This document shows, piece by piece, positions 1-53,684 of a stretch of DNA of 53,684 nt. The DNA lies in contig CAZFBE010000003.1 of the NCBI GenBank assembly GCA_964517115.1, forward strand, positions 1 through 53,684. Reading direction: 5' to 3'. Positions within the stretch are counted from its first letter, which is position 1. Every line of letters starts with the position of its first letter. Source of the DNA: an uncultured bacterium. GTDB taxonomy: Bacteria; UBP7; UBA6624. Both the position numbers and the translations under genes were made by a program. The notes under the pieces were generated by a model, which saw nothing but the letters and a program-made list of their open reading frames with translations, made no database searches and had not been told where the DNA came from.

Positions 1-66
1 GGCCAAGACAACAAAGGCCAAGACAACAAAGGCCAAGACAACAAAGGCCAAGACAACAAAGGCCAA
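1..66 (+). repeat. 15-bp tandem repeat GGCCAAGACAACAAA x4 plus partial GGCCAA, cut by the window start
   Basis: Read directly: four identical units at 1-60 and a partial unit at 61-66. Confidence 0.97.
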
Positions 67-70
67 ATAG
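2..70 (+). CDS. Probable 3' end of an upstream gene with a basic (AKTTK)4-AK tail
   Basis: Frame 2 of the repeat reads AKTTK x4, AK, then TAG at 68-70, 3 nt before the glyQS ATG, matching the tight packing elsewhere. The 5' part lies outside the window. Confidence 0.55.
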   Translation, partial: AKTTKAKTTKAKTTKAKTTKAK

Positions 71-73
71 GCT

Positions 74-1360
74 ATGCCCGACCTTTCAGAGGTTATATCT
101 TTTTGTTCTAGAAAAGGGTTCATAAACCAAAGTAGTGAAATCTATGGAGGCTTGTCAGGATGTTATGACTATGGTCCAAACGGCTCTCAACTTAAAAGAA
201 GAATTGAAAATATATGGTGGAGTGAGAATGTTGAAAATAGCGATAATATAGTTGGTTTTGACTCTTCAATACTCATGAGAAATGAAGCATGGGAGGCAAG
301 TGGTCATGTTTCCGGATTCCATGACCCAATGGTCGATTGTAGAAAGTGTAAATCGAGATACAGGGCAGATCAGGTTGATGTAAATGAAAATTGTCCTGAT
401 TGCGGAGAGAAAGATTGGACTGATATTCGTCAATTCAACCTTATGCTTTCTACAAAGATTGGAGCAATGGAAGATTCTTCAAAAAAAGTTTATTTGAGGC
501 CTGAAACTGCACAGGGTATTTTTGTTAACGCTATAAATGTTGCTAGAAACTCAAGGCTAACTGTGCCTTTTGGAATAGCTCAAATTGGAAAATCTTTTAG
601 AAATGAAATAACACCAAGAAATTTTCTTTTTAGGGTTAGAGAGTTTACACAAATGGAATTAGAATTTTTTTGTCATCCTGATGAGGCTTCTGGTCTTTTT
701 GAGGAATGGTGCTCTAAGAGAATGTCTTTTTACAAAGACTCTTTAGGGATTGACAGCAATAATTTACATTTTAGAGATCATGAAAATGATGAATTGGCAC
801 ATTACGCTGTTTCATGTAGGGATATTGAATATGATTTTCCATTTGGGGTAAAAGAACTTGAAGGCATTGCTAACAGGGGTGATTTTGATTTAAATCAGCA
901 TATGAAACATAGTAAAAAAAATCTTACCTTGTCACATCCAGAAAAGGGAAAATTTATTCCAGCAGTTGTTGAATCTTCAGCTGGTGTTGACAGGACGCTA
1001 TTGGCTGTTATTTGTGACTCTCTTGACACATCTGATTCAAGCCATGTTATCCTCAAGATAGATCCTCGTCTTGCAAATACACAGGTTGCCATTCTTCCTT
1101 TGGTTAAAAAGGATGGGATGCCAGAAAAAGCATTTGAAATTGAAAAAAATCTTAAAAAATCCTATAGAAAAAAAGTGGAAATTTCAGGATCAATAGGTAA
1201 AAGATATTACAGAGAAGACGAAAATGGAACTCCAATTTGTGTTACTGTTGATGGTGATACTGGATCTGACAATTCTGTTACAGTTAGGTATAGAGACACA
1301 GGAAAACAGGATAGGGTGAAAATAGACTCATTGAATGAATTATTGTCGAGGGTCTTTTAA
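74..1360 (+). CDS. glyQS: Glycine--tRNA ligase, homodimeric alpha2 type
   Basis: IYGGLSGCYDYGPNG, LRPETAQGIF, GKSFRNEITPRNFLFRVREFTQMELEFF, VESSAGVDR and a C-terminal anticodon-binding domain. Confidence 0.97.
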   Translation: MPDLSEVISFCSRKGFINQSSEIYGGLSGCYDYGPNGSQLKRRIENIWWSENVENSDNIVGFDSSILMRNEAWEASGHVSGFHDPMVDCRKCKSRYRADQVDVNENCPDCGEKDWTDIRQFNLMLSTKIGAMEDSSKKVYLRPETAQGIFVNAINVARNSRLTVPFGIAQIGKSFRNEITPRNFLFRVREFTQMELEFFCHPDEASGLFEEWCSKRMSFYKDSLGIDSNNLHFRDHENDELAHYAVSCRDIEYDFPFGVKELEGIANRGDFDLNQHMKHSKKNLTLSHPEKGKFIPAVVESSAGVDRTLLAVICDSLDTSDSSHVILKIDPRLANTQVAILPLVKKDGMPEKAFEIEKNLKKSYRKKVEISGSIGKRYYREDENGTPICVTVDGDTGSDNSVTVRYRDTGKQDRVKIDSLNELLSRVF

Positions 1361-1367
1361 AAGAAAG

Positions 1368-1403
1368 TAGAATGACAAGTTAGATTTTTTAAAGTTAAAG
1401 GAG
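1368..1403 (+). promoter_or_regulatory. Putative -10 element TAGAAT (1368-1373) and Shine-Dalgarno AAGGAG (1398-1403) for hppA
   Basis: Both motifs lie in the 50-nt gap, oriented toward the ATG at 1411. Confidence 0.55.
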
Positions 1404-1410
1404 AAATTAA

Positions 1411-3438
1411 ATGGATACATTAAACAACATACCTGATTATGCTTTGTATATCGGTGTTTTTGCAATTTGCTTTGCTCTAGCTCAAACAAAAAAAGTTAAA
1501 GCAGTAAAAGTTGACAACAAGAAAATGGAGGAAATTGCTGGCCATATAAGAGATGGCGCGATGATGTTCTTGAAGAGAGAATACAGTTTACTTATCTGGT
1601 TTGTTCTGATTGTTGGAGCGAGTTTGGCATGGATATACAACGGTTTGAATGATGGGGATTGGAAAATTGTTATCCCCTTTGTCTTTGGTGCATTTTGTTC
1701 TGCAATAGCTGGGTACATGGGAATGAAGGTCGCAACTGACGCTAATTACAGAACAGCTTATTCTGCACAAAAAGGCCTCAACAATGCACTTTCAGTTGCT
1801 TTTGCTGGAGGTTCAGTTATGGGGATGTACGTTGTTGGTATAGCTTTATTTGGAGTTGCAGTTCTTTATGGATGGCTTGAAGGAGTTTATTCAGGGAATT
1901 TACAACAAGCTGTAAACATACTAATAGGGTTTTCCCTAGGGGCTTCTTCAATTGCCTTATTTGCAAGAGTTGGAGGTGGAATTTATACGAAAGCTGCTGA
2001 TGTGGGTGCTGATTTAGTTGGAAAGGTTGAAATGGACATTCCAGAAGATGACCCTAGAAACCCTGCAACTATTGCTGACAATGTTGGAGATAATGTTGGT
2101 GATGTTGCTGGTATGGGTGCTGATCTTTTTGAGTCTTATGTAGGTGCAATTATAGGAGCAATGATTCTTGCATTTGGTATTCAGAATTACACCTTAGGTC
2201 ACATAATGTTGCCATTAGCATTTGCTTCAATTGGTATTATTTGTAGTGTTATTGGAACATTCATGGTCAAAACTAAAGAAGGGGGCAACCCTCAACATGC
2301 TCTGGATAAAGGTTCTATAACTGCTGGCATTTTGTTTATTGTTTCTTCTTATTTCTTAACCCACAATTGGATTCCAACAAATGATGGTCAGAATATATTC
2401 TGGACGGTTGTTGCTGGACTGGGTGTAGGTATAGTTGTTGGAAAATTAACTGAATACTACACAAGCGATGAGGCGAAACCGGCTCAAGGGATTGCAAAAG
2501 ACTCTTTGACTGGAAGTGCGACAAACATAATTTCAGGATTGTCTGTTGGGATGGTTAGTACTGCATATCCTGTAATTGCAATATGTGCAGGAATAGTAAT
2601 AGCTAATTCATTAATGGGTTTGTATGGAATTGCTATAGCTGCTGTTGGCATGCTTGCAACACTTGGAATACAGTTGGCTGTAGATGCTTATGGCCCAATA
2701 GCTGACAATGCTGGGGGTATAGCTGAAATGTCCGGTCTTCCAAAGGAAGTTAGAGAAAGGACCGATAAGTTAGACGCTGTCGGAAACACTACTGCTGCTG
2801 TCGGAAAAGGTTTTGCTATAGGTTCTGCTGCATTGACAAGTTTGGCATTGTTTGCTGGGTTTATGGCTGCAGCAAAATTGCAAGTTTTAAATGTTGCAAA
2901 TCCACAAACGTTGGCTGGGATGCTTTTAGGAGGAATGTTGCCATTTTTATTTTCTTCAATGGCTATGACTGCCGTTGGTAAAGCAGCATATGAAATGGTT
3001 GAAGAAGTAAGAAGGCAATTTAAAGAAATTCCAGGACTTCTTGAAGGAAAGGCTCAAGCTGATTATGCAAGATGCGTTGACATATCAACACAGGGAGCTT
3101 TGAGGCAAATGGTTATGCCAGGACTTCTTGCAATTTTCTCTCCAATCATTGTGGGAAAGATTGGAGGAGCTGAAATGCTAGGAGGGTTGCTTGCTGGCTC
3201 ATTGACAAGTGGTGTCATGATGGCTATATTTATGGCAAATTCGGGTGGAGCCTGGGACAATGCTAAAAAATATATAGAAAAAGGTTCACATGGAGGAAAA
3301 GGTTCACAAGCTCACAAAGCCGCTGTTGTTGGAGACACTGTAGGAGATCCTTTCAAGGATACTGCAGGACCAAGTTTAAACATTTTGTTAAAACTAATGG
3401 CAGTCGTGAGTTTAGTCATAGCTCCTTTTATTGGTTGA
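1411..3438 (+). CDS. hppA: Membrane-integral pyrophosphatase, K+-stimulated, probably Na+-pumping
   Basis: [47 protein letters not shown] and [14 protein letters not shown] motifs; many TM helices. Confidence 0.97.
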
Positions 3439-4327
3439 TTTGAGAGGTTTAGTCAGTTCTAGGGAATTAAACAAAGACAATCTAGAGGTTTTATTTTCGG
3501 ATGCTAAATCTTTAAAAGGTAAAAAAACAAAAAAAACATTGTCTCAGAATTTAGGTTCTTTTGAGTTGGGAACCGTGGCACTGCTTTTTGAAGAGCCTTC
3601 AACACGAACCAAGACATCTTTTAACGAGGCTGTCTATACACTTGGAGGAAGGACTGTTTATTTTGACTTTAAGAGCTCTTCCTTGTCAAAAGGGGAAACT
3701 TTTGAGGAAACCATTTTCAATTTAAATTCTTTAGAAATTAATGGGATCGTTATGAGAACATCACAAGAAGGCTTGCCTTCTAGATTGAAAAAACTAAATT
3801 TAAATATGTGGATAATAAATGCAGGAGATGGAAAAGGAGAGCATCCAACGCAAGCCCTAGGGGATACTTTTTGTTTAATGAACTCAATTGGATTAAACAA
3901 AAAAAGAATAACGATAATTGGAGATGTTGAACATAGTAGAGTTGCACATTCCCTGATTAACCTTTGGCCAAGATTAGGTGTTGAGTTATCTTTGTTGCCG
4001 ACATCAAAATTCAAAACCAGATTAAACACCTTCGAGAGCCTGGAAGAGGCACAAGACAATTCTGATGTCTTGTATGCTTTAAGGCCTCAAAAGGAAAGAT
4101 GGGATGAAGAAGGTGCCAATGTTATTGATTCTTACTCAAGATTAACAGTCAAATCATTAAATGAAAATCAATACTTAATGGCACCTGGCCCAACAATGCC
4201 TGATGTTGATATTTCTTTAGGATTAATTCATCATGAAAGATCTCTTGTCTTTCAGCAGGTTAACTGGGGTATTTATGGAAGAATGGCTATAATGAGACAC
4301 TTGAGTAATGGTGGAAAATTTGAATAA
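3431..4327 (+). CDS. pyrB: Aspartate carbamoyltransferase catalytic subunit (TTG start)
   Basis: [26 protein letters not shown] and [11 protein letters not shown] motifs; adjacent to carA. Confidence 0.92.
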
Positions 4328-5381
4328 GGCTTTTTTGGCACTGAATGACGGAACCGTTTATGAAGGTGTTTCAATAGGAAAGCAAGCAACCAGTGTCGGC
4401 GAGATTGTCTTTACAACAAACATGACAGGATATCAAGAGGTTCTAACGGATCCTTCATATGCTGGACAGATTGTCACTTTCACATATCCGATGATTGGGA
4501 ATTATGGTGTTTCTAGTGATTTTGATGAATCAACCTGTGAAGCTGCAAAAGGTTTGATAATCAAAGAGTTTCATGGTTTAGCAACAGAAAAGAGAGAAGG
4601 TTTGGATTCTTGGCTAAAAGAAAAAAATATCACAGGGATATCTGAGATAGATACAAGGTCTTTAACTCAAAAAATAAGATCAAAAGGAGTTGTCCCAGGG
4701 GGGATTAGTTCAATCCTCAGTAGCAAAGATTTGGTCAAGGTTGTAAAAGATTCTCCAGCAATAGAAAGTTTAGATTTGGTTAGCGGGGTAAGCGTAAAAA
4801 ATAAAATCACCCATGATGGAGATGGCCCTGTTATTGCTTTATTGGACCTTGGTGTTAAAAAATCAATTATCAAATATTTGCTCCAAGAAGGTTTTAAAGT
4901 GGTTCAATATCCCTGTTCAACAACGGCAGAAGAAATCCTAAATGATAATCCTGATGGGGTTGTTGTTAGTCCAGGGCCTGGAGACCCAAAGGCAGTGGGT
5001 GGGATTGTTGACACTGTCCGAATTCTTGCAAAAGCAAAACCTTACTTAGGCATATGCCTCGGACACCAGCTACTTGCTTTAGCTTTTGGAGGAGATACAT
5101 TTAAATTGAAGTTTGGTCACAGAGGAGGCAATCACCCAGTTCTTGATAATTCAACTGGTCGAGCTGTTATCACAACACAGAATCATGGATACTCTGTTGA
5201 TCCTGCTAGTTTAAAAAATACAGATCTTCATGTAACACATACTGCATTGAATGATAATACTGTAGAAGGTATAGCTCACAAAAGCCTTCCCGTTATGGCT
5301 ATCCAGTTTCATCCAGAAGCAAGCCCTGGCCCTCTAGATAGTTTAGGTATTTTTTCTAAATTTAAAAAAATATTTAATTAG
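4308..5381 (+). CDS. carA: Carbamoyl-phosphate synthase small chain (alternative TTG start at 4320)
   Basis: GYQEVLTDPSYAGQIVTFTYPMIGNYG, SPGPGDP, GICLGHQ (catalytic Cys) and QFHPEA. Confidence 0.96.
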   Translation: MVENLNKAFLALNDGTVYEGVSIGKQATSVGEIVFTTNMTGYQEVLTDPSYAGQIVTFTYPMIGNYGVSSDFDESTCEAAKGLIIKEFHGLATEKREGLDSWLKEKNITGISEIDTRSLTQKIRSKGVVPGGISSILSSKDLVKVVKDSPAIESLDLVSGVSVKNKITHDGDGPVIALLDLGVKKSIIKYLLQEGFKVVQYPCSTTAEEILNDNPDGVVVSPGPGDPKAVGGIVDTVRILAKAKPYLGICLGHQLLALAFGGDTFKLKFGHRGGNHPVLDNSTGRAVITTQNHGYSVDPASLKNTDLHVTHTALNDNTVEGIAHKSLPVMAIQFHPEASPGPLDSLGIFSKFKKIFN

Positions 5382-5964
5382 TTTTTAAATTTAAATCTAT
5401 CCAATCCTGTAGTTTTTTCATGTTTTTTCCTCTATGAGAAACTTTTTCTTTTTCCAAGATTGGAACTTTTCCAAAAGATTTATTTAAATCTTTGCTGAAG
5501 AAAATTGGATCATATCCAAAACCTTGATCCCCAGAGGGTTTTTCTAGAATAGAGCCTTCACAAGATGATTCCCAAAAGATTGTTCCATGTTGGTTTGAGA
5601 TTAATGCAAAAACTGAAACATATCTCGCGGTTCTTTTTTCAACAGGTACGCCTTTTAATTCTTGCAGCATTTTTTTATTGGCGGATTCTTCTGTTCTTCC
5701 ATATCGTGCAGAATGAACTCCAGGTCTTCCTCCAAGAGCATCAACCTCTATTCCAGCATCTTCAGAGATGATTACAAATGATTTATCAATTTTGTTTTTC
5801 CAGTAATCTGCCTTTATAAGAGCATTATCTCGAAATGTTTTGCCATTTTCTTCTGGAGTGTCTTTTAACTCAAGGTCTGAAAGGGAAAAGATTTGACAAT
5901 TTTTAATAGATTTTGAAAATTCTTTAATCTTGCCTTTCGAATGTGTTGCAAAAAGTATTTTCAT
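5374..5964 (-). CDS. rdgB: Non-canonical purine NTP pyrophosphatase (RdgB/HAM1)
   Basis: TFRDNALIKA, DALGGRPGVHSARY, FGYDPIF and SHRGK. Confidence 0.95.
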   Translation of the reverse strand: MKILFATHSKGKIKEFSKSIKNCQIFSLSDLELKDTPEENGKTFRDNALIKADYWKNKIDKSFVIISEDAGIEVDALGGRPGVHSARYGRTEESANKKMLQELKGVPVEKRTARYVSVFALISNQHGTIFWESSCEGSILEKPSGDQGFGYDPIFFSKDLNKSFGKVPILEKEKVSHRGKNMKKLQDWIDLNLKTN

Positions 5965-5968
5965 TAAT

Positions 5969-6916
5969 TTATTTTTCTTTTAATATGAAAATTTTGTCTC
6001 CAGTTTCGAATTTGAAATTTGGAGCAGGGTTGATGTATGTTTCTCCTTTTCTTCTAACAGCAAGGACGATACCTTTTTCCTTTTCTCTTATATTGCTCTC
6101 CGATATAGTTTTTTGATTAAGGTAATTTGATTCAACTTTAAGTTCATGGATAGGATTTTTTGAACTTGAGTTTGTTATTATTTCTAGAAAGTCATGTTTT
6201 TCTGGATTTTTTACCGCCCTGGCTAACCATGGTCCTATAAGTTCAAAAGGAGAAATAACCTTATTCGCTCCTGCTTGCCTCAATCTTGCAACAGCATCTT
6301 TTGAGAAAGCTCTAGCAACAATTGAAATTTCAGGCGAAAGATTCCTTGCTGCCAAGGTTAGAAAAACATTATCTGAATCAGATCCAAGGCACGCTATTAA
6401 GCCGCTTGCTTTTTCTACCCCTGCTTTTAAAAGGGTGTCATCAATTGTTGCATCCCCAAGAACATATGAATTTTTTTTATTTTGAATTTCAGAAATTTCT
6501 TCTTGGTTTTTTTCTATAATTACAAATTTTTTATTTGATTTTTCCAATTCTTCAGCTACCTTTTTCCCCATTCTTCCTAAACCGCAAATAATTACATGTT
6601 TAGATGTTTTTTTTATTGTTTGTTCCATTCTTCCTCTCCTGTAAATTTCTCTAAAATGTCCGTCTGAAATTGCCTTTGTTGTTTCTATAACCACCAACGA
6701 GAATACCGAAAGTCCACTCATTATCAAGATCATTCCGATTAATTTTCCCGGGTTAGTTTCAGGCCCGGCAACATTTCCTACTGTGCTTATTGTTGTTATC
6801 GTTAGATAAAGTGCATCTGCTGTTTCAAGGCCTTCCCATTTTTTAAAAGCTTCAGTTCCGATAACTATTATGAGAAGAAGAGTGGCTAAAAGCCCACTTA
6901 TTTTTCTTCTATTCAT
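5969..6916 (-). CDS. 2-TM ion channel with RCK/TrkA domains (MthK-like) and an atypical filter
   Basis: TM-pore-TM N-terminus (DALYLTITTISTVGNVAG), TrkA_N ICGLGRMG and GDAT, C-terminal TrkA_C. Confidence 0.88.
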   Translation of the reverse strand: MNRRKISGLLATLLLIIVIGTEAFKKWEGLETADALYLTITTISTVGNVAGPETNPGKLIGMILIMSGLSVFSLVVIETTKAISDGHFREIYRRGRMEQTIKKTSKHVIICGLGRMGKKVAEELEKSNKKFVIIEKNQEEISEIQNKKNSYVLGDATIDDTLLKAGVEKASGLIACLGSDSDNVFLTLAARNLSPEISIVARAFSKDAVARLRQAGANKVISPFELIGPWLARAVKNPEKHDFLEIITNSSSKNPIHELKVESNYLNQKTISESNIREKEKGIVLAVRRKGETYINPAPNFKFETGDKIFILKEK

Positions 6917-7919
6917 TATTTAAGCCCCTTCTCCCTCCTGCTTCTTTCATGAGGGGTTTCCACCATTCCTGATTATTGATGTACCATCTAACTGTTTCTT
7001 GTATTCCTTCAGTAAAATTTATTTCCGGTTTCCAGCCTAGGTTTTCTCTTATTTTTTTGTCATTAACTTCATATCTCCAATCATGACCAGGTCTGTCTTT
7101 TACAAATTCAATTTTCTCCTCAGCTATATCCATAAATGACAATATGTCTTTGGCTATTTCTATATTTCTTTTTGGATTGTCTGCACCGATGTTGTATATC
7201 TCTCCACTCAGGCCTTTTTGCCAAACCGCCTCTATTGCTTTTATGTGGTCATTTACATGAATCCAATCTCTGATATTCCTTCCATCTCCATACATTGGTA
7301 AATTTTCGTTATTTAGAGCTTTTTTTATTAATACTGGAATTAATTTTTCAGGATATTGATATGGTCCATAATTATTTGAACATCTTGTTATGCAAATATC
7401 CATTCCAAAAGTTTCATAGTAAGAGAGGCAGAGGAGGTCAGAAGATGCTTTTGATGCAGAGTAGGGGGATCTTGGAAGCAAAGGACATTCCTCAGTGCTT
7501 GGTTTTTCAGATTCATTTAATGAACCATAAACTTCATCAGTGCTAACTGCAATGAATCTTTCAACATCCACTTTCTTTGATTCTTCCAACAAGCAATGTG
7601 TTCCAAGTATGTTTGTTGTAATGAAGTCATCTGAATTGTCTATGGATCTGTCAACATGAGATTCGGCAGCAAAATGTATTACAGAGTTTGTATTTTGAAA
7701 AATTTCAGAAAGTAGTTTTTTGTCTCTTATATCACCATGAACAAGTTGATAATTAGAAAAATTCTCTATTTCCTTTAAATTTAATTTATTGCCAGCGTAT
7801 GTTAGTAAATCTAAATTGATAAAGTTACATTCTTCGTATTTTGGAACTGCATATCTTAAAAAAGCACTACCTATAAAACCACATCCACCAGTAATTAAGA
7901 TATTTTTTTTCAATTTCAT
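6909..7919 (-). CDS. rfbB: dTDP-glucose 4,6-dehydratase
   Basis: ITGGCGFIGS, HFAAESHVDRSI, STDEVYGS, YSASK and RCSNNYGPYQYPEKLIP. Confidence 0.96.
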   Translation of the reverse strand: MKLKKNILITGGCGFIGSAFLRYAVPKYEECNFINLDLLTYAGNKLNLKEIENFSNYQLVHGDIRDKKLLSEIFQNTNSVIHFAAESHVDRSIDNSDDFITTNILGTHCLLEESKKVDVERFIAVSTDEVYGSLNESEKPSTEECPLLPRSPYSASKASSDLLCLSYYETFGMDICITRCSNNYGPYQYPEKLIPVLIKKALNNENLPMYGDGRNIRDWIHVNDHIKAIEAVWQKGLSGEIYNIGADNPKRNIEIAKDILSFMDIAEEKIEFVKDRPGHDWRYEVNDKKIRENLGWKPEINFTEGIQETVRWYINNQEWWKPLMKEAGGRRGLNNE

Positions 7920-8008
7920 TTTAATATTAAACTCTTTGTGATTTTTTTAGTATTTTTTCCCCTGTTTTTTGGGTCTTTTATTGAGTTTTTAATTCGAATA
8001 ATCTCCAT
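7916..8008 (-). CDS. Candidate 30-aa basic micro-ORF ([30 protein letters not shown]) bridging ahcY and rfbB
   Basis: Hand-translated. Its ATG overlaps the ahcY stop (TAATG) and its TGA overlaps the rfbB start (ATGA). No homology evidence. Confidence 0.5.
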   Translation of the reverse strand: MEIIRIKNSIKDPKNRGKNTKKITKSLILK

Positions 8009-9468
8009 TAATATCTGTAATCTTCTGACTTGTAGGGACCTTCGACAGATACTTGTATGTACTTTTCTTGCTCTTTTGTTAATTTTGTTAATTTTCCATT
8101 GAAGTGCTTCATGTGAAGTTTTGCGACTTTTTCATCCAGTTTTTTGCTAAGAGTTTCGACCCCTATTTTGTAATTGTTTTTAAATAAATCAATTTGTGCT
8201 AAAACCTGGTTAGCAAAAGAGCAAGACATAACCAAGGAAGGATGTCCTGTTGCGCAAGCGAGATTAACCAATCTTCCCTCAGCCAGGATGATAATTGAAT
8301 TCGATGATTTCAAAAAAGTCCAAAGGTGTACGTTTTCCTTAATTTCTTCTTTTGTCACCTTTTTTTCTTTTTCTAATTTTTCTAGGCCAAGCATGTCTAT
8401 CTCGTTATCAAAGTGTCCTATGTTGCACACTATCGAGTTGTTTTTCATTTTTCGCATGTGGTTTGTATTTATTATGTTTTTGTTTCCTGTCGCTGTTACA
8501 TAGATGTCAAAACCTTCTTTGATGGCATCTTCTACCGTTATGACCCTGAGTCCTTTCATGCATGCTTGTAGTGCGCATATTGGATCTATTTCAGAAACTG
8601 CAACAATTGCATTTTGACCCAATAAAGATTCACATGATCCTTTTCCAACATCTCCATAGCCACAAACAAGTGCTTTTTTACCACTAATCAGGTTGTCTGT
8701 CGCTCTGTTTAAAGAGTCAACTAGTGAATGTCTACAGCCATAAATGTTATCAAATTTACTTTTTGTCACAGAGTCATTTACATTTATTGCTGGGAATAAA
8801 AGATTTTTCGAATTATGCATTTGTTTCAACCTAAGGACTCCAGTTGTTGTTTCTTCGCTTACCCCCCTTATGCCTTGGGCCATTTTTTTCCAATAGTTAT
8901 TTCCAAATTCTTTTTTTACCTTTTTTAGAAGTTTATTTATTATTTTCTGATCTAAGCTATTTTCTTTTTCGAGATTTGATGTTTTTTCAAATTTAACGCC
9001 TTGGTGGATTAATAGAGTGACATCTCCTCCATCATCAATAATCAGATTAGGGTTTCGTTTTCCCCAGTTTAAAGATTGGAAAACACACCACCAGTATTCT
9101 TTTAGAGACTCACCTTTCCAAGCAAATACTGGTATTCTTTTTGACGCGATATAGCAGGCTGCATGATCTTGAGTAGAAAATATGTTGCATGATGACCATC
9201 TCACTTCTGCACCTAATTCAATCAGTGTTTCAATTAGTATTGCAGTTTGAACAGTCATGTGCAGGCAGCCAGTTATGAGGGCTCCCTTTAGGGGTTTGTT
9301 TTTGTACTCTTTCGAAAGTTCTGTTAGGCCAGGCATTTCTCTTTTTGAGATTCTTATGTCTTTTTCGCCTAAAGCTATCATTTTTTTTGAACTTGAAGAA
9401 ACTAAATTCTCTAAGCTTTTCAATTCAAAATTTTCAATTATGCTTTTGTCAAAATTTATTTTTGTCAT
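8008..9468 (-). CDS. ahcY: Adenosylhomocysteinase
   Basis: [46 protein letters not shown] and GYGDVGKG. Confidence 0.97.
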
Positions 9469-10119
9469 TTAGTTATTTATCCAATCCTCTTTCAGATATA
9501 CATTGTATTCAATTTCTGTTTTCAAATCAGTTGTCGGGCCATGTCCGGGAAGCAGGTCGTAATTGTGAGGTATTTTGTTTATAACAGCTTTTAAAGAATT
9601 TTTCATTTCTTTTTCATCACCTCCGGGAAGGTCCATCCTCCCTATTGATCCATTGAATATTAAATCACCACATAAAACATAGGATTTTCCAATAAAAATA
9701 ACATGCCCTGGAGAATGCCCTGGGGTTTCTAAGATTTTTAGAGATTCCCCATTTGGCAGAATGATTTTTTCAAGGTTTAATTTTTTTATTTTTTTTGGCA
9801 TTGGTAAATTGAACAACCCAAACATTTGACCGGAGTCTTTTTTAACCAAATGATAATCTTTTTCATTCAGGTAGACAGAAGAATTAAAAACATCTTGTAT
9901 TTTTTTTACACCTATCCAATGATCTAAATGCCCATGAGTTAAGTATATTTTTTTTATCTGTAGATTTTCTTCATTTACTTTTTTGACAATTCTTTCAGGG
10001 TCTCCACTTGGGTCAAAGACGATAGCTTCTTTTTCTCCCTCAAAACTCATCAGGTAAGAATTTGTTCCAAATGGAGGTTGTTCAAATTTCCTTATTGTTA
10101 TTTTTTGATATTTTTTCAT
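9469..10119 (-). CDS. MBL-fold metallo-hydrolase (glyoxalase II-like)
   Basis: THGHLDH, TPGHSPGH, GDLIF..SIGRMDLPGG and PGHG; usual neighbour of dtd. Confidence 0.93.
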   Translation of the reverse strand: MKKYQKITIRKFEQPPFGTNSYLMSFEGEKEAIVFDPSGDPERIVKKVNEENLQIKKIYLTHGHLDHWIGVKKIQDVFNSSVYLNEKDYHLVKKDSGQMFGLFNLPMPKKIKKLNLEKIILPNGESLKILETPGHSPGHVIFIGKSYVLCGDLIFNGSIGRMDLPGGDEKEMKNSLKAVINKIPHNYDLLPGHGPTTDLKTEIEYNVYLKEDWINN

Positions 10120-10547
10120 GTTTCAAACGAATAGATTACTGGTCCATCTATGGTGTTTTCTAATTCCATAAACTCTCCAAAGAAACCTGGAAAAACTTCA
10201 AATTTTTCCATTCTTAATTTTTCACACATTTCTTGAAAAATTTTTTTTGCCCTTTCCCCTTTCATGCAGTTTGAAAAATCAGGGGTTTTTCCTTTTCCCG
10301 ACTTTCCAACGAGTGTAAAGTTTGGAACTACGAGTATTTGGGTATTTTCTTTTGGAGGAATTTTTATTTTTCCATCTTCATCACTAAATATAGCTGTTTT
10401 TTTTATTCTTTTAGTGATTTTTTCGACCTCTGCTGACCCATCATTTTTTTCTATTCCAATAACAGCAATTAATCCTTTTGCAAACTCATGCTTTTTTTGT
10501 GAGGATTTCAATTTGATATTCTTAGAACGTATTAAGATGCACTTCAT
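10116..10547 (-). CDS. dtd: D-aminoacyl-tRNA deacylase
   Basis: VPNFTL (SQFTL-like), GFFG..M and DGPV; follows rel as usual. Start reset to ATG 10547, which overlaps the rel stop (ATGA). Confidence 0.88.
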   Translation of the reverse strand: MKCILIRSKNIKLKSSQKKHEFAKGLIAVIGIEKNDGSAEVEKITKRIKKTAIFSDEDGKIKIPPKENTQILVVPNFTLVGKSGKGKTPDFSNCMKGERAKKIFQEMCEKLRMEKFEVFPGFFGEFMELENTIDGPVIYSFET

Positions 10548-12754
10548 TGATCCATGGACCTTCTTGCCTCTATAACACATTCAAGATTTTTCAGGTTGTT
10601 TAAGATGTAATTCAAGGTTGACAGGTTCTCAACTTCTATCATGTACTTTGCATAACCAAGTTCAGGCTTTACTGATTTTACTTTTGTAAATGAGTCAAGA
10701 ATATTTATGTTTAATTTTCTAAAAGTGTTTAGTACCTCAAAAAGAGATCCTTTTCTGTTTAGAAGAGTTAGTATTATTTCAGAGGTGTAGAGATTCTTTT
10801 CTTTAAGATTCCATTTTATTTGAATGAATTTTTTTGAATTTTCATTTGTTTTCCTTTTCACAATTATGTTTTCATTTTTAAGAATTCCTATGATTTTATC
10901 TCCAGGTATTGGCCTTGTTTTTTTGCATATTGATATTTTTTTATATTTGATTTTCTTGAAAATAAATACTTTTCTTTCAAGGGAGGCGTCTCTTTTTTTT
11001 GATGAAAAATTACCTTCCTTTATGATTTTTTGTTTTTCTATTACTAGCTCTCTTAATAATAAATCTATATCAATTGTTCCAATTCCAATTTTATAAAAAA
11101 GATCATTTTCATCCTGTATAAAAAAATCATTTAATACCGTACTCTTTTTAATGCTTTTTTCGTTTATTAAATCTAAATAATGAAATCCTTTCTCTTTTAC
11201 ACTGTCATAGAATTTATTTTTGCCAGATGTTTGAATTCTTTTTTTATTAAGTTTGTTTAGGTGATTTTTAATTTCTCTTTTTGCCTGTGTAGTTATTGTT
11301 TTGAAAATCCAATTTGGTTTGATTTCAACCTTTTTACTTTTAACTATTTCAACTTCATCACCTATTTTTAACTTTTTGTGAAGTTTTTTATCTTTCCCAT
11401 TTATTTTTATTTTTTTAGTTTTTGATCCTAGGTCCGAATGTATTGCAAAAGCAAAATCTAAAGCAGTGGAGTTTTTTGGCAAGCTGATTTTGTCTCCTTT
11501 TGGGGTATATACAAAAATTCTTTCTTTGAAAAAGTTTTTTTGAAGTTCGTTAACAAAACTTTTTGTTGTTTTTTCCTTGGATTTTAATCGGAATTGAAGT
11601 CTTATCTTTTCCATTTTTTTAAGATTTTTTTCTATTTTTGGACTGAGGTTTGTTTTTTTGTATATCCAATGAGCAGCTTCACCCCATTCACACACTTCAT
11701 TCATTTTTTCTGTTCTTATTTGAAGTTCTATGAATGGTATTAGTTTTGTAGTTATTGCTGTATGAATTGACTGATACCCATTGTCTTTAGGTGAAGCAAT
11801 GTAGTCATTAAAAAAACCTTGTAATGGTCGATATGTGTTGTGAACTGAGCCAAGGATTTGATAGCAGTCGCTTTTTGTTTTTGTTATTATTCTTATTGCA
11901 TAAATATCTCTAACTTCTTCAAAATTCAAATTTTGTTCAGTTTTTTTTCTCCAAACACTGTGTATGCTTTTTTCTCTACTCAGGATTTGAAAGGTGCATT
12001 TTGGAGAATTCTTTTTTATTTCTTTAGATATTTTTTTTGAAATACGCAAGAGCTCTCTTTTCTTTTTTGGGGTAAAAGTATCAATTATTTTTTTTGTTTT
12101 TTCATAATCATCTCTGTTTAGTATTTTAAATATTTCATCATCTAGAGATTGTTTTAAATTGTTTAATCCAAATCTAGAAGAAAGAGGTGAGTAAAATTCT
12201 GAACTTTCTCTTACGATACGTTCAGTTCTTGCTTTGTTTTTTATTGCATTTAAGGTGCTAAGATTGTGTATCCTGTCTGATATTTTTATCATTAATATTC
12301 TTGGGTCTGAAAATGTCAGTATGAATATTTTTTTTAAATTTTCTTCTCTAAGGTTCGATGATTTTTCTACAATATTTTTCATTTTTGTAACATTGTTTAC
12401 CAGCAAGGCAACTTCTTCTCCAAAGTATGAATTTATTTGATTTCTTGTTATCTGAGTATCCTCAAGGACGTCATGAAGGAGTGCTGCACAGATTGTTTCA
12501 TTGTCAGAAAAAACTTCTTCAGTAAGTTTTTTTGCTACTTTGATAGGGTGGTTTATGTAATTGCTTCCATCTTCTCTTTTTTGTCCTGCATGTGCAAAAA
12601 GAGAGAAGTTGAATGCATCTTTGATGAGTTTTGAATTAACTTTTTTTTTGTATTTTTTTTGCAAGCCTTTTAGCCAGTTCGAAAATTCTTTTCTCTCTTT
12701 TAAAAACTCTCTTCTTGCTGGAGATGGAATTGGAAAGAGTTTTTCATTATTCAT
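10544..12754 (-). CDS. rel: Bifunctional (p)ppGpp synthetase/hydrolase (Rel/RSH)
   Basis: AALLHDVLEDT hydrolase, REKS/DIYAIR/GYQSIHT/ELQIRT synthetase, TGS (VYTPKGD...DFAFAIHS) and ACT domains. Start reset to ATG 12754 (8-nt overlap with recJ). Confidence 0.95.
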   Translation of the reverse strand: MNNEKLFPIPSPARREFLKERKEFSNWLKGLQKKYKKKVNSKLIKDAFNFSLFAHAGQKREDGSNYINHPIKVAKKLTEEVFSDNETICAALLHDVLEDTQITRNQINSYFGEEVALLVNNVTKMKNIVEKSSNLREENLKKIFILTFSDPRILMIKISDRIHNLSTLNAIKNKARTERIVRESSEFYSPLSSRFGLNNLKQSLDDEIFKILNRDDYEKTKKIIDTFTPKKKRELLRISKKISKEIKKNSPKCTFQILSREKSIHSVWRKKTEQNLNFEEVRDIYAIRIITKTKSDCYQILGSVHNTYRPLQGFFNDYIASPKDNGYQSIHTAITTKLIPFIELQIRTEKMNEVCEWGEAAHWIYKKTNLSPKIEKNLKKMEKIRLQFRLKSKEKTTKSFVNELQKNFFKERIFVYTPKGDKISLPKNSTALDFAFAIHSDLGSKTKKIKINGKDKKLHKKLKIGDEVEIVKSKKVEIKPNWIFKTITTQAKREIKNHLNKLNKKRIQTSGKNKFYDSVKEKGFHYLDLINEKSIKKSTVLNDFFIQDENDLFYKIGIGTIDIDLLLRELVIEKQKIIKEGNFSSKKRDASLERKVFIFKKIKYKKISICKKTRPIPGDKIIGILKNENIIVKRKTNENSKKFIQIKWNLKEKNLYTSEIILTLLNRKGSLFEVLNTFRKLNINILDSFTKVKSVKPELGYAKYMIEVENLSTLNYILNNLKNLECVIEARRSMDQ

Positions 12755-14108
12755 AAATCTTCGGTTTTCTAAACCCAGATCCAAAAGGTTCATATTCTTT
12801 CATTATTTCTAGAGCCTCTTCCAACGGTAGGCCGTTTAGGTTTATCATTTTTTTATTTTTCTCATCGAAGGAAATAGAAATTTCTTCTATTATTTTTTTG
12901 GCTTTTGCATAATCAGATTCTTTTATCGTTAAGCCAAAAGCTTGAGGATGCCCCCCGATATCAATTGCTATTTTTTTTAAATTACTGATTACAAGATCTC
13001 TTATTTCACATCCGTCAGGACTTCGGGCAGAGCCTCTTAGGCATTTGTTTTCTGATTTAGAAAAAACTATACATGGAACTTGCTCCTCTGCGGACATTCT
13101 TCCTGCAATTTGACTAACATAAATTGGAGAGAATTCTTCTTCATAAAAAACATTTATTGAATTTTTTTTAATTTTTTTACCTTTTACATATCCAAACATT
13201 TTTTTTGATTCTGCAATTCTTTTCCTGTTGTAGGTTTTTATTTTTTTGACTATTTCTTTAGCCTCTTCTGGATCTTTGCAAAATAAAGAACTTACTGTTG
13301 AATGGGGGTCGTCATATCTCGGAGACGAATTCAAAGGCGTAACTGCTTTTTTCCTTATCATGAAAAGATTTTTTGAAATGTCTTTTTTATCTTCAAAGCT
13401 TAATAGATTAAATACTGGAAGGGTGCTTTCGAACCATTGTTTTATTCCACAAATTACTATTGTTCGGTTGTCTTTTTTCAATTGCACAGAATCTGCTATC
13501 GTTGCAAGCATGCATGCAACAAGGTGATTTTCAATCTGCCTGTTGTTTTTTTTAATTTTTTGGAACTCTAAGGATATTCTGAAAGCCAATCCTGCAGCAC
13601 AATAATATTTAAAATGATCTCCCTCCAAGGTTGAGTTAACACATTGATCTTTTTTTCCAAACTGGTAAGGATGATGGTCTATTGTCCAAAGGTCTATATT
13701 TAAATTATCTAATTCCCTGATTACATCCTCGTCTCTAACAGAACAATCAATTGTTATTACGATTTTTACATTTTCCAATTTTCCATCTATATGCTTCTTT
13801 CTAATGCCCGGACCATCATTGTGGTGATGTTTTGCAAAGATTATTTTTGCGTTACAGCCAAAACTTTTCAAGCAATCCAAGAGTATGGCAGAACTCATAC
13901 ATCCATCAAGATCGTTATCTCCAAAAATTATTATCCCTTCTTTGTTTTTTGCCGCTTCGAGAATCCTGTCAATAAACTTTTTTGTGTTTGGTGGGGGGGT
14001 TCTAGTTAGGTTTTCTAAAGAAGGGTTTAAGGCATGCCTATTTTCTTTTTCACTGAATCCCCAATACTCAGTTATTTTTTTTCTAAATTCTTTTTTTTTG
14101 TTTAACAT
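12747..14108 (-). CDS. recJ: RecJ ssDNA exonuclease, DHH/DHHA1 core only
   Basis: GDNDLDG, IDHH, ATIAD, RGSARS, GGHPQAFG and EPFG; canonical secF-recJ-rel position. Confidence 0.88.
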   Translation of the reverse strand: MLNKKKEFRKKITEYWGFSEKENRHALNPSLENLTRTPPPNTKKFIDRILEAAKNKEGIIIFGDNDLDGCMSSAILLDCLKSFGCNAKIIFAKHHHNDGPGIRKKHIDGKLENVKIVITIDCSVRDEDVIRELDNLNIDLWTIDHHPYQFGKKDQCVNSTLEGDHFKYYCAAGLAFRISLEFQKIKKNNRQIENHLVACMLATIADSVQLKKDNRTIVICGIKQWFESTLPVFNLLSFEDKKDISKNLFMIRKKAVTPLNSSPRYDDPHSTVSSLFCKDPEEAKEIVKKIKTYNRKRIAESKKMFGYVKGKKIKKNSINVFYEEEFSPIYVSQIAGRMSAEEQVPCIVFSKSENKCLRGSARSPDGCEIRDLVISNLKKIAIDIGGHPQAFGLTIKESDYAKAKKIIEEISISFDEKNKKMINLNGLPLEEALEIMKEYEPFGSGFRKPKIYE

Positions 14109-15002
14109 TCATTTTTTTCGCCAGTTTATGAAGGGGGTTGCAATGAATATTGAAGAATAGGTTCCTGCAATGAAACCAACTATCAGTGCTGTTGTGAAAG
14201 GTCTTAAAGTGGCTCCTCCAAAAATCTGGATTGCCAATATGGCTAAAAGTGTAGTTGTTGTCGTGTTTATTGTTCTTGATAGTGTTTGCCAAAGGCTTGT
14301 TTCAGCAATTTTAGAGAACTTTTCATTTCTCATTTTGTTCATATTTTCTCTTACCCTGTCAAAAACAACTATCGTGTCATTTATTGAGTATCCAAGTATT
14401 GTTAGGATAGCTGCTACGAAAGGAAGGCCTATTTCCACTTTGAATATAGCAAAATAACTTAAAACAAAAAGAATATCGTGAATCAGTGCGACTAAAGCTC
14501 CTTGTGCAAAAATGAAACTAAATCTGATACTGATATAGAAAAGAATTACGAGCATACCTATAAATGTTGCCAAATATGCTCTTTTTGCTAGCTCTTCAGA
14601 AAACAAGGGTCCAATTCTTTCTGAAGAAACATCCACATCTTTATCGAAGTTTTTGTATTTAGATTCCAGTAAAAGATAAATTTGATCTGGATTGGATATG
14701 AACTCTGTCCTAATTACGTAAAGATTATCGCTTTTTTGTATTTGAGGGGTCCTTGTAAGAGCCTCAGACAAAAGGTCTCTAAGCTCTGTTGTAGAGGTTT
14801 CCTCACCCAAGGAAACATGAAAAACGCTTCCTCCGGTAAATTCAATACCTAAGTTGAGTGGCAATGAGATTGTTTTTCCTTCAGTATTTTCCATTTTGAA
14901 ATTTTGTGTATTTTTGAACATTGAAGAAATGCCGAAAATGAGAAGAATTGTGCTGAAACAAATTGCAACTTTGCTAAGTTTTAAAAATTCAAATTTTTTC
15001 AT
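14109..15002 (-). CDS. secF: Protein translocase subunit SecF
   Basis: LGIEFTGG, ALIHD, GYSINDTIVVFDRVRE and TLSRTINT. Start reset to ATG 15002 (TAATG overlap with secD). Confidence 0.96.
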   Translation of the reverse strand: MKKFEFLKLSKVAICFSTILLIFGISSMFKNTQNFKMENTEGKTISLPLNLGIEFTGGSVFHVSLGEETSTTELRDLLSEALTRTPQIQKSDNLYVIRTEFISNPDQIYLLLESKYKNFDKDVDVSSERIGPLFSEELAKRAYLATFIGMLVILFYISIRFSFIFAQGALVALIHDILFVLSYFAIFKVEIGLPFVAAILTILGYSINDTIVVFDRVRENMNKMRNEKFSKIAETSLWQTLSRTINTTTTTLLAILAIQIFGGATLRPFTTALIVGFIAGTYSSIFIATPFINWRKK

Positions 15003-16261
15003 TATTTTCTTTCCCATGTTTCTATAAAAGCTCTTGTAATAACAAGGGCAGTAAATACAGAAACAGCTATTCCTATAAGCAAGGTCACAGCAAATCCTCT
15101 AACAGGCCCTGTTGCTAAAGAATACAAAACAAGACCAATTAAAAATGTAGTTACATTCGCATCAGTTATTACTGACAGAGCATTTGAAAAACCTTCTTCT
15201 ATTGCAAGTAGCCCAGTTCTGCCTGAGTTTTCTTCTTCTTTTATCCTTTCAAAAATAATTACATTCGCATCGACTGCCATTCCTATGGAAAGGATTAATC
15301 CTGCTATCCCTGGAAGAGTTAGCGTTATGTTCAGGTTGCTAAAGAGGCTAAAGATGATTACTGAAAAGAACCCTAAAGAAATAACAGCTGAAAATCCTCT
15401 TTTCTTATAGGAGAACAACATATAAAATGCTACGAGCATTAATCCTATCCACCCTGCTTTGATACTCTTTTCCAGAGAGTCTTTTCCTAGCGCTGGCCCT
15501 ACAGAAGAAAGTTTTAGTATTTCGACATCAGCATCTAGCCTTCCTGCATTGAGCAGAAGTGAAAGCTCATTTGCTTGTTCAATGCTGAAATTCCCACTTA
15601 TGCTACCGTTTCCAAAAATTGCAGAATTTATTATTGGGCTTGAAACAACATTTTCATCAAGGACTATTGTTAGGTATTGTGAAATGTGAGATGCAGTATG
15701 TCTTGCAAAAGCATCTGATCCAGACGGATTTAATTCAAAATCAACCTGCCATCCCCCATTTGGATTTGGAGAAACAGTTGCTCTTTTTAGGTCTCCACCT
15801 TCTATAACAACTTTATTTTCAGTGTATATGAGTTCACAATTTTCAAGATTTTCACTATCCCTTCTACATGCTCTTGATCCAGCTAAATAAGAAACAAACC
15901 CAGTGTCAACTAGCTCTAAATGAGCAGATTGCTCAATAAGCCTTCTGACTCTTTCAGGGCTTTCTCCTGTTGACGAAGGTACTTGAATGTTGATCCTGTC
16001 TTCAGAAACCTGCTGTACAGATATTGAAAGAGTTCCTTGTGGATCAAGCCTTTTAGACATTACATCTACAACTCCAGGCATAAGCTCTTCTAGGTTTTCT
16101 CCCGGAGGTGCAATTACTTTAATCAGTATATCAACACCTCCTGAAAGATCCAAGCCTAAATTTAAAGCAGGCGTATTGTTTGAGATCTTTGTGATTGGAG
16201 CAATACCCAAGACAAAAATAGTCCCTAATATCCATATCCATCTTTTAATTACTGTAGACAT
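15002..16261 (-). CDS. secD: Protein translocase subunit SecD
   Basis: LNLGLDLSGG, VGPALG, LTLPGIAGLILSIGMAVDANVIIFERIKEE and GPVRGFAVTL. Confidence 0.96.
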   Translation of the reverse strand: MSTVIKRWIWILGTIFVLGIAPITKISNNTPALNLGLDLSGGVDILIKVIAPPGENLEELMPGVVDVMSKRLDPQGTLSISVQQVSEDRINIQVPSSTGESPERVRRLIEQSAHLELVDTGFVSYLAGSRACRRDSENLENCELIYTENKVVIEGGDLKRATVSPNPNGGWQVDFELNPSGSDAFARHTASHISQYLTIVLDENVVSSPIINSAIFGNGSISGNFSIEQANELSLLLNAGRLDADVEILKLSSVGPALGKDSLEKSIKAGWIGLMLVAFYMLFSYKKRGFSAVISLGFFSVIIFSLFSNLNITLTLPGIAGLILSIGMAVDANVIIFERIKEEENSGRTGLLAIEEGFSNALSVITDANVTTFLIGLVLYSLATGPVRGFAVTLLIGIAVSVFTALVITRAFIETWERK

Positions 16262-16270
16262 AAGATAGAA

Positions 16271-16299
16271 ATTCTAAAATAAAAATCGCATTAATGGAA
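16271..16299 (-). promoter_or_regulatory. Putative sigma70-type promoter TTCCAT-N17-TAGAAT for the secD operon
   Basis: The -10 element ends 9 nt before the secD ATG and no SD is present, implying a very short leader. Confidence 0.5.
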
Positions 16300-16322
16300 A
16301 AAAGGGTTTTATTTTAGTTTTT

Positions 16323-18041
16323 TTAAACTTTAAGTGACTTTATGATATCTTCAGTTTTCAGGATTCCAACAACTTTCATTTCTTCCAAATTATTTACAAC
16401 TGGCAGGTTGTTTGTCGAGATTCCAGATATTCTCATCTTGTGGGCTATTTCGGCCAATGAATCATCTGATTTTACTACTAGTATTTCTTCAATTCCAGAA
16501 ACCCATTTTTTTACTGATTCGTCCATTCGTTCTTTATTGAGTTCACCATGTATATCTGCCTCTAAAGCATGCAAGATATTTTTTCTCGTTATTGCTCCAA
16601 TCAGTTTTCCATCTCTCAAAACAGGAAAGTATGTTTGATCTTTTGCCCTTACCAAGGTAGGGTTTTTAATCAAGAAGTAAACTTTCTTTATTTTTTCATC
16701 TTCGGTAACTGTAATTGGTTTTTTTTGCATTATGTTTTTTGCAATTTTTCCTTTCCTTTTCTTTTTTTCTTTTGAAATTTGATCGATTAATGGAGATTCA
16801 TATAAATTTGGAACATTAAAGAAATCCCTAGTGATAACTGCTAGTAAAACTGCTATTGTTACTGGTATAAATACCTGGCTTGTATTTGTCATTTCCCAAA
16901 TTAGTATTATCAAAGCAAGAGGTGCATGTGTTACTGATGCACATAAAGCTGCTGCTCCTGCTATAGCAAGGGAGGAGCTTATGTTCGTAAATTGAGTTCC
17001 AAAAATTAAACCCAATGCAATACCGATTGAGAAAATTGGGCCAAAATGACCTCCAGCCCATCCTGAATTTATACAAATAACAGTTATTAAAGCTTTACCA
17101 AATACATAGAAAAGAGCTTCTTTTAAAAGCGGCTGTGTTTCAAGCATCAATCCAATCTCCTGGTATCCTCCTCCAGTTAAGTTTGGAGCATATATGAGAA
17201 AGAGAAAAATGATGATACCTCCAAATGCTGGAGAAAACCTTTTTCCATAAAGTTTTTTTGAAGCCATATTTGATGAATGGGAATAAAGGGCACCAAGCAA
17301 GCCACTAGATATTCCCAAGATTGCAAAAATATACAGTTGTTCAGCTGGAACATCATCCCAAAATTGAATGTTTATAACGGGATCAAGGCCATAACTCCTA
17401 ACAACCAAGCTTGCACTTAATGAAGCTATTATCATTGGAGCTAATGCAACATGCACTTCTTCAACAAGAAGCTCAATTGCAAAAAGTATCCCTGCTATAG
17501 GGGCTCCATATGTTGCTGCTATCGCTGCAGCTGCAGAGGAGACAATCAGTCTAACTGTTTTTTTTGAACTGAGATGAAACAATCTTCCAAGCCAGGATCC
17601 AAATCCTCCAGAGCATTGGGCAATCATAGATTCCCTTCCAATAGACCCTTTTCCCAGGATGGAAAGCAGAGAAAGTCCTAGTTTTTTAAGTGAGTTATTT
17701 AAACTTAGATGTCCATGGTTTTTGAAAACAGCTTTGAGTATGCTTGAAAAACCTCTTGCCCCCCAAAAGGATGTGTTTGAATAAAGGATTATTAAAATAA
17801 TTGCAATAAATATTGGTACGTAATTAGACAAGAGAGTTAAGAGTGATTCTCCTCCTGTGTTTCTTTCTATAAAAATTGCATTTTTTGCAAAATCGGCAAC
17901 TTTTCTAAAGACAATTGAGAGATGTCCTGCAAAAATTCCCAATATTGCTGACAAAAGTAATACGAACAGTTTGGATTCCTTAAAAGGCCTTAGCCTATTG
18001 ACTAAAACATTCTCTCTTAAGCTTTTTTTTACGGTTTTCAA
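16323..18041 (-). CDS. ClC-family chloride channel/antiporter with CBS domains (divergent; TTG start)
   Basis: GSIGRES, AAAAAIAATYGAPIAGILFAIE, GGHFGP and C-terminal CBS-like repeats. Confidence 0.88.
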   Translation of the reverse strand: MKTVKKSLRENVLVNRLRPFKESKLFVLLLSAILGIFAGHLSIVFRKVADFAKNAIFIERNTGGESLLTLLSNYVPIFIAIILIILYSNTSFWGARGFSSILKAVFKNHGHLSLNNSLKKLGLSLLSILGKGSIGRESMIAQCSGGFGSWLGRLFHLSSKKTVRLIVSSAAAAIAATYGAPIAGILFAIELLVEEVHVALAPMIIASLSASLVVRSYGLDPVINIQFWDDVPAEQLYIFAILGISSGLLGALYSHSSNMASKKLYGKRFSPAFGGIIIFLFLIYAPNLTGGGYQEIGLMLETQPLLKEALFYVFGKALITVICINSGWAGGHFGPIFSIGIALGLIFGTQFTNISSSLAIAGAAALCASVTHAPLALIILIWEMTNTSQVFIPVTIAVLLAVITRDFFNVPNLYESPLIDQISKEKKKRKGKIAKNIMQKKPITVTEDEKIKKVYFLIKNPTLVRAKDQTYFPVLRDGKLIGAITRKNILHALEADIHGELNKERMDESVKKWVSGIEEILVVKSDDSLAEIAHKMRISGISTNNLPVVNNLEEMKVVGILKTEDIIKSLKV

Positions 18042-18071
18042 GTAATAAATGTTAGCATTAAGAGTTCTAAT

Positions 18072-20822
18072 ATGAGTTCTAAAAGTAGCTTAAACCGTTC
18101 TTTTGTTGATTTTGAAAATAAAAATCATTTTTTAGAAAAAGATAAAAAAGGTTGGTACAGTAGTTTTCAGGATTTCAGGTTAAGTGTTTTTTCAAAGATT
18201 TTATTCAGAAGGTTTAACAAAAAGATACTCATTTCCCCTTTGGTAAGTAGAACCTCTGCCTTTCCTCACCAGATTTCCACATGTGACACTGTTGTTAACA
18301 GCATGAATGGAAGAGCAATACTTGCTGATGAAGTTGGCCTAGGAAAAACAATTGAGGCCGGCATGATACTAACTGAATACCTGGTAAGGAAGGAGGTTGA
18401 AAATGTTTTGATCATTGTTCCCTCAGGAATTACTGAGCAATGGAGAGAGGAGCTTTTGGAAAAATTCAACATATTTCTTCCAGTGGTTGATGGCAGGGTC
18501 GGATATTCTTTAAATGAATTTTTAAATAAAAACCAAATGGTAATAACTTCGTTAGCTTATGCAAAAAGAGATGGTTACAAGGACTCTTTTATTGAAAAAG
18601 ATTGGGATATGGTCATTGTTGACGAAGCCCACCATTTGAAAAATGTAAACACTATGAACTACAAGTTTGTAAGTTCTTTAAAGGCAAAAAAAATGCTTTT
18701 GTTAACAGCGACACCATTGCAAAATTCTTTAACAGAACTGTTTAATTTAGTGAACCTTGTTTCTCCTCATGCAATTAATATTGCAGAGATGAGCAGGAGG
18801 TTTTCAAAAAACTTCAATCAAAAAACTGTTGATTCTTTAAAGTCAGTTTTGAAAAGCTTGATGGTTAGGTGCAGGAGGTCTGATGTTAGAGGTGTTGATA
18901 GGCTGCCTCCGAGAGATGCAAGAACCTTAGGGGTAAAGCTGAATGAAAAGTACCTCAATCTTTATGGAGATGTAAGTAAGTATGCAATTGATGGTTATAA
19001 GAAAAGTGTTACAAATAATAATTCTTCATATATTTTTTACCTTATGGCACTTCAGAGGATGCTTACGAGCAGTAAAGATTCATTTGTCTCAAGCTTGAAA
19101 AAAAGAAGAGATAAATTGTTTACTCTTAACAAAAACCTTGACAAACTTGACTCTAAGGAAGTTTTGGATCTTTTACCGGTCTCAAAAAAGAAAATTAATA
19201 AAAAAAACACAGGGAAGCAACTAGAGAAAGAATTAAATTCAATACAAAAGTTATTGGATGCTTCTAGGAATGTTCCTGATGTCAGGAAAATGGATGTTTT
19301 ATTGAAGTTCCTGAATGAGATATACAAGAAAGATCCAGATACGAAAGTTTTGATTTTTACAGAATTCTTAAAAACCCAAGATGCTATTGAATCGAATTTA
19401 AGGAAGTCTGGTTTTGAAATTGAAACTTACAGAGGGGGGATGTCGACAAAGGAGAAAAATCAAATAGTGGAAAAATTCCAAAAAGGACAGATCCTAGTAA
19501 GCACTGAAGCCGGTAGTGAGGGAAGGAATCTTCAGTTTGCAAATGTTGTTGTAAATTACGACCTGCCTTGGAATCCAATGAAGATTGAACAAAGAATAGG
19601 CAGGGTTCATAGGTTAGGCCAGAAGAAAGATGTTTTGGTGGTGAACCTTGTTGCACGCGGAACTATTGAGGATCATTTAATAAAAATATTAGACAAAAAG
19701 TTGGACTTATTTAAAAATACAGTTGGTGAACTCGAAACTATTTTAGGATACATGTCTCCAGAGGGCAGCCCCGAATCTGTTGTTATGGATGCTTTTGTTG
19801 ATTCTTTTGGAAAAAATAAAAAATTAAAAAAATTAAATTTTTCTTTGGATAATTCGATAAATAAGGTAAAAAATTCTCTTGAGGAGTCTTTTGCCAAAAG
19901 TGGAATTAATTTAAGGCCTGAGAATTTGAATAATTTATCAAAAATAAGATTTTTTGAAGAATCAGATGTTGTCGAGACTGCATTTATTGAATTTTTGGAT
20001 AAATACAATTGTTTAAAAGATGATTATGACAAAGAGATAAAATTTCAAGCACCTCATTTTTTAACTCAAGATAGGTCAGATTTATTTGACCCAGATGTAA
20101 GGGGTACTTTTTCAAAAGAAATTGCTATATCAAGACCCTGGTTAGATTATCTAACAATTAACCACCCATTTCTTGAAGCATCAATAAGTGATGTTGTGGA
20201 TTCTCCAATAGGTTTTTCTGTTTTTAAAAAAAGTTTTTTGCAGGAGCTTGGGTTCAAAACATGCTCTGATAAATGTGTTACTTTTTTTTCAAAAGTAACA
20301 TGGTCTTACAAAGATGAGTCTTATGATGATATTTTTTTAATACTGACTGATGGAGAAAATTTTTCTATTTTGGATGAAGTTCCTGATAGTCTTTTGTGGC
20401 CAGATGAGATACCTTGCAAAATTTCCGATGATTTTTCTTTGGAGAAGTTTTTTGAAGGTTTGAATTCCGTATCTAAAGATATTGAACAAAAAAAAGAAGG
20501 TGTTTTTTCTGAGATAATCCAATTGGAAGATTTTAGATTTGATAGTCTTAAAAATAGAATTTCTGATGCGATGAAGGATTACAAAGATGAATTTAATAAA
20601 ATTCATCTTAAAGTTATGAATTTAAGCAAAACAAACAATCCAAGCACTGAGCAAAAAAAAGAAATTACAAATCTTAAAAAAAATAGAACAAGCATATTGA
20701 CAAAAAGTTCAAAATTAAAACAGGATCTAAAAAAATTAAAAAGAATAAGAGAGACAAGGGATCACAAGGCCGTTTCTTCAAAAGTTGAAGTCTTTGGAAT
20801 TTTGAAAATGCATATTATTTAA
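18072..20822 (+). CDS. SNF2-family helicase/ATPase (YqhH/RapA-like) with a C-terminal extension
   Basis: LADEVGLGKTIEAG, IVDEAH, LLLTATPLQN, STEAGSEGRNLQ and NYDLPWNPMKIEQRIGRVHRLGQ. Confidence 0.93.
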   Translation: MSSKSSLNRSFVDFENKNHFLEKDKKGWYSSFQDFRLSVFSKILFRRFNKKILISPLVSRTSAFPHQISTCDTVVNSMNGRAILADEVGLGKTIEAGMILTEYLVRKEVENVLIIVPSGITEQWREELLEKFNIFLPVVDGRVGYSLNEFLNKNQMVITSLAYAKRDGYKDSFIEKDWDMVIVDEAHHLKNVNTMNYKFVSSLKAKKMLLLTATPLQNSLTELFNLVNLVSPHAINIAEMSRRFSKNFNQKTVDSLKSVLKSLMVRCRRSDVRGVDRLPPRDARTLGVKLNEKYLNLYGDVSKYAIDGYKKSVTNNNSSYIFYLMALQRMLTSSKDSFVSSLKKRRDKLFTLNKNLDKLDSKEVLDLLPVSKKKINKKNTGKQLEKELNSIQKLLDASRNVPDVRKMDVLLKFLNEIYKKDPDTKVLIFTEFLKTQDAIESNLRKSGFEIETYRGGMSTKEKNQIVEKFQKGQILVSTEAGSEGRNLQFANVVVNYDLPWNPMKIEQRIGRVHRLGQKKDVLVVNLVARGTIEDHLIKILDKKLDLFKNTVGELETILGYMSPEGSPESVVMDAFVDSFGKNKKLKKLNFSLDNSINKVKNSLEESFAKSGINLRPENLNNLSKIRFFEESDVVETAFIEFLDKYNCLKDDYDKEIKFQAPHFLTQDRSDLFDPDVRGTFSKEIAISRPWLDYLTINHPFLEASISDVVDSPIGFSVFKKSFLQELGFKTCSDKCVTFFSKVTWSYKDESYDDIFLILTDGENFSILDEVPDSLLWPDEIPCKISDDFSLEKFFEGLNSVSKDIEQKKEGVFSEIIQLEDFRFDSLKNRISDAMKDYKDEFNKIHLKVMNLSKTNNPSTEQKKEITNLKKNRTSILTKSSKLKQDLKKLKRIRETRDHKAVSSKVEVFGILKMHII

Positions 20823-21857
20823 ATGTTTGATGTTGTCGTTGTTGGCCTAGGCCCAAATGGGCTGTCTGTTTTAAGTGAACTCAATAAGCATTCTTTAAAC
20901 GTGATTGGATTAGACAAAGGGGAAATTTGTAATCATATAAAAAAATACCCAAAAGACATGATTTTTTTTTCAACTGCTGAAAAACTTACATTGGATGAGT
21001 TTCCAATGGGTTCAGGGGATGGGTCAAATCCAAGCTTAAAGGATGCATGTGATTATTATGAGTCTTTTGCAAATAGGAATAATTTTGAAGTTTTAACTTC
21101 TTCAAAAGTTGAAAAAATTTCAGGAAATGATAATGATTTTGTTCTACATCTAAGTGAAGGCAGAAGCATTTGTTCAAAAAAAATTGTTTTGACAACAGGC
21201 ATATATTCAAATCCAAATCATTTAAATCTTGAAGGAGAAAATGAGTCAAATATTAGTCATTATTATTCAGGATCTGAGAATCTCGGTGATAAAAATGTGT
21301 TGGTTGTTGGGGCAGGCAATTCCGCAGTTGAAGCGGCTATAGATCTTAGTGAAAACAATAAAGTGGTTTTGGTTTTCAGAAAGGAAGGCTTAGATAGAAA
21401 GAAGATAAAAAGTTGGATTTATCCAAAATTTATGGATCTTGTAAATTTAGGAAAAATAGAAGTTATTAACAATTCTTCTTTGACCTCTTTGGCAAATTCT
21501 GAAGCTGCTATCAGGACAGAAAAATTTGCTGAGGTTTTATTTCATCCGGGTAGCAGTAGAAAAATCCCAAAACCAAAAAAAATTATTTCAAAATCTAACT
21601 TAAAATTCGATTACTGCTTTCTTTTGACTGGATACAAGCCTGATAAAAAATTCCTAATTGAAGGATGTGGCTTAAATCTCGAGGGAGAACTTGAAATCCC
21701 AAAGCATAATTCACAAAATTATGAAACTACTGTAAAAGGTGTTTATGTTGCAGGTGCATTAGTTGAAGGAATGAATAGCCATCGTGTTTTTATAGAAAAT
21801 GGCAGGTTGCATGGAAGCCCAATAGCAAAAGATATTTATGAAAAACTCAAAAATTAG
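20823..21857 (+). CDS. ypdA: YpdA-family FAD oxidoreductase (putative bacillithiol disulfide reductase)
   Basis: VVGLGPNG, FFSTAEKL, SHYY, VGAGNSAVEAA, LLTGY and VFIENGRLH. Confidence 0.85.
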   Translation: MFDVVVVGLGPNGLSVLSELNKHSLNVIGLDKGEICNHIKKYPKDMIFFSTAEKLTLDEFPMGSGDGSNPSLKDACDYYESFANRNNFEVLTSSKVEKISGNDNDFVLHLSEGRSICSKKIVLTTGIYSNPNHLNLEGENESNISHYYSGSENLGDKNVLVVGAGNSAVEAAIDLSENNKVVLVFRKEGLDRKKIKSWIYPKFMDLVNLGKIEVINNSSLTSLANSEAAIRTEKFAEVLFHPGSSRKIPKPKKIISKSNLKFDYCFLLTGYKPDKKFLIEGCGLNLEGELEIPKHNSQNYETTVKGVYVAGALVEGMNSHRVFIENGRLHGSPIAKDIYEKLKN

Positions 21858-23958
21858 GTTTTATTTAAATGATTTTTCGATAAGTGTTTTATTGGTTCTT
21901 TTGCAGCATTTCCCTTTTTTCTTAAAAAGATACCCTATCAATGGAGATGATTTAGAGTTCGGACTGGCCTTCACGAGGGTCTTTTATCAGCAAGTAGAGA
22001 ATTTTTCATGGGGAATTAGTTCTATTAATGGGTATTTTCCATTGGTTGCTGAAGGGCAAATGGGTTTTTTTCATCCTTTTAGGTGGCTTATCTATCTTTT
22101 GCCTCCATGGCCTTCGTCTGATAATGTTTTAGGAATTGCTCAGGAATATGTTCTTTTGATGCTTTTTTGCAATTTTTTAATGTGTTATGGAATGGTTTTT
22201 CTTCTGAAGTCCAAAGGCTTGAAAGGTTGGAGTCTTTGGATTCCTGTTTTGCTTTTTTGCAATTATGGTTTTCATCAATCTCAATCTACAAATATTAATT
22301 TAATTCTCTCAAGTTGCATTTTGCCATGGGCAGCTTTTTGTATTGATAGTATTTTTTTAAAGATCTCAAAAGAAAAGTTTCCCAAAAAGGAAATTCTTTG
22401 GCTTCTTTTCCTGCTAGCCTCTTCTTTTTTGGCAGGGCAACCTCAAGGAAGCATGATTGTTCTCTTTATTTTGCTAATTTACATTTTTTCTTTTAGTCCA
22501 AAGGCTAGGGCTAAAGTTTTTAAAATCTTCTTTTTTGCAATAATTGGAAGTTTCTTGCTTGCCTCCCCCCAACTTATATCAACTTTTTCTTTATCTAACT
22601 ATTCTTTGAGGGATGAATCTTTTTGGGGTAGCCAGGGTGGAATTGAATTAGTAACATTTTTAAATGGATTTTTTCCATTATTGGGTTTGGATAATATTGC
22701 TTCATACGACCCAGTAGCTTCATCTTATTTGTCTAGTTTATGGCCTTTGTTTTTATTTTATTTATTTTTCAAATTCAAGCCAGATTTTAAAAATAATACA
22801 TATTTAATAGGCATATTTTCATCTATATTTTTCTCCTGGGGTCCTGGCTATGGTTTGTTGGTTAAGGTCATTCCTTTCCTAGGGTCTTTTAGGGATTTTC
22901 ATAGATTCATGCTTGGAGCTTTATTTTTCTTTTGTTTATATTTGGCAAATTTGCTAATGATGAAAAAAATAAAATTCAGCAAGAAGGAAGCAATTATTTC
23001 TTTTGTTTTGTTTTGTTTTGTTTTTATTTTTGTTTCAGACTCTGTATCAATTAAATCTTATTTGCATTTTGTTTTACCTTTGGCTTTTTTACTTAGTTTA
23101 AGCTCAAAGAGAATCGCTAAAAACTCTTATCTTCTAGTTGGAATTTTTTTGATTCTGGAGACTTCTTTAGGTATATTTTGGCGTTGGAATGTTAGGTTTT
23201 ATGAATATTTACCACATGAAGAAATTCAATTAGTTTCTAATGAAGATTGTCCTCAAAAAGGAACTTCGATTTGGTTTCTTGATACTTATTCTGAAAGCCT
23301 CAAGCAAGAAAGTATAAATATGAAAAAACCTTTTGCTGCTTATCTTGGAAGCCCAAATGGCTATCTTTGGGATGATCCAATTTTTTCTAATTGTAAAAAT
23401 AAACCTTTTAGGTTCCAGGTAAACTCTCCACTTCAGTCCCTTTGGGCAAATCAGTTTCAAGATTTTTTTATCCCATCAACAGGAATGGAACATCCAACTA
23501 TTTCAGATTTGATTAAGTTAAGTGAAATTTGGTCTAGAACGAAGTTGGAGATTGATTCAGAGCCTGAGGTTTACCTGGTTGCGGGTGAAACTTTTTACAG
23601 GTATAAAAGAAAAATTGTAGATTTTGATAAATCTAATTATTTTCCTAAGGAAAATTTGCAATATTCAGGTCAAGTTAACGAGGCAGTTATTTTGGCTAAT
23701 CTTTTAACAGGAGATATTAGGAATTTTCTTGATATAAACAAAAAAGAAATCAAGAATGGGATTCACTTTGTTCCAGCTTGGTGGTATCCTGGATGGGAAA
23801 GCCAGGGGGAGAGTCTTTTTAGGGTAGGGTATTCTTTTTTAGGGTATTCCGAGGAATTTGGGGATTATGAATACAAACTTCCAGGATTTCCTTTTTCGTT
23901 TTATTTGAGTATATCAACATTTTTTTTAATTTTTGTTTTTCTTTTTTTTAAGATTTAG
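21838..23958 (+). CDS. Multi-pass membrane protein, YfhO-like (GT-C-type glycosyltransferase candidate)
   Basis: GQMGFFHP, LAGQPQ and SPQLISTF resemble YfhO-like motifs; more than 10 TM segments, a large external domain and a final TM helix. Confidence 0.6.
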   Translation: MKNSKIRFYLNDFSISVLLVLLQHFPFFLKRYPINGDDLEFGLAFTRVFYQQVENFSWGISSINGYFPLVAEGQMGFFHPFRWLIYLLPPWPSSDNVLGIAQEYVLLMLFCNFLMCYGMVFLLKSKGLKGWSLWIPVLLFCNYGFHQSQSTNINLILSSCILPWAAFCIDSIFLKISKEKFPKKEILWLLFLLASSFLAGQPQGSMIVLFILLIYIFSFSPKARAKVFKIFFFAIIGSFLLASPQLISTFSLSNYSLRDESFWGSQGGIELVTFLNGFFPLLGLDNIASYDPVASSYLSSLWPLFLFYLFFKFKPDFKNNTYLIGIFSSIFFSWGPGYGLLVKVIPFLGSFRDFHRFMLGALFFFCLYLANLLMMKKIKFSKKEAIISFVLFCFVFIFVSDSVSIKSYLHFVLPLAFLLSLSSKRIAKNSYLLVGIFLILETSLGIFWRWNVRFYEYLPHEEIQLVSNEDCPQKGTSIWFLDTYSESLKQESINMKKPFAAYLGSPNGYLWDDPIFSNCKNKPFRFQVNSPLQSLWANQFQDFFIPSTGMEHPTISDLIKLSEIWSRTKLEIDSEPEVYLVAGETFYRYKRKIVDFDKSNYFPKENLQYSGQVNEAVILANLLTGDIRNFLDINKKEIKNGIHFVPAWWYPGWESQGESLFRVGYSFLGYSEEFGDYEYKLPGFPFSFYLSISTFFLIFVFLFFKI

Positions 23959-23981
23959 AATAAGGTTAAGTTATATGGAGG
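23956..23981 (+). promoter_or_regulatory. Putative -10 element TAGAAT (23956-23961) and SD GGAGG (23977-23981)
   Basis: Both lie upstream of the Fe-S carrier ATG at 23986. Confidence 0.55.
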
Positions 23982-23985
23982 TTAT

Positions 23986-24558
23986 ATGAGTTCTATAGAT
24001 GTTAAAAATCAAGTAACAAAAGACATGACAATTTCTTCAATCATTGAAAAGTTCCCTTATGCTGCGGATTCCTTGAAGGCTAGAGGCATTCATTGTGTTG
24101 GTTGTGGAGTTTCTAACTTTGAAACTCTTGAGCAGGGTGTTTTAGGGCACGGAAGAAAAAAAGAAGAGCTAGAAGAGATTCTTGAAGAAATTAATTCGAC
24201 AATAGAAGAAATGGCAGGTGCAATTTTTGTCGTCACAGAGAGGGCTTCTAAGGTTATCTTAGAAACAATGGCTGAAGAGGACGATGAATATGTTGGTTTG
24301 GAAATCAAAGTCAACACTACTTGCAATTGCACTTTTGAGTATCATTTCAAATTCGTCAAAGATTTTGAGCAAAAAGATCATCTTGTAGAACAGCATGGTT
24401 TAAAAGTATCTATAGACAAAGAATCTTTACCACTCATCAAAGGGACAAGGATGGATTATGTGATGAGTGTTCAGGGTGCTGGACTAAAACTTTCTAATCC
24501 AAATAGTCCTGAAGGTGGAGGATGTGGGTGTAGTGGTGGAGGAAGTTCCTTTTCCTAA
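23986..24558 (+). CDS. DUF1858 fused to an A-type (HesB/IscA) Fe-S cluster carrier
   Basis: N-terminal KDMTI..IIEKFP...GIHCVGC....ETLEQG (DUF1858-like); C-terminal IDKESL..IKGTRMDY and NPN...GCGC..SF (IscA-like). Confidence 0.82.
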   Translation: MSSIDVKNQVTKDMTISSIIEKFPYAADSLKARGIHCVGCGVSNFETLEQGVLGHGRKKEELEEILEEINSTIEEMAGAIFVVTERASKVILETMAEEDDEYVGLEIKVNTTCNCTFEYHFKFVKDFEQKDHLVEQHGLKVSIDKESLPLIKGTRMDYVMSVQGAGLKLSNPNSPEGGGCGCSGGGSSFS

Positions 24559-24809
24559 TGACACACGTCATTTGTGAACCATGCATTGACACAAAAGACA
24601 GGGCTTGTATTGATGCCTGTCCAGTAGATTGCATACACCCAAGAGAAGAGGATGATGAAGGTGAAACTCAGGTTTATATCGATCCAGACACATGTATTGA
24701 TTGTGGCGCATGCGTATCGGTATGTCCTGTTGAGGCAATATACCCTGAAGAAGACATCCCTGATGAATGGGTTGGATATATAGAGATAAATAAAAAGTAT
24801 TTCGAATAA
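24558..24809 (+). CDS. Ferredoxin, 7Fe/8Fe dicluster (FdxA-like)
   Basis: CEPCIDTKDRACIDACPVDCI and CIDCGACVSVCPVEAIY; TAATG overlap with the upstream gene. Confidence 0.94.
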   Translation: MTHVICEPCIDTKDRACIDACPVDCIHPREEDDEGETQVYIDPDTCIDCGACVSVCPVEAIYPEEDIPDEWVGYIEINKKYFE

Positions 24810-24813
24810 TCAA

Positions 24814-25998
24814 ATGAATCTAGATTGGAATCAGTTAGCCGTTAAGGGTGGGCGAATATTGTTTTTTGTTATAGATGGTGTTGGTGATTTGCCAAATCAA
24901 GAAAATAAAACCCCGCTAACTGAAGCCAAAACACCTTACCTGGATTCAATTTCAAAAAAAAGTGTTATGGGAATGCATCTTCCAATAGGAGAGGGTATTA
25001 CTCCTGGCTCAGAAATGGCGCATATGGCTCTTTTTGGATTCGATCCAATTAAATACGCAACTGGAAGAGGTGTTTTTGAGGCTCTTGGCTTGGGTTTTGA
25101 TTTGATTCCAGGAGATTTAGCTGTTAGGGGAAACTTGGCATTGTTTAAAGATGGAGAAGTTTTAGACAGAAGGGCAGGGAGAATAAAAACCAGAGAGGCT
25201 ATTAAGATTTTAAATAAAATCTCAAATATAGACATTGAAGGATGTAAAGCAATTTTGATTCCTGGAAAAGGTCATAGATTTTCAGTTGTTTTTCGAGGAG
25301 ATGGCTTAAACGGCCCTTTGCCGGGTAACGATTCTGGCAAAACTGGTGTTTGTCCTAGATTCCCCACTGTTAAAAGTGATTTAAGAAGATCTAGGCTTGT
25401 CATGTCTGCATGGACTCAATTTGCTAATGAAATAATTAAAAATGAGAAAAAAGCCAATGGTGTTTTGCTTAGAGGTGCAGATGTTTTAAGGCCAGTTCAA
25501 ACAATGGAAAGAAAACATTTGATAACATGTAAAGCTATAGCTAATTATCCTTGCTATATAGGTGTTGGTAAATATCTTGGAATGAATGCAAAAATATATC
25601 CAAACGATGCAGATTCAAGAATTAGAGAAGCTGCGAGCTCTAAAGAAGATTTTGTTTTTTTCCATTACAAAGATACAGATGCTGCTGGAGAAGATGGAAA
25701 TTTTAAAAAAAAGACATTGTGTGTTGAGGAAGCTGATTCAATATTAAGGAGAATTATGGAAGAGTCGAATTTTGATGTTCTTGTTGTTACAGGAGACCAC
25801 TGCACTCCGTGTTGTTACAAGGGCCATTCTTGGCACCGGGTTCCTCTTTTGGTTTATGGTGGAAGGGCTAGGGGTGATGGTATATCAAGATTTTCTGAAG
25901 AAGAGGCCAGGAAGGGTTCTATTGGTTCTATATATGCTAAAGAGATAATGCCAATAGTTTTAGCTCATGCATCAAGATTGAAAACTTACCTAACCTAA
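24814..25998 (+). CDS. apgM: 2,3-bisphosphoglycerate-independent phosphoglycerate mutase, ApgM type
   Basis: IDGVGD, PGSEMAH, TGRGVFEALG, DRRAGRI, HYKDTDAAGEDG and TGDHCTP. Confidence 0.9.
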   Translation: MNLDWNQLAVKGGRILFFVIDGVGDLPNQENKTPLTEAKTPYLDSISKKSVMGMHLPIGEGITPGSEMAHMALFGFDPIKYATGRGVFEALGLGFDLIPGDLAVRGNLALFKDGEVLDRRAGRIKTREAIKILNKISNIDIEGCKAILIPGKGHRFSVVFRGDGLNGPLPGNDSGKTGVCPRFPTVKSDLRRSRLVMSAWTQFANEIIKNEKKANGVLLRGADVLRPVQTMERKHLITCKAIANYPCYIGVGKYLGMNAKIYPNDADSRIREAASSKEDFVFFHYKDTDAAGEDGNFKKKTLCVEEADSILRRIMEESNFDVLVVTGDHCTPCCYKGHSWHRVPLLVYGGRARGDGISRFSEEEARKGSIGSIYAKEIMPIVLAHASRLKTYLT

Positions 25999-26472
25999 AT
26001 GGACCTTTCATCAAATATAGTTTTTTGGCAGATTAACAGCTTTTTGACCTTTTCTTGGTTTGTTTTTGTTCTTTATAGAAACAATTATGTTAAAAGAATC
26101 AAAGAAAATGATTTTGAAAAAGCAAAATTTCTTGAGAATGGTTTAAGGAAAATCGAAATATCCTTAATGACGATTGTTCCGATTTCTGCTTCGATAATTC
26201 TTTTTTTTGAAAACCCTATTTTCATTTCATACGTAATAAATTCTTCAGCCGTTAAGAATAAGCTTCTGATCGTTATCCTTGCCATATTAACCGAGGCTGC
26301 AAGTCTGAAGTTTTGTACAAAGGTTTCTTATGAAATAGAGAATGAAATTGGAGATGTTCAAAAGGCAAAAAAACAATGCTTTAGATGTGATTTGATTTTG
26401 ATGGTTTTTCTTATTTTCTTGATATTCTTCCCAACTTCTTTTCTTTCCGAGATTTTGGCTACTTTCAGCTGA
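25999..26472 (+). CDS. Hypothetical membrane protein (about 4 TM)
   Basis: Fills the gap exactly (abuts the apgM stop) and has four hydrophobic stretches; no family recognised with confidence. Confidence 0.75.
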   Translation: MDLSSNIVFWQINSFLTFSWFVFVLYRNNYVKRIKENDFEKAKFLENGLRKIEISLMTIVPISASIILFFENPIFISYVINSSAVKNKLLIVILAILTEAASLKFCTKVSYEIENEIGDVQKAKKQCFRCDLILMVFLIFLIFFPTSFLSEILATFS

Positions 26473-26486
26473 ATAAAAATCAAGTT

Positions 26487-26507
26487 TAGAATTTTATGAG
26501 GTGGAGG
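26487..26507 (+). promoter_or_regulatory. Putative -10 element TAGAAT (26487-26492) and SD GGAGG (26503-26507) for GH20
   Basis: The SD lies 9 nt (a T9 run) before the in-frame ATG at 26517. Confidence 0.55.
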
Positions 26508-26516
26508 TTTTTTTTT

Positions 26517-28193
26517 ATGTATTCGTTTATTCTTTATTTTCTTTTTTTTGTTGACATGTTTAAAGAGGATTTTTCAATCATTCCAAGACCGAATGAAATT
26601 TCATTCTCAGACGAAGAGTTTTCTTTTGATGAAGATGTTAAATTTTGGGTTTGGGGAGGCAGGGCCTCCATGGAGTGGAAAGTTGCTCACGCTGAAGAAA
26701 GGAAAATAACAGAAGATGCTTTGGGTTATTTTTTAGATATTTTAAATATTGACTCAGAGATTTCTTTTGGCGGACACTGGTTGGGTGACCCAAAACCGCT
26801 TTCACTAAAAGGCCAGGAGTTTACACTGTCGGATCAGGAAAAACATAAGTTTGTTTATTTTGGTTGGATAGACGATGAATCTATTGGAAATGAAGGATAT
26901 ATTATTAATATCAATTCGCGCTATGTAGAAATTTTGTCAAACTCTCCTCAAGGTTTTTTTTACGCTACACAAACTATAAGGCAATTGCTCCCTTTAAAAG
27001 GTTGTCCCGCTGAAAGTTGCGTTCTGCCAGGTTTGAAGATCAAGGACAGCCCAAGATTCAAATGGAGAGGAATGCATCTGGATGTTGGAAGGCATTTTTT
27101 TAGCGTTGATGAAATAAAGAAGTTTTTAGACTTGTTGGCATTCTACAAATTCAATAATTTTCATTGGCATCTCACGGAAGATCAGGGTTGGAGGATTGAG
27201 ATTAAGAAATGGCCAAGACTTACTGATTTTGGTAGTTGTAGAGAAGAGTCTCCGAAAAAAGGAAACAGGAATGTTGGTGACGGTGTTGAGTATTGCGGTT
27301 TCTACACACAATCTGAAGTGAGGAATATTGTCAAATATGCTGAGAAATTATTTATAAACATTGTTCCTGAGATTGAAATTCCCGGACATTCTTCAGCTGC
27401 AATTGCTTCATATCCAGAACTTGGAAATCCAGGTGCTTCTGACAAGGTCATGACAAGGTGGGGTGTTTCAAATGGGGTTTATAACATCAAGAAAGAAACA
27501 TTTGATTTTTTGGAGGATGTACTTTCTGAGGTTATGGATCTTTTTCCTTCGGAGTTTATTCATATTGGAGGTGATGAGGCTCCAAAGGGACCTTGGAAAA
27601 ACAATCCGGATGTTCAGGAATTTATAAAACAAGAGGATCTTGGAGATGAGCATGGTTTGCAAAGTTGGTATATTAAGAAAATAGAATCTTTTCTTAATTC
27701 AAATGGCAGGCGTTTGATTGGGTGGGATGAGATTCAAGAGGGAGGACTTGCCCCAAATGCAGCGATGATGGTTTGGCGAAGTTGGCAATATGGAATAGAT
27801 GCTGCTAATAAAGGTCATGATATTGTTATGTCCCCAACATCTCATTCATATTTTGATTATTACCAGGGAGATCCAGAAACTGAACCGGAAGCTATTGGAG
27901 GATATCTGCCATTGAAAAAAGTTTACTCTTTTGAACCTGTTCCTGAAGAATTGCAAGGAGAGAAGGTTGATCGAGTCTTGGGGGCTCAAGGTAATCTGTG
28001 GACTGAGTACATCTATGATTGGGACAAACTAATGTATATGGCCTTTCCCCGGACTGCTGCAATGGCTGAAGTTGTTTGGACCTCCCCAGAGAAAAAAGAT
28101 TACGATAGTTTTTTAAAAAGATGGGAGCGCAGTTTGCCAAAACTTGATTCCATGGGTATTAGATATAGAAATTTATCGGAAGATGATTTTTAA
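26517..28193 (+). CDS. Beta-N-acetylhexosaminidase, GH20 family (alternative start 26496)
   Basis: RGMHLDVGRHF, FHWHLTEDQGWRIEI, VPEIEIPGHS, HIGGDE catalytic pair and GAQGNLWTEY; hydrophobic N-terminus. Confidence 0.96.
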   Translation: MYSFILYFLFFVDMFKEDFSIIPRPNEISFSDEEFSFDEDVKFWVWGGRASMEWKVAHAEERKITEDALGYFLDILNIDSEISFGGHWLGDPKPLSLKGQEFTLSDQEKHKFVYFGWIDDESIGNEGYIININSRYVEILSNSPQGFFYATQTIRQLLPLKGCPAESCVLPGLKIKDSPRFKWRGMHLDVGRHFFSVDEIKKFLDLLAFYKFNNFHWHLTEDQGWRIEIKKWPRLTDFGSCREESPKKGNRNVGDGVEYCGFYTQSEVRNIVKYAEKLFINIVPEIEIPGHSSAAIASYPELGNPGASDKVMTRWGVSNGVYNIKKETFDFLEDVLSEVMDLFPSEFIHIGGDEAPKGPWKNNPDVQEFIKQEDLGDEHGLQSWYIKKIESFLNSNGRRLIGWDEIQEGGLAPNAAMMVWRSWQYGIDAANKGHDIVMSPTSHSYFDYYQGDPETEPEAIGGYLPLKKVYSFEPVPEELQGEKVDRVLGAQGNLWTEYIYDWDKLMYMAFPRTAAMAEVVWTSPEKKDYDSFLKRWERSLPKLDSMGIRYRNLSEDDF

Positions 28194-29251
28194 TACTGTG
28201 GATTCCATTTTTTTCCAAGGATGCATTTTTCTTTAGCTCCTGTCAATTGTGGTTGGCTGATTTTTACATTTTTACTTGCCATTTTTGCCAGAAAGGCAAA
28301 CAGATAAGCCTCTCTTGAATCTTGAAGAGGGTCGATTTCAACTTTTATATCCTCTCCTAACTCCAATTGAAAAAGTTCCATTAGCCCTTTGTTAAAAATA
28401 CCACCACCTGAAAAATATGCTACAGATGGTTTTTTTTTGCAATTTTTTTTAATCCATTTTTTCAACTCTAAAACTATTCCATTTGCAGCTGAAGAAAGTT
28501 GATTTTCGATTTTCATTTTTCCAATCTCTGATAAAGTTTTTTTAAGTTCATTTTCCCATTCTGAAACATGGGTGCTTTTTGGAGGTTCTTTGTCATGAAA
28601 ACTGTTTCCAAATATTTGTAAGTTTCTTTTTTCAATAGTTCCTCGAAATGTAAGTTTTCCATGATTGTCAAAATTCATGTTTTCTTTTTTGCAGATTGAA
28701 TCGAGAAGATAATTGCAGACAGAGATGTCAGAGGAGATCATTTCTTTTTCAGATATATAGGTTGCGTTCATGATTCCTCCTAAATTGACTCTTAACACGT
28801 TCCCTTTTGTCCATTGATGTTCGTCTATTATGGATGCAAGAGGTGCTCCTTGTCCTCCCATTTTTATGTCGTTTGATCTGAAGTCACTCCAAACTGTCAT
28901 TCCTGTAATGTTTGAAATTAACTGGGGGTCACCAACCTGAAGCGTCCATCCAAGTTCTGGCTTATGTGCTGCTGTTTGTCCATGGAAACCTATTCCTTTT
29001 ATTTTTTCTTCTTTCATTATTTTTAATGCTGTTTTTGCAAAGTGATCTCCCATTTTCTTTTCCAGGGATATGTCTTTTTGAAGAGGGGTTGGATTCTTTT
29101 TTTGAAAATTTTGAAATTCTTTTTTCAACTTGGTTGGCCAAGGGTTGTTTATTTTCTTGATTATTTTTGGTTTTTTTTCAAAATTTATTAAAGCAGCTGA
29201 AGCAGCATCCATGCTGGTTCCTGAGAGCAACCCAATCCAAAGTTCATTCAT
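28190..29251 (-). CDS. anmK: Anhydro-N-acetylmuramic acid kinase
   Basis: GLLSGTSMD, GFHGQT, DFRSNDIKMGGQGAPL and NLGGIMN; overlaps murQ. Confidence 0.92.
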   Translation of the reverse strand: MNELWIGLLSGTSMDAASAALINFEKKPKIIKKINNPWPTKLKKEFQNFQKKNPTPLQKDISLEKKMGDHFAKTALKIMKEEKIKGIGFHGQTAAHKPELGWTLQVGDPQLISNITGMTVWSDFRSNDIKMGGQGAPLASIIDEHQWTKGNVLRVNLGGIMNATYISEKEMISSDISVCNYLLDSICKKENMNFDNHGKLTFRGTIEKRNLQIFGNSFHDKEPPKSTHVSEWENELKKTLSEIGKMKIENQLSSAANGIVLELKKWIKKNCKKKPSVAYFSGGGIFNKGLMELFQLELGEDIKVEIDPLQDSREAYLFAFLAKMASKNVKISQPQLTGAKEKCILGKKWNPQY

Positions 29252-30086
29252 TTTGGAGTATTTCTTCTAAAGTTTTGTTTTTTAAAAGGTTTTTTGCTTC
29301 TTTTGGACTGATTTTTAATTTTTTTATCAGTATTGATTTTTCAAGGCTCCATTTATTTTTTTTTAAGGTTTCTTCAGATTCTTTTTCGTTCATTCTAGTT
29401 ATTTTGCTAAGTATTCCTATAGCTCTATTTTTAAGTTTTTTATTTGTTGGTTTTATTTTTATCATTTTTCTCTCAAATACATTTCCAAGAATTACGAAAG
29501 AGGTTGTTGATATCGCAGTTAGGACAGACCTGGTTATGTTTCCTGAAGCCATTCTTGTACTTCCTTCAAGCCATTCTTTTTGAACAGGTGCTTCGATACA
29601 TATATCAGAATTTTTTTTAATTTTGCTATTTTCCTTGTTCACGATTGAAACCGTTTTACATCCAATTTTTTTTGCCTTTTTTAAAAAAGTATTTGTCCAA
29701 GGCGTGGATCCACTTGCACTTAAACCTATTACAAGGTCTTTTTTTTGGAGTTTGATTTTTTTTATGACTTCACATGCGTTACCTGAATCATCCTCACTTC
29801 CTTCAACAGCTTCATAAAATGCTTTTTTCCCTCCTGCAATAAGAGATTGAACCTTGGAAGGTTTTAATCCGAAGGTTGGAGGGATCTCAGCTGCATCCAA
29901 TGCGCCAATTCTTCCACTTGTCCCTGCTCCAACATAGAAGATTCTTCCATTTTTTTTGATTGAATCAACATATAGTTCAACAGCTTTTGAAATTTTTGAA
30001 GTCTTTTTTTCTGCTGATGCTCTATATTTGTTTTCATTCTGGAATATCTCTTTTAACGTCTTGTTTATTTTTTTATTTAAATTCAA
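29244..30086 (-). CDS. murQ: N-acetylmuramic acid 6-phosphate etherase (TTG start)
   Basis: GAGTSGRIGALDAAEIPPTF, AVEGSEDD, GLSASGSTP and GSTRM. Confidence 0.93.
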   Translation of the reverse strand: MNLNKKINKTLKEIFQNENKYRASAEKKTSKISKAVELYVDSIKKNGRIFYVGAGTSGRIGALDAAEIPPTFGLKPSKVQSLIAGGKKAFYEAVEGSEDDSGNACEVIKKIKLQKKDLVIGLSASGSTPWTNTFLKKAKKIGCKTVSIVNKENSKIKKNSDICIEAPVQKEWLEGSTRMASGNITRSVLTAISTTSFVILGNVFERKMIKIKPTNKKLKNRAIGILSKITRMNEKESEETLKKNKWSLEKSILIKKLKISPKEAKNLLKNKTLEEILQNE

Positions 30087-30121
30087 AATTTTTCTAATAG
30101 TAATTTTAGAATCAAATTATC
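30087..30121. promoter_or_regulatory. Back-to-back divergent promoter region for murQ and polX
   Basis: TAGAAT (+, 30107-30112) lies 9 nt before the polX GTG; TACTAT (-, 30097-30102) lies 10 nt before the murQ TTG. Confidence 0.45.
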
Positions 30122-31666
30122 GTGTCTAGAAGTTTAAACATAAAGGTCTCAAAAATATTATCAAGATTAGCGGATTCAAAAGAGTTGATTGGCGAGAACC
30201 CATTCAAGATAATTGCAATAAGAAAGGCTTCAAGGACTGTAAAAAATCTAACAGACTCTCTTGAGCTTGTTGGAGATTATCAAAAAATTCCAGGTATAGG
30301 CATTTCAATTTCAAAAAAAATATCTGAAATTGTTTTAACCGGAAGGCTGAAGGAGATGGATGAGCTTGATGAGAAAATACCCAAGTCTTTCTGGGATTTT
30401 TCCAGCATTAGGGGTCTGGGTGTTGGATCAATGAAAAAGCTTTTCAAGGCAAAGATTTTTAATTATGACAAGTTGAAAAATATGATTTTCCAAAAAGATC
30501 TTGATTTTTTTTCAAAAACACAAAATGAGAACATAAGAAGAGGAATTAAATTTCATGAAAAATACAGAGGTAAATTTTTGCTTTATGAAGGGTCTCGTAT
30601 CTTTTCAGAAATAAAAAAACAGAATCCTGATTTTCAATTCAAAAAAACAGGTTCCTTGGCAAGGTGTGATGAAATATTGAATTCTATAGAACTTGTTTGT
30701 GTCTGTGAGGAAGAGCCAAAAATCGACAAGATTATAAAAAAATTCAACGGAAAACTTGAAAAAGGTCTGATTAAAGGTTTTTTTGAAAAAAGAAATCTGG
30801 ATATTTTTTTATGTAAAAAATCAAATTTTGGAACAAGGTGCCTGGAGACTTCATCGCTAAAGGCTCATTTAGATGATATTGAATTGTTTGAATCTGATTC
30901 GGAAGAGAAAATTTATAAAATGAATGGTTACGACTATATACCCCCTGAGTTGAGAATCTGGAAGGCTTCTGAATTCAAGACAGGGGTTCCAAATTTACTT
31001 AGTATTGATGAAATTGATTCTGACATGCATATGCACACAAACTATAGCGATGGGATTAATTCGATTGAAGAGATGGTTGAAGCTTCGTCTAAAAAAAACT
31101 ATAAAAGAATTGCAATAACTGACCATAGCAAAAGTGCATCTTATGCTGGAGGTCTTAAAGAAGAGAAATTATTGAGTCAATGTTCTTATATCAAGAATAA
31201 AAAATGGGATATAGATGTTTTTGCTGGATCTGAATGTGACATACTTAATGATGGATCTCTTGATTACGATAATGAAATTTTAAAGAAACTTGATTGGGTG
31301 GTTGGAAGCATTCATCAAAATTTAGAGGGAGATCAGACAGAAAGAATTTTAAAGGCAATAGAGAATGAAAACATGGATGTTCTTGGGCACGCAACAGGAA
31401 GAAGGCTTTTGATAAGAGAGGGTTATTATGTAGACTGGAGTAGGGTTTTGAGCAAGCTTTCACAAACCAATATAGCTCTAGAAATCAACGCTAACCCTGA
31501 AAGGCTTGACGTCAATGCAACAGTTGCAAGAGAGGCAAGTAACTTAGGAATTAAACTGTCTTTGAATACTGATGCACATTCAATAAACCACTTGGATTTT
31601 ATGAAAATGGCTGTAAATCAGGCTAGAAGAGCTGGTCTCGATAAGTCATCTTTATTAAATTTATAA
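30122..31666 (+). CDS. polX: PolX-PHP protein with a degenerate polymerase site (GTG start)
   Basis: ENPFKIIAIRKA and HhH motifs (IPGIG, IRGLG); PHP motifs DMHMHT..SDG, TDHS, GSECDI, HATGR, EIN and NTDAH. Confidence 0.9.
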   Translation: MSRSLNIKVSKILSRLADSKELIGENPFKIIAIRKASRTVKNLTDSLELVGDYQKIPGIGISISKKISEIVLTGRLKEMDELDEKIPKSFWDFSSIRGLGVGSMKKLFKAKIFNYDKLKNMIFQKDLDFFSKTQNENIRRGIKFHEKYRGKFLLYEGSRIFSEIKKQNPDFQFKKTGSLARCDEILNSIELVCVCEEEPKIDKIIKKFNGKLEKGLIKGFFEKRNLDIFLCKKSNFGTRCLETSSLKAHLDDIELFESDSEEKIYKMNGYDYIPPELRIWKASEFKTGVPNLLSIDEIDSDMHMHTNYSDGINSIEEMVEASSKKNYKRIAITDHSKSASYAGGLKEEKLLSQCSYIKNKKWDIDVFAGSECDILNDGSLDYDNEILKKLDWVVGSIHQNLEGDQTERILKAIENENMDVLGHATGRRLLIREGYYVDWSRVLSKLSQTNIALEINANPERLDVNATVAREASNLGIKLSLNTDAHSINHLDFMKMAVNQARRAGLDKSSLLNL

Positions 31667-31675
31667 CTTAAACCC

Positions 31676-31681
31676 TAAAAT
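31676..31681 (+). promoter_or_regulatory. Putative -10 element TAAAAT 7 nt before the alaS ATG (leaderless-type spacing)
   Basis: Lies in the 22-nt gap; no SD present. Confidence 0.4.
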
Positions 31682-31688
31682 AATAGAG

Positions 31689-34211
31689 ATGTATTCATTT
31701 GAAATAAGAAAAAAATTTATAGATTATTTTCAAAAAAGGAATCATTTTGTTATTGAAAGTTCACCATTGCCTATAAACGGAGATCCAACCCTTCTTTTTA
31801 ATGCTGCTGGAATGGCTCCACTTAAGCCATATTTTTTAGGAATAAAGGATCCTCCATCTAGAAAGTTAACAAGTTGTCAGAAGTGCATAAGAACTATTGA
31901 TATAGATTCTGTTGGAAAGACTCCTAGGCATTGTACTTTTTTTGAGATGCTTGGAAATTTTTCTATTGGTGATTATTTTAAAGAAAGGGCAATTTATTTT
32001 TCTTGGGATTTTTTATTGGAAGAGTTGAATTTAAATAAAGATAATTTATGGGTTACTGTCCACAAGAAGGATGTGGAATCAGCCGAGATATGGACTAAAG
32101 AGATAGGCTTTCCAGAAGAAAAATTATTATTCTTAGATGAGGATAATTTTTGGTCAATGGGTCCAACAGGACCTTGTGGCCCCTGTTCAGAGATTTTTTA
32201 TGATTTTGGAGAGGACAAAGATCCCGGCAAGAATCCTGGAGATGACTCTGAACGCTTTATGGAAATTTGGAATTTGGTTTTTATGTCGAAAAACAAGCTA
32301 AAAGATGGATCTGTCGAAGACTTACCATCAAAAAATATTGATACCGGGATGGGCCTTGAAAGAGTTACTGCAGCAATCCAGGGGAAAAATAGTGTTTTTG
32401 ATACTGATATTTTTAAGGATTCATTAGATTTTTTGGATTCAATTTCAAGCAAAAAAAATACAGAAAGCAGAAGGGTTGTTGTAGATCACTTGAAAAGCTC
32501 TGCATTTTTAATAGCAGATGGTGTTGTTCCATCAAATATTGGAAAAGGTTATGTTCTTAGAAGAATTTTAAGACGAGCAATAAGAGCGGGAAGGATGTTG
32601 GGTATAGAAGAACCTTTTCTTAAAGGTTTGTTACCTAGTCTTTCAGCATATGAAGATGTTTATGATGGTTTAAAAAATAAAAAGAGTTTCATTTCAAATC
32701 TAATTGAAGGTGAAGAAGATTCATTTAGGAAGGCTGTGGGCAGAGGGGAGAGGGAGCTTGAGTCTAGATTGGATGAAATGGATGAAAAAGTTATACCCGG
32801 AGATGTTATTTTTGAAATGTACGACACTTATGGACTGCCTTTGGAAATTTCTGAAGATATAGCTTCTTTAAGAGGGTTGAAAATTGATAATGACGGTTTC
32901 CAAAAAGCTTTGCAGAAGCAGAGAAAAAGATCCCAATCTGACAGGGCTGAGAAGGGAAGTGCTTGGACTTATGCAGGAGGAAATGTTGAAACGATTAGAA
33001 AGAATACTAATATTTTGTCTTCTTCTGTAAAAGGCATTGCTTCCAAGGGTGAGAATACAAGAATAATACTAGACGAAACTTGTTTTTACCCCGAGGGTGG
33101 AGGCCAGATTGGAGATAGTGGGATTTTTTTAAATTCTTTAAATGAAAAAGTATTCACTGTAAAGAAAACTTTCTGGGATAGAGGTAATCTCATTCATGAA
33201 GGGAAGAAAAACAAAGAAATAAGCTTAGATGAAATTTTAAGCATCCAAATTGATGCTGAATCTAGGCGCGGATGCGAAAGAGCACATACAGCAACCCACT
33301 TGCTGCATTCTGCTTTAAGAGTTGTTTATGGCGATTCTGTTGTTCAGGCTGGAAGCCTGGTTGAGAAAGATAGGCTCAGATTTGATGTTACTTTGGAAGA
33401 TTCAATTTCTGATGATGATTTATTTAAAATTCAATCTATTGTTTCTGATTGGGTATTTTCAAATGCACCTGTTGATATTTCACATACTTCTTTAAAAGAT
33501 GCAAAGTCAATGGGGGCAATGGCTTTATTTGGAGAAAAATACAATTCTGAAAATGTAAGAGTTGTAAAAATTTCAGATTTCAGTATTGAACTTTGCGGAG
33601 GAACTCATGTCAGCAGTACTAGTGAAATTGGTTCTTTTATCATTACTAATTTTTCATCAATTGCGCAAGGGGTCAAAAGGTTCGAAGTTTCTACAGGGTC
33701 TCTTTCCCAAGATTTAGCAACAGGCTCTTACTCTTTGATAGACAAGCTTTCAAGTAGGTGGAGCATAAATAAAGACAATTTTGAAAACAAGATATCCTCC
33801 ATGGAAAAAGAATTAAAAGACTTAAAGAAAAAAATAAAAACTCTAAATGTGTCAAAAATAAAAAGCCTTCATGACGATCTAATCAAATCATCAAAAGAGA
33901 TAAATGGAGTTAAGGTGGTTTTTTCTAAAGATGTTGAAAAAGATATTTTGACTGACCTTGGAAAGTCTTTTTGTTCAAGGAAAGATGCGGTAGTTGCTTT
34001 TCTATGTACCAGTTCAGATGAATTTAATTATTGCATATCTCTTTCCAGAGATTCAATTAAAAACGAATTAAGCGCATCTTCTATCCTGAAGGGTGTTTCA
34101 GGTTTTATTTCTGGAAGTGGTGGTGGAAAGGAAAATTTTGCACAAGGAAGAGGAACAAACAGAAAAGGCTTAATCCCTTCTTTGAAGTCTATAGAAGAAA
34201 TATTGAAGTGA
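31689..34211 (+). CDS. alaS: Alanine--tRNA ligase
   Basis: HCTFFEMLGNFS.GDYFK, GPCGPCSEI, IDTGMGLER, editing HTATHLLH and ELCGGTH, C-Ala GGG. Confidence 0.98.
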   Translation: MYSFEIRKKFIDYFQKRNHFVIESSPLPINGDPTLLFNAAGMAPLKPYFLGIKDPPSRKLTSCQKCIRTIDIDSVGKTPRHCTFFEMLGNFSIGDYFKERAIYFSWDFLLEELNLNKDNLWVTVHKKDVESAEIWTKEIGFPEEKLLFLDEDNFWSMGPTGPCGPCSEIFYDFGEDKDPGKNPGDDSERFMEIWNLVFMSKNKLKDGSVEDLPSKNIDTGMGLERVTAAIQGKNSVFDTDIFKDSLDFLDSISSKKNTESRRVVVDHLKSSAFLIADGVVPSNIGKGYVLRRILRRAIRAGRMLGIEEPFLKGLLPSLSAYEDVYDGLKNKKSFISNLIEGEEDSFRKAVGRGERELESRLDEMDEKVIPGDVIFEMYDTYGLPLEISEDIASLRGLKIDNDGFQKALQKQRKRSQSDRAEKGSAWTYAGGNVETIRKNTNILSSSVKGIASKGENTRIILDETCFYPEGGGQIGDSGIFLNSLNEKVFTVKKTFWDRGNLIHEGKKNKEISLDEILSIQIDAESRRGCERAHTATHLLHSALRVVYGDSVVQAGSLVEKDRLRFDVTLEDSISDDDLFKIQSIVSDWVFSNAPVDISHTSLKDAKSMGAMALFGEKYNSENVRVVKISDFSIELCGGTHVSSTSEIGSFIITNFSSIAQGVKRFEVSTGSLSQDLATGSYSLIDKLSSRWSINKDNFENKISSMEKELKDLKKKIKTLNVSKIKSLHDDLIKSSKEINGVKVVFSKDVEKDILTDLGKSFCSRKDAVVAFLCTSSDEFNYCISLSRDSIKNELSASSILKGVSGFISGSGGGKENFAQGRGTNRKGLIPSLKSIEEILK

Positions 34212-34588
34212 AAAGAATTTTATCTTGTGATGTTGGTACTAGATTTCATGGTTTTGCCTTGTCAGACACTGCACAGAAAATTATAGTAAAAAGCTGGACA
34301 AAAGAAATTCAAGATTCTTCTTCAGCCCTAATATCTGAAGAGGCTTCAGCAAATGATGTTGAATTGATAGTTTTAGGGCTTCCTTTAAGGATGGTTGGGG
34401 GTGATTCAGATATGTCAATTCATGTTAGAAAAATTGCTAAAGAATTGAAAAGCGAAGGTTTTGAAATTGAGTTTATAGATGAAAGATTGACAACAGACAG
34501 AAGTTTAGACAGTATTCAAAGAAATGAAAGTTCAGCAAAAATTATTCTTGAAATGGCTTTGAAAAAAAAGACGTATCATCCAGATTGA
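34208..34588 (+). CDS. ruvX: YqgF/RuvX RNase H-fold nuclease (GTG start)
   Basis: DVGTRFHGFALSD, VLGLPL and IDERLTT; conserved alaS-ruvX adjacency. Confidence 0.88.
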   Translation: MKRILSCDVGTRFHGFALSDTAQKIIVKSWTKEIQDSSSALISEEASANDVELIVLGLPLRMVGGDSDMSIHVRKIAKELKSEGFEIEFIDERLTTDRSLDSIQRNESSAKIILEMALKKKTYHPD

Positions 34589-35460
34589 TTTAATATCAAC
34601 AATACAAAAAGAGCAATTGATATTGCACCAATAATTTTTTTAACACCTTCTTTTTGAATTGTTCCAAATATATACATGATTGTTCCAGCGACTGCCCACC
34701 ATATCATTTCAGAGTTGTTGGCAATGCTCATATTTCCCGAAATTGTTACAAAGGGCATGGCAACGAGAGGGTTGATTATGTTTGATCCAATAAGGTTGCC
34801 TGAAACCATTTCCAGATTCTTCTTTTTTATTGCTGCAAATGTAACTGTGAGTTCTGGCAAACTTGTTCCAAAGCCTAAAATCAATCCTGAGAAAGCTTCA
34901 GACCAGCCAAAATTTTTCGAAAGAGAAATCGCTCCTTCAACTGCCATATTCCCACCAATCCATAAAAGGAGGATAGATGCAGCTATGTTAAAAAATAATT
35001 TTATTTCTAATTTTCTTTCTTTTTTTATTTTTGTTTTTTTATTTGGGAATAGTGTTTTAGAAAAAAAGATATACAAGAAAATAAGTATTATTGATTCGAG
35101 TTGTGTTATTTCTGAGTTTAGGCAAAAGAAGTAAAGGATGATTGGAGCTATGACTGCTAGGTAGTTACTTATTTTTTTGTATTTTTTTTGATGAACCCCA
35201 AATATCAAAGCGATACCCCCTATAAGGAGAGCATTCGAGGAATTGCTTCCATAAACATTTCCAAGAGCGATATTTGCTTCATTTTCAATTCCGCTTGCAA
35301 TATTTGTAAATATTTCTGGGAGGCTTGTCATTATTGCTATTAAAGATAATCCAATAGTTAGGTTTGAGATTCCGAATTTTTTAGAAATTTTTTCAGAAGT
35401 ATTGATTGCTATCTCTCCACCAAAAATCAATAACACTATTCCAAAGATTACTTCAATCAT
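34576..35460 (-). CDS. Calcium/sodium antiporter (YrbG/CaCA)
   Basis: Alpha repeats TSLPE...GNVYGSN and GTSLPE...GNLIGSNI. Confidence 0.92.
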   Translation of the reverse strand: MIEVIFGIVLLIFGGEIAINTSEKISKKFGISNLTIGLSLIAIMTSLPEIFTNIASGIENEANIALGNVYGSNSSNALLIGGIALIFGVHQKKYKKISNYLAVIAPIILYFFCLNSEITQLESIILIFLYIFFSKTLFPNKKTKIKKERKLEIKLFFNIAASILLLWIGGNMAVEGAISLSKNFGWSEAFSGLILGFGTSLPELTVTFAAIKKKNLEMVSGNLIGSNIINPLVAMPFVTISGNMSIANNSEMIWWAVAGTIMYIFGTIQKEGVKKIIGAISIALFVLLILNQSG

Positions 35461-36827
35461 TTCCCATTTAACTCCTGAGCTGCATACCTGAGAGCCTCTC
35501 TCGTATTAGTTATTTTTTCAGAAATCTGTAAGTTTGTTATTTTTTTTAATGTTTTGCCAATTAGTGGTCCTTGCTCGTATCCAATTTGAATTAGATCTTC
35601 TCCATTTAAAAGAGGTTCAGGCATTATTTTTTCTTTTTTTAAAAAAAATGAATCAAATAAAAAATCATGAATTTTTAAGTGATTTTTTGTTAATATTTCT
35701 TTTGAAATCTTTTTTGGATAAGCGCTTGCATCAGCGAGATCCAGGAATATAAAAAACATAGACAATTCTTGTAGATTTCTAAAAAACTTATTGGTTGCTC
35801 TTTTTGTTGGAGTATCATTATTGTTTGCAAGTTGAGAGACTCTTAGGTGATTTGAAATAATAGTCTCAATTCCATTTTTTTCTTCTTTTGAAAATTTTAG
35901 ATTTTCAATATCTTTCTCAATTAAACTGAAGCCAATTTGAGCATGTCTTGGATATGTGGTTTTTTCTCCGTTAATACAGATTGTTTTTGGTTTTCCAATA
36001 TCATGAAGCAAGGCTCCTAGATACATCCACCATTTTGGTTTGTCTAATTTTTCAAAATGTTCTTCCCATGCAGGATAGTATCTTTTCGGACAAGCAATAA
36101 TTTTTTCCAAGTTTTCTAAAGTTTTCAAGGAATGTTCTTCTACATTCATTTTTGAAACTGAATTCGCCTTACATTCTTTGGTTTTTTTCCAAGCTTCAAA
36201 TAAGTTTTCAAAAATTTCTATTTCCATCATTGATTTAGAAAACTCAAACGCATTAATTTCAAATCCTTTCTTCATTTCTCCCCTTATTCTTTCTCCAGGA
36301 AATTGCGTTATAAGGTATTTCTTCTTCGAGATTTGTTTTTTTAAAGAGTCGCTAAGTGAAAAATTATGCTTTAATGCAATTCTTAAAGCTCTCAGGATTC
36401 TTACAGGATCATCTTCTATAGATTCTTTTTTGCAGTAATTTATTTTTTTCTTTTTGATGTCTTCGATACCAGACAAAGGATCAAAAAATCCATTTTTTTT
36501 ATTCCATGCAATTGAATTTAATGTGAAGTCTCTTCTTAAAAGATCTTTTTTTATGTTGTTTTTAAAGTATGTTATGTCAATATTTATTTCATCATCATGG
36601 AATCTGATAGTTTCAAATTTCTTGTTAACCTTGTTTCCTTTTCCATAACTAGCTGTAAACATCTCCGTTATTTCTTCACGATTCTTTATATTTGCTGCAA
36701 TATCTATTTCTTTTACAGGGTTTTTTGAATCTATTAGCATCTCTCTTATCACACCGCCAACAATCCAGGCATCATCTAATTTTGAAAAATTTTCTGGTAT
36801 GTGGTTTTTGATTTTTTTTTCCAGCAT
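35457..36827 (-). CDS. Class II tRNA nucleotidyltransferase with HD domain, probably CC-adding
   Basis: VGGVIRE, EIDIA, DLLRRDFTLN, EDDPVRILRA and LLHDIGKP; the loop between motifs A and B is very short. Confidence 0.88.
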   Translation of the reverse strand: MLEKKIKNHIPENFSKLDDAWIVGGVIREMLIDSKNPVKEIDIAANIKNREEITEMFTASYGKGNKVNKKFETIRFHDDEINIDITYFKNNIKKDLLRRDFTLNSIAWNKKNGFFDPLSGIEDIKKKKINYCKKESIEDDPVRILRALRIALKHNFSLSDSLKKQISKKKYLITQFPGERIRGEMKKGFEINAFEFSKSMMEIEIFENLFEAWKKTKECKANSVSKMNVEEHSLKTLENLEKIIACPKRYYPAWEEHFEKLDKPKWWMYLGALLHDIGKPKTICINGEKTTYPRHAQIGFSLIEKDIENLKFSKEEKNGIETIISNHLRVSQLANNNDTPTKRATNKFFRNLQELSMFFIFLDLADASAYPKKISKEILTKNHLKIHDFLFDSFFLKKEKIMPEPLLNGEDLIQIGYEQGPLIGKTLKKITNLQISEKITNTREALRYAAQELNGK

Positions 36828-36829
36828 TT

Positions 36830-37474
36830 TTAATTAAAAGAAAAAAATGAAATTTCTGTTTTCTTATTAATGATTCTTATTTCATAAACCCATTCATTTT
36901 CCATATCTATAATCCATCCAGGCAGATTTTTTTCAAACCTTGAAAATGCGTCGTTGAGATTACCTTCAAGGGTGCTTTGAGAGAGAGTGCCGTTTTCCCA
37001 AAGGTTATGTGGAGTCGATTTTCCTAAAAAATCCCCACCAAAAGATTTAACTTCATCATAAGTAAGTTTTTTGTCTTTCCCTTTTGTCTCTAAAATTTTT
37101 TTTACTTTCCCAAGAAGCCTTGCAAATGATTGGCCTAAGGGGATTTTTTCCCACTTCTGTCTTTCTGGCTTTGAGAAAATTTTTTCATTTTCAGAATAAA
37201 AATCAATTACTTTTGTTTTTTGATTAAAAAACATTCCCCATTTATTTTTTCCTGCACCTTCTATAGGTTTAGATTTGAGATTTTTGCATCCGATTCTTTC
37301 TCCTGAATTGCTTTTTAAAATAGCAAAGAAAGCAGGAGATTCTCTTAATTGTTCACACTGTTTTGGAGGACTTCCTTCAAATTCAATAAAAGCCTCTATG
37401 AGTGGTTCCATGATAATTATTGCTTCTTGTGTTTTTTCCACGAGCAAAAAGCTTATTAGGAAAATCAATTTCAT
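36830..37474 (-). CDS. Hypothetical protein, possibly exported
   Basis: Fills the gap between mscS and the nucleotidyltransferase. Start reset to ATG 37474 (TAATG overlap with the mscS stop); hydrophobic N-terminus MKLIFLISFLL. Confidence 0.75.
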   Translation of the reverse strand: MKLIFLISFLLVEKTQEAIIIMEPLIEAFIEFEGSPPKQCEQLRESPAFFAILKSNSGERIGCKNLKSKPIEGAGKNKWGMFFNQKTKVIDFYSENEKIFSKPERQKWEKIPLGQSFARLLGKVKKILETKGKDKKLTYDEVKSFGGDFLGKSTPHNLWENGTLSQSTLEGNLNDAFSRFEKNLPGWIIDMENEWVYEIRIINKKTEISFFSFN

Positions 37475-38574
37475 TAATTTTCTTTTGACGAGTCCCAATC
37501 AATTGTTGTTGTTGGGAAGGCAAATTCAAGGCCTAGATTGTTGAATTCTTCTAATATTGTTATGTTGATTTCATGTCTTACTTTCCTTAAGTCTCCTCCG
37601 GATTTTTTCTTAATCCAGTAAACGACTTCAAGATTCAATGACGAATCAGCAAATTCAAGTAAATTGACCCAACATTTGTCTTTTGTTTCGGGGTGTTTCT
37701 TTATTATTTCTTCCAAGGTTTCTTTTGCTTTCTTTATAAGCTCTGTAGGGGTGTCATAAACAAGCCCCAACATTACGTCTTGCCTAAAGCCCGATCTTCT
37801 ACTTCTGTTGGTTATGGTTGCTGAAGAGACTGTAGCATTGGGTATTATGATGGCTGTTTTGTCAAGGCCTCTTAACTTTGTTGATCTAAGACCGATTTCT
37901 TCAACATCACCTCTAACTCCATCTATCTCTACAGAATCTCCAACTTCAAAAGGCCTATCCATGAAAAGAACGATTCCGCCAAAGGCTTGAGCCAAGGTAT
38001 CTTTTGCTGCAAAAGCAAATGCCAAACCTCCAATTCCCAAACCAGCAACAAGCGCTTTAACATCATATCCAAAACCACTTATTATGACCGTTATTGTGAT
38101 TATCCAAATTAACCCACCAGATGAATTTTTTAAAACAGCAATAATTTGATCATCAATTTTTCCTTCGCTCTTTTCCGCAATAGGCTCAAGAACTGTTGCA
38201 AAAATAAAACCAATTAAATGTTTTGCTAAACTTGCTACAGTTATTGAAATAAGCACCAAGAAAATTTTTCCTATCACTTCATCGGCATCTTTAGATATAC
38301 TGATATTTTCAACAACAATCCCTCTTTGTGTTGCCATCAGTATTATGAGATGGGATAGGGGTTTCTCTATTGAAGAAACAACTTTTTCAGCTTCCCCTTT
38401 CCCTTTTTCCTTTAAGTAGGAAATTAATTTCTTGTGAAAAATACCTACAAGGATGACACCTATAAGCCAACCAGAAACAGGGTAAAGTATAAAGTTGTTC
38501 CAGTCCACTTTGCTCCACCAGCTTTCTATCCATGCAAGTTCTAATATTGAATTTAACAAAAAATTTATAGCCAT
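37474..38574 (-). CDS. Small-conductance mechanosensitive channel (MscS family)
   Basis: LVAGLGIGGLAFAFAAKDTLA, DRPFEVGD, GDVEEIGLRST and IPN. Confidence 0.95.
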   Translation of the reverse strand: MAINFLLNSILELAWIESWWSKVDWNNFILYPVSGWLIGVILVGIFHKKLISYLKEKGKGEAEKVVSSIEKPLSHLIILMATQRGIVVENISISKDADEVIGKIFLVLISITVASLAKHLIGFIFATVLEPIAEKSEGKIDDQIIAVLKNSSGGLIWIITITVIISGFGYDVKALVAGLGIGGLAFAFAAKDTLAQAFGGIVLFMDRPFEVGDSVEIDGVRGDVEEIGLRSTKLRGLDKTAIIIPNATVSSATITNRSRRSGFRQDVMLGLVYDTPTELIKKAKETLEEIIKKHPETKDKCWVNLLEFADSSLNLEVVYWIKKKSGGDLRKVRHEINITILEEFNNLGLEFAFPTTTIDWDSSKEN

Positions 38575-38650
38575 TTTACAATTCCTTCCATTTAGTTAAT
38601 TTCTTTAATTCTAAAACCTAATCTTTATTACTGATTGTTATGATTAAATC
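38575..38650. promoter_or_regulatory. Divergent promoter region for mscS and the saccharopine dehydrogenase-like gene
   Basis: TG-N-TATGAT (+, -10 at 38639-38644) lies 6 nt before ATG 38651. On the minus strand, TAGAAT (38608-38613) and an SD-like GAAGGA precede mscS. Confidence 0.55.
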
Positions 38651-39763
38651 ATGTCAAGAGTTTTGATTGTTGGAGCGGGAAGGCAGGGCAGGGCGATTGC
38701 TTACAACTTGTCCTTTGACCATGAAATAATTCTTGTAGATAGAGATTCAGAGAAAATTGAAGATTTCATAATTTTTTCTCAAGAAAATTTTCCTGAAAGT
38801 GCAAGTATACAATTTCAATCTTTAGATGCTTCTAGTCCTAACGAATGGTCTTTGATGTATAAGCCTGAAGGAATTGTTAATTCAGCTTCGTATATGCTTT
38901 CAGAAGAGTTAACTAAATATTCAATAAAAAACAACATCCATTATGTTGATTTAGGGGGAAATCCAGATATTGTTGCCATTCAACACAAGATGAACAATTC
39001 TGCCTTTAAGAAAAAGGTTTCAATTGTTCCTGACTGTGGGCTTGCTCCTGGCTTAGGCCAATTGCTTGCTTCTTATGGCCTGTCAAGGATTCCTAAATCA
39101 AAAAGTGTAAAGATTTATTGTGGGGGATTGCCCAAAAAGCCTTTAAGCAACAATTTTAAGCATTATCTATTTTTTGCTGCTGAAGGTTTGTTGAATGAAT
39201 ATTCTGGGTCAGAAATGATTCTTGAGAATGGAGAACTTAAAGAAAAAGGGTGTTTGTCAGGGAAAGAATCTATAAGTATAGATGGGGTTGGTGATTTTGA
39301 GGCTTCTTTAACCAGAGGGGGGATAAGTACCGCTGCAAGTAGTTTTTATGGTGTTTTGGATAATTACAAATATAAAACATTAAGGTGGCCAGGGCATTGG
39401 GATTTAATGTTCAAATGGAAAGAAGATGGTTTTTTTGAAAAAAATTGGCAAGACAATGCATTAAGTTTTGCAGAAAAAAAACTTGGATCAAAAATACCTA
39501 CATCAAAAGAAGACATGGTGATTCTTCTTGTCAAGGTAGTAGGGGAAAGTTCTGAAATGGAAATTTTGTTAGTTGATGAAAATGATATTGAAACAGGTTT
39601 AACATCCATGGAAAGGACAACTGGTTTTCCTGCCGCTGAAATTATGAGGCTTGCAATCAAGGGAGAGTTGAAAAGTGGGGTTTTAACTCACGAATTAGAC
39701 CTGCCTTCAAAAACGATTTTAAGAAGGTTAGAAAAAACTGGTCTTAAATTTAAAATTAATTAA
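38651..39763 (+). CDS. Saccharopine dehydrogenase / lysine 6-dehydrogenase family protein
   Basis: GAGRQG Rossmann motif, YVDLGG, VPDCGLAPG, YKTLRWPGH and MERTTGFPA. Confidence 0.88.
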   Translation: MSRVLIVGAGRQGRAIAYNLSFDHEIILVDRDSEKIEDFIIFSQENFPESASIQFQSLDASSPNEWSLMYKPEGIVNSASYMLSEELTKYSIKNNIHYVDLGGNPDIVAIQHKMNNSAFKKKVSIVPDCGLAPGLGQLLASYGLSRIPKSKSVKIYCGGLPKKPLSNNFKHYLFFAAEGLLNEYSGSEMILENGELKEKGCLSGKESISIDGVGDFEASLTRGGISTAASSFYGVLDNYKYKTLRWPGHWDLMFKWKEDGFFEKNWQDNALSFAEKKLGSKIPTSKEDMVILLVKVVGESSEMEILLVDENDIETGLTSMERTTGFPAAEIMRLAIKGELKSGVLTHELDLPSKTILRRLEKTGLKFKIN

Positions 39764-41339
39764 AAATATTTTTTTTTCTAATTTTTTTATGATGGCTTAA
39801 TGCAACCCTATGAGCGTCATTTCTTATTCTTATCAATAGGTTATGTCCTGGGGAATTCTTTTTTATCTTGACTTCTTTGAGCGTTTCCCCACTGTAGATT
39901 TTTTCAAATTTTTTAGCAATGCTGATTACAGGTATGTTTAAAAAGCATTTTTCAAGAATTTTTTTAGCTGCTTTTAATTGGGTTATTCCTCCATCAACAA
40001 GAATTAAATCTGGTTGAATTTCACCTTTTATGATTTTTTTGCATCGCCTTGAAATGATTTCAGCAATCATTTTTGGGTCATCTATATTCTTGACAGATTT
40101 AATTTTGTAGTTTCTTGTTAATTTTTTTTCATATTTTCCATTTTTATAGCAAACTTGACTTCCAACTGCATTTTCACCCATTAGATTAGAAATGTCAAAA
40201 CCTTCAATTCTTTCAGGGTTGTATCCAAGATTTAATTTTTTTTCTAACTCTTTTAAAGCTTTTTTCTCTACAGGGTTTTCATTATTTTTTTTAATGAGTA
40301 TATTTTTATAGGATTCATTCATTTTTGTTTTTTCCCATTTGAAGAAAGGGGGTCTTATTTTTGTTTTTGAAAAGAATGTTGACTGTTCAAAAAGATCATC
40401 TTTTTCCCTCTTGAAAGGAATGATGATTTTTTTTGGGATTTTATTTTTTAAATAGTGTTGTTCCATGGCTTTTAGTAAAACATTTTCACGATTTTCAAAA
40501 ATCAGATTTTTGATTTTGTAGATTAATGGATTGAAAAATTTTCCGTTTCTTATTTTTGTAATACTGAATATAGTTTCTGAATCTTTTGAAACCAATGAAA
40601 CTAAATCGGTATTTATGTTTGTCTTCGCGGTATCTTTTTTTGATTTTATGATTGATTTCAAGCTTATTATTTTGTCTCTGTATTGAGCAGCTAATTCATA
40701 GTTTTTCAATTTTGAGGATTTTTTCATTTGTAATTCAAGTATTTCAAAAATATTGTTTTTTTCCCCATTTATAAATTTAATTGCAGATTTAACTATGTTT
40801 TTATAGGCATTTTTATCTATCTTCTTCTCACAAGGAGCCGGACATTGTTTCATCTGGTAATAGATACACGATTTTATTTTTTGTTTTTCCAAGTCGTATC
40901 TGCAAGGTCTAATTCCAAAGTTTTTTTCTAAAAATGAAATAGTTTTTTTGACTGATTTTGAATCAGAAAAAGGTCCAATATATTCTCCATCATCCCTTGA
41001 TGCTCTAGAGAATTTTAAATATGGATATGAATCTTCTACTATCTTTATGTATGGATAACTTTTATCGTCTTTTAAAAGGACATTAAATTTAGGTTTGTAT
41101 ATTTTTATTTCTTCTGATTCAAGGATGAGTGCAGAGTTTTCATTATTTGTAACTGTAAATTCAATTTCCTTTATTAGGGATTTCATTAAGTTTCCTTTTT
41201 TATCTTCTTCCTTTTTTGAGGAAAGCCAATTGGATATCCTTTTTTTTAGGTTTTTTGATTTCCCTATATATATGACTTTTTTATCTTTTGAAATGAATTT
41301 ATAAACCCCTGGAAGATTTGGGATTTTTAATTTTTTCAA
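39756..41339 (-). CDS. uvrC: Excinuclease ABC subunit C lacking the C-terminal HhH domain (TTG start)
   Basis: GIY-YIG (PGVY...IYIGKSKNLKKR), Cys-rich region, UVR (NYELAAQYRD) and RNase H-like (EGFDISN, VDGG). Confidence 0.95.
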   Translation of the reverse strand: MKKLKIPNLPGVYKFISKDKKVIYIGKSKNLKKRISNWLSSKKEEDKKGNLMKSLIKEIEFTVTNNENSALILESEEIKIYKPKFNVLLKDDKSYPYIKIVEDSYPYLKFSRASRDDGEYIGPFSDSKSVKKTISFLEKNFGIRPCRYDLEKQKIKSCIYYQMKQCPAPCEKKIDKNAYKNIVKSAIKFINGEKNNIFEILELQMKKSSKLKNYELAAQYRDKIISLKSIIKSKKDTAKTNINTDLVSLVSKDSETIFSITKIRNGKFFNPLIYKIKNLIFENRENVLLKAMEQHYLKNKIPKKIIIPFKREKDDLFEQSTFFSKTKIRPPFFKWEKTKMNESYKNILIKKNNENPVEKKALKELEKKLNLGYNPERIEGFDISNLMGENAVGSQVCYKNGKYEKKLTRNYKIKSVKNIDDPKMIAEIISRRCKKIIKGEIQPDLILVDGGITQLKAAKKILEKCFLNIPVISIAKKFEKIYSGETLKEVKIKKNSPGHNLLIRIRNDAHRVALSHHKKIRKKNIFN

Positions 41340-41346
41340 GTTTTTT

Positions 41347-44160
41347 CTAATCGTTAAAACCTTGCCATCTTTTTATTTCTTTTGCTGTTGGTGTTTTTGT
41401 TTTCGTTAACTCAGACACCTTTCCTTCGAAGATTATTTTTCCACCTTCCCTTCCTCCCTTTTCTCCCATTTCAATAATCCAGTCTGCATATGATAAAACT
41501 TGTAAATTGTGCTCTATTACCATTAATGTGTTTCCTTGTTTTATTAGTTCGTCGAACACATTTGTTAATTTTTTTATATCATCTGGATGAAGCCCTGTTG
41601 TTGGTTCGTCCAGCAGTATTAAAGACTTTCCTTTTCTGCTTTTTCCAAGATGCTTGGAAAGTTTTAATCTTTGAGCTTCTCCGCCAGAAAGGGTTGTTGC
41701 TGGTTGTCCAAGAGAAATATAACCAAGCCCAACTTCCGAAAGAACTTTAAGTCTTCTTTTGAGTGGAGGGAAGTTGTCAAAAAAGCTTACTGATTCATCA
41801 ACTGAGAGGTTCAGTATTTGAGATATATTTAAACCTTTGTATTTTATCGATAGTGCCTCTTGCCCATATCTTTGACCTTCGCATAATGGACACTTGACAG
41901 ATACGTCTGCTAAAAAATGCATTTCTACTTCTTTATAGCCGCTTCCATTGCAGGACTCGCATCTCCCTCCAGGAACATTGAATGAAAAAAATCCAGCTGT
42001 ATAGCCTTCACTTTGAGATTCTGGAGTTTTTGAAAGTATATTCCTTATTATTGTGAATATATCCGTATATGTTGCCGGATTGCTTCTCGGGGTTCTTCCG
42101 ATTGGAGATTGGTCTATGAGCTCAATTTTTTCATAATTATTTATTCCAATAATCTCATCAGCAATTTCTTTTGAAAGTTTTCCATGATTTTTGATTTCCT
42201 TGTATCCGTTATTTATGACACCTTGAAGAAGGCTGCTTTTTCCAGATCCTGACGGTCCACACAAGACGGTTAAACCCTCAGAGGGTATTGATGTAGATAT
42301 GTTTTTTAAATTATTAACTTTTGCCCGTTTTACTTTTATCCCTTCTTTAAGGGTTCTTTCTTCTTTTTTTATTGAAAACTTTTTATCCAACCACGGCCCT
42401 ATTAAACTTTTCTTATTTTTGATTGATAGTTTTGGGTGACCTTCATAAATTATCTTTCCACCTAAGTGACCTGCCCCAGGGCCTATTTCAATTAGGTGGT
42501 CAGATTCTTTAATAGTTTCAGGGTCATGCTCAACAACAACAACCGTGTTGTTGAGTTTTACCAATGAGTTTAATGATTTTATAAGCTTTTTTGTATCTAT
42601 TGGATGTAGGCCAATCGTTGGCTCATCTAAGACGTAAAGCACACCGGACATTTTTCCCCCAATCTGTTTTGCAAGTTTTATTCTTTTTGACTCTCCTCCA
42701 GAAAGAGTAGATGCGAGTCTATCTATTTCAAGATAACCAACACCCACCTCAATTAAAAATTTAAGTCTGTTTTTCACTTCCCTTAATATGGGTGTAGCAA
42801 TTTTTTTCTCGTTTTTTGAAATTTTTACCTTTTTTGTCCATTTGTATAAATCCTCTAAAGACATTCCTGATATTTCAGAAAACTTTTTTCCAGAAAATCT
42901 TGCAGCTAAAGCTTCGGGCTTAAGGCGTTTCCCTTTACATTCCGGGCATGTTTTTTGAGAGATATATTTTTGTACTCTTTTTTTTATGCTCGGGCTTTTT
43001 GTATTAGACATTTTTTTCCATAGTGCCGAAGAGATTCCTTTTACTCGATGGTTGAAATGGTATTTTCTTCCTCTTCTTGATCTCATTATGTATGAAATTT
43101 TTTCTTCGCCAGACCCATAAACAACTATGTCTAAAATTATTTTTTTAAGGTTCTTTAAAGGTGATGAAGGGTCTTCTCCGAATGATTCGATAATTCCCCT
43201 TGCTGATGCTTGATGCCATCTGTCAAGGAGTCTTTCTTTTAGGGGCCTGATTCCACCTTGTATCAAGCTCTTGTCCCAATTTATTAATGCATTTATGTCA
43301 ACTTGTTCAATAATCCCTATACCTTTGCATTTCTTGCAAGCTCCTTCTGGGGAGTTGAATGAAAAAAACCTTGGATTCAAGGTTGGTATTGTTTTTCCTG
43401 TTTTTGGAGATATAAATAATTCACTATAAATTTCTTGTTTTTTTGTTTTTTGATTTTCTACAATAATTTGACCTTTTCCTTTTTCTAAAGCTGTTTTTAC
43501 AGATCTCGAGATTCTTGCTTGGTCTCCTCCAGATATCAATCTGTCTATAACTAAATCAATATCATGTCTTTTGTTTTTGTCTAAATTTATTTTTTCATCT
43601 AGTCTGTATATGGATTTATCAATTCTTAATCTTGAATAGCCTTCAGTCCTTAGTGCTGTTATTAGGTTTCTGAATTCTCCTTTTTTGCTTTTTTCTATTG
43701 GTGCATAAATTATGTACTTTATTCCGTCTTTATAGTCCAATAACTTTTTTATTATTGATTCTGAATTTTGAGAAATAGCTTTTTTATTTGATTCTGGACA
43801 ATAAGGAATGCCTGCTCTTCCATAAAGAAGCCTTAAAAAATCTAGCAATTCCGTTGCTGTCCCAACTGTAGACCTTGGGTTTTTTGACAAAGGGCTTTGG
43901 TTTATTGCTATTGCTGGGGAAATTCCCTCTATGCTATCTACATTTGCCTTTTTTATATCTCCCAGGAATTGCCTAGCATAAGTCGAGAGGCTCTCAAGGT
44001 AAAGCCTTCTCCCTTCTGAATAAAGGGTATCAAATGCTAAAGATGATTTTCCAGATCCACTTAATCCTGATACAACTGTAAATTTATTTCCGGGTATTTC
44101 AACATCTATATTTTTTAAATTGTGAATTTTTGCACCACGTATAAAAATATTTCTAGACAT
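41347..44160 (-). CDS. uvrA: Excinuclease ABC subunit A
   Basis: Two ABC modules (GLSGSGKSSLAFDT, LSGGE, GPSGSGKSS, LSGGEAQR) and zinc fingers. Confidence 0.98.
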   Translation of the reverse strand: MSRNIFIRGAKIHNLKNIDVEIPGNKFTVVSGLSGSGKSSLAFDTLYSEGRRLYLESLSTYARQFLGDIKKANVDSIEGISPAIAINQSPLSKNPRSTVGTATELLDFLRLLYGRAGIPYCPESNKKAISQNSESIIKKLLDYKDGIKYIIYAPIEKSKKGEFRNLITALRTEGYSRLRIDKSIYRLDEKINLDKNKRHDIDLVIDRLISGGDQARISRSVKTALEKGKGQIIVENQKTKKQEIYSELFISPKTGKTIPTLNPRFFSFNSPEGACKKCKGIGIIEQVDINALINWDKSLIQGGIRPLKERLLDRWHQASARGIIESFGEDPSSPLKNLKKIILDIVVYGSGEEKISYIMRSRRGRKYHFNHRVKGISSALWKKMSNTKSPSIKKRVQKYISQKTCPECKGKRLKPEALAARFSGKKFSEISGMSLEDLYKWTKKVKISKNEKKIATPILREVKNRLKFLIEVGVGYLEIDRLASTLSGGESKRIKLAKQIGGKMSGVLYVLDEPTIGLHPIDTKKLIKSLNSLVKLNNTVVVVEHDPETIKESDHLIEIGPGAGHLGGKIIYEGHPKLSIKNKKSLIGPWLDKKFSIKKEERTLKEGIKVKRAKVNNLKNISTSIPSEGLTVLCGPSGSGKSSLLQGVINNGYKEIKNHGKLSKEIADEIIGINNYEKIELIDQSPIGRTPRSNPATYTDIFTIIRNILSKTPESQSEGYTAGFFSFNVPGGRCESCNGSGYKEVEMHFLADVSVKCPLCEGQRYGQEALSIKYKGLNISQILNLSVDESVSFFDNFPPLKRRLKVLSEVGLGYISLGQPATTLSGGEAQRLKLSKHLGKSRKGKSLILLDEPTTGLHPDDIKKLTNVFDELIKQGNTLMVIEHNLQVLSYADWIIEMGEKGGREGGKIIFEGKVSELTKTKTPTAKEIKRWQGFND

Positions 44161-44180
44161 AATAAATAAAGGTATTTATT
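44161..44180. promoter_or_regulatory. Inverted repeat AATAAATA-AAGG-TATTTATT abutting the uvrA start
   Basis: Perfect 8-4-8 palindrome; on the minus strand TAAAAT (44178-44183) overlaps it. Confidence 0.3.
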
Positions 44181-44194
44181 TTAAAGGTTGTTTT

Positions 44195-44983
44195 TTATTC
44201 TTTTGGAGAAATGAAAGCTAGGGGTATTAATTCTTTTTTTGAGTTCCATGCACCTATTTCTTTTCCATTATGTTTAAAATAAAATTCTTCTATCTCTGGG
44301 TAAGAGTCATCTCGTAAAATAAAATTTAATGTTGATATTTTCCCACCATTTTTTTCAATATTTTTATTCGGAAATAAAATGATTGTTATTTTCCCAAGTG
44401 AGGAATTGTCTGTAATGGCGTACCAGTTATTATGATTGTTTTTTTCAATCCCATTGAAAACAATGTTTTCCAAAATCATTTTTTCAGAAGGGTAGTTGAT
44501 TTGGATGCTTGCAAGTCCAAATGAATCTAAATTTATTGTTTTCAAAAAAACTTTATATTTTTCTCCAGATTTTTCTTTTTCTGGTTTTTGGTGTTCAAGA
44601 AAGAGTTTTTTGTTCGTTAGGTCTATTTCAGAGGTTTCTTCTTTGTAGCCATCTGAATCTTTTACTGTAACTTTTATATTAACTTTTTCTGAATCTTTGT
44701 TTGCCTTCCATTTTATAAGGGGTGTATTTTTTCCTTCTAGTATTTCTGCCCCTGTAACCTCCCATGAAAAAATCAATCTATCAAAGTCAGGATCAGAAGC
44801 TATTGCTCTTGTTATAGCTTCTCCTTCAAAAGAAACAAAACGAGGAGTTGTTTCCATTTTCTCAACAACTGGAGGTCTGTTTTGTGTATTTGCTGCACTT
44901 GAAGGTATTCTTGCGCTTGTTGGTTGAGATCCGGAACAGGAGTTTATTGTTGATAGTAAAATGAAAATTAAAATTCTTTTCAA
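44195..44983 (-). CDS. Lipoprotein with a PKD/Ig-like domain and a possible cohesin-like domain (TTG start)
   Basis: Lipobox-like MKRILIFILLSTINS-C; NRPP...DPDFDRLIFSWEV...VTVKDSDG (PKD-like); beta-rich C-terminus. Confidence 0.65.
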   Translation of the reverse strand: MKRILIFILLSTINSCSGSQPTSARIPSSAANTQNRPPVVEKMETTPRFVSFEGEAITRAIASDPDFDRLIFSWEVTGAEILEGKNTPLIKWKANKDSEKVNIKVTVKDSDGYKEETSEIDLTNKKLFLEHQKPEKEKSGEKYKVFLKTINLDSFGLASIQINYPSEKMILENIVFNGIEKNNHNNWYAITDNSSLGKITIILFPNKNIEKNGGKISTLNFILRDDSYPEIEEFYFKHNGKEIGAWNSKKELIPLAFISPKE

Positions 44984-46071
44984 GCGGTTTTCTCCTGTTT
45001 TTTAGAATCGTCTTCTTGGCTTTTTCCTTTTTTGACTAAATAATAAATAGCAAAAATAAAACCTAAAAGAACCCATGAAAAACTTAAGTTTTTATTTTTT
45101 GAACCAAGTTCATTTGGCCCAATTACTTCAAAAGTCACAGGGACAGAGTTAAGGTGGATTTTGTTTGTTATATCCAGTGTTTTCAAATCTGCCCCAAATA
45201 TAAATGGAGCTTTTACTGTTGCCCAGACTTTATTGTTAACAACTCTTAGATTTGTTGGAGCCATGTCGAATTTTATTTTTCCAACAATTTCCCCACTTTC
45301 AGTTTCTGCAATATGAACGAATCTTGTTCTCATGTCTGCTGCTAAAACTAACTTGCTGTCATCTGAGAAAGTGACTGCCCTTGGAGCATCTCCAACTGGT
45401 ATAGAGAAGATAAGCTCATCTGCATTTTTGTCATATATTTGAACAGTATCGGTTTGAGTGAGTGCAAGAGCGATGTATTCCCCATTGGGGCTTACTGCCA
45501 TTGCTGCAGGTGAGTTTGAAAGAACCTTTTCTTTTTTTATAGTCTTTTCTTTTGTGTCAATCAGAAAAAGCATTGCTGTATTTGCCCTTGTCGCATAAAG
45601 GACATTCCCATTTGGATGTATTTCGATATTGTTGATTGTGTTCCCAACAGGTATCGAATCTATAAGAGTTCCTGAATCTACAGAAAATATACTTACATCA
45701 TTTGCTTGAAGTGTTTCTGGATTTGCTACAGTTGCATATATTATTTCACCTGAAGGAGGGCTGGTTAAGTGAAGAGGGAATCCCTTTGTTGGAATTTCAC
45801 TCTCAAGGGTGCCTATGTTTAAATCAACAACAGATATTACCCCTCCATGTTGATTTGCTATGAATCCTAAGCCTTTTTTAGGAAGCAATGTCAAGTCATT
45901 CAATCCTTCACCTGCCATAAACCTATTGCTAACCTTTTCATCTAAGGTGTCAACTATTACAACTTCATCAGGCCTTTCGTTAACCAGGTATAAAAGAGTG
46001 CTTTCATTGTTTACCTTCCCACAAGAACAAAGGAGCAGTGAGGTAAGGAAAATTGTTAATATTTTTTTCAT
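44980..46071 (-). CDS. YVTN/YncE-type beta-propeller lipoprotein with a C-terminal TM anchor
   Basis: Lipobox LLLCS-C; repeats such as IPVGDAPRAVTFSDD and AVSPNGEY; C-terminal SWVLLGFIFAIYYLVKK. Confidence 0.8.
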   Translation of the reverse strand: MKKILTIFLTSLLLCSCGKVNNESTLLYLVNERPDEVVIVDTLDEKVSNRFMAGEGLNDLTLLPKKGLGFIANQHGGVISVVDLNIGTLESEIPTKGFPLHLTSPPSGEIIYATVANPETLQANDVSIFSVDSGTLIDSIPVGNTINNIEIHPNGNVLYATRANTAMLFLIDTKEKTIKKEKVLSNSPAAMAVSPNGEYIALALTQTDTVQIYDKNADELIFSIPVGDAPRAVTFSDDSKLVLAADMRTRFVHIAETESGEIVGKIKFDMAPTNLRVVNNKVWATVKAPFIFGADLKTLDITNKIHLNSVPVTFEVIGPNELGSKNKNLSFSWVLLGFIFAIYYLVKKGKSQEDDSKKQEKTA

Positions 46072-46072
46072 T

Positions 46073-46966
46073 TTATTTGGAACCCTCCCTAATTTTAAAA
46101 TAATTCAAACCAGTCCATGGGCTAGTTGGGTTTTTTTCTGTTATTTTTAGCACTAAAACTCCTATTGCGATTATTAATATCGAAACTATTTGCGTTAAGG
46201 TCAATATTGAAAATCCAATTTCAGGATTTTCAAAGAGTTTCCAGTAGATCGGATTGTTTCTGAAAGGTTCTTCTATAACTGACCTTAATAATGAATACCA
46301 TATCAGCCATTGCCCTGTTAGCCATCCTTCATGTTTTGGCTGCCTTGTACCAATCCAAAGTATTAAAAAAAGAATCAATCCAACCATCATTCCATAAACT
46401 TGGGAAAGGTGCACTGGGCCTCTTATAAGTTCCATTGAACAATTTGAAATTGTTTCTCCTGGATTTGGACAAAAGCTAGAAAAGCCATATGCTCTTTCTG
46501 GCCATGTGTAACCAATAGGTAAATTTGTCAATCTTCCTGCTGCATCATCGCCATTCATAAAATTTCCGATTCTTCCAAAAATTATTCCAATTGCTGAAGG
46601 GTAGGTGAGAAGGTCAAGAACCCTTGTTAACTTTATGTTTCTTTTTTTGGTCCAAAACCACCAGTATAAAATTCCAAAACCTATTGCTCCATGAAAAGAA
46701 AGCCCACCTTTCCATATTTGTAGACTGTCTAGGAGGTTGTCATATTTTGATAAATTAGTCAAAACATAGACAAGCCTTGCTCCAATTATCCCCCATACAA
46801 CAGCCCAAAAAAGGCCATCTTCAAATTCTTTTTTATCAAGGCCAGCCTTTTTGTTATTTTCTATCCATCTAGCTGACCACCACCATGAAATAAAAACTGT
46901 TGAAGCCATACAGATTCCATACCATCTAATTGAGAAATCTCCTATTGAAAAAAATTCTGGATTCAT
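46073..46966 (-). CDS. lgt: Prolipoprotein diacylglyceryl transferase
   Basis: IRWYG, IIGARLVYV, IWKGGLSFHGA and GRIGNFMNG. Confidence 0.95.
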   Translation of the reverse strand: MNPEFFSIGDFSIRWYGICMASTVFISWWWSARWIENNKKAGLDKKEFEDGLFWAVVWGIIGARLVYVLTNLSKYDNLLDSLQIWKGGLSFHGAIGFGILYWWFWTKKRNIKLTRVLDLLTYPSAIGIIFGRIGNFMNGDDAAGRLTNLPIGYTWPERAYGFSSFCPNPGETISNCSMELIRGPVHLSQVYGMMVGLILFLILWIGTRQPKHEGWLTGQWLIWYSLLRSVIEEPFRNNPIYWKLFENPEIGFSILTLTQIVSILIIAIGVLVLKITEKNPTSPWTGLNYFKIREGSK

Positions 46967-47038
46967 TTAAATGAAATTTTTTTGATTTCCGGGATTCATG
47001 ATTTGTCCAATTGTTTCAATTTTTATTTTTTTTCTCAC
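46967..47038 (-). CDS. Candidate 23-aa basic micro-ORF (MRKKIKIETIGQIMNPGNQKNFI) bridging ftsK and lgt
   Basis: Hand-translated. Its GTG overlaps the ftsK stop (GTGA) and its TAA (46969-46967) directly abuts the lgt ATG. No homology evidence. Confidence 0.42.
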   Translation of the reverse strand: MRKKIKIETIGQIMNPGNQKNFI

Positions 47039-49038
47039 AAGTCAACCATCCATCCTTTTTTTCCTGCTGATGTATTTGGATCTTGATGCACCCAGTTCAA
47101 TTGTTCCATTATCATCATCATCCTAGAGGCTTTATTGTATCCAATTCCAAAAATTCTTTGAAGCTGACTAACGCTAATTGCATCTTCATCTTTTATCCTT
47201 TGTCTTATGTCAGCTATCAATTTACGATCAGTGCTTGACATGCCTTCTAAAATATCATCACTTATTTCATCTATTGGAGTGATTACTTCCTCTTCAACAG
47301 ATTCATCATATTTTGCTTCTCCATAATTTTTTATAAGATAACTTAATACATTTTCTATTTCTTCTGTTTCTACTAAAGGCGCTTGACACCTTATTAACTC
47401 AGGATGTGTTGGACTGTCAAAATACAAATCTCCTCTTCCAAGTAGGTTTTCAGCTCCTCCTCTTCCAAAAACGGTAATTGAGTCTGATCTTGTTCCAAGC
47501 CTAAAACTAACTTTTCCAGGGAGGTTTGCTTTCACTGACCCATCAAGTTTTTTAGAATCAGGTCTTTGCATTGTTGCAATTAGATGAACTCCTGCAGCTC
47601 TTGCTCTTTCTGACAGGTCCGATAATGATTCAATAACTCTATTTTTAGATGTAATCAAAAGAGCAGATAATTCTTCTAGAACTATAACTATATAAGGAAG
47701 TTTTTTCTTTGATTTTTTATTGTATTCTTCAAGATTTTTTGTTTTTGATTCTTCTAGTAGTTCATATCTTCTATCTACTTCTTTTCTAGCCCAATCTAAT
47801 GCATTTAATGCTGGGTCAGGTGTTGAAACTATAGGAACTAAAAGGTGTGGGATGTCTTTATAAAGTGTCAATTCAACTTTTTTCATATCAGCAAGTATCA
47901 ATTTCAAATCTTCAGGACTTTTCCTGTATATTAGGTTTAATAAAAGCGTATTTATAAAAACAGATTTTCCTGATTGTGTTGCTCCTGCAACTAACATATG
48001 TGGCAATGCTGAAAGGTCAACATTTAAAAGTTTTCCATCAACTTGTGCTCCCATTACAAAATTTAAACCATCTGATTTTTTCTGATTCTCTATAACTTCA
48101 CTTAACCTAAGTATCGATTTGTTTTTTTGAGGTATTTCAACAGCTATTGTGCTTTTGCCAATGACAGGAGCTTCAATTCTCACCTTCCCTATGCTTGCTA
48201 TTGCTACTGCAATGTTTTCCGCAGAACTTCTTATTTTTGGAAGATTTGCTGATGCAGGAACCCTGAATTCAAATCTAATCACGGACCTTCCTTGAGCACA
48301 GCTTTCAAAAAATGCATCTGCTCCTGCGCAATCTTTAAGAGTTTTTATTATCGTTTCTGCCATATGGTTTATTTCTTTTTTGCCCATTTCAATTACGGCT
48401 TCTGGTTTTTTTAAAAGCGTCATTGGGATGTTGTAATTTTTGTCATTTTTAAGTTGTTTTCTTGGCTTTTTAACCTCTTTCTTTTTAAAGGTTTTTATTA
48501 TTTTTTTAACAGTTTTTTTTCTAGCATCTTTTTTTATCAGGTCATTTGTAGTTACATTGGATTCTTTTAGAGATTTGAAATCCTGTTCAAAATCTCCTGA
48601 ATCGAAATCCTGTTCAAAATCTCCTTTTTTCGAAATGTCTTTAAACATATTCTTTATATGTTCATCTAAACAAAAATAAATAATACCTATTGATATAAAA
48701 GCAAAAATATCCAAAACGAGAATTCCTTCGTTACCAATTATTCCTTCAAAGAAAGAATAGATGTTTTTACTCCATGTTCCACCCATTTCATATTTTTCTG
48801 CAAAAAGAAAAACCCAGGGGATAAAAAGCAACCTTGCTTTTTTGTTTTTTTGAAAAGCTGATGAAATGGGATGGTATAAAAGTAAAGGGTATATCCAAGA
48901 ATTTTCACCCCATAAGTTTTCAAAAAACACTCTATAGCTTTCTGCAAGCGGGTCAAAAATTTGTGTAGTTGTTGCAAACATATGGAATAGTATTGAGAAA
49001 ATTAAAACAACTTCAAAATTCAATTTTATATTTTTCAT
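47035..49038 (-). CDS. ftsK: FtsK/SpoIIIE DNA translocase with variant motor motifs
   Basis: N-terminal TMs, alpha domain VRIEAPV.GK..IAVEIP, HMLVAGATQSGKS, RAAGVHLI..QRP and gamma domain SVSQLQR..IGYNKA. Confidence 0.92.
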   Translation of the reverse strand: MKNIKLNFEVVLIFSILFHMFATTTQIFDPLAESYRVFFENLWGENSWIYPLLLYHPISSAFQKNKKARLLFIPWVFLFAEKYEMGGTWSKNIYSFFEGIIGNEGILVLDIFAFISIGIIYFCLDEHIKNMFKDISKKGDFEQDFDSGDFEQDFKSLKESNVTTNDLIKKDARKKTVKKIIKTFKKKEVKKPRKQLKNDKNYNIPMTLLKKPEAVIEMGKKEINHMAETIIKTLKDCAGADAFFESCAQGRSVIRFEFRVPASANLPKIRSSAENIAVAIASIGKVRIEAPVIGKSTIAVEIPQKNKSILRLSEVIENQKKSDGLNFVMGAQVDGKLLNVDLSALPHMLVAGATQSGKSVFINTLLLNLIYRKSPEDLKLILADMKKVELTLYKDIPHLLVPIVSTPDPALNALDWARKEVDRRYELLEESKTKNLEEYNKKSKKKLPYIVIVLEELSALLITSKNRVIESLSDLSERARAAGVHLIATMQRPDSKKLDGSVKANLPGKVSFRLGTRSDSITVFGRGGAENLLGRGDLYFDSPTHPELIRCQAPLVETEEIENVLSYLIKNYGEAKYDESVEEEVITPIDEISDDILEGMSSTDRKLIADIRQRIKDEDAISVSQLQRIFGIGYNKASRMMMIMEQLNWVHQDPNTSAGKKGWMVDL
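48577..48625 (-). repeat. 22-bp direct repeat (period 27) in the FtsK linker, encoding GDFEQDF twice
   Basis: GAAATCCTGTTCAAAATCTCCT at 48577-48598 and 48604-48625. Confidence 0.92.
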
Positions 49039-49820
49039 GGTTTAATTATTATGACTGAAATGAACCCCAGAACAAGACAGTAGATTGCAAATGGCTCTAG
49101 TTTGTTGTTTTTTACATAATTTAACATAAATTTCATTGCCCATATTCCAGAAACAAAGGATATTAAAAAACCGAGTAGGGAAGGTCCTGGATTTGTTGAT
49201 ATGTATGAATTTATATTTTCTAGTTTTAGCAAGCTGGCACCTATTATTACTGGAATTGAAAGCAAGAATGAAAATTTAACTGATTCATATCTGTTCATCC
49301 CGATGAGCAAACCTCCAGCTATCGTTGCTCCAGATCGGCTGACCCCAGGTATTATTGCAATTGCTTGAAGAAGTCCAATTGCAATCCAGTCTAAAAAAGT
49401 GGTGTGTCTTAGGTTTTTGAAAGATTTTGATTTCCTTAATTCTGCATACACAAGAATAAATGCTGTAAAAACCAGACCTATTGCTACACTTCCCGCATCT
49501 TTAAAGCTTGATTCAAAGAGGCTTTCGAAAGAGAGGTAAAAAAGAACCGTGGCCAAACTTGTTATAAAAAGTGCATGAAACTCAATATTTTTAAATGGAT
49601 GTTTTGAAAGTATCATTTGCCCAAGTTTTTTCCCATTAACTACTAAAAGGCTGGATAGGGTTCCAAGATGTAGTATTGTTAAAATTGCTGTATTGCTTTC
49701 TGGATTAATTCCAAAAAAATCTCTTATCAAGACAAGATGTCCAGTTGATGAAATTGGGAGAAATTCAGTGACCCCTTGTATTAGCCCTAAAATCAAATGC
49801 TCAATCCAGGTATTATTCAA
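49035..49820 (-). CDS. uppP: Undecaprenyl-diphosphate phosphatase
   Basis: QGVTEFLPISSTGHL, HLGT, PGVSRSGATI and FSFLLSIP. Confidence 0.96.
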   Translation of the reverse strand: MNNTWIEHLILGLIQGVTEFLPISSTGHLVLIRDFFGINPESNTAILTILHLGTLSSLLVVNGKKLGQMILSKHPFKNIEFHALFITSLATVLFYLSFESLFESSFKDAGSVAIGLVFTAFILVYAELRKSKSFKNLRHTTFLDWIAIGLLQAIAIIPGVSRSGATIAGGLLIGMNRYESVKFSFLLSIPVIIGASLLKLENINSYISTNPGPSLLGFLISFVSGIWAMKFMLNYVKNNKLEPFAIYCLVLGFISVIIIKP

Positions 49821-50400
49821 AAAGGATCCTTCCTAATCTAAGAATGTTTGTGCCTTCAGATACAGCAACTTTCCAGTCTTGTGTTGTCCCCATTGAAATA
49901 AATGGATTTTTAAAATTTTTTTCTGCTAGTTTTTTCACTTCCCTAAACCATAGTCTATTTTCTTCTGGTTCTTGTGTGTATGGTGGCATTGTCATCAATC
50001 CTCCAAGGGGAACTTCTGGAGCATCTTTTTTTGCTTTGTTTAGAAAATGCTTTAGTTCATTTGTGTCTATCCCTGATTTTGACTCGTCGCCCAAATTGAC
50101 TTGAATTAAGCATATCGGATAAGGGGGTCCTAACTTGTGTATAGCAAGAATTTCTTTTATTCTTGATACTGAATGGATAAATTTAAAATTTTTAGATATC
50201 TTGTTCAATTTATTCATTTGTAGCCTGCCTATAAAATGCCAAATTATTTCTTTATCTTTCAATATTTTTTTTCTTTTGAGGTGTTCTTGAAGTCTATTCT
50301 CTCCAAAGTCTTTGATTCCTGAAGAGCGTATTTTTTTGAGGTCATCTTCGAACCTATTCTTTACAGCGGCAACAACTTTTATATTTTTAGGAATTTCCAT
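49813..50400 (-). CDS. yggS: PLP homeostasis protein (YggS/YlmE), N-terminally short
   Basis: FGENRLQE, WHFIGRLQMNK, LIQVN, GLMTMPP, SMG and LRLGR. Confidence 0.92.
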   Translation of the reverse strand: MEIPKNIKVVAAVKNRFEDDLKKIRSSGIKDFGENRLQEHLKRKKILKDKEIIWHFIGRLQMNKLNKISKNFKFIHSVSRIKEILAIHKLGPPYPICLIQVNLGDESKSGIDTNELKHFLNKAKKDAPEVPLGGLMTMPPYTQEPEENRLWFREVKKLAEKNFKNPFISMGTTQDWKVAVSEGTNILRLGRILFE

Positions 50401-51399
50401 TTATAAAACCTTTTGTTTGCTGCTCAGCATTAAATAAACTTCAAGCATTTTTTGGTTCATCGTGTTTATTGAAATGTTTACCTTTCCTTGTCTTCCATCC
50501 ATTGAAGGTGACAGTCTTGAAGAAATATTTTCTATTATCTCCTGATGCTCATAAGCAGTGATTGGAGGTCCGTTGATCCAACATAATGCTCTATGGGGTG
50601 GGTTGTTTATAGGTAAAGGCCTTAAGAATGTATCTTGAAAGGAATCTTCTAGAGCTGTATTTATTTTGATTTCTTCTGTTGATTTTCCCTGACCAAAGTG
50701 TATCTGTCCAGCATTTCTAAAAAATTCAAGAATGTTTGCTTTGTCCAGATTTATAGTGTTGTAATTATTTTTAATAATTAAATTTATTATTTCAAGCAAT
50801 GAAGAATCTGCTTTATGCAATGCATCTTCGAAGGTTCCTGTGAAATTTGAACAAAGTTTATCATTTGAAATTATTAGATATGAATCTAGGTTTTCTTTTG
50901 AATTTAATAATGAATCTTCAATTATTTCTATCGATTCTGGGTTTTCGCTAATCATGGGTTGTACAAAAAAACCTATTTTTATTGTTTTTCTACCCAGTTG
51001 ATCCACACAGTTGTTTAGTTGTTTTAATGTCCATGGGAGCAATGCTGAACCACTTCCATAACCCAGACAAGATATAAAAATAATAACATCCGTTGTCTCA
51101 CTATTTTCAATTTTTTTATTTTCCATTTCATCTTCAAGCAAGTATTCTTTTAGGCCATAGTAATCACAATCAGTTCCTTTGCCACCATATCTTTGCGTAG
51201 CTATTTCGTATTTATTAATCTCTTCTGAAAGGTTTTTTAAACTGGATACAGAAGTGTCTATTGCATCTTTAAACATGTTTTTTGAGAGCCTGCTATTGAT
51301 TCTCTTGAGTATTTTGCATCCTGCTCCACCTAGGGCAATTACCCTTACTTTCATATCAAAGTTATCTAATTTTTGATTTCCAAAAAGGTTTTCACTCAT
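50401..51399 (-). CDS. ftsZ: Highly divergent FtsZ/tubulin-family protein in the ftsZ position
   Basis: Colinear with FtsZ: VIALGGAG, IDT, GGKGT, LGYGSGSA..P, DSYLIISNDKL and INLDKAN; located between murB and yggS. Confidence 0.8.
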   Translation of the reverse strand: MSENLFGNQKLDNFDMKVRVIALGGAGCKILKRINSRLSKNMFKDAIDTSVSSLKNLSEEINKYEIATQRYGGKGTDCDYYGLKEYLLEDEMENKKIENSETTDVIIFISCLGYGSGSALLPWTLKQLNNCVDQLGRKTIKIGFFVQPMISENPESIEIIEDSLLNSKENLDSYLIISNDKLCSNFTGTFEDALHKADSSLLEIINLIIKNNYNTINLDKANILEFFRNAGQIHFGQGKSTEEIKINTALEDSFQDTFLRPLPINNPPHRALCWINGPPITAYEHQEIIENISSRLSPSMDGRQGKVNISINTMNQKMLEVYLMLSSKQKVL

Positions 51400-52261
51400 A
51401 TTTAAACTTTCCTATTTTTTCTACTTCGGCAGTTAAGGATATTCCCGTTTTTTCAAACACATTAGTTTTAATTACTTGAATCATTTCAAACACTTCTTTT
51501 GCCTTTGCACCACCTTCGTTTATTATGAAATTCCCATGTTTTTTTGAAATTTTTAAGTTTTTCATCTTAAACCCTTTCAAGCCACATGAATCTATTATTT
51601 TTCCAGCAGAATCATTTGGAGGATTTTTAAAAATACATCCAACAGAACTGCCTTTTGGTTGTGTTGAGAGCCTGTATTTCATATATTTCTCATTTCCCTC
51701 TTTTATTTCCTGTTTTGTTCTTTTTTTCAATTTCAATTTTGCAGAAAGAATAACAAATTTTTCTTTCAACGAACAGTATCTATACCCATAATCAAATTCA
51801 TTTCTTTTTAGGGTTTTTAATTGATATGTTTTTTTGTCTATAACGTCAACGGATTCAAGAATGTCTAAGATATTCATTTCACTAGGACCGCAATTTGTTG
51901 CGATCCAGCCACCTATTGTTCCTGGAAGTCCTGAAAAAGGCTCTAAGCCAGAAAGTGATTTTTTTTCCGCGTATTTAATTGCAGATGACCCAAAAGCTCC
52001 AGCTCCACAGATTAAAAATTTTTCTTGATTTTTTATTTTTGAAAAATTTCCATTTAATTTAATTATTCCATCTACTCCATCATCTGAAATTAGGATGTTG
52101 CTCCCTCCGCCCAATAGGTACCAGTTTTTTTCATTTTGAAGAATTTTGATTGCTTCTTTTAGATCTTTTACAGATGAGGCAATCAATAGTTTTTTTATAT
52201 TTCCTCCAATCCTGAAGGTACTTAACTTGCCCCCGTTGAAATTTTCATACTTCTTCAACAT
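51392..52261 (-). CDS. murB: UDP-N-acetylenolpyruvoylglucosamine reductase (Cys-type active site)
   Basis: TFRIGG, GGGSNIL, PGTIGG, FDYGYR, QP..SVGCIFKNP and KHGNFIIN. Confidence 0.95.
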   Translation of the reverse strand: MLKKYENFNGGKLSTFRIGGNIKKLLIASSVKDLKEAIKILQNEKNWYLLGGGSNILISDDGVDGIIKLNGNFSKIKNQEKFLICGAGAFGSSAIKYAEKKSLSGLEPFSGLPGTIGGWIATNCGPSEMNILDILESVDVIDKKTYQLKTLKRNEFDYGYRYCSLKEKFVILSAKLKLKKRTKQEIKEGNEKYMKYRLSTQPKGSSVGCIFKNPPNDSAGKIIDSCGLKGFKMKNLKISKKHGNFIINEGGAKAKEVFEMIQVIKTNVFEKTGISLTAEVEKIGKFKYE

Positions 52262-53667
52262 TAATTTATTTGGGAGTAGTTGAAAGTCTCCTGTGCAATT
52301 TTATGTATATTTCCAGCTCCTAAAAATATAACAACATCACTTTCTTTTTCAGTTAAATCCTGCACAAGGTTTTCTTCTGTTGTCAACTTTATATTTTCTA
52401 TGCTGTTCACAATTAGACTGCTATCAATTCCTTTGATTTTTTTCTCTCCAGCTGAATAAACTGGAAGTATCAGTTTTGAGTTGAATTGAAATGAATTTAA
52501 CACTTCTGAAAATTCTCGATGATTTTTTTCAAGCCTTGTATACCTATGTGGTTCAAAGACTATTGTTACTTTTTTGTTCTTGTATTTGGCATCTATGCTT
52601 TTTAATGTTTCTCTTAAGGCTGTCGGATGGTGAGCATAGTCTGAAAAAATTTCACCCAGCAGGGTTTCACCAATTTTTTCCATTCTTCTTCCAACCCCTC
52701 TAAAAGACCTTAGGCCTTCATAGATTTCATTTTCATCCATGCCTAAGCTCAAACAAGCTCCAATTGCAGATAAGACATTTCTTGCATTATGTTGTCCTGA
52801 CATTGGCAAGAAGAATTCCCCCAATGGCAACCCATAATAAAGGACCCTGAGGAGCATTCCGTTTTCGCCTTCATGAAGGATCTTGCCTTCAATCAATGCT
52901 CTATCAGACATGTTTCCAAATCCGAGTTCCTGATCTTCTTTCAGTAGTGCTGTAGTTATCATGCTACCAGGTCTGATTGAGTTATTTTCAAGTATTTTTG
53001 ATACACCTAAACCTTTTTCTCTAGGGAGAATGAAATTGCATTTCTCATCACGGCTTGTTAGGTAGTCTGCAATATATTTTTCCAAATTTTCCATAGTTTT
53101 ATATGTGTCCATATGATCGCAATCTAGATTGTTAATAATTAGAGTTGTTGGATCAAGATTTACAAATTCCACATTGCTTTCATCGGCTTCAGCAATAAAA
53201 TAATCACCATCTCCAACTTTATAGCCAGCATCCCAGTTGAGCATATTTCCTCCAACAATTACATTTGGATCTCTTCCAGATTTGTAAATTAGCCAAGATA
53301 TAAGCGATGTTGTGGTTGTTTTTCCATGGGTTCCAGTAATTGCAATCCTTTTCTTTGCTTTGTTGAATTCTTTTGCGAGAAAGACTGGTCTATGCAAAGC
53401 TGGTATCTTTCTTTCTCTTGCCCCAATAAGCTCTACATTGTCTTCTGGAATGGCATTTGAATAGACAATCAAATTGCAATTTCTAGGTATATTGCTCTTC
53501 GAGTGGTTTAGTTTGCAATCAAAACCAAGATCATTTAGTTTTTTTACAGATTTTTCTGAAACATCTGAACCAGATACGTTGTACCCTTTTTCTGCACACC
53601 ATCTTGCCAACGGCTCCATTCCACTTCCGCCCATTGCTATAAAGTGTATATTTTTTTGACTATCCAT
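52261..53667 (-). CDS. murC: UDP-N-acetylmuramate--L-alanine ligase
   Basis: HFIAMGGSGM, GSD, GTHGKTTTT, EADES, HNARN, GVGRRME, DYAHHPT and FEPHRYTR. Confidence 0.96.
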   Translation of the reverse strand: MDSQKNIHFIAMGGSGMEPLARWCAEKGYNVSGSDVSEKSVKKLNDLGFDCKLNHSKSNIPRNCNLIVYSNAIPEDNVELIGARERKIPALHRPVFLAKEFNKAKKRIAITGTHGKTTTTSLISWLIYKSGRDPNVIVGGNMLNWDAGYKVGDGDYFIAEADESNVEFVNLDPTTLIINNLDCDHMDTYKTMENLEKYIADYLTSRDEKCNFILPREKGLGVSKILENNSIRPGSMITTALLKEDQELGFGNMSDRALIEGKILHEGENGMLLRVLYYGLPLGEFFLPMSGQHNARNVLSAIGACLSLGMDENEIYEGLRSFRGVGRRMEKIGETLLGEIFSDYAHHPTALRETLKSIDAKYKNKKVTIVFEPHRYTRLEKNHREFSEVLNSFQFNSKLILPVYSAGEKKIKGIDSSLIVNSIENIKLTTEENLVQDLTEKESDVVIFLGAGNIHKIAQETFNYSQIN

Positions 53668-53672
53668 AATTG

Positions 53673-53680
53673 CCTCCTTT
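53673..53680 (-). promoter_or_regulatory. Shine-Dalgarno AAAGGAGG for murC
   Basis: Lies 5 nt upstream of the ATG at 53667. Confidence 0.65.
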
Positions 53681-53684
53681 GATT

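Follow-up and report, generated by a model that had tools for sequence, protein, structure and literature searches.

Septal wall synthesis is thought to be distributed by the GTP-driven treadmilling of FtsZ. In FtsZ filaments the T7-H8 surface is the part that inserts into the next subunit, and to our knowledge the C-terminal peptide, the T4 signature and the catalytic residues of T7 are regarded as near-universal. In addition to a normal FtsZ, magnetotactic Magnetospirillum has a truncated paralogue without the C-terminal tail, FtsZm, which is encoded in a magnetosome operon and retains canonical GTPase motifs. The composite active site of S. aureus FtsZ comprises D46, Q48, G72, R143, N208, D210 and D213; hydrolysis needs a positive charge at R143, and assembly is lost completely when D46A, R143Q or D213N is introduced singly (PMC8936486). 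E. coli FtsZ D212N is GTPase-defective and forms stable polymers (PMC3573117). In surveyed bacteria additional ftsZ copies are found outside the dcw cluster (PMC9871819).

We analyzed a stretch of 53,684 nucleotides from an uncultured bacterium, here called the window, and identified its genes by Pfam and NCBIfam profile searches. Its minus strand carries the gene string murC, murB, a gene for a 332-residue FtsZ-like protein, yggS, uppP, ftsK and then lgt:

52261-53667, minus strand: murC (TIGR01082, 351 bits, cut-off 335)
51392-52261, minus strand: murB (NF010480, 259 bits; TIGR00179, 207 bits), 1-nt overlap with murC
50401-51399, minus strand: FtsZ-like gene, 332 aa, 8-nt overlap with the stop end of murB
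51379-51399, minus strand: N-terminal peptide MSENLFG, codons 1-7, with M1, L5, F6 and G7 invariant across three lineages
51043-51063, minus strand: T4 loop by alignment, residues 113-119, GYGSGSA replacing GGGTGTG, invariant in nine marine sequences
50734-50751, minus strand: T7 loop, residues 217-222, NLDKAN (E. coli N207 and D209 kept, F210K, D212N)
49813-50400, minus strand: yggS/ylmE, PLP-binding protein (TIGR00044, 128 bits, cut-off 106), zero gap after the FtsZ-like stop codon
49035-49820, minus strand: uppP, undecaprenyl-diphosphate phosphatase (Pfam BacA, 229 bits), 8-nt overlap with yggS
47035-49038, minus strand: ftsK, DNA translocase with N-terminal membrane domain (Pfam FtsK_alpha, FtsK_SpoIIIE and FtsK_gamma), 4-nt overlap with uppP
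46073-46966, minus strand: lgt (Pfam LGT, 186 bits), closing the conserved gene string
29244-30086: murQ, identity confirmed
28190-29251: anmK, identity confirmed

From murC through ftsK neighboring genes abut or overlap by 0–8 nt, so that the tight packing from murC to uppP described in an earlier note on this DNA agrees with the coordinates. The FtsZ-like start codon lies inside the overlap with murB, with GGAAAG just upstream. Profile matches likewise confirmed that murB, murC, uppP, anmK and murQ have been kept. The 5’ part of the dcw cluster reads mraZ, a 37-aa ORF, murE, murF, mraY, murD and murC in this order, and the FtsZ-like gene is located at the 3’ end of the cluster. No ftsL, ftsI, ftsW or murG was found in the cluster from mraZ to murC; the collapse of the cluster that had been noted around the FtsZ-like gene thus extends further upstream than was described. 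Antisense ORFs inside genes were regarded as spurious because each lies wholly within a gene conserved on the opposite strand, and RNA and tRNA scans of the window gave no match.

An exhaustive search recovered the FtsZ-like protein in three lineages only, with GC contents of 33%, 53% and 74% and mutual identities of 29–36%. In all three the gene occupies the same locus, and ftsL, ftsI, ftsW, murG, ddl, ftsQ and ftsA are missing from the cluster. The window and six related loci, which together span three depths of divergence, share the order murC-murB-ftsZ-like-yggS, and the position of ftsK is unchanged in a sister lineage. In the sister lineages an orphan gene of 257 or 273 aa lies between murB and the FtsZ-like gene; it had no Pfam, NCBIfam or PDB match, no similarity to E. 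coli FtsQ or FtsA in hhalign and no homologue in the marine-clade DNA examined. The 37-aa ORF in the ftsL slot encodes a highly conserved, predicted membrane peptide without any family match, and a metagenome scan with the peptide returned the same two lineages only. The genes lpxK and lgt and, upstream of the cluster, a gene for an SLH-domain protein point to a diderm cell and no further. The marine lineage recurs in Tara Oceans metagenome samples. The best matches of its UvrA outside the lineage reach no more than 49% identity and are scattered over phyla.

NCBI annotates the FtsZ-like product as a hypothetical protein. It matched the Pfam Tubulin domain PF00091 over residues 18–183 (42.1 bits, cut-off 33, E 1.5e-10) and aligned to the TIGR00065 ftsZ model over residues 11–301, scoring 52.4 bits against an equivalog cut-off of 295.2; Pfam FtsZ_C was not matched. 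The closest solved structure to the single sequence in a PDB search was Aquifex FtsZ 2r6r (E 5.5e-14). We compared the family profile with the tubulin superfamily in the PDB and found FtsZ structures (E 2e-24 to 1e-15) closer than CetZ (8e-10 to 0.014), TubZ (0.12) or Asgard tubulin (0.22); by this comparison none of the groups CetZ, TubZ and tubulin/BtubAB is closer to the family than FtsZ. An AF2 model predicted a complete two-domain FtsZ core, with N-terminal GTPase domain, helix H7 and C-terminal domain to S10 (pLDDT 89.6, pTM 0.90), from a 67-sequence alignment that consists mostly of ordinary FtsZs and biases the model to the FtsZ fold; with six family sequences alone pLDDT was 62.7 and the C-terminal domain was poor. 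The best 50 Foldseek matches were all FtsZ, over 320–330 columns at TM 0.7–0.8. Identity to E. coli FtsZ is 17–21% for the family and 36–41% for ordinary FtsZs. The nearest matches outside the family (P0007, P0008 and P0010) are reached by the family profile at E 1e-19 or weaker only; P0007 and P0010 are core-only FtsZs without C-terminal tail. The tubulin fold that had been recognized by eye is therefore borne out by PF00091, PDB and Foldseek matches, and the view of the gene as the ancestral ftsZ of the dcw cluster by the best profile matches to FtsZ structures and the murB-ftsZ-yggS synteny in three deep lineages.

All motif changes previously read from the sequence recur in the alignment (E. 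coli numbering). The T1 loop is GGAGCK, T2 carries N43D and D45S, T3 is GKGTD including G71D, T4 carries G106Y, T108S, T110S and G111A, and T5 is PMISEN. None of the family conforms to the T4 signature GGGTG[ST]G, which reads GYGSGSA in the marine clade, GGATGSA in P0004 and GGGTGAA in P0006. Some of the changes are common natural variants among 61 ordinary FtsZs (A at 21, C at 23, D at 43). Others are rare (D77 in one and N222 in three of the 61), and Y114, S116, A119, S50, M149 and K220 occur in none. The noted replacement of catalytic residues is confirmed: five of the seven composite active-site residues are replaced (D45S, Q47S, G71D, R142S and D212N), with N207 and D209 alone kept. Further nucleotide-site residues are retained (G19, G20, G22, G105, G107, G109, P134 and N165, besides D209).

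The gene had been described as eroded, and a decaying relic on its way to loss might explain the very low score against the FtsZ model (52 bits versus 295) and the label of hypothetical protein. The dN/dS among relatives, a check that had been suggested, is 0.03–0.10 at dS of about 0.7–1.9, values that argue against decay; murC, murB, ftsK and yggS gave 0.07–0.15. The FtsZ-like gene is thus under purifying selection as strong as that on its housekeeping neighbors. All contigs seen, in lineages of 33% to 74% GC, have an uninterrupted reading frame for it, and its length and position are conserved. Across nine marine sequences 221 of 332 residues are invariant, among them all of the unusual motifs. 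With a complete core in the AF2 model as well, we regard decay as very improbable. Because strong purifying selection coincides with invariant unusual residues, the product is better described as a remodelled working protein, and we lean towards the reading that it is the lineage’s own FtsZ orthologue, heavily remodelled yet functional.

Conservation is strongest in the nucleotide loops and at the T7-H8 surface. No part of the protein is conserved more highly than the T7-H8 segment (18 of 19 residues invariant in the marine clade); the counts for S8, T3-H3 and T4-H4 are 11/12, 22/28 and 18/23. Nucleotide binding is plausible given the retained glycines, P134, N165 and D209, and G106Y in the phosphate loop could block it. 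An alternative is a non-polymerising pseudo-GTPase: a monomeric or dimeric regulator, with or without bound nucleotide, kept for protein-protein interaction in a cell whose division is FtsZ-independent, for example driven by MreB and FtsK as in Chlamydiae. The five replaced composite-site residues, the T4 signature disrupted by G106Y and the presence of ftsK in the same, putatively co-transcribed string speak for such a regulator, as do the equivalent single changes that stop S. aureus FtsZ assembly (PMC8936486). However, the highest conservation falls on the surface that touches the nucleotide of the next subunit, the T3 and T4 loops opposite are also highly conserved, a pattern expected of a head-to-tail interface, and N207 and D209 are retained. 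We consider this alternative quite unlikely.

If the protein is instead a remodelled but working FtsZ, it has probably retained guanine nucleotide binding and head-to-tail association, and it probably assembles into a polymer that hydrolyses GTP slowly or not at all and is anchored in a new way. Polymerisation is suggested by conservation of the interface, to be read against the S. aureus changes at equivalent sites that abolish assembly. The canonical hydrolysis machinery appears largely lost: with the equivalents of D45, Q47, G71, R142 and D212 replaced, filaments would show slow turnover or none and may act as a scaffold instead of a treadmilling motor.

The chain ends six residues past strand S10 in both alignment and AF2 model, so the reported absence of linker and C-terminal peptide holds for the marine protein; the C-terminus of P0006 shows a possible vestige of the peptide, ‘ADIAALA’. 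With no linker or peptide, and no ftsA or ftsQ in the cluster, the protein would need another route to the membrane or to the machinery of wall synthesis. At the other terminus all three lineages share the peptide M-x-[ED]-[NR]-LFG in the alignment, in which ordinary FtsZs carry no LFG-type N-terminal motif. AF2 assigned pLDDT below 50 to residues 1–10, and the peptide is predicted to be disordered. It is the best candidate for such a link, though this is speculation; as for its partner, we can conjecture FtsK, which is putatively co-transcribed, or the 37-aa membrane peptide. In the least-derived lineage GGGTG and the second Asp of T7 are still present, yet the normal tail, D45 and R142 are already gone, which suggests that anchoring changed first and that further active-site loss followed in the marine clade.

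Another possibility is that a normal ftsZ elsewhere in the genome, with ftsA or sepF, divides the cell and has freed the dcw copy for another conserved role, such as organising peptidoglycan precursor synthesis or recycling. The extent of change in active site and tail fits release from division, tail-less core-only FtsZs are among the nearest matches (P0007 and P0010), and some bacteria, for example CPR, possess a second divergent FtsZ (PMC9871819). Inspection covered about 92 kb of the genome (the window and loci L001, L011/L012 and L019), within which we found no second tubulin-family gene. Extra copies elsewhere lie outside the dcw cluster (PMC9871819), whereas in each of the three lineages this gene holds its ancestral place. 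Genes of the marine clade are packed very densely, with overlaps of 0–8 nt, and paralogues are probably uncommon in such genomes. The loss of ftsA, ftsQ, ftsW and ftsI from the cluster further suggests that the whole divisome neighborhood has been altered. We judge a copy with a new role to be unlikely. The stronger form of our preferred reading is itself doubtful and is put forward tentatively: a free-living marine lineage would divide with a tail-less FtsZ as its sole tubulin homologue, without canonical GTP hydrolysis and tethered by its novel N-terminal peptide to partners other than FtsA or SepF.

In summary, a marine lineage has fixed and then conserved changes at the C-terminal peptide, T4 and T7 of a kind that in model bacteria inactivates FtsZ, and its dcw cluster has lost the classical divisome genes. 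If this is the cell’s only FtsZ, it shows to what extent a lineage can rewire its division cytoskeleton and still make peptidoglycan. A sole tail-less FtsZ of this kind would mark a natural halfway stage from FtsZ-driven to FtsZ-independent division and provide a natural test of whether septal wall synthesis requires treadmilling. P0006, P0004 and the marine clade form a stepwise series, a possible path to the loss of FtsZ dependence seen in Planctomycetota and Chlamydiota. Since annotation pipelines call the protein hypothetical, such genomes would be scored as ‘FtsZ-less’ in comparative surveys.

Compared with canonical FtsZ (TIGR00065; E. coli b0095, S. aureus, Aquifex 2r6r), the protein shares the two-domain core, the position at the end of the dcw cluster and the best sequence and structure matches, and keeps GGxG of T1, G105, G107, G109, N165, N207 and D209. 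It differs in falling short of the equivalog cut-off and the T4 signature, in the replacement of D45, Q47, G71, R142 and D212, in the absence of linker, C-terminal peptide and adjoining ftsA or ftsQ, and in its conserved N-terminal LFG peptide. Like FtsZm it is core-only and lacks the tail that binds FtsA and ZipA; unlike FtsZm it occupies the dcw slot and has lost the canonical GTPase motifs. The divergent FtsZ of Verrucomicrobiota and the second FtsZ of CPR (PMC9871819) are likewise long-branched and hard to place. P0007, P0008 and P0010 resemble this type, which keeps GGGTG and N-x-D-x-A-D, whereas the marine-clade protein does not. The FtsZ-less division of Planctomycetota and Chlamydiota (PMC5147048; PMC12283558) shows the same stripping of divisome genes from the dcw cluster of diderms that keep Mur enzymes and peptidoglycan, but the present cluster retains a tubulin-fold gene that is under selection; no kinship with the PVC group is implied. 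Finally, the positions altered in GTPase-defective laboratory mutants (E. coli D212N; S. aureus D46A, Q48A, R143K/Q and D213N) are naturally substituted here. Each of the mutants has one altered residue against a normal background and fails to function in vivo, whereas the marine lineage combines several such changes, all fixed and conserved, and this implies co-adaptation.

The 332-aa product of the gene between murB and yggS is a new, very derived variant of FtsZ that is unannotated in public records: NCBI lists it as 'hypothetical protein' and no published description was found in the literature searched. An earlier note had placed the gene in a tight murC-murB-tubulin-fold-yggS-uppP string, and this order holds. 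All neighbours were identified by Pfam and NCBIfam, and the junctions in the series from murC to ftsK overlap by 1, 8, 0, 8 and 4 nt. The window also carries a peptidoglycan-recycling gene group (26496-30086) and four ORFs without a significant Pfam family.

46073-53667, minus strand: murC, murB, the 332-aa ftsZ-like gene, yggS, uppP, ftsK, lgt
26496-28193, plus strand: GH20 beta-N-acetylhexosaminidase (recycling group)
28190-29251, minus strand: anmK (recycling group)
29244-30086, minus strand: murQ (recycling group)
21838-23958, plus strand: ORF of 706 aa
25999-26472, plus strand: ORF of 157 aa
36830-37498, minus strand: ORF of 222 aa
44195-44983, minus strand: ORF of 262 aa

In the sister lineage L015, the 262-aa ORF and the adjoining beta-propeller gene (44980-46071) are found at the same position. 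A giant PKD-repeat protein of 4144 aa is encoded to the left of the window (L012 1-1618).

The protein passes the Pfam Tubulin/FtsZ cut-off (42 bits, cut-off 33) and stays below that of the FtsZ equivalog model (52 bits, cut-off 295). Among proteins of solved structure it is closest to FtsZs (Aquifex 2r6r, E 5.5e-14), and the family profile matched solved structures of FtsZ at E 2e-24 to 1e-15, CetZ at 8e-10, TubZ at 0.12 and tubulin at 0.22. From a 67-sequence alignment AlphaFold2 predicted a confident full FtsZ core (pLDDT 89.6, pTM 0.90), whose best 50 Foldseek matches were all FtsZ (TM 0.7-0.8, about 325 columns), a fold assignment that depends partly on the ordinary FtsZs in the alignment since the model built from family sequences alone was weaker.

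Alignment with E. coli FtsZ (NC_000913) confirmed every motif change listed in the earlier note: GGAGCK in T1, N43D and D45S in T2 (E. coli numbering), GKGTD including G71D in T3, GYGSGSA in T4, PMISEN in T5 and NLDKAN (D212N) in T7. Compared with 61 ordinary FtsZs, A21, C23 and D43 are common natural variants, and the changes in T4 and T5 as well as D45S, G71D, F210K and D212N occur in 0-3 of the 61. Asn at the D212 position alone is also found in apparently ordinary FtsZs (3/61), since P0011, a match from the representative library, reads 'NLDFSN' there and is otherwise canonical with GGGTG and a C-terminal 'PSFLRRK'. The linker and C-terminal peptide are missing, as had been noted: in alignment and model the chain stops 6 residues past the last core strand.

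The suggestion that the gene is eroded or decaying does not stand. Relative to orthologues at 75-99% amino-acid identity, which came from MAGs in GTDB (five contigs) and from Tara (one contig), dN/dS of the ftsZ-like gene was 0.03-0.10 at dS of about 0.7-1.9, the same as or lower than for murC, murB, ftsK and yggS (0.07-0.15). Among nine distinct sequences of the marine clade, to which the window belongs, 221 of the 332 residues are invariant, including all the unusual motif residues. The most conserved segments are T7-H8 (18/19), S8 (11/12), T3-H3 (22/28), T4-H4 (18/23) and T1 (16/21), which in FtsZ make up the nucleotide pocket and both longitudinal faces of the filament interface.

When 1.84 billion cluster representatives were searched exhaustively with HMMER, only 701 matches reached E 0.001 or better. 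Only three full-length clusters belong to the family (P0002, P0004, P0006); the next matches are ordinary FtsZs, none of them better than E 1e-19. The three lineages differ in GC content (33%, 53% and 74%), and their FtsZ-like proteins are 29-37% identical. They share the order (mraZ/rsmH), 37-aa ORF, murE, murF, mraY, murD, murC, murB, ftsZ-like, yggS, uppP, ftsK, lgt, with uvrA and uvrC further downstream; no close UvrA relative was found outside the group. The cluster contains no ftsL, ftsI, ftsW, murG, ddl, ftsQ or ftsA in any of the three, so the dcw cluster had already collapsed in the ancestor of the whole group, and further than the window could reveal. Within about 92 kb of contiguous genome, made up of the window and the loci L001, L011/L012 and L019, no second tubulin-family gene and no gene for FtsA, SepF, FtsQ, MreB or Min was detected. 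Because about 92 kb is the portion covered, a canonical FtsZ encoded elsewhere in the genome has to be considered; we regard it as unlikely. Surveys of bacteria with two ftsZ genes place the additional copy outside the dcw cluster, which favours orthology of the window copy (PMC9871819).

The window protein shares 17% of its residues with E. coli FtsZ in the multiple alignment and 21% in a pairwise local alignment. P0006, the least derived member, is 23-28% identical to E. coli FtsZ, and ordinary FtsZs reach 36-41%. FtsZ usually evolves more slowly than the Mur enzymes, and here the adjoining Mur enzymes retain 30-36% identity to their E. coli counterparts. The lower value for the FtsZ-like protein points to a burst of change on the group's stem; within the group it now evolves about as fast as MurB and MurD.

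Two genes of related loci gave no match to a known family.

L003 2483-2596 and L015 1874-1990, also in L001, L006 and L018-L023, outside the window upstream of murC: single-transmembrane ORF of 37/38 aa, MNNNRKPGTLDFFFELLVPVFFLVILTGYFIVSTLVV
L007 6370-7143 (P0006 locus) and L015 9241-10062, between murB and ftsZ-like: orphan gene of 257/273 aa

The short ORF lies between mraZ/rsmH and murE, in the slot of ftsL, and gave no family match. Its identity between lineages is about 76%, compared with about 40% for their Mur enzymes, which makes it the most conserved member of the cluster. The orphan is restricted to the two higher-GC lineages, its copies being 30% identical. Pfam, NCBIfam and PDB gave no match for it, and profile comparison showed no similarity to FtsQ or FtsA of E. 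coli. In the marine clade the gene is absent from the murB/ftsZ-like position and from roughly 85 kb searched. In the 99%-identical MAG contig CAZDPU010000001, two overlapping ORFs of 253 and 213 aa (L001 4146-5506) take the place of murF, which is a single intact ORF of 453 aa in L003 and L006; the split is probably an assembly frameshift. Upstream of the cluster the marine clade encodes an SLH-domain protein and a type III glutamine synthetase (L019 1460-2125 and 4935-7028). The SLH domain and lpxK may bear on outer-membrane tethering and taxonomy.

Without the C-terminal peptide, the protein cannot be linked to FtsA, ZipA or SepF in the usual way. The C-terminus of P0006 (L007 about 8100-8146) reads '...PEPAADIAALA' and is aligned by MAFFT under the E. 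coli peptide 'DYLDIPAFL'; it may be the remnant of a partner-binding peptide, attached through a very short linker. In the disordered N-terminal peptide M-x-[ED]-[NR]-L-F-G, the residues M1, L5, F6 and G7 are invariant across the family, and this peptide is the best candidate for a motif that takes over docking. One conjecture is that it binds FtsK of the same gene string or the 37-aa membrane peptide.

According to structural work, the composite active site of S. aureus FtsZ consists of D46, Q48, G72 and R143 of the lower and N208, D210 and D213 of the upper subunit, and hydrolysis needs a positive charge at R143 (PMC8936486). The window protein has S50, S52, D77, S156, N217, D219 and N222 at these positions, five of the seven being replaced. 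D45, Q47 and R142 are absent in all three lineages; P0006 keeps GGGTG and the second T7 Asp, which is His in P0004. Residues holding the nucleotide are kept (GGxG in T1, G105/G107/G109, N165 and the H7 Asp/Asn position). The protein would probably still bind guanine nucleotide and associate head-to-tail, with hydrolysis slow or absent. A repurposed, GTPase-impaired scaffold without the classical anchors is therefore plausible; such a scaffold would be stable and stand in place of a treadmilling filament. In S. aureus FtsZ, D46A, R143Q, N208L, D210N and D213N block assembly; with Q48A and R143K the filaments are stabilised and GTPase activity falls about 6-fold (PMC8936486); E. coli FtsZ D212N has no GTPase activity and forms stable polymers (PMC3573117).
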